Shown piece after piece: positions 1 to 64,000 of a DNA stretch of 64,000 bases (position 1 is its first letter; every line of letters starts with the position of its first letter). The stretch comes from an uncultured Verrucomicrobiae bacterium. GTDB taxonomy: Bacteria > Verrucomicrobiota > Verrucomicrobiia > Limisphaerales > JAFGQR01. Under the pieces are notes generated by a model. It did no database searches. It was not told the origin of the DNA and saw nothing but the letters and a program-made list of their open reading frames with translations. Both the position numbers and the translations under genes were made by a program. Where the stretch lies: contig CAWBHS010000049.1 of NCBI GenBank assembly GCA_963788655.1, forward strand, positions 160,001 to 224,000, read 5' to 3'.

Positions 1-974
<974 letters not shown>

Positions 975-1202
975 CGCCGGATTGGCAGAAGATGGAAATC
1001 CGAAGGCCGAAATCCGAAAGGTTCCGGATCGAGAACGTTTTGCCGAAGTACGAGGCGAAACGAAGGCTGCGTTCGGGGCTTTGGCATTGGGTTACAACCT
1101 CCCCCATCCAAATGAATCAGTCTCGCCACTTGCGCGGGCAGCACTTAAGGATTTAACTTGAACTCAACACGGTTCGTGTCAATATAACGCCCGTCTCTTA
1201 CC

Positions 1203-3206
1203 ATGCACCGCCACCATCGCACTGTATTTGCGTGCCCGCGATTTGCTGCTGGAATTTCGGTATTGAAGGGTCAGCGGCTGCTTGCGGGCGTGGCGTTGTG
1301 CTTGGGGTTGCTCGCCCTGGACAGTTCCGCCCAGATTGATGATTCGGCTAAAGTTGCTTTGCCACCAGGCACCCCGCGACTGGAGGATTTGATCAAGACA
1401 CCGATTGTCACCACCCCCTCGAAATTCGAGCAAAAGACCACCGAAGCTCCCTCCTCCGTCACCGTCGTTACGGCGGACGACATCAGGAAATACGGCTACC
1501 GCACACTCGCGGATTTATTGCGGGCAGTGCCCGGTTTGTATGTGAGTTATGACCATAATTATTCCTACCTCGGCTTTCGGGGTTTCAACCGGGGCGACAT
1601 CAACAATCCGAACAACCGCGTGCTGCTGCTGGTTGATGGTCACCGCATCAACAATGATCTGACCGACGGCGCTTACCTGGGCACGGCGTTCATTTTGAAC
1701 GTGGACCTTATCGAGCGGGTCGAGATCATCGAGGGGCCGGGCTCGGTGCTTTACGGCAACAACGCGTTTTTTGGCGTGATCAATGTGGTCACCAAGAATG
1801 GGCGGCAGTACCAGTACGGCGAAGCTTCCGGCGAAGCGGCGAGCTACGACACCTACAAAGGCCGCGTGACCGTGGGCCACTGGTGGACCAATGGTTGGGA
1901 ACTCCTGCTTTCCGGAACACTGTACGACAGCGAGGGGCCCAATCTGGGAGTGCCGCGCCTGGACGACGACAGTTATGGCAGCTTCTTTGGCAAAGTGCGC
2001 TACCGCGACTTGACCCTCGAAGGGGCCTTCATCCGGCGCGACAAGGGCAATCCCACCTCGCTTTTTCTGGCGCCGCCCGGTGATCCGCGACTGCGCACGG
2101 TGGACGACCGTGGTTTTGTGAACCTGAAATACAACCACGATTTTACCGACGTGATGGAAGTTACCGCCCAGATCTATTACGACCGCAATGATTTTACGCT
2201 CGACGTGCCCAATGGCCCGGGATTCACCTCCCAATGGTTGCGCGAAGGCGAATGGTGGGGCGCCGAATTGCAATTGACCAAGCGGTTGTTTGAACGGCAC
2301 ACCTTCACCTTGGGCGCCGAATATCGCGATGATTTTCGACAAAACTGGGAAATCCCAAACGTCACCAACTGGTTTGGCAAAACCAGCAATCACGGCGTTT
2401 ATCTGCAAGGAGATTTTGGCGTCCTCACCAATCTCCATCTCAGCGCCGGGATTCGCTATGATCAGTATGGAGATTTGGAACCCACCTGGAACCCGCGTCT
2501 GGCCCTGATCTGGAATCCCTACCGGCGCGCGACCATCAAAGCGATCTACGGCACCGCCTTTCGCGCGCCGAGTTTTGTGGAGCCGATCATTGCGTATTCC
2601 GGATCGGAACTGATGCCGGAAACCATCAAGACCTACGAACTGATTTATGAGCAGGGCCTCGGACGCCATGTGCGCGCCTCGGTCACGGGCTTTTACAACC
2701 GGATTGATGGGCTCATCGTCTTTTCCGAAACCGCGCGCAACGAAAACCAGGATGTCGAGGCGCTGGGCGTCGAGACGGCGCTTGAGGGGGTTTGGGCCAA
2801 CGGCTTGCGCGGGCGGATCAGCTATACCTATGCGCAGGCGCGGGACCGGGATACCCACCGCATCCTGCCGGACTCCCCACAGCACCTGGCCAAGGCGAAC
2901 CTGATTGTGCCGCTTTACCAGGACAAGGTGTTTGCCGGACTTGAGTATCAATACACCAGCACCCGCTCAACCTTGAAGCTTTTGAATGGCGGACCATACA
3001 CGGTGCCGGGCGAAGACGCTCCGGACTACGGGGTGTTCAACGTTACGTTGTTCAGTCAGAACCTGCTGAAAGGGCTGGAGGTTTCCGCCAGCGTTTACAA
3101 CCTGCTGGACAAACGGTATGCCGATCCGGCAACCGCGCACCATGAGCAGGATCTCATTTATCAGAATGGCCGGACTTTTCAGGTGAAACTGCTTTATCGC
3201 TTTTAA
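1203..3206 (+). CDS. TonB-dependent receptor (plug + barrel)
   Basis: Plug motifs APSSVTVVTADDI, LLVDG, IERVEIIEGPGSVLYGNNAFFGVINVVTK; VYNLLDKRY; terminal Phe; hydrophobic signal. Start uncertain. Confidence 0.95.
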   Translation: MHRHHRTVFACPRFAAGISVLKGQRLLAGVALCLGLLALDSSAQIDDSAKVALPPGTPRLEDLIKTPIVTTPSKFEQKTTEAPSSVTVVTADDIRKYGYRTLADLLRAVPGLYVSYDHNYSYLGFRGFNRGDINNPNNRVLLLVDGHRINNDLTDGAYLGTAFILNVDLIERVEIIEGPGSVLYGNNAFFGVINVVTKNGRQYQYGEASGEAASYDTYKGRVTVGHWWTNGWELLLSGTLYDSEGPNLGVPRLDDDSYGSFFGKVRYRDLTLEGAFIRRDKGNPTSLFLAPPGDPRLRTVDDRGFVNLKYNHDFTDVMEVTAQIYYDRNDFTLDVPNGPGFTSQWLREGEWWGAELQLTKRLFERHTFTLGAEYRDDFRQNWEIPNVTNWFGKTSNHGVYLQGDFGVLTNLHLSAGIRYDQYGDLEPTWNPRLALIWNPYRRATIKAIYGTAFRAPSFVEPIIAYSGSELMPETIKTYELIYEQGLGRHVRASVTGFYNRIDGLIVFSETARNENQDVEALGVETALEGVWANGLRGRISYTYAQARDRDTHRILPDSPQHLAKANLIVPLYQDKVFAGLEYQYTSTRSTLKLLNGGPYTVPGEDAPDYGVFNVTLFSQNLLKGLEVSASVYNLLDKRYADPATAHHEQDLIYQNGRTFQVKLLYRF

Positions 3207-3272
3207 CCATTGCCGCATTTTCTCATGCAACAATCAGATGCCAAGTTGCGTAAAAACGGTTACCTTCAACCG

Positions 3273-5639
3273 ATGAAACCACCTCCATTTCCACTCTCGC
3301 TCCGCCGTGTTCGCCACGGGCGCTCCGGGAACCGACCGGGTTGGCTGTTGCTCGGGCTGGTCCTTCTTTGGCTGGGTTGCGCGGCCGGGGCCTGGGGCGA
3401 CGAGAATCCCTCCCCGGGCACCCCCGACATCCGCACACAGCCGCAAAGTGTCAATGCGACACCCGGCAGTCAGGTGACGTTCTCATTGGTTGCCAACAGC
3501 ACCTTTGCCATGACGTATCAATGGCGGTTCCTGGGCAAAGACATTCCCTACGCGACCCAATCCTCACTGACCCTGGCGAATGTGGATGCCAGCCTGGCCG
3601 GGGCCTATTCGGTGGAGGTTCGGAATTTCGCCGGTCCAACGGTGAGTGACAACGCGATCTTGCGGATCCACACCACCCGGCAATTGCTCAGTCTGCAGCC
3701 CATTGAAATTCCCGAATTCGGCCCGGCGGAGCCGCCCGCTTCACCGCTGGTCGTGACCAACCTGCCCGGTTTCGTGGATGAGGTTACAGTGAAGGTGTTT
3801 GGCTTCTCGCATGCGTCGCCCGACGATGCGGACATCCTGCTGGTGGGCCCGCGCGACACCGCGGTGTATTTGATGGCGGACGCCGGGGGTGACGATGGCG
3901 TTAGCAACGCTCTGCTGACGTTCCGCGATGCCGCTCCGGCTCCAGTGCCGGACGCCGGGCCGTTTGGTACAGGCTCGTATCAACCTGCCAATTATTTACC
4001 GAACGATGAGGGGCCAACCAACGGCACTGGCTGGCAAATGTCGGCCAACCTGGGCGTGTTCACCAACCTGGATGCGAATGGCCGGTGGAACTTGCGGGTC
4101 ACCGATGATACCCCGGAACACGGTGGGCGCATTAGTGGTGGCTGGGGCTTGGAGTTGACGCTGGCGCTCCCGGAAACCAACGTTTTCATGGTCAACCTGT
4201 GCGGTACCAATGTGACTCCGGCTTCGTCCTCATCGGCCAGCGGCTTCGGATTGGTGCGCCTCGGGGTGGATGGCTCAGTGAGCTATAGCATCGAGATCAA
4301 CGACCTGAGCAGTGAATTCATGGAAGCCGACATTCATGGGCCGGCGGGCAGCGGAACCAATGCTCCCAATCTATTTCGCGTGGACTATTATCCGCACACC
4401 GTTCAGTCCGGCACCTGTGCGGGCAGCCTCGCCGCTTACCTTGGCTCGCAATTGTGGCAATTGCGACAGGGTCTGCAATATCTCGACGTGCGTACCGCCA
4501 ACTTCCCCGCCGGCGAAATCCGCGGTCAAATCGTGCCCTTACCGTTGCCCAAAATTATCGATCCACCGCGGCCGCAATCCGTCCATTTGGGCCACGCGGC
4601 GACTTTCCAGGTTGCCGCCACCAGTCCCGCGCCATTGACCTATCAGTGGCGCTTCAATCGCCAGGCCATTCCCAACGGAACCAACGCCACTCTGACGCTC
4701 GCCAATGTGCTCCAAACCAACGACGGTTTCTACGACGTGGTCGTGAGCAACGCGGCAGGCTCCGCGGTGAGCGTCGTGGCCAAATTGACTGTGCAGCCCA
4801 TTGATTTGATGCCGATCGCCCTGGGTACGCAGGGAACGCAACTCCTGGATAATTATGGCCCGCTCGAGCAAGGCCACAACACTCCTTGCGGTTGGACGGG
4901 TACTTCCGCCCGCTGGCTGGGGCTGCTGCCCGAAACCGAGGGACACTTGATCGTGGACACTTTGGGCAGCAGCATCGACACGATCCTAACGGTTTATACC
5001 GGTGCCGACCAAAACCAGGTCCAATATGTGGATTGCGACGTGGGGGGCGCCGGCGGTGGGCAGAGTTATTGGGACACCGTGGCCACCGGGAATCCTACGA
5101 GCATTGTTCTCGAAGTCGATGGGCAGAATGGTCTCCAGGGCAGCCTGAACGTGAACTGGCGTTTTGGTTGGGATCCCACGATCCTTGATCAACCGACCAA
5201 TTTGACCCTCCTTGCTGGCAGCCCGGCGCAGTTCAACGTCCAGGCCAGCGGCGTGCCGGAACCCCAATACCAATGGCATTTCAATGGCGAAATCATTCCG
5301 GGGGCCACCGAGACCAATTACACGATTGATGCGGCCCTGCCCGAACGGGCTGGCCGCTACGAGGTCATGGTCAGCAATTTCATGGGCACAGTGATGAGTT
5401 CTCCCGCGGAACTTGTGGTGTTGGAACCATCCGTCCTTACTGTCCCGGTATTCGCCGAGGGCGCTTGGCATTTGCACGTCACTGGCGCCCCCTTAGTGAA
5501 GGTGGTGCTGGAAGGGTCGCCGGACCTCAAGCATTGGACCCCGGTGGCCACGAATCAGGTGACCACCGGGGGAGTGGATTTTGTGGATCCGGTGACGGAT
5601 CAAGAACCGCACCGTTTTTATCGCGCGTGGACGTTCTGA
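3273..5639 (+). CDS. Secreted multidomain protein: Ig, proprotein-convertase P-like domain, CHRD, Ig, PPC-like domain, Ig, C-terminal FYR domain
   Basis: Signal peptide; YQW..G.YSVEV Ig motifs; DADILLVGP/GRWNLRVTD; ADIHGPA...YLDVRTANFPAGEIRGQI (CHRD); VDTLGSSIDTILTVYTG; ends RFYRAWTF. Start could be 3225 or 3210. Confidence 0.88.
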   Translation: MKPPPFPLSLRRVRHGRSGNRPGWLLLGLVLLWLGCAAGAWGDENPSPGTPDIRTQPQSVNATPGSQVTFSLVANSTFAMTYQWRFLGKDIPYATQSSLTLANVDASLAGAYSVEVRNFAGPTVSDNAILRIHTTRQLLSLQPIEIPEFGPAEPPASPLVVTNLPGFVDEVTVKVFGFSHASPDDADILLVGPRDTAVYLMADAGGDDGVSNALLTFRDAAPAPVPDAGPFGTGSYQPANYLPNDEGPTNGTGWQMSANLGVFTNLDANGRWNLRVTDDTPEHGGRISGGWGLELTLALPETNVFMVNLCGTNVTPASSSSASGFGLVRLGVDGSVSYSIEINDLSSEFMEADIHGPAGSGTNAPNLFRVDYYPHTVQSGTCAGSLAAYLGSQLWQLRQGLQYLDVRTANFPAGEIRGQIVPLPLPKIIDPPRPQSVHLGHAATFQVAATSPAPLTYQWRFNRQAIPNGTNATLTLANVLQTNDGFYDVVVSNAAGSAVSVVAKLTVQPIDLMPIALGTQGTQLLDNYGPLEQGHNTPCGWTGTSARWLGLLPETEGHLIVDTLGSSIDTILTVYTGADQNQVQYVDCDVGGAGGGQSYWDTVATGNPTSIVLEVDGQNGLQGSLNVNWRFGWDPTILDQPTNLTLLAGSPAQFNVQASGVPEPQYQWHFNGEIIPGATETNYTIDAALPERAGRYEVMVSNFMGTVMSSPAELVVLEPSVLTVPVFAEGAWHLHVTGAPLVKVVLEGSPDLKHWTPVATNQVTTGGVDFVDPVTDQEPHRFYRAWTF

Positions 5640-5656
5640 AGACGCTCTAACCGGCC

Positions 5657-6241
5657 ATGCGACTCAGGGGCATTTCCACAGCGAGTTGGCTGGTTCGTGT
5701 ACTGGCCCTGCTGCCCTTGTTCGCCCTCAGTCCAGGAGCCGGCGGCGCAGAAACGCCAACCTACACACCCTACCAGCACCGCGCCTGGTACATCTATCTG
5801 ATCTCCCAATACACCCAGTGGCCCGACTCCGCGTTTACGAATAGTCCTGCTCCCTTTGTGCTGGGAATTCTGGGGGAAGACCCGTTCCACAAAGACCTGA
5901 ATCTCATCATCGACAAACCGGTCAAGGGTCATCGGCTCAAGGTCCGTTATTTCAAACGGGGCGAGGTCATCGAGGGCTGTCACGCGCTCTACATAGCCGA
6001 CTCCGAAACCGACCAATTGGGGAAACTCCTGCCCCCGTTGGCGCACCGGCCGATTTTGACGTTTGGGGAAATGAAAGGCTTCTTGAAACACGACGGCATC
6101 GTGAAGCTTTGGGTGCGACCGGAAACCAGCGACCAAGGGTATCTTTACTTCCAAATCAACAATACGGCGGCGGAACAAGCCCGACTGCGCATCAGTTCGT
6201 ACGTGCTCAAACTGGCCAAGCCCGAGCCGCCCTCTCCATAA
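5657..6241 (+). CDS. YfiR family (DUF4154) periplasmic regulator
   Basis: Signal peptide; QWP..AF...PFVLGILGEDPF; CHALYI; PILTFGE; FQIN..AA..ARLRISSYVLKLA. Confidence 0.9.
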   Translation: MRLRGISTASWLVRVLALLPLFALSPGAGGAETPTYTPYQHRAWYIYLISQYTQWPDSAFTNSPAPFVLGILGEDPFHKDLNLIIDKPVKGHRLKVRYFKRGEVIEGCHALYIADSETDQLGKLLPPLAHRPILTFGEMKGFLKHDGIVKLWVRPETSDQGYLYFQINNTAAEQARLRISSYVLKLAKPEPPSP

Positions 6242-6247
6242 CCCGCC

Positions 6248-8539
6248 ATGAAAGCCCTGCAAAATCTTACGCTCCAAGCGAAGCTGACCGCGGTTTTGAT
6301 GCTGACCAGCTCCATCGCGCTGGTCGGCGCCTGTACGGCGTTCGTCGTCTATGAATGGTTTGCTTCCCGGAACCAGGTACAGGTGGAAATTGGCACCCTC
6401 GCCGAAATCGGAGCGCGGGAATGCACCGCGCCGGTCAATTTCGATCGGGAAGAAGAAGTAACCCCCATCCTGGCCAATCTGAGCATTGACCCGCAAATTG
6501 TGGCCGCTTGCATTTACCGGCAGGGCCAGGTCTATGCGAAGTACCCGGGCACCGCCAGCGATTCCCTGTTCCCGGCGCGGCCCCCAACGACGAACCAAGG
6601 CAGCTTTGGCCCCAACACGTTTTCGGTAACGCGCCAGCTTCTTTGGCCGGACGGGAAGCCCCTCATCGGCATTGACGGCAAGCCCCAATTCATTTACGTC
6701 CGGGCCACCCTGGACAAGATGTATGCCCGGCTGTGGCGTTACGTCGGCATCGCCGTCGCCGTTGCTCTCTTTGCGGCTATCGTTGCTTACTTGATCGGCG
6801 CGCGTTTGCGAGGATTGATTTCTCATCCGATCCTGGCCCTGGCGAACACCGCACGCCGGGTTTCGGAACACAAGGATTACTCCGCCCGCGCCGCCGCGGT
6901 GCCCAGCCGCGATGAAGTGAGTGTATTGGTCAACTCCTTCAATGACATGCTGGTCCAGATCCAAAAACGCGACCACGAACTCCGGGAAGCGCGCAACGCC
7001 GCCGAGCGGGCCAACCAGGCCAAAAGCGCCTTTCTCTCCTTCATGAGCCACGAACTCCGCACCCCGCTCACCGCCATTAACGGCTTCAGCGAAATGCTCA
7101 TCATGGATCTGGAAGCCGAAGGCCGCGCGGAATGGCGGGAAGACGTGCGCCGCATCCACGAGTCGGGCAAATACCTGCTCGAACTGATTAACGATATTCT
7201 GGATCTCTCCAAAATCGAAGCCGGCAAAATGGAAGTCCACGTCGAAACCTTCGATGTGTGCCGTCTCATTCGCGAACTGACCGACGTGTTGCGCCCCCTG
7301 ATCGAAGGCAAACGCAATCGGTTGGTTGTGAACTGTCCGCCCACCATTGGCGCCATGCACGCCGATATGATCAAGGTGCGCCAATGCCTGCTGAACCTGC
7401 TGAGCAACGCCAATAAATTCACCGAACAGGGCACGCTCACGCTCACCACGGAACGGATCACCCGGGACGCGACGGACTGGTTGATCTTCCGCGTCCAGGA
7501 CACCGGCATCGGCATGAAGCCGGAGCACCTGCAAAAATTGTTCCGCATGTTCACCCAGGCCGGCGACCGCACCTCGCGCCGATACGGCGGCACCGGACTG
7601 GGCCTGGCGCTCACCAAGCAATTCTGCAAAATGATGCACGGCGATGTGAGCGCCCAAAGCCAGCCAGGCCAGGGTTCCACATTTACCATTGAACTGCCGG
7701 CCAGCACGCCGGATCAAAGCGGCGCAGGATCCGGATCGGCGGCGCCCGCTACGCCGTTGGCGCCGCCCACTCGGCCGCCCGGCGACTGTTTGCTTTCGAT
7801 TGACGATGATCCAGCGGTCCACGAGTTCCTCCGCGAAGCCCTGCAAAATGAGGGTTACCATCTGGCCTTTGCCCGGAGCGGCCCGGAAGGTCTGCGGCTG
7901 GCGAAGGAATTGCAGCCGGCCATTATCACGCTGGACGTGATCATGCCCGAAATGGACGGTTGGGTCGTGCTGGCCCTGCTCAAAGAGGACCGCGAGCTGG
8001 CGCACATCCCCGTGATCATGCTGACCGTCAAGGAACAGCAGGATTTTGCCTTTGCCATGGGCGTGGCCGATTACCTGCACAAGCCCATCGATCGCGACCG
8101 CCTCCTGGCGACACTCGAACAACATCGCCGACCCGCCCACCCGGCCCCGGTTTTGATTGTCGAGGACGACCCGCACATGCGCGAAATGCTCCGGCGCATG
8201 CTGGAACGGGATGACTGGCAGGTGGCCGAAGCGGAAAACGGTCTGGTCGCGCTCGAGCAAATCAAACGCACCCCACCGGCGATGATCGTGCTCGATTTGA
8301 TGATGCCCGTGATGGACGGTTTCCAAATGGTGGCCGAACTGCAAAAGCACGAAGACTGGCGTCACATCCCGATTGTGGTGGTCAGCGCGAAGGAACTGTC
8401 CGCGGACGACCGTCGCCGCTTACAGGGCCACGTCCGGACCATTCTCCAAAAAGGCTCCTTTGGCCGCGAAGAACTAATGCGCGAGGTCAAACAAACCGTC
8501 CGCCTTTTCCTGGCCAGCCAAGAACGAAGTAAACACTAA
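6248..8539 (+). CDS. Hybrid sensor histidine kinase (TM, CHASE8-like, TM, HAMP, HisKA, HATPase, two REC)
   Basis: MSHELRTPL; NLLSNANKFT; DTGIGM; GGTGLGL; receiver motifs LDVIMPEMDG and LDLMMPVMDG. Confidence 0.95.
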   Translation: MKALQNLTLQAKLTAVLMLTSSIALVGACTAFVVYEWFASRNQVQVEIGTLAEIGARECTAPVNFDREEEVTPILANLSIDPQIVAACIYRQGQVYAKYPGTASDSLFPARPPTTNQGSFGPNTFSVTRQLLWPDGKPLIGIDGKPQFIYVRATLDKMYARLWRYVGIAVAVALFAAIVAYLIGARLRGLISHPILALANTARRVSEHKDYSARAAAVPSRDEVSVLVNSFNDMLVQIQKRDHELREARNAAERANQAKSAFLSFMSHELRTPLTAINGFSEMLIMDLEAEGRAEWREDVRRIHESGKYLLELINDILDLSKIEAGKMEVHVETFDVCRLIRELTDVLRPLIEGKRNRLVVNCPPTIGAMHADMIKVRQCLLNLLSNANKFTEQGTLTLTTERITRDATDWLIFRVQDTGIGMKPEHLQKLFRMFTQAGDRTSRRYGGTGLGLALTKQFCKMMHGDVSAQSQPGQGSTFTIELPASTPDQSGAGSGSAAPATPLAPPTRPPGDCLLSIDDDPAVHEFLREALQNEGYHLAFARSGPEGLRLAKELQPAIITLDVIMPEMDGWVVLALLKEDRELAHIPVIMLTVKEQQDFAFAMGVADYLHKPIDRDRLLATLEQHRRPAHPAPVLIVEDDPHMREMLRRMLERDDWQVAEAENGLVALEQIKRTPPAMIVLDLMMPVMDGFQMVAELQKHEDWRHIPIVVVSAKELSADDRRRLQGHVRTILQKGSFGREELMREVKQTVRLFLASQERSKH

Positions 8540-8556
8540 GCCACCCAAATCCTGCC

Positions 8557-8585
8557 GGTAGGGCGAGACTCCGTCGAGCCCTACC
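8557..8585. repeat. GTAG-type REP-like palindrome between convergent genes
   Basis: GGTAGGGC-GAGACTCCGTCGA-GCCCTACC. Confidence 0.6.
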
Positions 8586-8650
8586 ATGAGTTTGGTTGCG
8601 GCACTGGCGGCTGGGCGATTCGTGGTTGCCGGAAGACTTCGCTCAATCCG

Positions 8651-9541
8651 TCAGGCCTTGATCTCGGCTTGGATTTCGTTGACCAGCTTCTCCAGCCGTC
8701 GCCCATACTCCACGTAGCTGTTGTATTGGGCTGCTTCGGAGGAAGTCACCGCGGCATCGTGGAACACGACCGCCAGGTGGGGTTCAATGGAAATGCCGGC
8801 ATCGTAACCGCGCGCAAAGGCGTCCTTGAGAATGTCGCGCACGCGGCCGGCGCCTTCACCGGGCCAGTTGTAATCGGCATCGTTCTTGGCGGGATTCCAC
8901 GTGGCGTCCTTAATGTGAATGTGCGCGGTCGCATCCCGCACCTTCGTCCAAAACTCCCACGGATCCTGCTTCGGCCAGGGCTTGGGCTTCGACCGGTCGG
9001 CGTTGAAGATGGGATTGGCGGTATCAAACACCCATTTCAAGCCCGGCACTTGTTCCAGCAATTGCAGCGCGTGCTGCCAGCTCATGCCACCGTGGTTCAT
9101 GCAATTTTCATGCACCGGCTGAATGCCCGCATCCAGGAACATCTTCGTGACCTCCCGGACGCGCTCGAACACCACCGGCGGAATGGTGTCGGCATCATCG
9201 GCGGGCTTGAAGCTCATGATGCGCACGAACCGGGTATCGAGCCGTTGCATGCGCGGAATGGCGCGCTTGACTTCGTCCAACGTTACGGCAAACGGCGTCT
9301 CGACCGTCTTGGCCCAGTTCATGATGGCCGAGCCAAAGCAACAGATACCCACGCCGGCTTGTTGGAGTTGGTCCACGACCACGTCAAAACCTGCGTCCGG
9401 GAGGTCGTGGAAATTGGCTTTCCCGTGCCCGGCCACTTCGACCATGCGGCCTTCGATGGACTTCCAGCCCAATTCCTGGGTGGCTTTGATTTGCGTGTCA
9501 ATGCGCGCGCCGGCTTCGTCGGCAATTCCTGTGAGATACAT
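8651..9541 (-). CDS. Sugar phosphate isomerase/epimerase (xylose isomerase-like TIM barrel)
   Basis: TGIADEA; VHEN; VFDTAN; HIHIKD; ISIEPH metal-binding pattern. Confidence 0.88.
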   Translation of the reverse strand: MYLTGIADEAGARIDTQIKATQELGWKSIEGRMVEVAGHGKANFHDLPDAGFDVVVDQLQQAGVGICCFGSAIMNWAKTVETPFAVTLDEVKRAIPRMQRLDTRFVRIMSFKPADDADTIPPVVFERVREVTKMFLDAGIQPVHENCMNHGGMSWQHALQLLEQVPGLKWVFDTANPIFNADRSKPKPWPKQDPWEFWTKVRDATAHIHIKDATWNPAKNDADYNWPGEGAGRVRDILKDAFARGYDAGISIEPHLAVVFHDAAVTSSEAAQYNSYVEYGRRLEKLVNEIQAEIKA

Positions 9542-9565
9542 AGGTAGGTTGAAGTGATAAATGGT

Positions 9566-9787
9566 TCAAGGTGAATGATTTGGTTCCGGTCGCCAGTCGG
9601 ATATTGGTGTAAATGTCCTTGAGCGGCACCCGGCAATTGATGGATTTGCCGGCAATCCGCTATGCCGCCGCGTGCCGCCCGCCATGGCAAACAGTTCGCC
9701 GTTCAAGAACTCACTCTTGAACTCCGCCTTATGTTCCAAGGAGAGGTGCTCTTGGCTGGTCAGGCGAGGTTTTGCAACGGTTTGCAT
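9566..9787 (-). pseudogene. Uma2-family endonuclease remnant with internal deletion
   Basis: N-terminal KSEFLNGELFAMAGGTRRHS; an alternative frame gives RIAGK joined directly to the C-terminal-like SINCRVPLKDIY. Confidence 0.75.
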
Positions 9788-9792
9788 GCAGC

Positions 9793-10050
9793 TTAGTATT
9801 GCACCCTTTGGAGGTTGACAATTCGAACCTCCGAGACAAAAGCATCCAGCCAGAAGGTGATCAAATACGGTCGCCGCGCGATGACATTAAGATTTCTTCC
9901 AGTTGCGTCCTTAGTGTGATAATCCACCTGCTGATTTGGATCCTTTCGGAGGGCTTCACAGATAGTAAGTAAGTGGCGTCGCTCAGCCGCTTTCCCGTTC
10001 AAAAGAACTTGAAAGGCATCTTCATCGAACACCAGCTTCCACGGTCCCAT
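9793..10050 (-). CDS. Putative RelE/ParE-like toxin
   Basis: ~85 aa; WKLVFDEDA...LRKDP...YLITFWLD...EVRIVNL layout; TGATG overlap with upstream small gene. Confidence 0.55.
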   Translation of the reverse strand: MGPWKLVFDEDAFQVLLNGKAAERRHLLTICEALRKDPNQQVDYHTKDATGRNLNVIARRPYLITFWLDAFVSEVRIVNLQRVQY

Positions 10051-10262
10051 CACAGTCCTTCCGCTTCCAGTGTTTGATGGATGCGGTGTGCTTGCTCGAC
10101 CGTGACTTTCTTGCCCGCATCCATCCGCTGCATGCGGGCAGCCAATAATGCTTGGTAAGCGGGATCATCTTGCTGAGCCAAGTGTTTCAAGTAGGCAGTG
10201 GCAACAAACCGTTCGTCGTCCGTCATGCGGTCGATGCTGGCTTTGATTTCCGCGGTCGTCAT
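10050..10262 (-). CDS. Putative antitoxin (addiction-module-like)
   Basis: 70 aa helical; MTTAEIKASIDRMTDDER...RMDAGKKVTVEQ; coupled to downstream gene. Confidence 0.55.
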   Translation of the reverse strand: MTTAEIKASIDRMTDDERFVATAYLKHLAQQDDPAYQALLAARMQRMDAGKKVTVEQAHRIHQTLEAEGL

Positions 10263-10268
10263 AGACAA

Positions 10269-10296
10269 ATCTTAGCAATTGGGTAATTTTTTTCAA
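10269..10296 (-). promoter_or_regulatory. Promoter for the TA pair, probably leaderless transcript
   Basis: TTGAAA, 16 nt, extended -10 TGcTAAGAT; ATG follows 6 nt later with no SD. Confidence 0.55.
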
Positions 10297-10324
10297 GACA
10301 CCGGCTGGCCGCAAATCCAACGGC

Positions 10325-11476
10325 TTACCGATTAAACGACTTCGTCATGTCTTCGGTCGCCGCCTCGACGACTTTCTTTTCGAACTTCGATTCGGCAATC
10401 AACTGGTTGAGTTTCTTCTCGTAAGCCGCGCCGTCCAACGGCAGATCGATGGGCCGGCCTTCCAGCGAGGAAAACAATATCGCGTTGGCCAGTTCAACGG
10501 ACTGAAGTCCTTCCGTTGCCGGCGCAATGAGCGGTGTGCCGTCCAGGATTGCGTCCACGAAGTTTTGGGTGAGTTCGATGTGCTGGCCGCCGGTATTCTC
10601 GAAAGGCACCGCCACGTTCCACACGTCCGGCTTGGCAAAGCCGCTTTTCGCCGTCTGACCGAACTGGAACATTGAGACTTCGTTGCGGGTGAAGGTGATC
10701 TGGTTGTTCTCCAAAACGACTTTGCCGCGTTCCCCGCAAATCTCGAGCCGGTTGGTGCCGGGAGCTTCGCCGGTCGAAGTGATGAACACGCCCGTGGCCC
10801 GGTTCGGCCATTCGAGGAAGGCGGTCACGTTGTCTTCCACTTCGATGTTGTGGTACCGGCCCAGTTGGCAGAAACCATTCACCCGGCTGGGGGCGCCGCA
10901 GAGCCAGATCAGCATGTCGAGATTGTGCGGGCACTGGTTGAGCAGCACGCCGCCGCCTTCGCCCTTCCACGTGGCGCGCCAGCCGCCGCTCGCGTAATAA
11001 ATTTCCGTGCGATACCAATCGGTGATGATCCAATTGGCGCGCACCAGCGTGCCCAGTTCGCCGGTTTGAATCAGGCTCTTGAGCTTTTTGTAGCGCGGGT
11101 CCGTGCGCATCTGCAGCATCGCGGCAAAGATTTGCTTGGGATCTTTGTGGGCGGCTAGCAAGCGTTCGCAGTCCGCGCGGTGAACGGAAATGGGCTTCTC
11201 CACCAACACGTGCAGCCCCTGGCCCAGCGCGTCAATGCCGAGACTGGTGTGAAAGTAATGCGGCGTGGCGATGATGACGGCATCTACCAACCCGGAGCGG
11301 ATCAAGTCTTCGCTTTGGGTGAAGGTCTTGAGTTGTTTATATCGTTCCAGGTTGGCCGGAATGGCGTCACTGACCGCCTTCACCTCAGCCCGGTCGATCT
11401 TACCGTTCAGCAGGTAATCCGCGTGAAATCGCCCGATGTTGCCCAGCCCGATAATTCCCAAACGCACTTTGCTCAT
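10325..11476 (-). CDS. Gfo/Idh/MocA oxidoreductase
   Basis: GIIGLGNIG; IATPHYFH; LVEKP; GGGVLLNQCPHNLD. Confidence 0.95.
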   Translation of the reverse strand: MSKVRLGIIGLGNIGRFHADYLLNGKIDRAEVKAVSDAIPANLERYKQLKTFTQSEDLIRSGLVDAVIIATPHYFHTSLGIDALGQGLHVLVEKPISVHRADCERLLAAHKDPKQIFAAMLQMRTDPRYKKLKSLIQTGELGTLVRANWIITDWYRTEIYYASGGWRATWKGEGGGVLLNQCPHNLDMLIWLCGAPSRVNGFCQLGRYHNIEVEDNVTAFLEWPNRATGVFITSTGEAPGTNRLEICGERGKVVLENNQITFTRNEVSMFQFGQTAKSGFAKPDVWNVAVPFENTGGQHIELTQNFVDAILDGTPLIAPATEGLQSVELANAILFSSLEGRPIDLPLDGAAYEKKLNQLIAESKFEKKVVEAATEDMTKSFNR

Positions 11477-11580
11477 GGTTGCTCGTTGAATCGAAAATAA
11501 TTGTCTGCAATGGCGAAAGTATCCAACGACGACAAAATTCGGCGCAAGCTATTTCTAGTTGCCGCCTCGATTCAACGAGC

Positions 11581-11668
11581 GGTACGGCACGCCGTCCTCT
11601 GAGCGCGGCGAAGGTGCAACCCCGCGTCGTGGTAACCGACTGGCGCGCACGGAGTGACGCGCCCTGCC
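11581..11668. repeat. Degenerate REP-like doublet
   Basis: Right arm GGCGCGCACGGAGTGACGCGCCCTGCC (11642-11668); decayed inverted left arm from 11581. Confidence 0.5.
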
Positions 11669-11692
11669 GTTCCGCCACAGGCCGGATACGAC

Positions 11693-12091
11693 TTAGCCGA
11701 AGTCTCGGTGATGCGGATCGCGCAAATCGGGACTGATGATTGGGATCTCCCGATCAAACGTTCGGGCGATGACCGCCACTTGGGGAATGTATCGCAGATA
11801 CGATGGCGTTGGCGGTCGCGGTTCAAAATAAGCCACCGGCGTCGCATTGTTCGGAAACGTGTTCAAAAATTGGCTGATTACCTGTGCCGGCAAACTTTTC
11901 GCCGCGTCGTGCCAGCGGTTGATGACCACCAGACTGTCGATCGTGTTGACCCGGTCGATTCTCGCCAGGTTCTGGACTGGATAATGCCAGGTCGTATCAA
12001 ATTGTTGGGTGAATTGTCTAATCGATGCTCCGGAGGCCGTCGCCGTCGCGAGTGCAAGGATCGACCCCATGAGCAGTGTCAATGTTTTCAT
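11693..12091 (-). CDS. Small secreted hypothetical protein
   Basis: Signal MKTLTLLMGSILALATATASG; SD GAAGGAG upstream. Confidence 0.65.
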   Translation of the reverse strand: MKTLTLLMGSILALATATASGASIRQFTQQFDTTWHYPVQNLARIDRVNTIDSLVVINRWHDAAKSLPAQVISQFLNTFPNNATPVAYFEPRPPTPSYLRYIPQVAVIARTFDREIPIISPDLRDPHHRDFG

Positions 12092-12257
12092 AACGTAGCT
12101 CCTTCACATAAATGTTTTTGGTTCACGGCAGGGCGAAAGCTGCTGGTGCCTTGAGGCGCAGTGCCAGTACCTTCGCCGGCTTGGCCGTCAATCCGTGGCT
12201 CGACATCCTCCAGTGCCGGCTGGCCATTTCCTGCCGGTCAACGAGGAGGCGGGCCCT

Positions 12258-12620
12258 TCAATTCGAGGCCAGCCAGTAACGGGCTTCATTGGCGGCTTCA
12301 TGGTCGAAGTAGCGGATTTTCGCGCGAGTGAACGGCCGGCATGCGCCCGCCATCCATTTCTGCCACCGCTTTTCACCGACCAAGGCCAGTCGCTCGATGT
12401 CCGCAAAGTGCCGCAGGTCAAACTTGATGTCCTGCCACAATCCGCCGGTGTTCCACCCATGAAAGTCACGCATGTCGAACAAGATTCGGAGGCGGCCTTT
12501 GCGTTGGATGGCATGTTCCACTTCCGGTACAAACTGCCGATAATCTTCGGTCGTCAGTTTGCCGCTGGCCTGCACTTCGATGAATTTTCCGTCGTCCAGT
12601 TCTTTCAATTCAATGGCCAT
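12258..12620 (-). CDS. SpoIIAA-like (STAS/SEC14) protein
   Basis: GKLTTEDY; LRILFDMRDFHGW; DIKFDLRH; ERLALVGEKRW; SD AAAGGA before MAIELK. Confidence 0.9.
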   Translation of the reverse strand: MAIELKELDDGKFIEVQASGKLTTEDYRQFVPEVEHAIQRKGRLRILFDMRDFHGWNTGGLWQDIKFDLRHFADIERLALVGEKRWQKWMAGACRPFTRAKIRYFDHEAANEARYWLASN

Positions 12621-13027
12621 AAAATTCCTTTCTTCTTTGAAGCGATTACTGATTTGAACGCGTTGAGCAACTGGGACGACCGCGCGGCGTCCGCTCGTGT
12701 TTCCCAAGACCTCATTACCCACTTCATGCACGCGGCGCTTCCGCTGGGAAACGGCCTTCTCAGTTCGGCGTTCTCTGGTTCCAAACGCCTGCGTTAGCGT
12801 TTTCCCATTCACAACTTCAATGTGCCCCAGTCGCGTTACGTCGAACTGTCCCTTGGATTACAAAAATGTAAGGTTGGCCTCCGGGATTGTTTCGGTAATT
12901 CGCTGACGGGCAAACGCGGCAAAAATTTTCGCGTCACTTCAGGATTGGTCTTTTCGGGCTGGCCGTTCATAATGCGCCCCGCAACGCGCTCCTGATTCGG
13001 ATGGGAGCGCATTCGGAAGTTACTTGA

Positions 13028-14818
13028 ATGGAAATACAAAAATCGTCCAAGCCGGGACGCCCGATCAACGCGGTGGGGATTTCCCTGCTGTCGGTATTGA
13101 TCGGCATCGTGGCCGGAGTGGGGGCCGCGCTGTTTCGCTGGCTGATTGGACTGTTTCACAATCTCTTTTTGTTGGGTAGTTGGTCGATCGGATACGACGC
13201 CAACGCCCACACGGGTCCCAGCCCCTGGGGGGTTGGGATCATTCTGGTTCCGGTGGTGGGCGGTTTGATCGTGGTGTTTCTGGTCCGCAACTTCGCGCCG
13301 GAAGCCAAGGGACACGGCGTGCCGGAGGTGATGGACGCCATTTACTACGCCAAAGGCATCATCCGCCCGATCGTGGTGCTCATCAAGGCGCTGGCATCCG
13401 CCGTTTCCATCGGTTCGGGCGGATCGGTGGGCCGTGAAGGTCCGATCATCCAGATCGGTTCGGCGTTCGGTTCGACGGTGGGCCAACTGCTGCACCTCCC
13501 GGCCTGGCAACGAGTGACGATGATCGCCGCGGGCGCGGGCGGCGGGATCGCGGCGACATTCAATACGCCGATCGGCGGGATTTTGTTTGCCGCCGAAATC
13601 ATGTTGCACGAAGTAAGCGTGCGTACGCTCGTGCCCGTCTCGCTGGCGACCGCCACGGCCACTTATGTTGGCCGGCTGTTCTTCGGCGCGACGCCGTCGT
13701 TTGTCATTCCTGAATTTCAAAATCCTGATTTCCACATCACGCATCCGGCGGTGTTGCCCTCCTACGTGTTGATGGGCGTGTTGCTGGGATTTGCTTCCGC
13801 GCTGTTCACCAAATCAATTTACGCGTTCGAAGACTTCTTTGACGGGCACATCCGAAAGAACGCCTACTTGCGTCACGCCGCGGGCATGTTGCCGGTGGGA
13901 CTCCTGATGTATGTCATGATGGCGACGACCGGAAAATATCACGTCGCGGGCATCGGCTACGCCACCATCCAGGACATCCTGACCAACACGCTGCCCGGGT
14001 TTTATTTTCTGCTGCTGTTGTTCGCGCTCAAGCTGCTGGCAACCAGCTTGACGTTGGGCTCCGGGGGATCGGGCGGCATCTTCTCGCCGTCGCTCTTTCT
14101 GGGCGCCACGTTGGGCTGTGCATACGGGCTGCTCCTGGACAAAGTGTTCATTGATCTGCCCATCAGTCCGTCTGCCTTTGCCGTAGCGGGCATGGCGGGG
14201 ATGGTGGGCGGCGCTACCGGTGCCGCCATGACGGCCATCGTCATGATCTTCGAAATGACCCTGGACTACGGGGTCATCATCCCGATGGCAGTCACCGTGG
14301 CCGTGAGTTACGGCGTCCGCAAGGCCTTGTTGAACGAAAGCATTTACACGCTGAAACTGGTGCGCCGCGGTCATTTCATGCCGGAGGCGTTGCAGACCAA
14401 TTTCTATTACTTGCGGCTGGCTCGCGATTTGAAGGAAAAGAAGATGGTTATTGTGCCCGCCGCCATGACGTTGAAGGAGTTTGTGGGCCTGCTGCCTGAG
14501 AAAAAGCCGTTTCCCTGTTACCTGGCCGAACGGGATGGCCAGTTAGCCGGCCTGGTCAAGCCCGACGAGGCGTTGCACGCCTGCGAATTGGGGAGGGGCT
14601 CCGCACCGCTGTTGGACATTGCGACGCAGGCGTACGCCGTGGTGAACGAAAACACCACATTGTTCGAGATTATCACCAAGATGCGGCATGACCGATTGGA
14701 AGGCTTCCTGGTGTCGCCGGCCGGTTTTCCGCTGGCGGTTGGGGACGTGCAAGGTTGGATTTCCAAGGAACGCATTGCCAATGCCTCGGTGGAGTCCATC
14801 GACATGTTCGCCGACTGA
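13028..14818 (+). CDS. ClC chloride channel/H+:Cl- antiporter family protein with CBS-like C-terminus
   Basis: GHGVPEV; GREGP; FNTPIGG; GGIFSP; multiple TM segments. Confidence 0.93.
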   Translation: MEIQKSSKPGRPINAVGISLLSVLIGIVAGVGAALFRWLIGLFHNLFLLGSWSIGYDANAHTGPSPWGVGIILVPVVGGLIVVFLVRNFAPEAKGHGVPEVMDAIYYAKGIIRPIVVLIKALASAVSIGSGGSVGREGPIIQIGSAFGSTVGQLLHLPAWQRVTMIAAGAGGGIAATFNTPIGGILFAAEIMLHEVSVRTLVPVSLATATATYVGRLFFGATPSFVIPEFQNPDFHITHPAVLPSYVLMGVLLGFASALFTKSIYAFEDFFDGHIRKNAYLRHAAGMLPVGLLMYVMMATTGKYHVAGIGYATIQDILTNTLPGFYFLLLLFALKLLATSLTLGSGGSGGIFSPSLFLGATLGCAYGLLLDKVFIDLPISPSAFAVAGMAGMVGGATGAAMTAIVMIFEMTLDYGVIIPMAVTVAVSYGVRKALLNESIYTLKLVRRGHFMPEALQTNFYYLRLARDLKEKKMVIVPAAMTLKEFVGLLPEKKPFPCYLAERDGQLAGLVKPDEALHACELGRGSAPLLDIATQAYAVVNENTTLFEIITKMRHDRLEGFLVSPAGFPLAVGDVQGWISKERIANASVESIDMFAD

Positions 14819-15364
14819 GCCGGGTTCTTTCGGGTGGTGATGGGCGTGTGCCCGCCTCGGGCACTGTTTACGGACCTTGCCGTTGACCCACCACCAAACA
14901 TCAGTCAGCAGGCGAGAGTGCTATTCCAATCGCGGTCGGCGCGAGGCGCACTGAACAATCGACGAGGTGCCCGTACCCCCCGCGGCATGTTTGTAAGGGA
15001 TGATGTTCGACCTGTGATGCCGCCCGGCCATTCCAAGACGAAATGGCAACTGATTTACCAAAGGCTGATCAAGCGGTTTCCAACTTTCGCAGGTCAATCC
15101 GCCGGTGGATTCTTGCAACTCTTTGACCGTCAAGCCCGAGTCCAGATTGAGTTTGGTCGGCACGATTGAGGCTGAAAGCCAAGTGAAGATGTGCAGGAAG
15201 TTAATGCACACCGAAAGAAACCAAACCAACCATGGCATGGCGGAACGGCTGCACTGGAATCCCGCGCGAGCCGCGTCGGCTCGGGAGCATAAATGCTCCG
15301 GGAATGTCCTTTGCCCCGGCCGCAGGTGCGTGGGGGGAACAACGAATACTTGAAATTACGAATT

Positions 15365-16045
15365 ATGAAAATGATACCTCCATTTTTGAGATTGGGAGTG
15401 GTGGCTATTTGCGCCACTGGTTTGATGAGCGGCACCGCGTTGGCTGACAACTGTGGGATGTGTATGCAGCACAAAGACATGATGCACAAGCAGAGCGCCC
15501 TGCGTGACCAAGGCATCATCAACAAGATCAATGACCACGGCCAATGGCTGACCCTCCGCGACCGGGATCAGGCAGTTCTCCGGGTCAATTGGAATCAAAA
15601 CACCAAAATATTGAAACAAGGCAAACCGCTCGCGGCGAACCGTCTAAAGTCCGGCGAGTTTGTCCGGGTACGATATGAGAAACAAGGAAACCAGCTTCTG
15701 GCCCAGGAAATCCGGGCGCTTCCCCACCATCAGCAGCAGCAGGCCATGCGTCACCGACAATGGCTGCGCGAATGCGGGACTATCGAGCAGGTGAACGCCA
15801 ACGACAATACCTTCAAGGTTCTGGATCCGCACCAAGCCACGTTGGGAGTGGTCTGGAATAACCAGACCAAGTTTTTCGAGCAGGGAAAACGGATCCAAGC
15901 GAGTCAGTTGAAAGCGGGTGAACAAGTGCGGTTGACCTATGAAAAAGAGAACGGCCAACTGCTGGCCAAGGATATCTACGTGATGCCTGAGATGCACCAA
16001 AACATGGAGCGGATGTCCCAGCGCATATCGCACCGGATGTCGTAA
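15365..16045 (+). CDS. Secreted protein with two DUF5666/OB-fold-like repeats and Met/His/Cys-rich ends
   Basis: Signal peptide; two ~75-aa repeats (G.I...W...TK...G......LK.GE.VR..YEK....LLA..I); CGMCMQHKDMMH. Confidence 0.75.
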   Translation: MKMIPPFLRLGVVAICATGLMSGTALADNCGMCMQHKDMMHKQSALRDQGIINKINDHGQWLTLRDRDQAVLRVNWNQNTKILKQGKPLAANRLKSGEFVRVRYEKQGNQLLAQEIRALPHHQQQQAMRHRQWLRECGTIEQVNANDNTFKVLDPHQATLGVVWNNQTKFFEQGKRIQASQLKAGEQVRLTYEKENGQLLAKDIYVMPEMHQNMERMSQRISHRMS

Positions 16046-16235
16046 GTAGCCTCCGGCCGTTCTCATGGACGGTGAGCTGCTTGCGAAACGAGGTATACCC
16101 AACCGGGCTGACGGCGGGACTTCAAATGGAATCGGCCGCCGGTTTCCAGGTTGGCCGGGCCGTTGAAGAAATTTTTCGCCGTCAGCATCTTTTCGCATAC
16201 CAATCGCGGTAATTGTGCCACGTTGCGGCGGTAAT

Positions 16236-17393
16236 ATGCCGATCCGACGTGTCATTTTTCATCTGGACATGGATGCGTTTTACGCCTCGATCGAACAGCG
16301 CGATCATCCGGCGTTGCGCGGACAGCCGGTCATTGTCGGCGCGCCGGCCAATCAACGGGGCGTCGTGTGCGCCGCCAGTTACGAAGCCCGGAAATTTGGC
16401 GTCCACTCCGCCATGCCCAGCGCTACGGCCGGACGACTTTGCCCGAAGGGTGTTTTTGTCCGACCACGGATGGAGCATTACCAAGCGGAGTCGCGTCACC
16501 TCATGCGTCTCCTGGCGGAGAGTGGCGCGGTCATTGAACAGATGTCCATTGACGAGGCCTATTTGGATGTGTCGGCGACGGTGGCGGAAGCCGTGAGCGA
16601 TCCGATAGGGGCGGGAGCTGGCGCGGACGTGGCTGCGTTCGGAAGCGACGGGAAGCCTGTTCTACCGGTGGCCACGGACGAAGCACTGTATCGGGCGCTG
16701 CCATTGGCGCGGCAAATGAAACAGCGCATCTCCGTCGAACGTCAACTCACGGCGACGATCGGGATTGCCGCCAACAAGTTGCTGGCCAAAATTGCCAGTG
16801 ACTTTCGCAAGCCTGACGGACTGACGCTCATTCCGGAACAAGACAAGGTGCGCTTTCTTCGTCCGCTGCCGGTGCGGGCGCTTTACGGCGTGGGCAAAGT
16901 CACCGAGCAAGTGCTTCACCAGGCTGGTATCCGCACGGTGGGTGAGGTGCAAGATTATGCCGGCGACCTCCGGGCTCTAATCGGCTCGTTTGGCTCCACG
17001 CTCAAGCAGTTCGCCGTTGGCGAAGACGACCGACCGCTGGAACTGGGAGACGAAGTCAAAAGCATCAGCAACGAGGAAACCTTTTTGCGCGACACCGAAG
17101 ATCGGAAGGACCTGCGCGCCTGCCTGCGTCTGCAAGCCACGGAGCTTGCCGCCAAGCTTCAGCGCAAACGTCTCGCCGCGCACACGGTCCAGGTCAAAGT
17201 CCGTTACAGTGACTTCACCACGCTTACGCGGCAGATCACCGTCGAAGAACCGCTCGCCGAGGCGGCGGTAATCTATCGGCTTGCGTGCTTCCTGCTGGCC
17301 CGGGACAAACTGGTGACGCGGCCCTTGCGCCTGTTGGGCCTGGGGGTCAGCAACCTGAGCGAACCGCAAAGCCGGCAACTGATGCTGTTCTAA
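16236..17393 (+). CDS. dinB: DNA polymerase IV
   Basis: HLDMDAFYASIEQRD; ASYEARKFGVHSAMP; SIDEAYLD; KIASDFRKPDG; little-finger LRLLGLGVS. Confidence 0.96.
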   Translation: MPIRRVIFHLDMDAFYASIEQRDHPALRGQPVIVGAPANQRGVVCAASYEARKFGVHSAMPSATAGRLCPKGVFVRPRMEHYQAESRHLMRLLAESGAVIEQMSIDEAYLDVSATVAEAVSDPIGAGAGADVAAFGSDGKPVLPVATDEALYRALPLARQMKQRISVERQLTATIGIAANKLLAKIASDFRKPDGLTLIPEQDKVRFLRPLPVRALYGVGKVTEQVLHQAGIRTVGEVQDYAGDLRALIGSFGSTLKQFAVGEDDRPLELGDEVKSISNEETFLRDTEDRKDLRACLRLQATELAAKLQRKRLAAHTVQVKVRYSDFTTLTRQITVEEPLAEAAVIYRLACFLLARDKLVTRPLRLLGLGVSNLSEPQSRQLMLF

Positions 17394-17431
17394 GTAAGAC
17401 GTTCTTTGAGCGCGTCAAAGCGGCGACAAAA

Positions 17432-17547
17432 GTAGGACTGCCGTCCCGGCGGTTTCGAACGGCCCAAGTCGCCTCTTCTGGCAATAACCGGGCCATAAAA
17501 CTACAACCCCCATTGACCATTCGGGACGGGTCGGACGCCTGTCCTAC
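17432..17547. repeat. GTAG-type REP-like inverted doublet
   Basis: GTAGGACTGCCGTCCCG ... CGGGACGGGTCGGACGCCTGTCCTAC. Confidence 0.6.
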
Positions 17548-17686
17548 GGGTTCCAGAGGGCGTCGGGGAGGGAACCGGCAGCACGGTGCCAACCACGTTT
17601 TGCGCATTGACATATCTCATCGCCACTGTTAGCGGTTCTTCAATATTGAACGGACGAACAACGATCACAACACGGACAGGCACACC

Positions 17687-19285
17687 ATGAACCATCATCC
17701 CTTTCATCCCATCATCTATGTGCGGGGTTTTGCCGGTACTCCGGGCGAAATTGAAGACACGGTTTCCGATCCTTACATGGGCTTCAACATCGGCTCCACG
17801 AAAGCCCGCCAGATTTGGACCGGGGACATCAAGAAATTCTTTTTTGAATCCCCGATGATCCGTCTGTTTCACGATCACGATTACAACGACGTGTACGTGG
17901 ACGGAGTGGACCAGGTGATGGATCCGCAAGCCACCCATCCAGTAGGCTATCGGTCGATCGTGATCCACCGCTATTACGAGCAAGCCTCCAAAGATTTGGG
18001 CATGGGTGAATTGCCGAGCATGGAGGACTTTGCTCGCGGGCTGAGTGAACTGATTTTGAAATTACGCGACAAGGTGTGCGCCAATCCAGCCAATGAAATT
18101 ACCAAAAAGGATTTCCGGGTCTATCTCGTCGCGCATTCCATGGGCGGATTGGTTTGCCGCGCGTTCCTGCAGAACCCCAAACTCGGCCAAGCCGAAGCCC
18201 GCCGGGCCGTGGACAAAGTGTTTACCTACGCCACGCCACACAATGGAATTGATGTGCGTCTGATCGGCAACATCCCATCCTGGTTCACCAAAGGCGACGC
18301 CAACAATTTCAACCGCAACCGGATGGCCGAATACCTGGGCTTGACCAAGACCGACCGCGGCAAGACCGGCGACGTATCGCTGGTGAAAAACTTTGATCCG
18401 GAACGCTTCTTCAACCTCGTCGGTACCAATCCCATGGATTACCTGGTGATGAAGGGGCTGTCGAGCTTTGCCGCCGGCGAATCCAGCGACGGCTTGGTGC
18501 GGATTGAAAATGCCACCACGCATGGCCGAAAAGGCGGCAACGATGTACCCTCGCCCAATGCGTTCGTGTGCCGCAGTCACTCGGGTTATTTCGGCATCGT
18601 CAACTCGGAGGAAGGCTACCAAAACCTGACGCGCTTCTTCTTCGGCAACGTGCGGATTGACGGCTACCTCGACATCGACGAACTCACCCTGCCCCCCAAA
18701 GTGAAGGAGCAATATGAAAAAGGGAAGAAAGTGCGCGCGTCCTACTTGTTCGAAGTGATTGCCAGCATTCGTGGCTGCCAATGGCAGATGCACCGCCGGA
18801 CCACGGCCGAGCATTCCGCAATCTTCAAGAAGTTCGACGAACTGTTCAACAAGACGAACGGCAAACGGAAGCAGCCATTCCAGCCGGACTATTCTCAAAG
18901 CCCGCGCCTGTTCTCCGTTTTTCTGGATAACCGCAAGCGGGTGAACGCCGCGCGCCAATCGCTCGGTTTTGCCATCGATCTGAGCGTGCTGGTGCCGGAT
19001 TACGAAGTGGACGGTTTCCTGTTCCTGGACGATCATTTCGAAGGCGGCAACCTGTTTCGCGACCGCATCTACATCGAAGCCACTCCGCCCAGTCTGGACG
19101 AAGGCGAGTGGACGATCAACCATGGTTTCCAGAGCCAGACCCCCAACACGGCCCCGTTTTCCACGCCGGCGCAATCGTCCGACCACGGGCTCGTGTTTCA
19201 AATTCCCATCGAACAAGCCAATCCGCCCGGCATTCGCGCCAAACTGCGGTTTGAAGCCCAACCCTGGAACCACCCCGAAGCGTAA
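17687..19285 (+). CDS. Alpha/beta hydrolase (lipase/PGAP1-like) with extra C-terminal region
   Basis: LVAHSMGGL nucleophile elbow; ATPHNG; SDGLV; SHSG. Confidence 0.85.
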   Translation: MNHHPFHPIIYVRGFAGTPGEIEDTVSDPYMGFNIGSTKARQIWTGDIKKFFFESPMIRLFHDHDYNDVYVDGVDQVMDPQATHPVGYRSIVIHRYYEQASKDLGMGELPSMEDFARGLSELILKLRDKVCANPANEITKKDFRVYLVAHSMGGLVCRAFLQNPKLGQAEARRAVDKVFTYATPHNGIDVRLIGNIPSWFTKGDANNFNRNRMAEYLGLTKTDRGKTGDVSLVKNFDPERFFNLVGTNPMDYLVMKGLSSFAAGESSDGLVRIENATTHGRKGGNDVPSPNAFVCRSHSGYFGIVNSEEGYQNLTRFFFGNVRIDGYLDIDELTLPPKVKEQYEKGKKVRASYLFEVIASIRGCQWQMHRRTTAEHSAIFKKFDELFNKTNGKRKQPFQPDYSQSPRLFSVFLDNRKRVNAARQSLGFAIDLSVLVPDYEVDGFLFLDDHFEGGNLFRDRIYIEATPPSLDEGEWTINHGFQSQTPNTAPFSTPAQSSDHGLVFQIPIEQANPPGIRAKLRFEAQPWNHPEA

Positions 19286-19290
19286 CCGCT

Positions 19291-19702
19291 GCGTGCTGCC
19301 GGCATCTCGCTGGCGGTCCGAGCGGAAGCACGAAGTTCGAAGGTAGGAAAAAGTTCGAGCAAGCCAAACGCTCTCGTTCCTGCCGGCGGGACGCCAGCAG
19401 TTTGAAAGGGAGCATTCGAAAAATGACCAATGACCACTGTCCAATGACCAGAGAATTACCAAGGCCAGATGCCCAATTCCCGACCGACGAGCGGAGGCCG
19501 CTCCCAATGCGCCTTGGTGCTTGGGATTTGGGCCTTCCTTGGAACTTGATTCTTGGCCATTGGTCATTCCTGGCCGCTGTTCCATTCGGTTCTGCCAGCG
19601 TGCTGCCGGCATCTTGCCGGCAGTCCGAACGCAACGATGCGCTCCACCCCACCACTCGTTCGTGCGCACTAATCGCTTGTGGCATCCGGCATCCGGCATC
19701 CC
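19291..19702. repeat. Composite intergenic repeat region: REP-like palindromes plus heptamer repeats
   Basis: GCGTGCTGCCGGCATCT at 19291 and 19598; inverted partner near 19378; AATGACC/GGTCATT arms; (GGCATCC)x3 at 19681. Confidence 0.65.
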
Positions 19703-19782
19703 GCCCTCCCAAATTCCCTATTGAATCGTCTTCCCAATTGGCAGAGACTCGGGCGATCAACAAACTATTCCGGAGAAATGCT

Positions 19783-21210
19783 ATGCAGAAATTAAATCGA
19801 CGATCCTTCCTCGGTTACGCTGCTGCCGGTGCGGCCGCTGCCAGCGTCAACTTCACCTCCACCAAATCCTACGGTCGAATCCTCAGCGCCAACGACACCG
19901 TCAATGTCGGCGTGGTCGGCATTCACGGACGCGGCGGTTCGCACATCAGCGAATTCGGCAAGCTGGACAAGGTGCGCGTGGCCGCCCTGTGCGACGTGGA
20001 CCTCAACGTGCTCAACGGCAAAGCCAAGAAAATGGACGGCGTCAAGTCCTATCAGGACGTCCGGCAATTGCTTGACGACAAGGACATTGACGTCATCTCC
20101 GTTGCCACCCCGAACCACTGGCATTCGCTGATCACCGTCTGGGCCTGCCAGGCAGGCAAGGACGTGTATGTGGAGAAACCGTGCAGTCACAATGTTTTTG
20201 AAGGCCGCAAATGCGTCGAGGCCGCGCGCAAATACCAGCGCATGGTGCAGCACGGCACCCAAAGCCGTTCCGATGGCAGGCACGCTAAACTGGCGGCGAT
20301 TGTCAAAAGCGGCAAATACGGCAAGCTGCTCGTCTCGAAAGGCTATTGCTGCAAGCCCCGCTGGTCCATCGGCTACAAACCGTTTAAGACGCCGCCCACC
20401 ACGCTGGACTTCAACATCTGGCTCGGGCCGGCGGCGCTGCAGTCCTACCACGAAAATCTCGTCCACTACAACTGGCACTGGTTTTGGGACTTCGGCAATG
20501 GCGACATGGGCAACCAAGGCGTACACGAAATGGACAAAGCCCGGTGGTATCTGGGCGGCACCCTGCCGCGCAACGTAATCAGCCTCGGCGGCCGTTGGGT
20601 CAATGAACCGGATTTCCGCGACCAGGGCCAAACCCCCAACCAGATTGTTTCCGTGTTCGATTACGGCGAGTCATTGGTTCTGTTCGAAACCCGCGGCTTG
20701 GTGGGCAAACTCAAAGAGTATCCGAACAAGGTGGACAACGAACTTTATTTCGAGGAAGGCGTCGTCAAAGGCGGGAAGTTTTATCCGAAAGGCCAGAACA
20801 AAAGCCAGCCGCTGGTGGACGTGGAGTATTCCATTAATCCGGGGAACAACTTCGGCAACTTCATCAACTGCGTGCGCAGCCGGAGAAGAGAGGAACTGAA
20901 CGCAGAAATCGAACAAGGCCACCTGTCCGCCGCCCTGTGTCACTTGGGCAACATCTCCTACCGCATGGGCGGTCCGGCGAAGTTCGAATCCCCGAAGGAC
21001 TTCAGCGACAACCAGGTGGTTGGCGACAGCGTCATGACTCTCCTGGACAATACCAAGGCCATCGGCGTCGAGCCGGAGAAGACCATTCTGTGGGTCGGCC
21101 CGAAACTGGAATTTGATCCGGCGAACGAAAAGTTTGTCAACAATCAGGCCGCCGACTTCTTCCTTTCGCGACCGTATCGTCCGCCCTTCGTGGTGCCGGA
21201 AAACGTGTAA
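19783..21210 (+). CDS. Tat-exported Gfo/Idh/MocA oxidoreductase
   Basis: NRRSFL twin-arginine signal; GIHGRG; ATPNHWH; YVEKP; NQGVHEMD. Confidence 0.93.
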   Translation: MQKLNRRSFLGYAAAGAAAASVNFTSTKSYGRILSANDTVNVGVVGIHGRGGSHISEFGKLDKVRVAALCDVDLNVLNGKAKKMDGVKSYQDVRQLLDDKDIDVISVATPNHWHSLITVWACQAGKDVYVEKPCSHNVFEGRKCVEAARKYQRMVQHGTQSRSDGRHAKLAAIVKSGKYGKLLVSKGYCCKPRWSIGYKPFKTPPTTLDFNIWLGPAALQSYHENLVHYNWHWFWDFGNGDMGNQGVHEMDKARWYLGGTLPRNVISLGGRWVNEPDFRDQGQTPNQIVSVFDYGESLVLFETRGLVGKLKEYPNKVDNELYFEEGVVKGGKFYPKGQNKSQPLVDVEYSINPGNNFGNFINCVRSRRREELNAEIEQGHLSAALCHLGNISYRMGGPAKFESPKDFSDNQVVGDSVMTLLDNTKAIGVEPEKTILWVGPKLEFDPANEKFVNNQAADFFLSRPYRPPFVVPENV

Positions 21211-21230
21211 TCAATCACTGCCAATCCGCC

Positions 21231-21271
21231 AACGGCGTGCCTCGGGGAACGGGGCACGCCGTTTGTCTTTT
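21231..21271 (+). terminator. Intrinsic terminator
   Basis: AACGGCGTGCC...GGCACGCCGTT then TGTCTTTT. Confidence 0.8.
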
Positions 21272-21554
21272 GCGTGAACCGTGACGATTCAGTTCAATAC
21301 CGAGCGGATACGAATCAACACGACTGAACCGGCAAAAGATTGTGACGCCAAATAGCTGGTGGAAAACGTCGCCAGGCCCGGTCCAATACAAAGGATGCAA
21401 TTCAAGCTTTCCGAGCTGGCAAGATGGGGTGAGTTTGGAGCGCGCGCGGTCTGGTTCGCGTGGCCGCAGGGGCCAATGCAAAAGCGACTGGGCTGCGGCG
21501 GTTCCACTTAGTTAATGATTTGATCTTGAACGGCAAATGAGGTAAGGAACCGCT

Positions 21555-23249
21555 ATGAAGATACCGAAAAGCCTGATTTTGACGGCGCTTTTAGGACTCA
21601 GCATGACCGGGCTCCTGGCCCAGGAGCAAAAGGCTTCCGATGAGGAAATGAAGAAGGCCTTGGAGTTGTTACGCAAATCCGAGACGGAAACGGTCGCCAC
21701 CAACCAAAGCCTCCAACTCAAAACGCCGGTCCAGCCTGAGGTATCGGGTGAGCAGATGAAGCAAGCTGTGGATATGCTACGCCAAGCTGAAGCCGCAACG
21801 ACCACCAACCAACCTTCAGCCCAACCGGCAGCAGCCGCAATCAACCTCACGCCGTCCGAGGCGGTTCCGACGGATGAGGCCGGCAAGGAGCAGCGCCTCA
21901 ACGAACTCTTGCAGATGTATCTCAGTGACCAGATCAGCTCGGCGGAATATCATCGAAAACGCGCCGAGTTGATGCAGCCACCCGAAGGTTTCCGCCCGGT
22001 CCTGCGCCCCCCCAAACCCAAGGTTCAACCGCCGACTTCCGTTCCCAGCGATGTCCTTAAAGTTTTGCAAACCGCTTCCTCAGCCGGAGCCGCTGCGGTC
22101 AATGCCACCACTGCCCCGGCGCTTACGGCTGGCAACGCCCTCGAAGCCGGGCTCGTTCCGGGTGCCGATTTTGTGGTGCGCGTGGATTTCAAGTCGGCCC
22201 GACGAGCCCCGATCTTCAGGACCTTCAAGGCCATGGAAGAAAATCAACCGGCGACAGGAAATCTCCCGGGAGCCGAACTTGCCGACATGGGCAAGGAACT
22301 GACCAAGAAGCTGGGCATCACCGAAGACGACCTCGAGAGCATCGTGTTTTCAGTGGATCTGGACAGTATTAAGATGGGGCCGATGGGGCCGGATCCGGAG
22401 TCGCTGAACACCGTCCAAGGCGTGTTGGCCGTCCAGCTATCGAAAACCCTTTCCGCGGCGCAAATCAAAAAGGCTCTTCAAGATCTCGCCGGGGCGCAGT
22501 CCGGAGCCGATGCCATAAAGATTGCGGAGGATAAGATCGGTAAAACGGACGTACTCGTGTTGAGTTCCGAAAAGGAGAGCGATCCGCCAATATATGTCGC
22601 CGCGCCGGGAGGGAAGACGCTTTACCTTGGGCTCAACCAAGCCAGTGTCAAGGGAGCGATCGGGCGGGCGAACGGCCACCCGGCCGAACTCGAAGGCGCA
22701 CTGGCCGGCGTCATGAATTCCATCGCCAATGACGCCCAGTTGAAACTTGGTTTCGTGATTCCCAAAGCGCTGAAAGATCTGTTGGCCAACTTCACGAAAG
22801 ATGCCGGGACCGGCCCCGGCGCCATGCTGTCGAGTTTCAAAGACATTCAGAGCATCTCGCTCGGCGTGACGCTGGGAAGAGATATGAAGTTGAAATTGGC
22901 TGGTGACCTCGGCAATGCCGACGCGGCCAGTGGGGTCAGCAGTCTGCTGAGCATGCTCAAGCCGCAGTTCAAAGCCGCGGTGGCGCAACAGACGGGCAAG
23001 TCGGCCGAACAAATTCCCGACAACGCCCTGACCTCCAGTGCGCAGGGCAGCGTGCTGACTATCTCGCTAACATTGGACGAAGGTTTGCTCAAGGCCATGA
23101 ATGCCAATAAACCCAAGACCAACAATGCCACCAGCCCCAATAAGCCCAAGGCTAACAATGCCACCAGCGCCAGTAAACCCAGAGCGAACAATCCCAGGCC
23201 GCAGGCGCCGCGCCGCAAAGCGGGTCCCCGAGGGCAAAAGAAACGTTGA
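21555..23249 (+). CDS. Secreted hypothetical protein with SHOCT-like segment and basic repetitive tail
   Basis: Signal peptide; RLNELLQMYLSDQISSAEYHRKRAEL; SD AAGGA. Confidence 0.8.
   Translation: MKIPKSLILTALLGLSMTGLLAQEQKASDEEMKKALELLRKSETETVATNQSLQLKTPVQPEVSGEQMKQAVDMLRQAEAATTTNQPSAQPAAAAINLTPSEAVPTDEAGKEQRLNELLQMYLSDQISSAEYHRKRAELMQPPEGFRPVLRPPKPKVQPPTSVPSDVLKVLQTASSAGAAAVNATTAPALTAGNALEAGLVPGADFVVRVDFKSARRAPIFRTFKAMEENQPATGNLPGAELADMGKELTKKLGITEDDLESIVFSVDLDSIKMGPMGPDPESLNTVQGVLAVQLSKTLSAAQIKKALQDLAGAQSGADAIKIAEDKIGKTDVLVLSSEKESDPPIYVAAPGGKTLYLGLNQASVKGAIGRANGHPAELEGALAGVMNSIANDAQLKLGFVIPKALKDLLANFTKDAGTGPGAMLSSFKDIQSISLGVTLGRDMKLKLAGDLGNADAASGVSSLLSMLKPQFKAAVAQQTGKSAEQIPDNALTSSAQGSVLTISLTLDEGLLKAMNANKPKTNNATSPNKPKANNATSASKPRANNPRPQAPRRKAGPRGQKKR
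23106..23198 (+). repeat. In-frame 33-bp tandem repeat, ~2.8 copies
   Basis: NKPKTNNATSP / NKPKANNATSA / SKPRANNPR. Confidence 0.85.
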
Positions 23250-23330
23250 GCTGTACCACTGGTTTTGCGCAGCTACGATGTTGTTTGCAGTTCGCCAGCG
23301 TCGGCCAGTTGCTTCGGATTATCGCGAATC

Positions 23331-23431
23331 GTTTGGAGTCCGAAGATTCGGTTGCAGGGAGATGCGTTGGGCCAAGAGTGGCGTCTTTAAAACCATGGGG
23401 CGTTGCGCCGCCTGAAGGCGGGACTCCAAAC
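23331..23431. repeat. REP-like inverted doublet between convergent genes
   Basis: GTTTGGAGTCC ... CCGCCTGAAGGCG-GGACTCCAAAC. Confidence 0.6.
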
Positions 23432-23573
23432 GGGGCTGGGCTTGCGCCGCCGGCGCATCAAGCGGCGACAGGAACCGGGCGCAGACAATGAGCACCGGGA
23501 CAATGATCCGGAGATTTGTTTTCATGGTGAACGAATTGAGTAACTGGGGATGAACCAAGGCTGCCACCGGCGG

Positions 23574-24347
23574 TTACGACCGTGTTCTCCGCAACAGCCC
23601 CTTGGCGCGCCATACCCACACCCGCTCCCGTTTGCGCTGGAAGGCGGGCGCATGGGGCGCATCACTGATCACTTCCTCCAACACTTGGCGGGCGCGGTCG
23701 GTTTGGTTTTTCGCCAGATATAATTCGGCCAGTTGCACCCGGGCACGGGCGTAACTGTGATTTTCCGTAACCCGTTCCCAGGTGGCGATGGCGGCGTCGG
23801 ATTCGCCCAACGCTGCCAGCGTTTCCGCGAGCGCCATCAGGGAATGGCCGTAGTCGTGTTTGGGATCTTCGGCGCAGACACCTTCCAACAGCGGGCGCGC
23901 TTCGGCCGGACGTTTTTGGCGCAGCAGGCAATGGCCGAAGTGGGCGCGCGTGTCAATGTCCTGCGGATCCCGTTCGAGGGCGGCGAGAAAACAGGCTTCG
24001 GCTTTGTCCAGCTTGCCCTGGTGCAGGTAAATGTCCCCGAGTTGGGCGTGATGATGGGCCTTGTCGAGATGGTAAATTTGAGCTTGGAGTTCCTTGATGC
24101 GCCGGCGGTCGTAAGCTCCCGGTAATTCGAATCCACGCAGGTTGGAGGAAGACGCCCGATAGCAATAAAAGAAATACAAGAACGTGGCGAACCCGGGGAA
24201 CACAAACATCGCGACAAACCACAACCACTCTCCGTTGCGCGCCGCGTCCACCAACATCCACACTTGAAACACCACCAACACCAACGTCAACGGAGAGGCC
24301 AACCAATACCGGAGGTTCTCCCAACCGATTATCGCAAAAGCCGCCAT
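23574..24347 (-). CDS. Membrane-anchored tetratricopeptide-repeat protein
   Basis: Two N-terminal TM segments; TPR helices (LGDIYLHQGKLDKAEACF, LAELYLAKNQTDRA). Confidence 0.85.
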   Translation of the reverse strand: MAAFAIIGWENLRYWLASPLTLVLVVFQVWMLVDAARNGEWLWFVAMFVFPGFATFLYFFYCYRASSSNLRGFELPGAYDRRRIKELQAQIYHLDKAHHHAQLGDIYLHQGKLDKAEACFLAALERDPQDIDTRAHFGHCLLRQKRPAEARPLLEGVCAEDPKHDYGHSLMALAETLAALGESDAAIATWERVTENHSYARARVQLAELYLAKNQTDRARQVLEEVISDAPHAPAFQRKRERVWVWRAKGLLRRTRS

Positions 24348-24518
24348 ACGCGAGGAAGGTTACAAAATGACGCCGGGCTTGACCAGTGAGGAATGTGCGA
24401 GTGAGGAATGTGCGAGTGAAACAGCGGATTTGAAGACCGATGACCGAAGGTCGATTTCCGAGCCCTGGATCCCGTCCTCGCGAATTCAGTGTTCCCTATC
24501 GCTCCTTCCGGGTTCACA

Positions 24519-25985
24519 ATGCGCTCCAATATGCTGGATTTGATTCCCAACGAACTGAAAAACGTCCTCCAGGAAGCGGCCGAGTTGCGGCAAGCATATC
24601 TCGTGGGCGGTTGTGTGCGAGATTGGCTCCTGGGACACCAGCCGAAGGATTTTGACGTCGAAGTCTATGGGGTTTCCTACGACGAACTGGCCGCCGGGTT
24701 GTCTCGTTGGGGGCGGACCGACCTGGTTGGCCGTTCTTTTGGTGTCCTGAAAGTTACCTTCCGGCCCGGCCAGACATTTGATTTCAGTATTCCCCGACGC
24801 GATTCAAAAGTCGCGCCCGGCCACAAAGGATTTGCCGTCGCGTTCGATCCTGCCATCACCCCGGAGACGGCCGCCGCACGGCGCGATTTCACGATCAACG
24901 CGTTGATGTTTGATCCCCGCTCCGGGCAGGTCTTGGATTTCTTCGGCGGCCGGGCGGATTTGAAGAACCACATCCTTCGCCACCCCTCGGCGGCGTTCGC
25001 TGAAGACCCCTTGCGCGTACTGCGCGGCATGCAATTCGCCGCCCGTTTTGGACTCCACGCCGCTCCGGAAACCATTGATCTCTGCCGCCGCATCAAAACC
25101 GGCTACCGCGAACTGGCCGTCGAACGGGTGCGGGAAGAGTGGTTCAAATGGGCCGCCCAAGGCACCGTGCCGTCCGCCGGACTGCGGTTCCTGGCGGACA
25201 CGGAATGGATCGAACATTTCCCGGAAGTCCAGGCTCTGATCGGCGTTCCCCAAGAACCCGAATGGCACCCCGAAGGCGATGTGTTTGTCCACACCTGCCA
25301 TGGTTGCGACGCCTTGGCGAAACTGCCCGAGTGGCAGCAGGCCGACGAAGAATCCCGCATCATCTATATGCTGGCGGTGCTGGCGCACGACTTCGGCAAA
25401 CCGTCCTGCACCCAGGAAGCCTTGAAAAATGGGCGCCAGCGCATTGTTTCACCCGGTCACGATGAAGCCGGGGTAGCGCTCGCCGCCAGTTTTCTCCAAC
25501 GCATCAATGCCCCCACCGCCATCCAGGAACGCGTCCCGCCACTGGTCGCCAATCACATGGCGCACCTGAACCCAATTACGGATCGTTACGTCCGGCGGTT
25601 GGCCAAACGCCTCGAACCGGCATCCATTGACGGCTTGTGTCTGGTGATCATCGCCGATTCCTCGGGCCGGCCGCCCTTGCCGGCGCACGTGCCCGAAGTT
25701 GTCACCGTCCTCCAAGCCAAAGCCGCCGAACTCCAAGTTCAGGCCGCCGCGCCGCGACCCATTTTGTTGGGCCGGCACCTGATCGAACTGGGTATGACTC
25801 CAGGCAAGGTCTTCGGCGCCATTCTGCACGATGCCTTCGAAGCCCAACTCGAAGGTTATTTCACCGATCTCGCCGGCGCCTGGCAGTGGCTGTCGGAACA
25901 GACCAGCCACCCGGTTCCGCCTGAAGCCCGGCAACACCTTCAGACGCAAATCCAATCAGCCAGCCAATCCGGAAATCCCGCGTGA
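24519..25985 (+). CDS. cca: CCA tRNA nucleotidyltransferase / poly(A) polymerase family protein with HD domain
   Basis: VGGCVRD..DFDVE; RRDFTINA; EDPLRVLR; HPEGDV; AHDFGK. Confidence 0.88.
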   Translation: MRSNMLDLIPNELKNVLQEAAELRQAYLVGGCVRDWLLGHQPKDFDVEVYGVSYDELAAGLSRWGRTDLVGRSFGVLKVTFRPGQTFDFSIPRRDSKVAPGHKGFAVAFDPAITPETAAARRDFTINALMFDPRSGQVLDFFGGRADLKNHILRHPSAAFAEDPLRVLRGMQFAARFGLHAAPETIDLCRRIKTGYRELAVERVREEWFKWAAQGTVPSAGLRFLADTEWIEHFPEVQALIGVPQEPEWHPEGDVFVHTCHGCDALAKLPEWQQADEESRIIYMLAVLAHDFGKPSCTQEALKNGRQRIVSPGHDEAGVALAASFLQRINAPTAIQERVPPLVANHMAHLNPITDRYVRRLAKRLEPASIDGLCLVIIADSSGRPPLPAHVPEVVTVLQAKAAELQVQAAAPRPILLGRHLIELGMTPGKVFGAILHDAFEAQLEGYFTDLAGAWQWLSEQTSHPVPPEARQHLQTQIQSASQSGNPA

Positions 25986-26016
25986 CGAAGTTCCAAGTAA
26001 TGTTATCTTGGCCATC

Positions 26017-26799
26017 ATGATTCGTAATTTGATAATCTCGGCCACCTGCCTGCTGTGTAATCCGCTGATGCTGCCTGCTGCCATGCATACCGAAACCATC
26101 GAATACCGGCACGGCGACACCGTCCTCGAGGGTTATCTTGCTTACGATGACACGCTGTCCGGCAAACGCCCGGCGGTGCTGATTGCGCACCAGTGGAAAG
26201 GACTGACCGATTACGAAAAGAAGCGCGCCGAAATGCTGGCCGAACTGGGCTACGTGGCGTTTGCCGCGGACATCTATGGCCAAGGTGTCCGCGCCACCAG
26301 TCCCCAGGAAGCCGGAAGACTCGCCGGCAAATACAAAAATGACCGCGCTCTGCTGCGGGGCCGCATCAACGCCGGACTCGATTACCTCAAACAACACGCG
26401 CGCGTCGATGTCAAGCGGGTGGCCGCCATCGGCTACTGCTTTGGCGGGACCGCCGTCCTGGAGTTGGCCCGCAGCGGTGCCGAACTCAAGGGCGTGGTGA
26501 CCTTTCATGGCGGACTTTCGACTACGATACCGGCCGACGCCCAGAACATCCGCTGCAAAATCCTGGCGTTGCACGGTGCTGATGATCCGCATGTCCCGCC
26601 CGCCGAAGTGGCGGGGTTCGAAGATGAAATGCGGAATGCTGGCGTCGATTGGCAACTCGTCAAATACGGCGGCGCCGTCCACAGCTTCACTGACTGGAAC
26701 GCCGGCACGGACAATTCCCGAGGAGCGGCCTACAACCAAAGAGCCGACCATCGCTCCTGGGAAGCCATGAAAATCTTCTTCGCCGAATTGTTTGAATAG
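26017..26799 (+). CDS. Dienelactone hydrolase family protein, signal peptide
   Basis: GYCFGG; HGADDP; AVHSFT. Confidence 0.93.
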   Translation: MIRNLIISATCLLCNPLMLPAAMHTETIEYRHGDTVLEGYLAYDDTLSGKRPAVLIAHQWKGLTDYEKKRAEMLAELGYVAFAADIYGQGVRATSPQEAGRLAGKYKNDRALLRGRINAGLDYLKQHARVDVKRVAAIGYCFGGTAVLELARSGAELKGVVTFHGGLSTTIPADAQNIRCKILALHGADDPHVPPAEVAGFEDEMRNAGVDWQLVKYGGAVHSFTDWNAGTDNSRGAAYNQRADHRSWEAMKIFFAELFE

Positions 26800-26973
26800 T
26801 TCGCCCCGCCAGAACTCGGTTAGTCTGACACTCCACATCGATTCAGTTGGGAAGGGGAGCGCGCCTGCCCGGGCGCTGTGGTTGGCGCCTCGCCAACCAC
26901 GCTCGATCAGAGCAACTGACTCACTATTCTGATCTCCGGCTTCGGCGTTCTGTCGGATATCAGACATTGGATT

Positions 26974-27002
26974 TTGGTCTGTCGCTCGGCAAAAAGTACT
27001 CT
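26974..27002 (+). promoter_or_regulatory. Candidate sigma70 promoter for giant gene 1
   Basis: TTGGTC, 17 nt, TACTCT. Confidence 0.4.
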
Positions 27003-27301
27003 TTAACCGGCATAATGGAGCTCTTGCCGGTGGCAGCGACTGAGAAACGAGCATCGACTTTGCCCGCTTTTCCCCGCCTTTCTGCGCCGCCTACTCCGGC
27101 AACAGCCGTGCCGTACCGGCAGAACTCGCGCTCAACTGCCTGAGAGTCAATGACGATAGAGCAAAGAGAAAACGCGAGATAGTCCATTGATTTTTGAAGC
27201 GCAATAAGTACCATAGCAACGATTCCGGTACCCGAATAAAACCGTTACCACATAGTCGTATTGTAGTTGTAACCAGCAGTCCAGAAGTGTCTTCAAGCCT
27301 T

Positions 27302-30300
27302 ATGTATAATCCTCACTGTTCCTTCCTGACTTCCGGACCACCTCTTCAATCAACCGCCCGCCAAGGGAGGCGGTCACTCCTGCTAATACTGTGTATGCTG
27401 GTGGGATTGGGAGCAGCGCGCCTGTCGCTGGAAGCCGCGGAAGCCGATCTGAGCATCGCTTGCCCGGACCAAGCCGCCCCCGTAAACATCAACAGCGCCG
27501 TTACGTACACGATTGGGGTCACCAATCTCGGAGCTTCAGCCGCAACCAGCGTGCAGGTGACCGACGTGCTCCCGCTTCCATTTGCCTTCGTCTCGGCCAA
27601 TGCCAGCCAGGGAAGCTGCAGCCAGCAAAACGGCACGGTCGTTTGCAACCTGGGCGACTTGGGCGTCAGTGCCACCGCGACCATCACCGTGGTCGCAACC
27701 GCCCAACGCAGCGGGGTGTACGCGAACGAGGTTTCTGTGGTTGCCAATGAAACCGATCCAGTTCCCAACAACAACCTCGCGAGTGGCAACGCTACGGTGA
27801 TTCTGCCTGCCGTTTCGTTTGCCACCGGCGAAACCATTTTGCTGGGGGACATACTTCCCGGCGCGGCGACTCCCTATCCGTCCACGATCACCGTCTCCGG
27901 TCTGACTTCCACCGTGTACAAAGTCACCGCGACCCTTCGGAATCTGGCCCACGATTACCCCCAAGATGTCGATGTGTTGCTGGTCGGTCCGCAAGGACAA
28001 AGCGTGCTATTGATGTCCGACGCCGGCGGCCCAGACGCCATCACCAACGTCACCCTCACCTTCGACAGCGCCGCCATCGACTTGGTCCCGAGACTGGATG
28101 CAGTTCTTTCGGGCACGTACCGGCCCACCGACTACGGCACCACCGTAGGCGACACAGCGGATAATTTTCCCGCCCCGGCCCCCGGGCGTCCGTGGGGCTC
28201 GGCGATGACGGTGTTCAACGGCACCAATCCCAACGGCGTATGGTCGCTCTACGTGGTGGATGATCTTTCGGAGTACGGTGGCAGTCTCGAGAACGGCTGG
28301 AGTCTTAACATCCAAACGGTTTCGCCGCTGAACGATTTGGGAGTCGCTCTAGTTGCCCAACCGGATTCCATCGCCGTGGGAGCCGACCTCACCTATTCCC
28401 TGGCCGTCAGCAACCAAGGTCCGGCGTCGGCCATCAATGTCGTGGTCACCAATCGTCTGCCAGACAATGTGAATTTCGTTTCGGCCACGGCCAGCCAGGG
28501 GAGTTGCTCGCAAGCGGGCGGTGTGGTGACTTGCACGATTGGCAACCTGGGAGTCAACGGCATCGCAACCGTGGAAATTATCGTTACTACAACGACGACG
28601 GGCAACCTTACCGCAACCGTCGGCGTCACCGCCCTCAACACCGATCCCAACTTAGCCAACAACGGCGCCACTGCAACCACCGCCGTTCTGAACCCGCCGA
28701 TGATCGTCACCTCGCCCACCAGCTTGACCCGTGTGCCGGGGCAATCGGCAGCGTTCACTGTCACGGCCACCGGTGATTCACTCAGCTACCAATGGCAAAA
28801 AGGAGGCGTTGACGTGTCTGGCGCCACCGCAGCGACGCTGACATTTGATCCCGTGCAACTGGCGGACGCCGGCGACTACACCGTGCGCGTCAGCAATCCG
28901 GTCGGCACCGTGGTGAGCGATCCGGCGACCTTGACGGTCCAGGCGCCGCCGCCCATTACGTCGCCGCCGCAGAGCCGGACCAACATTGCGGGCACTACGG
29001 CGACCTTCACCGTGGTTTCCTCAAATCCCGGTCCCCTGACTTACGCCTGGTATTTCCAAGGAACTCAACTACTGCCTGGCGCCGATACGGCCACCCTGAC
29101 CTTGCCCAATGTGCAGTTGGCCAGCGCTGGAGCCTATCATGTTGTCGTGACCGGTCCCGGCGGCAGCTCGACGAGCAGCACCGCCAACCTGACCGTGTGG
29201 GAAGTGGACTTTGGCGATGCCCCGGCTCCGTACCCAACGCTCCTGGCCAACGACGGTGCCCGCCACATTCTTGTGCCGGGCGTTTTCCTGGGGCTGCGGG
29301 TGGATCATGAAACTGATGGCGCACCATCGGCGGATGCCTTGGGTGACGACAGTGCCGGTTCACCTGACGATGAGGATGGCGTGACGTTGAACGGTCCCTG
29401 GCTTGCGGGTCAGACCGTTTCGATCACCGTCGTTGCTTCCGTGAGCGGCTCGTTAAACGCCTGGGCCGATTTCAATGGCAATGGAAGTTGGGCGGACGCG
29501 GGGGAACAAATCTTTGCGGACCAAATGCTGACCGCCGGAGCGAATGAATTGACGGTGGCAGTTCCGGCGGACGCGAATATGGGAACCTGTCTCGTGCGTT
29601 TCCGTTTCAACACGGCCGGCAACCTGTCCTTTGCCGGTCTGGCTCAAGACGGCGAAGTCGAGGACTACGCGGTGACCATCAACGCGTCGGCGGACGTGGC
29701 GATCACCGCCAGCGGTCTGCCGGCAACCATTCCTACCGGAAACAACCTGACCTTCAATCTGCTGGCCAACAACCAGGGTCTTTCAGCGGCTACCACCGTG
29801 CTGGTCACCAATTACCTGCCGACCGGGTTCAGTTTTGTTGCCGCCACCCCGAGCCAGGGCAGTTGCCAACAGGCCGACGGTATCGTGCGTTGCGATCTGG
29901 GAACTCTGGCGCCATCCGCCAGCGCGACCATTGCCATTGAAGTGCTTCCCGCCACCGCCGGGACATTTGACAACCGGGCTACGATTGTGGCGGCGCCGAC
30001 GGATCCGGTTTCCAATAACAACACGGCGTTAACCACCGTCATCGTGTTGGAGCCTCCCACCATTCTGACACCGCTTCAAAGCATCAATGCGACCAATGGG
30101 GACACGGTAATTTTCAGCGTGCAAGCCGGCGGGACTTCGCTGGCTTATCAATGGCAACGTAATGGGACCGATTTGCCTGAGGCCAGGAGCGCCACCCTGA
30201 CGCTGGATCCCGTGCAGCCCGGCGATGCGGGGGATTACACGGTTTCAGTCACCAACGACGTGGGCGCAGTCCTGAGTAGCGCGGCCACGCTGACCGTGGT

Positions 30301-33300
30301 CGTGCCGCCTTACATCATCCAGCAGCCGGAGTGCAAAACTGCAACGGAGGGTGACAACTATACCTTCAGCGTGGTCGCCGACGGCGATCCGGTGCCGACG
30401 TATCAATGGCGCAAAGATGGACTCGAACTCACGGGCCAGACCAATCCAACGTTGGAGTTATTGAACATCCAATCCGGCAACGCCGGGGATTACCAAGTGG
30501 TCGTATCCAGCACGTTGGGCGCGGTGACCAGCATCGTGGCTCGTCTGGCCGTGCGCGCTCCAGGCGACCCGGCCTATCCCGATCCGCAAGGCGGTTGGGC
30601 GTACGAGTATTCCGGCGACAGTGTTGCTACCGCACCCACGGCGGCGCTGGATGGTACGTGGAATCACGAATTCGATTCGTGGGGTGGCGATGGTCGTGGT
30701 CCCGGCGTCGGCGCCCCGGGTGGTGTCGGCACCGCCAATGGTGTGTTGACCATCGAGGATGACGTGAGCAGCGTGATCGGTCTGAACGACAATCGCCGCA
30801 TTTATTTCACCCACAACCTCCAACGCGAAACGTCTGCGGCCACTGCCAGCACCGTCCTGGACAACGGGATCACTTTGAGCTTTCGGATGCGGTTGACGCC
30901 GCCCGCGCCGACGGATCCCCTCACCGAATTAGCGCCGGCTCCAAATGGCGGGGTCAACAAGGACTTGGGCAAAGGCATGATCGGTGTGCGGCAAGGCGGC
31001 AACGGTAGCGGCATTATTTCGTTCAGCTTGAACCAGGCTCTGGAAGACACCAGTCCAACGACCACCCAAAACTTCGGCCAGTCGGGGCTGCACATGAATA
31101 ACCTGTCCACGTTCAACGCCTTTGTCGATCCGGGCCTGCCGGGCACGCTGAACCTGCTGCCGCTGGACCCAACGGTCTTTCACCAGTTTTGGATCACAAT
31201 TCAGGACAACGGCGCCGAGGACGGCACCCATCGCGTGTCAATCTACGTCGATGGCAGTCTGACACCGACGGTCTTCAATGTGACCGCCGGCGCCGGCGTG
31301 GACCTGCCGTCCTCGGATGCGACGGCCACCAATTACCTGGCGCTGGGTCAAAGCAGCACCCCCCAAGTAGGAGCGTTTGACCTGGATTTCCTGGCGTACA
31401 AACCCGGAGTCATTCCGCCAACAGGTTTCGACGATCCGGTAACCATTGTTAGCTCGCCGGTCAGCCAAGTGATCGCCGAAGGTGAAGTCGCCACATTCAA
31501 TGTCGGCGTGACTGGTTCGCCACCGATCACTTTCCAATGGTTTAAAGACGGCACGGCCATCAGTGGCGCCGCCAGCGATTCTTACACCACGCCACCGATC
31601 GTGCCGGCTGATGACGGCGCGGAATTTACGGTGGTGGTCGATAATTTCTGCGGCAGTGTCACCAGCGCCCCAGTGACGTTGCGGCTCCTGCAGGCCCCGC
31701 AAATCGTGACGCAGCCGCCAAGCCTGGTGGTGACCAACGGCGATCCTGCCAGCTTCAGTGTTGCGGTCACCGCGAGAAGGGAACATCACCTACCAGTGGC
31801 GATTGAACGGAATTGATCTACCCGGCGCGAACGCGGCCACGCTCTCGCTGGCCAGTGCGCAACCGGGCGATGCGGGAAGCTATGACGTGGTGATCGCAAA
31901 TGACGCCGGCTCCGTGACCAGCGCGGTAGCGACGTTGACCGTGCGACTGATGGACTACGGCGATGCGCCCTCGCCCTTCCCGACGCTGACCGTTGACAAT
32001 GGCGCGCGGCATTTGATCGTCCCCGGCGTTTATTTGGGCTCCACGGTCGATTACGAAACCACCGGCCAACCCGACGCGACGGCGACGGGAGACGACCTGA
32101 ACGGCGATGACGAAGACGGCATCACGTTTACCTCCCCACTGACGGTTGGTGAGATGGCCACCGTCGATGTCGTGGCCTCGGTGAATGGTTTCCTGGACGC
32201 CTGGATTGATTTCAATGGCAACGGGAGTTGGGCCGATCCCGGCGAACAAATCTTTGCCAGCCAAAGCCTGACCCCAGGCGTCAACTCCTTGAGCTTTCTT
32301 GTGCCTTTGAACGCGGCGACGCCCAATAGTTTTGCGCGCTTCCGCTTCAGCACGGCGGGCGGATTATCCTTCGATGGCCCGGCCGCCGATGGCGAAGTGG
32401 AAGATTACGCGGTGCCACTGGCGCTGATCGCCGACGTGAGTGTGGCCGTGAGTGCCAATCCGGATCCGGTCGCCGTAGGCGGCAATCTGACCTACACCGT
32501 GACGATCAACAATACTGGGCCATCGCCCGCTGGTGTCACCACGCTTACCGGAGTTCTCCCGGCCAACGCCAGCTTCGTCTCGGCCGTTGCCGACCAAGGC
32601 AGTTGCCAGAATGACAGCGGCACCTTGACCTGTGCGTTGGGCACCGTCCCCGCCGGCGCAGCCCCAACGGTAACCATTACCGTCAGTCCAACCAGCATCG
32701 GCCCCCTCGAGTTTCAAGCGAACGTCACTAGCTCGCCGCTGGATCAATTCCCGCTCAACAATCAGGCCAGGGCGACGGCCACTGCCCTGGCAGCACCCGC
32801 CATCGTTACGGCACCGGAAAACCGTAACGTGAACCAGGGCGACACGGCCACGCTCACGGTGGTGGCCAGCGGTTCGTCCTTGGCCTACCAATGGACATTT
32901 GACGGCGCCGAACTGCCCGGCGAAACCCAAGCAACCCTGACGATCCCCAATGCGCAATTTGCCAATCAAGGTACCTATACGGTCCGCATCAGCAATGCCG
33001 TGGGCAGCCTCGAAAGCGATCCGGTTACGTTGTCCGTCCTTTCGATACCGATCATTGTCGTGCCACCGGCCAACACGACCGCGTATGCCGGCAGCGACGT
33101 CACTTTGACGGTTCAAGCCAGCGGCACCATGCCGTTGGAATATCAATGGTATGTTAATGGCGGCACCCCGTTGCCGGGGGCAAACAGCGCTACCCTGGCG
33201 CTGGCTAATGTGCAGGCGGCGGACAGCGGCAATTACACCGTGCAGGTCAACAATATCGCGGGCACCGTAACCAGTGACGCGGCGCAACTCACCGTCCACG

Positions 33301-36300
33301 AAGCCGATTTTGGTGACGCGCCGGATCCGACGTTCCCGACGTTGCTGGCCAACGATGGGGCCCGGCATCTGCTGGTTCCCGGGATCTATCTCGGAACCAC
33401 CGTGGACTTCGAATCCGACGGGCAACCGGACGCCAATGCGCAAGGGGACGATGCCCAGACCAGCAACGACGATGATGGCGTCAGCTTCACCAGTCCGCTG
33501 CTTTTGGGTCAGACGGCTACGTTGCAAGTGGTCGCCTCAACGAGCGGTTTTCTCAATGCCTGGGTGGACTTCAACCGCAACGGGTCGTGGGCCGACGCGG
33601 GTGAACAAGTGTTTCAAGGCCACGCCCTCGCCGCGGGCGTCAACGAAGTGAGCTTCACGGTTCCGGTCGCTGCAGTTCCGGGAGCAACGATTGCGCGGTT
33701 CCGCTTCAGCACTGCCGAAACCCTCTCGTTTGTGGGCGAAGCCCCGGACGGCGAAGTCGAAGACTATTCCATCTCGATCGGCGGCGCCAGCGATCTGGCC
33801 GTGGTGCAAGTGGCGGTTCCCAATCCCGTCGTCGTTTCCGGCTTGCTGACGTATGCCATCACCGTGAACAACAACGGTCCCTCCACCGCGACTGGAGTGG
33901 TGCTCACGGATTTTCTGCCGGCACAAGCCACGTTTAGCGATGTCGTGACGGGCCAGGGAAGCTGCACCGTCAATGCCGGCATTATCACGTGCAACCTCGG
34001 CAGTCTGGCCGCCAACAGCAGCGCGGCGGTCACGGTCCGTGTCATCCCGACCACCGCCGGCGCGCTCACCAACATCACCAGTGCGGCCGCCACGCAGACC
34101 GACGTCAACCTGGCCAACAACACCACACCCCTGGTCGCCCAGGTGCAGGAACTGCCGATGATTACCGCGCAACCTCAGAGCCAGGTCGTTGGCAATGGCG
34201 CCACGGCCACGTTCACGGTTGCGGCTACCGGCACCTCGTTGCGGTACCAGTGGCGGCTCGGCGGGACGTCGCTGTCGGGGCGGACCAACGCCTCCCTGGT
34301 CATCACCAACGCGCAACTGGCCCAGGCCGGCGATTACACCGTGCGCGTTTACAACGGCGTCGGCGAAGCCCTCAGCACGCCGGCCACTCTGACCGTGCTG
34401 GCACTGCCCGTTATCCTGACGCAACCGCAGACTCAAATCGTCGCCGAAGGCGCCACGGTGACCTTTAGCGTCACCGCGCAAGGCACGCCGCCGTTGAGTT
34501 ACCAATGGTTCTTGAATGGCTCAGAGTTCATTGGCGCATTCCAATCCAGCCTGATCCTCAACGACGTGAGTGACATCAACGAAGGAGATTACACGGTACG
34601 CATCACCAACGAGGTCGGTTCCGTGGTCAGTGATCCGGCCACGTTGACCATCATTGTGCCGCCGCAGGTGACGTCTCAACCGTTGAGCCGGACCAATTTC
34701 GCCGGCACCACCGCTGAACTGAGCGTTACCGCCACCGGCGACGAACCGTTGCAGTATCAATGGTACTTCAATGGCAATAACCCGATTGCGGGTGCGACCA
34801 GTGCCACCCTCGCCCTTGAGAACATTCAGTCCAGCCAGTCCGGCAATTATCACGTCAAGGTGTCCAACGCGACCGGCAGCGATACCAGCGCCGATGCCAT
34901 AGTGACTGTCTGGGAAGTTGATCTGGGTGACGCCCCGGATCCAGGCTTCCCCACGCTGGTGGCCAACAACGGTGCCGCGCACATCATTCGCCCGGGAATC
35001 TATCTGGGCACGGGAGTGGATTTTGAAACTGACGGCCAGCCCGAGGCTGCCGCCCAGGGCGATGACACCAATGGTTCGGACGACGAAGATGGTGTCAATT
35101 TTGTCACGCCCTGGCGCGTGGGGCAAACCGCCACGATCGAAGTGGTGGCCTCCACCGCCGGCTTCCTCGATGCCTGGATGGACTTCAATCACAACGGCAC
35201 CTGGGCTGATTTCGGCGAGAAGATTTTTGATGCTCGGGCATTGGCCGCGGGCGTAAACCAATTGCCGGTAACTGTGCCCGCCGACGCCTTGACCGGCGAT
35301 GGTTTTGCCCGGTTCCGCTTCAGCACGAGCGGCGACCTGAGCTACGACGGGCTCGCGGAGGACGGCGAAGTCGAGGACTATGCGGTGACGGTCAGCCCGG
35401 CGATTGACCTGGCCATTACCCAAACTGGCAAGGTGACCGCCGTGCCGTTGGGCCAGAATCTGACCTACACGTTACCAATCACTAACCTCGGTCCGTCCAC
35501 GGCCACGGGCGTGATGCTGAGCAATCGGTTGCCAGTCGATGTCACGTTTGTCTCCGCCAACATTGGGCAGGGCAGTTGCGCCCAGGACAACGGTGTGGTG
35601 ATTTGCGACCTTGGCACGTTGGCCGGCGGCGAGGGCACCGTGGCCACGCTGGTGGTGACTCCGCTCAACCCCGGAGGGATTACGGATGTCGTCTCCGTGC
35701 GCGCGGACCAATTCGATGTCAATTCGGCCAACAATACCTTGAGTGATTCTACTGCCGTAGTCGTGGCCGCCGGCTCATTTGCCAACCCCAATTTGCTGGA
35801 TGTTTTAGACAACGGCCCAGCTTCGCCCTATCCGTCCACCATCCTGGTGTCGGGCCTGACCTCGTCGGTCTATAAAGTCACCGTCACGCTGAGCAATGTC
35901 ACGCACACCTACCCTGACGACATGGACATCCTGTTGGTCGGTCCGGGCGGCCAAAACGTGGTGCTCATGTCGGATTCCGGCAGCGGTAACACGCTCGCCG
36001 ATGTCACGCTCACATTTGACGACGATGCCCCTGAGCCGATCAGCGATTCCGGCATCATTCTGCCCGGCTCGTATCGTCCGGCGAACAATGCCGGCACTAA
36101 CGATGTGTTCCCGCCGCCGGCCCCGGTGGGACCTTTTGGAGTCGATCTATCCGTATATTACAAGACCGATCCGAACGGCATCTGGTCCCTGTACGTGGTC
36201 GATGACGCCGAAGAGGATTTTGGCCAGATCACTGACGGTTGGAGATTGAACTTTGATACCCTCGATCCCATCGCGGACCTCGGCTTGACGCTGGAAGGGC

Positions 36301-39300
36301 CCACCGGCCCCGTGCCGCCGGGCACCAGTTTGACTTACACGCTCACCGTCCACAACAGCCGGTCCCGCCGGCGTGCCGGATGTGACGTTGACCGACACCT
36401 TGACCGGCACCGTAAGCATCGATTCCATCGTCGCCAGTCAGGGCAGTTGCCAGAACAACAATGGCGCCATCGATTGTGTGGTGGGTAATTTGGCCAGCGG
36501 TGAAGCGGCCACGATCACGATCCAACTGACACCCACGACCGGAGGACTCGTCACGCATGCGGCCAGTTTGACCGTCGAGGTGTTGGATCCCGTTTCAGCA
36601 AACAACTCCGCCAGCCTCTCCACCGAAGTCATGCCGGAGGCCGATTTGGAACTGATCCATTCGGTATTGCCGGAATCGTTGAGCTTTGGCAGCAGCCAGT
36701 TGCTCACGTTGCGGGTCACCAACCACGGACCACACGCCGCGACGTCCTTGCAAGTGGTGGATGAATTGCCGGCAGGCTTCACGTTTGTGTCCGCGGTGGC
36801 CAGTCAGGGCGCCTGCTCACAGGAGAACGGCGTGGTGACGTGCGATTTGGGAACGTTGGCCGCCAATACCGCCGCCACGGTGGGGATCACCGTGAACCTG
36901 GATCAACTGGGCCTCTGGTCCAACAGTGCCAGCATTTCCTTCGCAGAGATGGATCCCGATCCGGACAACAATGCTGCGTCCGCCTCCACCAGCGTCGAAA
37001 GCGCGCCGGTCATTACCGCCACGCCCCAGAGCTTGACCGTTACCAATGGCAATCCTGCCAGTTTCGGTGTCACGGCCTTTGGCACGCTGCCCCTGGACTA
37101 TCAATGGCAGCGCAATGGCACTGACTTGCCCGGCGCCACCGACAGCCAGTTCGTCATTCCGCAAACGACCTTTACCGATGCCGGTGAATATCGGGTGCGG
37201 GTTAGCAATCGCGTCGGCTTCGTGTTCAGCGATCCGGCCACGTTGATTGTGCGCCAACCGCCGACCATCTCCGACGTGCCCGACCAGACGGTTGATGAAG
37301 ACACGCCGGCGGTCGTCAATTTCACCGTGAGCGACCTGGAAACGCCGGCCACCGAATTGCAGGTCACCGGCACTTCGTCCAATCCTGATCTGGTGCCGAA
37401 CGCCAACCTTGCCTTCTCCGGCAGCGGCAGCGATCGCACCGTGACCGTCACGCCGGTGCCCGACCAATCCGGCTCGACCACCATCACGCTGACCGTGCGC
37501 GACCAGGATGATTTCGAAGCCGTGGACAGTTTCGTGCTGACCGTTGCACCGGTAAACGATTTTCCGGCGATCAGCGGTCTGAGCGACCAGACGGTTGCGG
37601 AAGACGGCCAGACTGCAATTGCCTTTACTGTGGCGGACGCCGAAACCGACGCGAACAACCTTACCGTCGCTGCGAGTTCGGCGAATACCGAGTTGGTTGC
37701 GCCCACGGGATTGACAATCACCGGCTCCGGCAGTGACCGGACGTTGACCATCGTCCCCGTGGCGGATGCGTTTGGCGCGGCGACAATCACTATCGCCGTG
37801 ACGGATGGCGACGGCGCCACGGCCAATTCCGCCTTCCTCCTAACGGTCAAGCCGGTCAATGACCCGCCGACATTGGCGGCGATCAGCGACGTGGAGCTCG
37901 ATGAAAATGCGCCCGAACAAACCGTCAACCTGACCGGCATCGGTTCGGGGGCGGGGAACGAAGCGCAGACGCTGACCGTCACCGCCACCTCGAGCAACCC
38001 GGCACTAATTCCAGACCCGGCCGTCAGCTATACCAGTGCCAACAGCACCGGCAGCCTCCAATTTGCGCCGCAACTCAATCAAAACGGTGCAGCCGTCATC
38101 ACGGTTACCGTGGATGATGGCGGCAGTTCGAATAACGTGGCGGTGCGCAACTTCACCGTCACCGTAAACAACGTGAACGATCTGCCGGTCGTCGCGGGGT
38201 TGACCAACGTCACAATTGACGAAGACACAGCCACGAGCGCGCTGCCGTTTACCGTGGGAGATTTGGAAACGGCGGCGGAAGACCTGGTGCTCTCGGGCCG
38301 GTCTTCCAATCCAGTGCTCGTCCCCGACAATGCCATCGTTTTTGGCGGCAGCGGCAGCAATCGCACGGTCACGGTCACTCCGTTGCCGGACGCTTTCGGT
38401 TTAGTCACCATTACCGCGGTCGCCACCGACACCGGCGGCGGAGAAGGCACCGCCAGTTTTCAACTTACGATTAATCCGATCAACGACTTGCCGGCGATGT
38501 CTTCGATTGCGGACCAGACCACCCTGGAAGATGCACCGATTGACATACCGTTCCTGCTATATGATCCGGAGACACCGCCGGAAAGCATCGTGATCATCGC
38601 CACGCCGGCCAATCAAACCCTGGTGCCGGTGGCGAATCTCAGTTTCGAGGCTACCAGTCGCAGCAATTGGGTGATGCATGTGCAGCCGGCGGCCGACCAA
38701 AATGGAGACAGCCGTATCACCGTAAGCGCAATCGATTCGGACAACGTGGTGGTGCGCTCCACGTTCACCCTGACGGTTCTTCCAGTGAATGATCCGCCGA
38801 GCTTTGACCCGATCAGCGACGTGCTGATCGAAGAAGACGCGCCGGAGCAAGTGGTCACCATTAGCGGTATCAACGCCGGACCTGCCGACGAGGATCAACA
38901 CCTGACATTCAACGTCCTCTCCGGCAAACCGGACATCGTCCCCAATCCGGTGTTAAATTACACCGCCTTGTCCACCACGGCTGAATTACGGTTCACCCCC
39001 ATGCCGAACACCAACGGCCTGGTTAGCATCACGGTGACCGCTATTGACCGTGAGGCGACGAATAATGTCTTCAGCCGCGTCTTCCGCGTGGTGATTGGCA
39101 ACGTGGACGATCCTCCCGTCATTGTCGGCCCGGACGACCAATCAATGGATGAAGACTCCAGTCGTACGGTTGCCTTCCAAGTCAATGACTTTGACACGCC
39201 GTTGGACCAACTGGTGGTGACCGCCGAGTCGTCCAATCTCGGCCTGATTTCCGACGCGAGCCTGGTGCTGGGCGGGACGGGCACTGATCGCACCGTCATG

Positions 39301-42300
39301 TTGGCACCCACCGCCAATCAGTTCGGCGCCAGCACGATCACCCTGACAGTCGCCGAGGCCACCAACACGATCTCCACAAGCTTCGTCGTCACCGTGCAAC
39401 CGGTCAACGATTCGCCCACGTTGCAACCGCTCGCGGACGTGAACATTCCCGAAGACGCCGGCCCGCAAATGGTGACCTTGACGGGCGTCACCGCCGGCCC
39501 GGACAACGAAGCGGACCCGCTCACCGTGACGGTCACCTCCAGCAATCCAGCGCTGATTCCCGATCCGTTGGTGACGTACAACAGCCCGGCTTCGACCGGC
39601 ACGTTGGTCTTTGAAACCGCCGAGAATGCCAGCGGTACCGCCCAACTCACAGTGACCGTTGATGACGGCCAGAACGCGAACCACACAGTCAGCCGAAGCT
39701 TCACGGTGACGGTCCAATCGGTAAACGATTTGCCGGTGATCTCGGGAATCGGCGACCAGTTGATTGAGGAAGACACCACCACCGGTGTCCTGCCGTTCGT
39801 GATTGGCGACGTGGAAACCACCGCGGAGAATTTGACGGTCGTCAGCCATTCTTCGAATCCCGATTTGGTGCCGGAAGCCAACGTTATGCTCGGCGGCACC
39901 GCCGGCAATCGCACGGTAACCGTCACTCCGGTCGCCAACCAATCTGGCGCCACGACCATCACCTTGACTGTCACCGATGCCGACCACGGCAGCAGCAGCC
40001 TGAGTTTCCAATTGACCGTGACCAGCGTCGAGTCATTGCCATTGATCTCGGATGTGGACAACCAAACGACGGCGGAAGACACGCCGCTCTTGGTGAACTT
40101 CACGGTCAGCGATGAAGAAACGCCCGCCGAAGAACTGACTGTCAGCGGCTTCTCTTCGAATCCCGTCCTGGTGCCGGTAGCGAATCTGAGCTTTGGCGGC
40201 AGCGGCGAAAACCGCACCGTGACCATTTCTCCAGCCGCCAATCAAACAGGGCGCGGCAACTATTACCCTTGTGGTCACCGACGCCAGCGGCAACGTGGCC
40301 AGCGACCGGTTTGAGTTGACGGTGACGCCGGTCAACGATCCGCCGACGCTGGATCCGATCAGCGATTTGACACTCAATCAAAACAGCAAGCCGCAAACGC
40401 TGTTGCTCACGGGAATTAGTGCGGGTGCCGCCAATGAGCACCAGACCTTGACCGTAACCGCCCTGTCCAGCGATCCGGCGGTGATTCCGAATCCCACGCT
40501 CGATTATTCCAGCCCCGCCAGCTTTGCGCTGTTGACGCTGGCGCCGGCGCCCAATGCCACCGGCACTGCCACTATTACGGTGACCGTGGACGATGGGGAA
40601 GCCACCGACCACCAGGTCGTGCAAACATTTACGGTCACGGTCAATGCGGTGAACGAACTGCCCACGATTTCAACCATCGACGACCAAATCACTCTGCAGG
40701 ACACGGCCCGAATGGTTTCGTTCGTGATTGGCGATCTTGAAACCGCGGCGGACGATTTGATTCTCAGCGCCGCTTCCTCCGATGTCGCCGTGATTCCGAA
40801 CGAGAACATTGTCTTCGACGGCACCGGCAGCGAGCGCACCGTCACCCTGACTCCGGCCGCCGGACAAGTCGGCATGACCACGATCAGCGTTACCGTGGCC
40901 GACACTGATGGCGGCAGCACGACCGGCGAATTTTTGTTGGTTGTGGAACGGGTGAATGGCGCGCCGACCATTTCCTCCATTGCCGACACGAGCACCGTGG
41001 AAAACTTTCAGGCCACGCTGAATTTCACCATCAACGACGACGACACGCCGGCGGACAGCCTGCTCCTGAGCGGTGAATCCTCCAACCCGGCGCTGGTCCC
41101 GAACGCGAATCTGAGCTTCGGCGGCAGCGGCAGCGATCGCACCATCACCCTCGTTTCCACTGCCCACCAATCCGGCAGCGCTACGATCACGCTCTCCGTC
41201 TTGGACGACCGCGGTTTGATGGCCAGCACTTCCTTTGAGCTGACCGTGACGCCCACCAATGATCCGCCCAGCCTCACGCATCTGCCCGATGTCACGATGC
41301 GCGCCAATACGTCGCTCTCTCTGCCTATTGCCGTGGCGGACCTGGAAACTCCGGCGGCGGACTTGAGTCTGTCGGGTGAATCGTCGGCACCGGCCTTGAT
41401 TGCGGATGCCAACTTGGTCTTCGGCGGCAGCGGCGCCAATCGCAACCTCACGCTGACGCCCATCGCCAATCAAACCGGCTCTGCCGACATCACCGTGACC
41501 GTGACCGACGGCAACGGTGGCAGCGCGACGGATAAATTCAAACTGACCGTGATCGCCAGTGGCACACCGCCACGCATCACGTTGAATCCGCAAAGCCAGA
41601 CGAACTGGGCTGGCGGGCAGGTCTTGTTCAACGTGCTGGCCACCGGCACTCCGCCGGTGCGTTACCAATGGCGTTTTAACGGCATTGCCCTTCCCGGCCA
41701 GACTAACGCCACGCTCGTGTTGACCCACCTCCAGGGTGGACAGTCCGGACAGTACGACGCAGTAGCCAGCGATGAGTTTGGTTCGGCCACCAGCGAATCG
41801 GCTACGCTGACGGTCCATGTGCCACCCTATATCGTTTCGCAACCGGTGAGCCAGAACCGCGCCATTGGCAGCAACGCCGAATTTGACGTCATTGCCGGGG
41901 GCGATGAACCGTTGACCTATCAATGGTGGTTCAACGGCACCGCGCTCTCGGGTGCTACCGGCGCCAGTCTCACGGTAGCCAATGCGCAGGCCGTCAACGA
42001 AGGATCCTACTTTGTCGTTATCACCAACCGCTATGGCACCGTCACGAGCCACACGGCCACCCTGACCCTGGGCGTACCGCCGTCCATCGTCACGGCGCCC
42101 GCGAGTTTGATCGTCACCCAGGATCACGATGCGACCTTCAGCATGACGGCGACCGGCGATGAACCTTTGACCTATCGTTGGTTCTTCGACCAGACATTGC
42201 TCGTCGAGACCTCGGTGCCCAATTACACCGTTCCCAACGCGCAACCTGTCCAGGCTGGCGATTACCATGTCGTGGTGGCCAACCATATTGCTGCCGTCAC

Positions 42301-45300
42301 CAGTTCCGTCGCGACCTTGACCGTCCTGGTGCCACCGTCCATCAGCCTCCAACCGGCCAGCCAATCCGTGGCGGAGGGGACCGACTTCATTTTGAACGTG
42401 ACTGCCCGAGGCACGCCCCCGCTCACTTACCAGTGGCAATTGGCGGGAGCAAATCTCGCCGACGATGGTCGCGTCACCGGAACCACTACCGGCAGTTTGT
42501 CCGTGTCGGGTGCCGTCGCCGAGGATGCGGGTTCTTACATCGTCGTGGTGAGCAATGGCGCGGGCGCGGTCACGAGTGTGGTGGCCATTGTCTCCGTCAT
42601 TACCACGCCCAGTGTTACCTGTCCACCGGCCAAGACCGTTGAGTGTGGTGAACCGTGGGACTTCGACGTGCCGCTCTTCAGTGATGAAGTGGTCTTTGAC
42701 TCGCTGGTGTTTGATAATTCCGTCAATGACTCGATGGTGCGTTTCAATCCCGGCACCAACGAGGTGGGCGATGAAATCATCCTCGATGGCGCTGCGCGTT
42801 ACTTGACCAGTTTCATCTTCGAATACTGGGGCACCAACAGCTCGCAGGCCGATTTCGAAGGGACCATCCAAGCACGGGTCCGGTTCTACGGCCATGACGG
42901 GCCGCTGACCGATTCGGGATTTCCCAGTCCGGGAACGGTGTTGTACGACAGCGGCTCCTTTGCCGTTCATGCCACCACCCGCTCGACGTTGATCATTCAG
43001 GATTTCCAACTGGATGCCGTGGTGCCGTTGACCGATCCGGTGCCCGACAATTTTACCTGGTCAGTGCAGTTCACCGGCATGTCCGCCAATGACGCGGTGG
43101 GTTTGGATCTTTATTCGCCGCCAGTCGTGGGGCTGGACTTCACCGATTACTGGGAACGCGACGAAAGCGGCTGGCAGTTGAAGACGAACGAGGTTGCGGC
43201 GATGGACTTCTCGGCCCGCATCGATGCGGCGCATAGTCCCGTCACCGTGACGGTCGTTGACACCGTCACCAATGCCACTTGTGGCACCACCTTCCTGGCC
43301 ACCCGTACCTGGCAAATGACCGATCCCAGCGGCCTCGACAATCTGTGTGCGCAGACCGTGACCGTGCTGGATCAGACGCCGCCGGCCATCCTTTGCGTCC
43401 CGGACAAAACCGTGGCTTGCGGCGAATCCTGGGACTTTGACGCGCCCACCGCGATGGACACCTGTGGCACCGCGACCATTGCCGAAATGGGCACGGCGAC
43501 CAATGCGGTCTCCAACGAAGGAAGGTCGATAACCCGCACCTGGAGCGCGTCCGACGATTGTGGCAATACGGCCACCTGCGCCCAAACCGTCACGTTGCGG
43601 ATCCCGCCAGTCATCACGGCGCAACCCGCCGACGTTACGGCGGCCGCGGGAGCTGACGTTGCCTTGAGCATGACGGCCTCTGGTACCGCACCGTTGAGTT
43701 ATCAATGGTATTTCAACGACACGACGGAAATCGCCGGCGCCACCGGGCCAGTGTTGACGTTGACATCCGTGCCATCGGCGAAAGTCGGCAATTACACCGT
43801 CGCCGTGGCCAACGAATGCGGCTCGGTTACCAGTGCGGTAGCGACACTGACCGTCACGGTGCCCCCGACCATTGGGCAACAGCCGAACAGTCAGATTGTC
43901 ACTCAAGGCCAAACCGCCACGTTGGAAGTCATTGCCGCCGGTAACGAACCGCTCGACTATCAGTGGTGGTTCAACGGCAACCTCCTGCCCGGCGCCACCA
44001 GCGCGACGTTGAACATCGCGAACGTCCAAGCCGCCAACGCCGGTGCTTATGTCGTCACGGTCGCCAATGCCGAGGGCTTCGTCGTCAGCGACACGGTGTC
44101 ACTTGAAGTGGGCGTGCCGCCGACCATTACCGTCCAACCGCGCAGCCAGGCGGCTATAGCAGGCGATATTGTGCGCTTCTCCGTGACCGCCTCTGGAACC
44201 GCACCGTTAACTTATCAATGGCAATTCAACGCAGTGGACATCCCCAATGCAACCAGCGCCAGCCTCACGCTCTACAACGTGCAACTTGCGGACGCCGGCA
44301 ATTACTCGGTGCAAGTCCAGAATGCCTTTGGCACTGTGGCAAGCAGCTCCGCCTTGCTCACCGTGACGGGCGATACCACCGGAGGCGATGCCACGCTGGT
44401 CGAAGCTGGCGCCGTGTGGAAATACCGTGATACCGGCGTGGACTTGGGGACCGCCTGGCGCGGCACCGGCTACGACGACACCACTTGGTCCGCCGGACCC
44501 GCGCAATTGGGTTACGGCGACGGCGATGAAGCGACCGTCGTGGACTACGGCCCGGACGCCAACAACAAATACATCACCACCTATTTCCGCCGCACATTCG
44601 TGGTCGATAATCCCGCCCAGTTCACTGGTCTTGAGTTTGCACTGCTCCGCGACGACGGAGCGGTGGTTTACCTCAACGGCACCGAAGTCTTCCGCAGCAA
44701 CATGCCGGGCGGAACCATCAACGCCGACACCCTGGCCTCCAGCCTGATTGCCCCGGCGAATGAGAATGATTGGGTAACCAATTTGGTCGATCCGGGTTCG
44801 TTGGTTGCCGGCCTCAATTTGCTCGCGGTCGAATTGCACCAGGGCAGTGCTAACAATCCGGACCTCAGCTTTGATCTGCGGTTGCGGGGCTTGGGCACCG
44901 GGCCGGCGACGCCGCTGTCGCTGTCGGCCATTCCAAATCAAACCATGCTGGAAGACACGCCGCTCCAGGTCCGGTTCACCCTCGCCGGTTCCAGAATCGA
45001 TCCAGCCCTGTTGACGCTTAGCGCCACCTCCGGCAACGCCGCACTGGTGGCCAACAGCAATCTGTTGTTTGACGGCAACGGCACCAACCGCACGCTGACG
45101 ATCGTGCCTGCCGCTGACCAATGGGGAACGGCGCAAATCGACTTGAGCGTCATGATGGCGTGGACACGGCGAACGTCAGCTTCACCGTGACGGTGAATTC
45201 GGTCAACGATGTCCCCACGCTGGATTGGTTGCCCGACCAGGCAATGCACTTCAAAGAAGGCGGTCGGGAGGTCGATCTTGCTGGCATTGGCACCGGCGCC

Positions 45301-48300
45301 GCCAACGAAAACCAGCAATTGGAATTGACGGCCTTCTCGACCGACCAAGCGCGGCTCAAGGTCGCCAACTTCAGTTACAGCAGTCCTCAGCCTACGGGCC
45401 TCTTCAAGATTGATCCCAACGATCAAGCGTTCGGAATTTACACGGTAACGGTCCTCATTACCGAAAATCAGCCCACCACCAACAATGTGGTCAGCCGACA
45501 ATTCGATGTCTATGTCCGCGATCAAGCCAACTCGGTCCCGACCATTTCGGCGCTGGCCAATCAAACCATTGCCGAAGACACCTCGACCGTTCCGGTAGTG
45601 TTCACCGTCGGCGACCAACAGACGGCGGCCAGCCAATTGATGCTGGTGGGCAAGTCGTCAAATCACGGCTTGGTGGCCGATGACCACATCGTGTTTGGCG
45701 GCACTGGCGCCAATCGCACCGTGACGGTCACGCCGCTGGCGAACCAATCCGGCACGGCCATCATCAGTGTGTTGGTGGTGGATGAAGGATTCGGCATGGC
45801 TTTACGCACCTTCCAACTTACGGTGAATCCCGTGAACGACGCGCCGACAATCTCGCCCATTCCCGGCGCAAACCGCCCCCATCGGCTTCCCCACGCGCGT
45901 CATTCCCTTCACGGTTGGCGACCTCGAAACCGACGAGACCCGCCTGGTCGTGACCGCCAGTTCCTCGAATCCGACGCTGGTGCCCAACGCCAACGTGCAA
46001 TTGGGCGGCAGCGGCCCCGACCGGGCCTTGCGGGTGGTACCGGCGTTGCGAGAGGCAGGCTCCGCGCTCATCACGTTGACGGTGAACGATGGCAGCCTGA
46101 ACAGTCAGGAGTCCTTTGAAGTGGCCTTCCTGCCGCTGGATGAAGTGCCGGTTACGGCAATTCCGGTGATCGCGCCAATTGCCAATCAAGCCGTCCTCGA
46201 AGACACCCCAATCACGATCGCGGTCACAGTCAGCGACGCGGACACCGATCCGGCGCTACTCACGGTCGCCGGGCATTCGGACAATCCCGCGCTGGTGCCC
46301 GCCGGTAACATTTCCTTCAGTGGCTCGGGCGCCAGCCGCACGCTGACGATTGTGCCGGCCACCAATGAATTTGGCACCGCGCGAATTTTCCTGACCGTCA
46401 GCGACGGTGTGAACCAGGGCCGCGGCAACTTCTTGCTGACGGTCAACCCGGTCAATGACTTCCCGACTGTGGATCCGCTGCCGGATATCGCCATGGATTC
46501 CCGGGAGGCCGATCGGTTGGTCAGCGTAACCGGCATCACCGCGGGAGCGCCGAATGAATATTCAACGCTCAATTTTACGGCGACTTCAAGCGTCCCGGCG
46601 ATGGTCCAAACCAAGAATTTCCACTACACGAGTCCGCAAAGTTACGCTGACTTCAAAATCAATCCGGCCGACAAAGCCCTGGGCATCTATCCCATTACCC
46701 TGGTTGTCTGGGAAAACTCACCGGCCAGCAATAATCTCGTGCTACAATCGTTTGACCTCTACGTGCGAGACCGCAACAACTCGGCGCCAACCATCGCGTT
46801 GCTGCCGAATCAGATCATTGCGGAGGACACCTCCACCGGCCCAATCCCCTTCACCGTGGGCGACACGGAGTCCGCGGCCAACACGTTGATTTGCACGGGC
46901 AAGTCTTCCAATCCAGCGCTGGTCCCCAATGGCAACATCGTCTTTGGCGGCAGTGGCGCCAGCCGGACGGTGACCGTCACTCCCTTGCCGCATCAGTTCG
47001 GCCGGGCCACCATCACCGTCCTGGTCGTCGATCCGGGCTTCGGCATGACGTCCACCACCTTCCTGCTCACCGTGACGCCCGTGAACAGCGCGCCGTTCAT
47101 TTCGAATCTCGTCGATCGGACGGTGATGGAAAACGAAGCGACGGCGACGTTGCCCTTCACCGTTGGCGATACCGAAACCTCGGCGGACCGACTTGTGGTG
47201 AGCGCGACTTCGTCCAATCCGACCCTGGTGCCGGCGGCGAACATTCAACTGGGCGGTACCGGTGCCAGCAGGGCTCTGCGCGTGCAACCCGTGTCCCAAC
47301 AAAGCGGCAGCGCGACGATCACGGTGACCGTCAGTGACGGCGTGGCCACCGCGCAGGACAGCTTCGTCCTGACCGTTACCCCGGTGGAAGACGCGCCGGC
47401 CATTTCCAGCATCGCGGACCAAACGACCGACGAAGACACGCCCACGGCTCCCATCGCGTTTGTGGTCAGCGATTTTGAAACGCCCGCGGCTAATCTGGCC
47501 TTGAGTGCGTTTTCCTCTGACGCGGGCTTGGTGCCGGCGGCCAACATTGTCTTCGGCGGCAGCGGTTCGAGCCGGACCGTGACCGTAACGCCGGCGCCCG
47601 ACCAGTCCGGCAACGTGCAGCTCACCATCACTGTGACCGACGAAGATGGCATGTCCGCCAGCAGCAGTTTCGTGCTGACGGTCAACCCGATAAACGATCC
47701 ACCCACCCTTGATCCGCTGGCAGACCTGGAACTAAACGTCGGTGCCGGCGAACAGACCATTGCCTTGACCGGCATCAGTTCAGGCGGCGCCAGCGAAGCT
47801 CAAATCCTGACGGTTGCGGTGGTTTCCAGTAATCCGTCACTCACTTCGCCGCCCACGGTGGAATATGCTCCGGGTGACACGTCCGGTACCTTGCGCTTTA
47901 CCCCGGCGCCCGACGCGGAAGGGACAGCCGTGCTGACGGTGACGGTCAACGACGGACAGGCTGCCAACCACTCCATCAGCCAGATCTTCAGCGTGACGAT
48001 CAGCCAATTGGTCGCCATTTCGGACGTTGGCAATCAGGTGATGGACGAGGACGCCATCGGCACGATTCCGTTTACCGTGAACAACGGGATGGGCAATCCA
48101 GACGACCTGACGGTCACGGCGGTAGCTTCAAATCCGAACCTGCTGGCGGCAACGCAGATTGTCCTGGGAGGTTCCGGCGCCGATCGCACCCTCACCCTGG
48201 CTCCGGCTCACAACCAATACGGTTACACCACCCTCACTTTGACCGCGACCGATTTGAACGGTTACTCCGCCAGCCGCAGTTTCCTGCTCCTGGTCAATCC

Positions 48301-50011
48301 GCTCAACGACGCGCCAACGCTCGATCCCATACCGGATTTGGGGCTCGCCGAAGACGCCGGGCAGCAGATCGTCCAGTTGACCGGCATTGGCTCCGGTGCA
48401 TCCAATGAAAACCAGCCGCTGGTCGTCCGCGCCGTTTCCAGCAATCCCGCGTTGGTGCCGCATCCCACGGTGAACTACACGAGTCCGAATGCGTTCGGCT
48501 TCCTGACGTTTGTCCCGGCAGCAGACGTCACCGGCACAGCCACCATCACAGTGACGGTCAACGATCTTCAATCGCAGAACAATCTGACGGCGGTGCAGTT
48601 CGAAGTCACCGTCACCGGCGAAAACGATCCGCCCGTCATTTCGGAAATTGTGGACCAGGTGACGTCCGAAGACACCGTCAAGGTCGTCGCTTTCAATGTC
48701 CACGATTCGGATAATGCCGCCACTGACTTGACGGTAGCCGCGGTCTCGGTCAACACCGAACTGGTGCCGAACGCCAACCTGACCATCACCGGCACCGACG
48801 CCAACCGCTTCCTGCAAATTACACCAGCCCCAAATCAGACCGGCACGGCGGCCATTGCCGTCACTGTTACTGACCCGGCCGGAGCCACAGCGAGTGCTCA
48901 GTTCAACTTAACTGTGGAAGCCAATGGTGACCTACCCGTCATTTCTGCCATTCCTGACCAAACCATTGCGGAAGACGCGGTCGCCGGACCGCTGGATTTC
49001 ACCGTCAGTGACGTGGAGACCGCGACTGAAAACCTGGTCCTCACTGGCCATTCGTTGAATCCTCGCCTGGTGCCCGATGAAAATATCGTCTTCGGCGGCG
49101 TTGGCGGCAGTCGGACCGTGACCGTCACCCCCGCTGCCGACGAGTCGGGCTCGACCTTGATCACTGTGACCGTGACCGACGAATCGGGCAGCGCGGCTAG
49201 TTCAAGTTTTCTGCTCACTGTTTCGCCGGTAAATGATCCGCCGACGATCGAGGGTCCGACCGATCAAACCATGGACGAAGATACGACTGCCGTCGTCGAA
49301 TTTACCGTGAACGATTCCGAAACTCCGGCGGAGGTGTTGCTGGTCACGGTTACCTCCTCGAATCCATCCCTCGTTCCTGAACCGCAGTTGGTTCTCGGCG
49401 GCACCGGCGCCCTTCGCACGGTCAGCATCTCGCCCTTGCCCGACCAATTCGGCTCGGCCACGATTACGCTCACCGTCAAGGATGCCGCGGGCACGACAGC
49501 TCAGGCTTCCTTCGCGCTTACGGTCAACAACCGTTCCGATCTGCCCCTGATCGTGACCCAGCCACAAGCTCAGACCACGACCCTGGGCGGCACGGCCACG
49601 TTTACGGTGACCGCCACTGGTGCCGCGAACCTGCAATACCAATGGCGCCACCAGGGCGTGGAATTGCCGGGCCAAACGGCCGCTACATTGGTGTTGAACA
49701 ACGTTCAAGCGGGTGATGCGGGCGAGTATTCGGTAATCGTCACCAGCGTGGAAGGTTCGGTGACCAGCGACTCGGCGCAATTGCTGATTCTGGTACGACC
49801 CGAATTGGTGCAGATCACGCACGCGGCCAATACGACCCAGGTTTCCTTCACAACCGAGACGGGACACGCTTATACCGTCGAATACACCACTTCCTTGACG
49901 AATCCGGTGTGGACTCCGCTGAGCAGCGGCGTCGCCAGCAGCCAGCTCATGAGTGTTACCGATCCGGAAGCCGTGGAGACGACGCGGTTCTATCGGGTTC
50001 GGGCTGACTAG
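27302..50011 (+). CDS. Giant secreted adhesin-like protein 1 (~7,570 aa after repairing 5 single-base indels): DUF11, 2 P-domains, many Ig, 4 GEVED, cadherin-like repeats, HYR-like, lectin-like inserts, C-terminal FYR domain
   Basis: Six overlapping ORFs join mid-domain at ~31776, 36360, 40250, 45152 and 45863. Only the first has a signal peptide; only the last has the terminal RFYRVRAD. Confidence 0.88.
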
Positions 50012-50087
50012 AAATTGTCACCCAGGCCGGCCCGGCGAATTTGAACTTTCCGCCCTGACGGCCGTCCATTGGTTGTTCCCACGACTG

Positions 50088-50116
50088 TTGGACATTTAAG
50101 CAGTTTACGATATTAT
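50088..50116 (+). promoter_or_regulatory. Candidate sigma70 promoter for giant gene 2
   Basis: TTGGAC, 17 nt, TATTAT within an AT-rich patch. Confidence 0.5.
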
Positions 50117-50285
50117 ATAACAATCATTGGCCATCACCGCCCGGGAAGAGGGTTTTTTGCGCCCCTTTCGGAGGCGGTGGGCTGTTGCTTCGCCTGGCGA
50201 ACCGCGGCCTTACGATCAGGTTTGAGCGGTAAGCCACGCGGCGAGCAATCGAATTTAGAGCGCATGTTAATCAGTTGTTCCAACC

Positions 50286-53200
50286 ATGAAAAAACGTACG
50301 ATGAATCCTCTCGCGAGGCGGCGTGATTCAGCAGGCTTTAAGGTGTTGTCCTTGGTTCTCCTCCTGGCGTGGGCGGCCCATCCCGACCAGGCCAACGCCG
50401 GCACCATCAAACCGACCCCGGTCGCGGTCACCCGAAGCCGGACGGTCCGGTTGAGCACCCTGGAGAAATCGGCGGCCAGCAACTCTCTCAGAACCGTCAC
50501 CCGCGAAACTAAAATGTCTCGCGCCGGCACGCCGCCCAAAGCCCCCCGTCAGCTCTTGAACGCGACTCACCCGGCTGGATCGGTCAGTGGTTTTGCCCCC
50601 AGCAGCGGGGGCCCGGATTTGCCCACGGCAATGAGCTCATTGGAATTGCCGCTGACTCCGTTTCCGTCCGCTTCCTTTGAGGCGTTGCCGGATGACGGCA
50701 CGGCCTACGTGCCGGACATCGCGGCCGCGGTGGGCCCCGCGCATTTAATGGTTGCGTTAAACTCCCAAGTACGGATCCAGAACCGGCAAGGCCAGCCGCT
50801 CGGTCCGGTTTCGCTCGACGATTTCTGGGCCGGCTTGGGCAATCCTTCCTGCTCCCAGCCGCGGCTGCTATACGATCCTTATGGGCAACGTTGGGTCTTC
50901 ATTGCCAATGCCAATCCCGGCGAAACCAACGCCGGTCTGGTGGTGGCGGTCAGTCAGACCACCGATCCCACCGGCAACTGGTATCAACACTTCATTTCCA
51001 CGACCACCCCGGTGGATGTCTATGCCGACTGGCCCACCCTGGGATTTAACAAGGACTGGATTGCCGTGCAGGCCAACATGTTTTACCGGGCGACTGACGA
51101 GTTCTATTCCTCTTACGTTTATGCGTTGAACAAGACCAACCTATACGCGGGCCACGACGGTCAACCGCTACGTTTCGCCCTGCTGGAGACTCCGGACGAC
51201 TATCCAGGCGGTTCCCAAATGCCGGCTTACACCTATGACGAAGACTCGGACAAACTCTATTTTGTGCAGTCCGCGTTTGGGGATGATGGCACGGGTTTTG
51301 GTGCGCTGCGCATTTTCAGCCTCGAAGGCTCCCCTCCCAACGCTCCCGTTTTTAACACCACTGACAGCCGGGGCGATCTGGGCCCCGTGGCGTACAGTTC
51401 AGATACTTGGAGCGAAACGCCGCCAACGGGAGTGGATAATTTCGCTCCCCAGCTGGATCTTCCACAAAACTCTCCACTGGCGACGATGATCGCATTCAAA
51501 AGGTCATCTTACCGGGCCAATACACTCTGGGCGGTTCACACCGTTTATGTGCCGGCCGGTGGCGCCCCCGATCGGGCGATCGTCCAGTGGTGGACGCTGA
51601 CCCCGACCCTCGGGGATGTCTTGGAACAAGGCCGCGTGGACGCCGGTCCAAACGATCGCTTCTTTACCTTTCCGAGCATAGCCGTAAATCGAGATTTCGA
51701 TTTGATGATCGGTTATTCGCGGTTCGACCGATCCCATTATCCCAGCGCGGGCTACGTGTTCAGCGGAGGAGGGGATCCGCCCGGTTCAACCCGGGGTGAC
51801 CACACCATCCGCTATGGCGAGGCCCCGTACGCGGTTACCAATTCTTCCGGCGTGAACCTGTGGGGCACCTACAGTGCGACCGTTCTCGATCCCCTGAACG
51901 ACACCGAATTCTGGACGGTGCAGGAATTCGCTGCCCTTCCCGATGCCGACGGTGATCATTGGAAAACGTGGTGGGCGCGCATCTCCCCGGACGTGGATCT
52001 GGCCGTCACCATTCAGGATTCGCCCGATCCTGTGTATGCCGGCGCCGAACTGACCTATACCATCATCGTAACCAATACCCTCCCACGACAATCCCCCGGC
52101 GTGGTGGTCACGCACACCTGTCCCCCAATTCCACATTCGTTTCGGCTGCGGTGCCAGGCGGCAGTTACACCGTTGCCAATGGCGTGGTCACCTGCAACGT
52201 GGGCCTGCTGGGCGATCTCGACGAGCGCGAAATCACCGTGGTGATCCGTCCCGCAACGCAGGGTCAAATTACCAGTACCGTCACCGTGTCAGCAAACGGA
52301 GCGGACCTGAATTCCGACGACAACTCCGCCTCGGCCATAACCACCGTGCAACCATCCGCCGACCTCGCTGTGTCCGTGGTTGATTCGCCGGACCCGGTGG
52401 CCGTCGGCCAGGACCTCACTTACACGGTGACGGTTACCAATCGCGGCCCTGCCATCGCCACCGGAGTGACGCTCACGGACACGCTCCCCGCCAACGCCAC
52501 CTATGTGTCCAGCGTCGCGAGTCAAGGGGCGTGCAGCCGAAACGGCAATCTCGTGACTTGCAATCTCGGCAATATCAACAATGGCGCACTGGCCACGGTG
52601 ACCATCGTGGTGCGTCCCACCGCCTTGGGAACGCTTAACAATCAGGCGCAAGTCACCGCCACCTCGATGGATCTGGTTGCGAGCAACAACACCGCCACCA
52701 GCACCACGCAGGTCAATTCCCCGCCCACCATTTCGTCCATCGGACCGCGGACCATCAACGAGGACACGGCCCTCAGTGCCGTGCCGTTTACCGTGGGCGA
52801 CTCGGAAACCCCCGCCAGCGCGCTCGTCGTTACCGCGTTCTCCTCGAATCCACTTTTGGTTCCCAACGGCAATTTGGGGGTGGGTGGTAGTAGTGCCAAT
52901 CGCACCTTGACGGCGACGCCATTGCCAAACCAATTCGGCACCACCACGATTTCGGTCGTGGTCACCGATACCGGCGGAGCTACCGCCACCAACAGTTTTC
53001 TATTGACCGTCATGTCGGTGAACGACCTGCCAACCATTACCGACATCGTCAACCAAACCATTGATGAAGACACCACCTTGGCTCCGGTGGCGTTTGTGGT
53101 GGGCGACGTCGAAACCGCTCCGGGCAGCTTGTTTGTCTCGGCCACGTCGTCGGATACTACGCTGGTCCCCAACGCGAACATCACCCTGACCGTCAACGGC

Positions 53201-56200
53201 GCCAACCGCACGATCAGCATTTTGCCCGCGTCGAATCGCAACGGCACCACCGTGATCACGGTGACTGTGTTCGACGGCACTGCGGCCAACAATGATACCT
53301 TTGTCCTCACCGTCCGGCCGGTAAATGATCCCCCCACCATCTCATCTCTCTCCAATCGCACCGTCAATGAAGACACGCCCACGGGTAATATCTCGTTTAC
53401 CATTTCCGATCCCGAGACCGCTGCGGGCAACCTGATTTTGACCGGCACTTCGAGCAACAAGACCTTGGTGCCGGATAACCAGATTGTCTTCGGTGGGAGC
53501 GGCGGCAACCGCACCGTCAATGTTATCCCCGCCAGCAATGAATCGGGCACCACCGTGATCACGTTGAGTGTCCGCGACCCGGAGGGCTTATCGACCAATG
53601 CCACGTTCACGCTCAACGTCACCGCTGTGAACGATCCGCCGACGATCGACAACCTCGTCAATCGCATCATCAACGAAGACGGCGGCCAGCAAACCATCAA
53701 CTTGTCCGGTATTTCCAGCGGTGCGGCCAATGAACACCAAACCCTCACCGTCACCGCGAGCTCGAGCAATCCTGGCCTGATTCCCAATCCCGCCGTCAGT
53801 TATGCCAGCCCCAACGCGACCGGCACGTTGACTTTCACCCCGACTGCGAATCTCTACGGCAGCGCCATCATCACTGTTACCGTCCAGGACGGCGGGGCGC
53901 TGAACGGTTCAACGGTCAAGACCTTCACGGTGACCGTGGTGCCGGTCAACGATCCGCCAACATTGAACACGATTGCCGATGTGAACCTCCTGGAGGACGC
54001 GGGCGCTCAAGCGGTTCCTTTCAACGGCGTCAGTTCCGGCGCGTCCAACGAATCGCAAACGTTGAATGTGACCGCGACTTCCAGCGATCCCACCATCATC
54101 CCGCATCCCAATGTCGTCTTCCAATCACCCAACAGCTCCGGCGTATCGAGTTTCACCCCGGTGGCCAATGCTTTTGGCACCGTAACCATTACGGTGACGG
54201 TGAATGATCAGGGAGCTTCCAACAATGTGGCCACCCAGACATTTCACGTCACCGTGGCGCCGGTCAACGATTTCCCCACGTTGACCGCCCTGGGCAATGT
54301 CACAGTGGACGAAGATAGCGGCGAAGACACGGTCAATCTGTCCGGGATCACCAGTGGTGCCTTGAACGAGAATCAAACCCTGACCGTCACCGCCACGTCG
54401 GGTAACTTCGGTCTGATTCCGTCGCCGACCGTGGTTTATGTCAGCCCCGGGGCCGCCGGCAGCCTGAAGTTCACCCCGGCACTCAACCAATCCGGCACCG
54501 CGACCATCACCGTTACGGTCAACGACAACGGCGCCTCCAACAACCTGGTCACTCGCAACTTCACCGTCACGGTGAATCCGGTCAACGATCCGCCGACGCT
54601 CAATCCGATTGCCGACGTCATTATCGCCGAAGACTCGGGCACGCGCCTGGTGCAATTCAATGGTGTCTCCAGCGGTGCCCCTAACGAAAGCCAGACCTTG
54701 AACGTTACGGCCACCTCGAGCAATCCCGCCATCATCCCCGATCCCGCAGTGTCCTACACCAGCCCGAATGCCAATGGCACCCTCTCGTTCGCTCCCCGCC
54801 CCAATACCAGCGGGATGGTGACCATCACGGTAACCGTCAATGATGGCGGCACGGCCCATAATCTTTTTAGTCGCTCGTTCACGGTGACGGTCAGCAACGT
54901 CAACGATCCGCCCACCATTACCAGCGTTCCCGATCAAACGATCGACGAGGACACTTCCACAGCGGCTTTGCCGGTGACGATCGGCGACCAGGAAACCCCA
55001 GCCAGCGCGCTGACATTTATTGCCAGTTCCTCCAACGAAGAATTGATCAGCAGCCAGGACATTCTGCTCCAGGGTTCCGGCAGCAACCGGACCGTCACCG
55101 TCCGCCCCCTGACCAACCAGTTCGGGTTCGCCACTGTTTCCCTGTTGGTCTTTGATGCTGGCGGCGCCTACAATTTCACCGCCTTCAACGTGACCGTTCT
55201 GCCGGTCAACGACCTGCCCACCATCAGTTCATTGGCCGACCAAACTGTTGCCGAAGGTGAGTCCGCCGGCCCCCTGGCCCTGACTGTGAGTGACGTGGAA
55301 ACCCCGGTGGGTAACTTGACGCTCAGCGGCACTGCGGCCAATCCGACATTAGTGCCTTCCGCCAACATCACCTTCACCGGCAGCGGCGCCAACCGGTTGG
55401 TGACCATCCGGCCCGCGGCCAACCAGTTCGGGGTCACCACGGTCACCCTCCGGGTCAACGACGGCTTCGACACGGTCGGCACGATGTTTACGCTGACCGT
55501 CAAAGGCGTTAATGTGCCCCCCACGATCACCAGCCTCGCCAATCAAACGACGGACGAAGATGTGCCGACCAACCCGTTAGGCTTCACCATCGGTGATCGA
55601 GAAACGCCGGCGACCGACTTGACCCTCAAGGCCAACTCTTCGAATCCCACGCTTATCCCCTCGAGCGGCATCGTGTTTGGCGGCTCGGGCAGCAACCGCA
55701 CCATTACGATCAAACCCGCCACCAACCAATTCGGTTCCGCCACGATTATCCTGAGCGTCGAAGACAACGAACCGGTCTGGACTTCCGTCACCAACATTCC
55801 CAACATCAACGGGAATCAGCAGTACGTTACCGTGACGGCCTCCAAGCGTATGCAAGTATTTCGGCTGGCCTCCACGGTCGGCGCTGCCTCGCCCCCGCGG
55901 CTGAGCATCCAACCAAATGGATCCGACCTCAGAATTTCGTGGCCGTATCCGGCAAGTGGCTGGGTGCTCGAAACGGCTCGCACCGTCGGCGCTCACAACA
56001 CGACCAAGTTCCAGGTGACGGTTAATCCGATCAACGACCTGCCGGTCATCACCGTCCCAGCCGCTTTGGCCATCGCTGAAGATGGCGCCACCTCGCTGTT
56101 GCCCTTCACGATTGGTGACGTGGAAACCCCGGCCGCCAATCTGACTGTTGCCGCCGTTTCTTCCAATCCCACTCTGGTTCCGGCCGGCGGCATTGCGGTG

Positions 56201-59200
56201 TCCGGTTCCGGCAGCAACCGCACCGTGCGCGTCACTCCCGCCGCCAATCAATTTGGCACGGTCAACATCACCCTAAGCGTCACCGACGGCGAAGGGGCCA
56301 AGACCGACGCGCCGTTCGCGGTTACCGTTTTCCCGGTCAACGATGCGCCAACGCTGAACGCTCTGGTGAATCTGACCATCGACGAAGACGCACCCCAACA
56401 GACCGTCAACTTGGCGGGCATCACCAGTGGCGCCGCCAACGAGGCCCAAACCCTGGTCGTCATCGCCAATTCTAGCAATCCCGCTTTGATCCCCACGCCC
56501 GCGGTGGTTTACACCAGTCCCAATAGCACTGGTTCCCTGCGCTTTACCCCGGCAGCCAATGCCAACGGAACCGCCACGATTACCGTCACCGTCAACGACG
56601 GCGGCACGAGTAACAACCTTGTGACGCGAACGTTCGACGTGACCGTCAATTCCGTCAACGACCTGCCCACCGTCACCAGCATCGCCAATCAGCAAACGTT
56701 GGAAGACACCCCCACCGCTGATCTTCCCTTCACGATTGGCGATGTGGAAACGGCGGCGGCCAACTTGACGGTGACGGCCACTTCGTCGAACACCAGCTTG
56801 ATCCCGCCAAGCGGCATTGTCTTGGGCGGCTCCGGCAGCGCGCACACCGTGAAGTTGATCCCGGCCGCCAATCAATTCGGCACCGCCCAGATCACTATCG
56901 AGGTGACCGATGCGCAAAACGGCAAGAGCAGTACGACGATCCAATTGACCGTCGTGCCCGTAAATGACCCGCCGACGCTGACGGCACCGAGCAACTTCAC
57001 GATTCAGGAGGACGCCGGAGAACAAAGTGTCACCCTGACCGGATTGACCCCCGGGCCGGCCAATGAAACCGGCCCGCTAATCGTAACGGCAACGAACAGC
57101 AACAGCGCGTTACTGACCGGCCTGACGGTGGATTACGCCAATCCCGCCACCAGCGGCACCTTGCATTTCCAAACGGTGACCAACGCGAACGGCACCGCCA
57201 CAATTACCGTTACGGTCAACGACAGTGGCGCCAGCAACAACCTTGTGACGCGCACGTTCACGGTAACCGTAACGCCGGTCAATGACCTGCCCACGATCTC
57301 CAGCCTGGCCGACCAGAGCACGGATGAAGACGTGCCGACACCGGCGATGGCCTTTACCATCGGCGACATCGAAACGGCTGCGAGCGCGCTGACCGTGACC
57401 GGCAGTTCTTCCAACCCCGTCTTGGTTCCCAACAGCGCTATTGTGCTCGGTGGCACCGGTGCCAACCGGACCGTCACCATCCGGCCAGCCACCAACCAAT
57501 TCGGCACGGCAACTATTACTCTGCGCGTGGAAGACGATGAAGGCGACATCGCCACCATGGACTTCGAATTGACTGTTAATTCGGTGAACGACGCACCCGT
57601 AATCACTGCCCCGGCCGATTTGATCATCGCCGAAGACGGCGCGACCTCCCTGCTGCCCGTTACCGTTGGCGACGTGGAAACGTCCGCCGCCAACCTGAAC
57701 GTCAGTGCAGTCTCTTCCAATCCCACCCTGGTGTCCGCTGGCGGCATCGCGTTGTCCGGCTCTGGCGGCAACCGCACCGTCCGGGTCACGCCGGCGGCCA
57801 ACCAATTCGGTACCGCCAATATCACCTTGACCGTCACCGACGGCGATGGCGCCAAGACTGACGCCGCGTTTGCTCTCACGGTTTTCCCGGTCAATGATGT
57901 GCCGACGCTGAACGCTCTGGGGAATCTAATCATCGACGAAGACGCTCCTCAACAGACCGTCAACTTGGCGGTCATCACCAGCGGCGCCGCCAACGAAACT
58001 CAAACCCTGGTCGTGTCCGCCAATTCCAGCAATCCCGCTTTGATCCCCACGCCCGCGGTGGTTTACACCAGTCCCAATAGCACTGGTTCCCTGCGCTTTA
58101 CCCCGCAAGCCAATGCCAACGGAACCGCCACGATTACCGTCACCGTCAATGACGGCGGCACGAGCAACAATATTGTGACGCGAACCTTCGACGTGACTGT
58201 CAACGCGATTAACGATCTGCCCACCATCACTGGCATCGGCAATCAGCAGACGCTGGAAGACACCCCCACCGCCGATCTTCCCTTCACGATTGGCGATGTG
58301 GAAACGGCGGCGGCCAACTTGACGGTGACGGCCACTTCGTCGAACACCAGCTTGATTCCCCAAAGTGGCATTGTCCTGAGCGGCTCCGGTAGCGCGCGCA
58401 CCGTGAAGTTGATCCCGGCCGCCAATCAATTCGGCACCGCCCAGATCACTCTCGAGGTGACCGATGCGCAAAACGGCAAGAGCAGTACGACGGTCCAATT
58501 GACCGTTGTGCCGGTAAACGACCCGCCGACGCTGACAGCTCCCAGCGACCTGACCATCCTGGAAGACGCCGGTCCGCAATCAGTCGCGTTGACTGGTCTG
58601 ACCGTTGGGCCTTCCAATGAAGCCGGCCCGCTAATCGTGACGGCAACCAACAGTAACAGTGCAGTACTGACCGGCCTGACGGTGGATTACTCCAATCCCG
58701 CCACCAGCGGCACCTTGCATTTCCAAACGGTGACCAATGCGAACGGCACCGCCACCATCACCGTCCTCGTCAATGACAGCGGTGCCAGCAACAACATGGT
58801 AACCCGCAGCTTCACGGTAACCGTAACGCCGGTCAACGATCTGCCGACAATCACGGCCATCGCCGACCAGACCACTGACGAAGATGTGTCAACCCCGGCG
58901 TTGGCCTTCACGATCGGTGACGTGGAAACCGCGGCCGGCGCCCTGACGGTTACCGGCAGTTCCTCCAATCCCGACTTGGTGCCGCCCGCCGGCATCGTGC
59001 TCGGCGGCACCAGTGCCAGCCGGACTGTTGTCATTCGCCCGGCGACCAACCAATTCGGCACCACCACAATCACTCTGCGTGTGGAAGACGGCGACAGCGG
59101 CAGCGTTACCACAGACTTCGAACTGACCGTCAATGCCGTCAACGACGCCCCAACGATCACCCAACTGCCCGACCAGGCGACCGACGAAGACAGCCCGAAA

Positions 59201-62200
59201 GCTGTGCCCTTTGCGGTGACCGATGCGGAAACGCCCCTGAACTCGCTGGTGCTTCAAGCGACGTTGTCCGACCAGACTTTGGTGCCCAACGCGAACCTGA
59301 CGTTCAACGGTACCGGTGCCAACCGCATCTTGACCATCACCCCAACCGCCAATCGTCACGGCACCACGACGATCCACTGGCCGTGACAGACGGGGATCAA
59401 GCCACGGCGGACACCACCTTCGTTTTGACCGTCCGGCCGGTTAATGATCCGCCCACTTTGAATGCCATTGCCGACGTGACCATTGACGAAGATTCCGCCA
59501 CGCAGACCGTCAGCTTTTCCGGCGTCGGTTCGGGCGCGCCGGATGAAGTCCAATCCCTGGTGGTCACCGCCACCACGTCCACCCCGGCGTTGGTAAGCGA
59601 TCTGACGGTCACCTATGCCAGTCCGGCGGCCACCGGCATGTTGAGTTTTGTGCCCGTAGCGAATGCCAATGGTCCGGCTTCCATCACGGTTACGGTCAAT
59701 GATGGTGGCGCGACGAACAACACCTTCAGCCGCACGTTTACCGTCCACATCAACTCAATCAATGACCTGCCTTCCATCGCGGACATCGCGGATGTCCAGA
59801 CCACCGAAGACGTGCCGGCCGGGCCGATTCCGCTCACCGTCGCCGATCTGGAAACGCCGCTCGCCAGCCTGGTCGTGACCGGCAGTTCGTCGAATCCCAG
59901 CCTGGTCAACAGCGGCAGTTTCTCGTTTGACCTCAGCGGCGCGAATCCGACCGTCACCATCACCCCGCTGGCCAACCAAAGCGGCCAAACTACTCTGACG
60001 ATCATGGTCACCGACGGCGACAACGCCTCCGCCAGCACCAGTTTTGAACTGACTGTTTTGCCCGCCAACGATGCGCCGACTATCTCGAACATCGCCGACC
60101 AGACCATCCCGGAGGATACCTCGTCGCCGGCCATCGCCTTCACCCTATCCGATCCGGAATCGCCGGCGACGGACTTGGTGGTGTTTGCCAGTTCCGCTGA
60201 TCCGTCGATCCTCCCACCGTCGGGCCTGACCCTGGGCGGCAGCGGTGCCAACCGCACCATCATCCTCACTCCGCTCTCCAATCGCACCGGTGCCGTAACG
60301 GTCACCATTACCGCTGTCGATCCGCAAGGCGCCTGGAGCAGCCGCAGCTTTGGTGTCAATGTGACCGACGTCAATGATGCGCCGGTGATCTCCAGTCTGC
60401 CGGCCCAGACGATTCTCGAAGATACCGCCACCGGGCCATTGAGTGTGGTGGTGGGCGATCTGGAAACCAGCGCCAATGCGCTAGTGGTTACCGGCGCCTC
60501 CTCCAATCCGTCGTTGGTGCCGAACGGCAACATCGTGATCGGCGGCACGGGCCCGAACCGCACCGTGGTGGTCACTCCCGCCGCCAACCAATTCGGCAAT
60601 GCGACCATCACGCTGACCGTCGCCGATGGTCAAAACGGCACCGCCACCAGCCAATTCGTGCTGACCGTGGCCCCGGTCAATGACCTGCCCACGCTTAATC
60701 CGCTCGTGGACATGGCGCTGAATGCCAATGTGGGTCCGCAAACGGTGCTGCTTTCGGGCATCAGCTCCGGCGCGCCGAATGAATCCCAAACCCTGTCCGT
60801 CACCGCGACGTCCAGCAATCCCGGCGTTATCCCGCAACCGACGGTGAATTACACCTCGCCGAACACCGGCGGCAATCTGCAATTCACCCCCGTCCACAAT
60901 GCGGCCGGTTCGGCAACCGTCACTGTGACCGTGAGCGATGGAACCGGCGCCGGCAGCACTGCGTCGCGCACCTTTACCGTCACGGTGTCAGCGCTCAGTG
61001 GCCCACCGACGATTGCGGACATTCCCGATCAAACGACTGACGAAGACACTCCGCTTGCCGTTCCCTTGCTGGTCAATGATTCCGAAACCGATCCCATGAA
61101 CCTCGAAGTGGTCGCGTTTTCTGGAAACACCACCCTGATTCCCAACGACCACATCAGCGTTCACGGCGCGAGCACCAATCGAGTTCTCGTGCTGGAACCG
61201 GCGGCCAATTTGTCCGGCAGCAGCATCATTACGGTGATCGTCAGCGACGGTTCGGAATCCGCCATTCAGACGTTCAATCTCACCGTGCGGCCGGTGAACG
61301 ATCCGCCCACGATCAACCCGATGAATGACGTCGTGCGCACTTCCGGTTTCGGGCTGTTTAGCGTCGGTTTCATCGGGGTCGGTTCCGGTGCCGCCAATGA
61401 ATCGCAGACCACTTCCGTGACGGTTGTCTCCAGCGATCCGAGTCTGGTGCAGGTAAACACGGTCAACTATACCCCCGGCGGCAGCAGCGGTAGTGTCCGG
61501 TTGACCGGCGGGACGAAGTCAACGGGCACCGCGGATATTTCCATCACCGTGGACGATGGCGCTACCGCCAACAACACGACCGTGCGCACCTTTACCATTT
61601 ACGTCATGCCCGCCGCGAATTCGCTTCCGTCCCTCAGCGGGCTGTCCAGCCAAACCATCAACGAGGATACCTCCACCGGCCCAATTCCCTTCACCATCAG
61701 CGACGCGCAGACGCCGGCCGATCAATTAATCCTTTCCGCCGAGTCGCTGGATCCGACGCTCGTGCCGGACGCCAACATCTTCTTCGGCGGCAGCGGGGCC
61801 AACCGCACCGTCACCATTACCCCGGCCCCCAACGAATCGGGCACCGTCACGATCAAGATCAAACTGCGCGATCCGGATAACGGCTACCGGTACTACAGCC
61901 CGGTCGTGCAGGTGAATGCGGTGAATGACCCGCCGTTCATTGCCGCCATCGCCGATCAATTCACGACGCGCGACACCCCCACCGGCCCGATCACCATTGC
62001 CATCGGGGATCTGGAAACGCCGGCAACGGATCTGTCCGTACAAGCCACCTCCTCCAACCCCACGCTGGTGCCCAACGCCAACATTACCTGGGGCGGCAGC
62101 GGCACCAACCGGGCGTTGAAGATCACCCCCGCGTCCGGCCAGATCGGGACGACGACCATCACCGTCACGGTGGGCGATACCGAGTTGAACGCCACCCGGA

Positions 62201-63690
62201 ATTTCAAGCTCACCGTGCAGCCGTCCAGCGCGCTGCCCACCATCTCCGACCTTGGCGACCAAACCACTTACGAAGCCACAGCCACGCCTCCGATTGGGTT
62301 CAGTGTCAGCGATGCGGAAACGCCGGCCGCCGATTTGACGGTGTCCGCCACCTCCTCCGATTCCAATCTGGTGCCACCCGGCGGCTTTGTCTTCGGCGGT
62401 AGCGGGACTTCCCGCACGCTCACCATTACTCCGGCCGCGGGTCAGACCGGCGCCGCCACGATCACGGTAACGGTGCATGACGGCAATGGCGGCACCGCCA
62501 GTGACAGCTTCTTGCTGACGGTCCAACGGGTGAATGTGCCGCCGACCTTGAACCCCGTAGCCGAGCTCGCACTGCGTGAAAATGCCGGGAGCCAAACAAT
62601 TACCCTGAGTGGCGTCGGTCCCGGCGCGGGCGACCAGAATCAAACGGTGTTCATCGTGGCCAGTTCGAGCAATTTCGCCCTCGTGCCCAATCCAGTCGTG
62701 GAATACACGAGCCCGAACGCCACCGCCACCCTCCGGCTCACGCCGGCACCGTATGCGACTGGCACCGCGCAGATCACGGTCACGGTCAATGATGGCCAAC
62801 CGCAGAACAATATCACCACGCGCGTCTTCACGGTGACGGTGATTGCCGCGCCGACCATTACGGTCAATCCGGTGCAAGTAACCGAGGAAGATACAGTGGC
62901 TTCAGCGATTCCATTCGTGGTCAGCGATCCGGTGACGCCCGCGGCCAATCTGACCGTGGCGGCTTCCTCCTCCAATCCCGCTCTGGTGCCCAGTGGGAAC
63001 ATCGTTCTCGGCGGCTCCGGCGCCAATCGCACGATCACCTTGACTCCGCTGGCCAACCAGTATGGCAACACCCGCATCAGCCTCGTGGTTACTGCGGCGG
63101 GCAACGTCCGGGCCACGAACAGTTTCTGGTTGTTGGTCGCGCCGGTGGACGACCTGCCCACGCTCGATCCGTTGGTGGATATTACTGATTACTTGAATGC
63201 GGCCGACATCGTGGTGAACCTCACCGGCGTCGGACCAGGCCCCGGCGACCCCATCCAAACGTTGCGGGTCACCGCCACGTCGGACAATCCGGTGTTCATT
63301 TCGAACCCAGTGGTGAATTACGTCAGCCCGAACAGCACCGGCAGTCTGACCCTGGTGGTGCCAGCCGATACGGCCGGTACCGCGAACATCACCGTGACCG
63401 TCGATGACGGTGAGTTGGTTAGCCACGCGTTTTCGCGGACTTTCACGGTAACCATTGAAAACTTCGTGGCCCCGCCGGAGTTGCGCATCGAACCCCTCGG
63501 GCAGACGGTGAAGCTTTCCTGGCCGTATCCCTCCAGCGGCTACGAATTGGAGCACGTTGTCGGCACGGACAATCCCTGGAACTGGATGCCGATGCCAGGC
63601 ACGCCTGAGGACGATGGCGACCGGAAGTTTCTAATCGTGCCGGCCACCGAACCAATGGAATTGTATCGGCTGTCCCGGCCCGCCCGCTGA
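50286..63690 (+). CDS. Giant secreted adhesin-like protein 2 (~4,470 aa after repair): N-terminal globular head, 2 DUF11, long cadherin-like repeat stalk, C-terminal LYR domain
   Basis: Three ORFs join mid-domain at ~52117 and ~59375; signal peptide; VNDxPT/EDT repeats; ends ELYRLSRPAR. Confidence 0.88.
56030..59137 (+). repeat. In-frame tandem duplication of a 1554-bp (518-aa, five-domain) block
   Basis: Long identical nucleotide runs at 1554-bp offset, e.g. 56480 vs 58034. Confidence 0.85.
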
Positions 63691-64000
63691 GCTAATATCA
63701 GTTCAAGTGCGTCAGGATGGGATTACGGCGCCGCCCAGGCTTGCTGCTGAGTCCTTTGGGATAAGCAATCCGATGGGAACATCGATCCAGTTCCATTTCG
63801 CATCACCCGAATCCAGGCATCTCATCGGTTCCGAAGGGCCACAGTGCGTTCAATGGTTCGCGCAACACTCGATTGCAAGTGGAACGTTGGGAATTGGTTG
63901 GTTCGGGGCCGGCAGGATGTGCGGTCGGATCGCTCACGCAAAGTGCAGTTGCGTGATGGTTTCGTCGGGGTTCCAGCCGCGGGGGGGCTTGCTGTTGACC

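Follow-up and report, generated by a model that had tools for sequence, protein, structure and literature searches.

What is the module of about 70 residues in which three large proteins encoded in this stretch of DNA end, and what might it do for them? In the window, by which we mean the whole stretch of 64,000 nucleotides, the three copies lie on the forward strand at 5421 to 5639 (six-strand, FN3-like, ending RFYRAWTF), 49796 to 50011 (ending RFYRVRAD), and 63472 to 63690 (of a "WP" subfamily, ending ELYRLSRPAR). Their translations are as an earlier note on this DNA gave them, and each terminates at a stop codon. Pairwise identity among the three is only 18 to 21% (15/70, 14/67, and 12/65). 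The kinship proposed for them is borne out by a leave-one-out profile of 147 C-terminal copies from elsewhere in the same genome, with every window ORF excluded, which finds all three at E values of 9.6e-11, 4.3e-14, and 4.1e-4, respectively. At E<=0.01 this profile has 217 matches in real ORFs versus 0 in reversed ORFs, and the WP subfamily, which includes the copy at 63472 to 63690, is tied to the other tails with a profile-profile probability of 98.9%.

Iterated profile searches, seeded with the three window tails and run over the genome's full six-frame set of 101,079 ORFs, yielded 213 copies in 212 ORFs, one of which has two. The consensus is P.L.I...G.v.l.(F/W)...pG..Y.vE.s..L...W..l.......g...ftD......RFYRv..P, with the W and R present in 94% of copies. 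Neither Pfam nor NCBIfam has a family for the three window tails, and PF18962, TIGR04183, and TIGR04131 do not match them at E<=0.1. In the ESM Atlas the tail matches three Verrucomicrobiota clusters at 0.96, with no family attached, taxa that place the genome in this phylum, and a search of the literature outside subscription papers returned no description of it. The tail is a genuine, large, uncatalogued terminal domain.

All three carriers are encoded on the forward strand. The first (3210 to 5639) has a signal-peptide-like N-terminus, with a probable start at 3273, followed by three Ig domains, a P-domain, CHRD, and the tail. It sits between a TonB-dependent receptor gene and a pair encoding a small exported protein and a hybrid histidine kinase, and the four genes form one run (1203 to 8539) which we take to resemble the receptor-YfiR-like-kinase signalling cassettes, with a tail protein inserted. 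The second carrier is a single adhesin-like giant gene of about 7,570 codons (27194 to 50011), present as six overlapping ORFs that begin at 27194, 31758, 36373, 40271, 45121, and 45950 and are separated by five frameshifts; it comprises DUF11, Ig, GEVED, and P-domains and cadherin-like/tandem-95 repeats. The third, of about 4,470 codons (50286 to 63690), is spread over three ORFs (50286, 51959, and 59383) with two frameshifts, and has a signal peptide in its first ORF, an unannotated N-terminal domain, DUF11, and cadherin-like/tandem-95 repeats. We infer that each giant is continuous across its frameshifts. The splits are probably assembly indels, since 54 of 758 conserved proteins are likewise split over two adjacent ORFs here; a single contig, 151 bases long and of depth 2.4, is a base short at 45865, within one junction of the second carrier, which is a weak indication. 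The two giants adjoin, and any annotation of the current assembly will fragment both.

Two statements of the earlier note need correction. It had given all three proteins signal peptides, and for the first this stands, as tail and signal-peptide-like N-terminus share an ORF; no such segment is present in the two ORFs that stop at 50011 and 63690, and because both giants are split by frameshifts their signal peptides are found on upstream ORFs (in the second carrier, a signal-peptide-like segment in the first ORF only). It had also called the three architectures different, which overstates the case for the two giants, both of which have cadherin-like/tandem-95 and DUF11 repeats. A Pfam and NCBIfam scan of six long ORFs, with the four middle ORFs of the first giant set aside, agreed with the note in finding no RTX, autotransporter, LPXTG, or PEP-CTERM family, and gave only sub-cutoff T1SS-143 repeat matches (E of 0.02 to 0.03).

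Genome-wide, 188 of the 213 copies lie within 15 residues of a stop codon, against a chance expectation of about 24 of 187. The expected restriction to C-termini therefore holds for most copies, but not for 25 of them, of which 19 are complete and 7, judged by eye, stand directly behind a signal peptide. The 133 C-terminal passengers fall into 106 families; the tail is present on only 22/87 and 7/16 large signal-peptide proteins, which weighs against the export tag considered below. A calcium-binding-type motif, DxDxDG..E..TDP, precedes 40 of the 213 tails. Tails also stand just ahead of a domain resembling the formylglycine enzyme (SUMF1-type, by eye; G000 C39:43867, C49:292904, C21:47236, and C78:3226) and ahead of an RHS-like core in C22:74970-82127. 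Repeat proteins are common among the carriers, and the W/R/E conservation of an FN3-type domain can be structural alone, so that the tail might be an end cap or folding aid for Ig/cadherin-like repeat chains, or else a passenger domain that moves about, and play no part in targeting. We regard this as very unlikely: the tail also terminates enzymes that have no such repeats, among them GH18, sialidase, sulfatase, and subtilase carriers, and such a role leaves the secretin gene order described below unexplained.

The domain extends well beyond this genome. Its profile matches 73 of 151 genomes sampled from the phylum, in which up to 38 copies were scored per genome, and at E<=0.001 it matches 88,012 of 1.84 billion cluster representatives, with some ordinary FN3 repeats among them. 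Two weak Opitutaceae-like matches that look like such ordinary repeats were dropped. Some other proteins carry tandem arrays of up to nine tails with no strand between copies; 138 of the 141 top-ranked representatives are multi-copy, in a ranking that favors multi-copy proteins. A 2.2-Mb cleanly assembled genome of another class, G089, was surveyed almost entirely and has 23 carriers, with the tail within 12 residues of the end in 21. By a home-made heuristic, 20 of the 23 are signal-peptide-like, whereas the share over the whole gene set is 26%, and transmembrane segments are absent from all 23, in keeping with the claim that the tail belongs to signal-peptide proteins. The corresponding score in the assembly studied here is 69/198, because frameshifts fragment its carriers. 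There is no overlap in G089 between tail carriers and 10 PEP-CTERM-like proteins, and the tail has neither the C-terminal helix nor the basic tail of PEP-CTERM or sortase-type signals. At one G089 locus (L097:10347-11671, equivalent to G089:C4:50347-51671), a 107-residue lipoprotein consists of the tail domain alone; its gene forms a two-gene operon with that of an unannotated exported protein, and no secretion machinery was found there.

An AlphaFold2 model of the second window copy (49793 to 50008; 43 alignment rows) has a pLDDT of 93 and predicts a sandwich of six strands, at residues 5-11, 14-20, 26-32, 41-47, 52-57, and 66-71, as expected of the beta-rich module first described. In structure searches the best matches are FN3 domains aligned across their first six strands: 2c4f_T (Z of 8.3, rmsd of 2.1, 67 aligned) and 3mpc_B (Z of 7.6, residues 6 to 77 of 96). 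The Fn3 domain of Pel3, 4u49_A, also matches (Z of 7.2, rmsd of 2.2, 65 aligned), at a level shared with many unrelated FN3 domains. Foldseek returned no match at E<=0.001, and there is a weak sequence match to 3mpc (E of 0.01). The FN3 domain (PF00041) has seven strands, A-B-E and C'-C-F-G, whereas the tail, which has the same topology otherwise, has six strands and no PF00041 match; it appears from the model to comprise strands A to F without strand G. The tandem arrays found elsewhere have no seventh strand between copies, and the six-strand unit therefore stands alone.

A fourth copy in the window (55769 to 55990, forward strand), overlooked by the earlier note, is circularly permuted, with strands C'-E-F followed by A-B-C; a permuted profile matches it over positions 2 to 70 of 71 at an E of 1.5e-13. 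It appears to be inserted in a cadherin-like repeat of the third carrier, within the loop that leads to the final strand of that repeat, and is the only permuted copy among the matches listed for ORFs of the same genome. The cut falls exactly in the C-C' loop, and both ends of the modelled fold lie at one pole, which would allow circular permutation. A WPYP stretch common to this copy and the terminal tail of the same protein suggests that it arose from a tandem duplicate. One DNA run (share of 0.06) has no read cover at 55778 to 56411.

The earlier note had supposed that the tail works like the C-terminal domain (CTD) of T9SS cargo, that is, as a C-terminal signal for an uncharacterised outer-membrane machine, which would here be a non-secretin translocon, possibly with cleavage. 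T9SS CTDs are beta-sandwiches of about 70 residues, single and terminal on many unrelated signal-peptide proteins, including giant adhesins. The tail is like the type A CTD of Bacteroidota (PF18962/TIGR04183) in size, predicted beta-sandwich, terminal position, and diversity of passengers; it is likewise terminal and single-copy on giant Sec-type proteins without barrels, and C25-family peptidases occur in two of five tail-bearing genomes. By membership, however, it is not a T9SS CTD. It has six strands ending at the F strand, it does not need the C-terminus, and the non-terminal copies, N-terminal ones among them, the tandem arrays, and the permuted copy speak against a CTD-like mode of working that needs a free C-terminus. 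PorV was found in none of the five genomes (our own being 86% complete), with a positive control in B. thetaiotaomicron; the SprA search was empty in all five, with no control genome positive either, and C25 peptidases are missing from three. No T9SS CTD is among the structural matches listed for the tail model, though such a listing does not exclude one. Nor is there a T9SS family or a candidate translocon among 91 low-copy envelope proteins common to G089 and this genome, which include BamA, Skp, LptD/E, TolC, TonB receptors, GspK, pilins, enzymes, and 8 unnamed proteins; the scan covered these 91 of 195 predicted envelope proteins of G089 with a match here, those with more than four matches, secretins included, having been left out, and such a screen would miss fast-evolving or unassembled genes. 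A signal of this kind thus seems unlikely to us, and gene order points instead to secretins.

Tail genes lie directly behind secretin genes far more often than expected by chance, a finding that is new here. In G089, a tail gene comes immediately after the secretin at four of five loci (one of the tails at an E of 2.8e-5): a PilMNOPQ operon and three orphan loci, the complete T2SS operon being the exception. The orphan loci hold Amuc_1098-type secretins, single or paired, with no other pilus gene adjoining (L041:4557-7837, L162:605-4075, and L086:12649-14298); some lack the N0 or TPR part and have long variable inserts in the secretin domain. Homologues of Amuc_1099 to Amuc_1101 were not found in G089 by blastp. 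In the genome of the window, three of eight secretin loci have a tail gene within two genes, namely a GspE-L-M-D cluster, an orphan PilQ-like secretin, and an operon resembling Amuc_1101-1100-1099-1098. As a baseline, other signal-peptide genes account for 10/301 cases in G089 and 68/1,317 in this genome. The last of these operons, on C64, best matches the Amuc_1101, Amuc_1100, and Amuc_1098 families, all below cut-off, and two tail genes follow it.

That arrangement is conserved in the order. Of 80 Amuc_1098-type loci from GTDB, 57 have at least 8 kb of DNA downstream, and 53 of these have a same-strand tail gene there; an upstream tail gene occurs in 0/45, and the baseline is 604/5,871. The 53 cases go back to a single operon handed down by descent, with the order secretin-[exonuclease]-A(tail)-M-B(tail)-coaE. 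The A(tail)-M-B(tail) block stands behind the MUL2-like operon throughout the order (L154, G000:C64:41483-58104), A and B belong to no Pfam family, and the block is possibly a pilus tip or surface complex. Most of the 20 listed loci of other lineages have the main MUL2 operon followed by coaE/rho and no tail gene, while G066 has one tail gene directly behind the main operon and G081 has two, by eye, after rho.

Recurrence elsewhere was gauged in 20 further genomes picked for moderate tail numbers. There, 97 rows were reduced to 85 secretin matches by dropping 12 that were partial, one half of a duplicate, or the first member of a pair; immediately behind 10 of the 85 stands a tail ORF, versus 0.55 expected; eight of the ten are in the genus of G089 and the rest in two further families. 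Among 74 metagenome loci, 47 have a complete next gene, which has a tail in 6 by profile and in 2 more by eye; the six are all close kin of an orphan secretin of G089, and PilM-operon loci have a tail in the next gene in 0 of 13. On a tree of 36 hand-picked secretins, with some long branches, the tail-neighbor label covers GspD, PilQ, and Amuc_1098 types and needs seven changes, at least five of them forced by strong branches. The link between secretin and tail genes arose five to seven times on this tree.

Several loci are of interest in their own right. L160 (G000:C38:12930-29585) contains a giant GspD-like secretin gene, in ORFs of 3,814, 261, and 1,524 residues, with many N-domain repeats and a small lipoprotein gene next to it. 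A frameshift-split gene in L161 (G000:C89:102009-106758) has an Amuc_1098-type secretin end, to which a BlaR1/M56-like N-terminus and a thioredoxin-like part appear to be fused. In the Opitutaceae-like genome G060, a 1,364-residue exported protein behind an Amuc_1098-type secretin (L291:8322-12413) has a different C-terminal domain, which may be the tag that this lineage employs in the tail's stead. Many Amuc_1099-like proteins in L273 to L290 have the DxDxDG..E..TDP motif; that motif, which precedes tails rather than lying in them, is all they have in common with tail proteins, and a tail inside the Amuc_1099-like subunit was ruled out (profile-profile probability of 0.4%).

Co-occurrence of secretins with the tail also speaks for a link, though weakly. 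An Amuc_1098-type secretin (E<=1e-40) occurs in 45 of 47 tail-positive genomes, and one of the two misses is G089, which nevertheless has five shorter secretins of this type; a GspD-type secretin likewise occurs in 45/47, and PF00263 in 20 of 20 tail-bearing genomes checked. Among 33 genomes first scored as tail-negative, two of which later proved to be carriers, the Amuc_1098 type is present in 24 and the GspD type in 20. Secretins are nearly phylum-wide, and their co-occurrence therefore discriminates little. 

The tail genes that recur right behind secretin genes suggest that the tail is likely a portable tag for secretin export, and on this genomic evidence we tentatively favor, as quite possible, a portable folded targeting domain for secretin-based systems (T2SS or type IV pilus-like), above all the MUL2/Amuc_1098 type. 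The outer-membrane machine foreseen by the earlier note would then exist, as the gene-order link indicates, but would not be an uncharacterised one: the putative partners are secretins of the known MUL2/Amuc_1098, GspD, and PilQ types. We count in favor of such a tag the precedent of PelI, in which an Fn3 domain has its T2SS secretion signal in the C-C' loop, a loop that touches both GspC and GspD (PMC7949064). As in PelI and Pel3 of Dickeya and Pectobacterium, where folded cargo is read by GspC/GspD, an FN3 fold here lies at the protein end. The PelI/Pel3 signal is described in the same paper as a composite of loops particular to one enzyme, whereas the tail is one homologous domain grafted on about 200 proteins per genome, for a function that is putative here.

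For a tail serving as such a tag, the passengers would be exported by Sec, and tail and passenger would fold in the periplasm. The folded tail would be recognized by the secretin, or by a GspC/PilP-like partner, through its exposed last strand or the C-C' loop, and a bead-like passenger would be threaded through the secretin channel across the outer membrane; no cleavage or sortase step would be required. Since recognition would fall on the folded domain and require no free C-terminus, the tail could also sit at the mature N-terminus. A complex prediction for the window tail with the periplasmic part (residues 1 to 566) of this genome's Amuc_1098-type secretin scored 0.00 twice, with controls that did not fold, and speaks neither for nor against such contact.

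Pilus operons often carry adhesin genes, and this could produce the secretin-tail adjacency alone, without recognition of the tail. The carriers next to secretins might then be pilus-associated adhesins, and the tail a binding or tethering module that holds enzymes and adhesins on the surface after export by another cue, its target being glycan, LPS, S-layer, or the outer face of a secretin or pilus, in the manner of SLH, dockerin, and choline-binding modules. We hold this possible if somewhat doubtful. The tandem arrays without a strand between copies, the lone lipoprotein, and the permuted copy inserted in a loop and cut in C-C' fit a binding module at least equally well. The N-terminal and internal copies and the conserved exposed-type W, R, and aromatic residues also speak for it, as does a faint resemblance in sequence to CBM32 and to the Fn3-like modules found in glycan enzymes. 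Against this, the tail is single in 211 of the 212 ORFs, its ligand is as yet hypothetical, and a generic wall-binding module would not be expected to sit so strictly beside orphan secretins as the tail does in G089 and related genomes. The tail could be both secretin tag and tether, provided that cargo remains attached to the secretin or pilus.

The MUL2 system invites comparison with the secretin tag we favor. MUL2 has been described as a type IV-like pilus by which Akkermansiaceae, where it is conserved, attach to glycans (PMC13174399); MUL genes are reported as required for mucin accumulation (PMC12418764), and Amuc_1098 as the most abundant outer-membrane protein of A. muciniphila (PMC4960237). 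The C64 locus of this genome is like MUL2 of Akkermansiaceae, in which Amuc_1098 stands with Amuc_1099 to Amuc_1102. In their accessible sections the MUL2 papers propose attachment and uptake, not protein export, mention no cargo domain, and have no counterpart to the orphan Amuc_1098-type secretins paired with tail genes in G089. Akkermansia-like genomes retain the MUL2 locus, and tails occur in only 3 of 61 sampled. Two complete tail-bearing genomes of this kind, G078 and G087, have only two secretins each, both Amuc_1098-type, and one and two tail proteins found, respectively. The G078 protein, read over its C-terminal part, is LamG-GH18-BACON-tail and is probably Amuc_2164 of A. muciniphila, an identity based on the secretin NCBIfam match, the architecture, and PMC8966484, which describes a GH18 with a mucin-binding module. 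Amuc_2164 is not listed in a supplement file of PMC4960237.

How secretin systems choose folded cargo is a long-standing open question because known T2SS cargo have no common sequence (PMC7949064). If our reading is correct, a domain that is homologous and portable would offer a first simple way into secretin cargo choice, testable by grafting, and it would identify the route by which a phylum that matters in soil, sea, and gut exports its large secretomes of glycan enzymes and adhesins. A bolder form, which we offer as conceivable and with more reserve, is that Verrucomicrobiota have a secretin system with a universal graftable tag, an FN3 domain with one strand missing, which the machine would supply or else hold the domain by, serving hundreds of enzymes and giant adhesins per genome, with some lineages duplicating orphan secretins beside single cargo genes. 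Were that so, MUL2 of Akkermansia would not only be a pilus but would export proteins too. Since the A. muciniphila-like G078 combines a tail protein with only Amuc_1098-type secretins, the claim is directly testable in a genetically tractable commensal.
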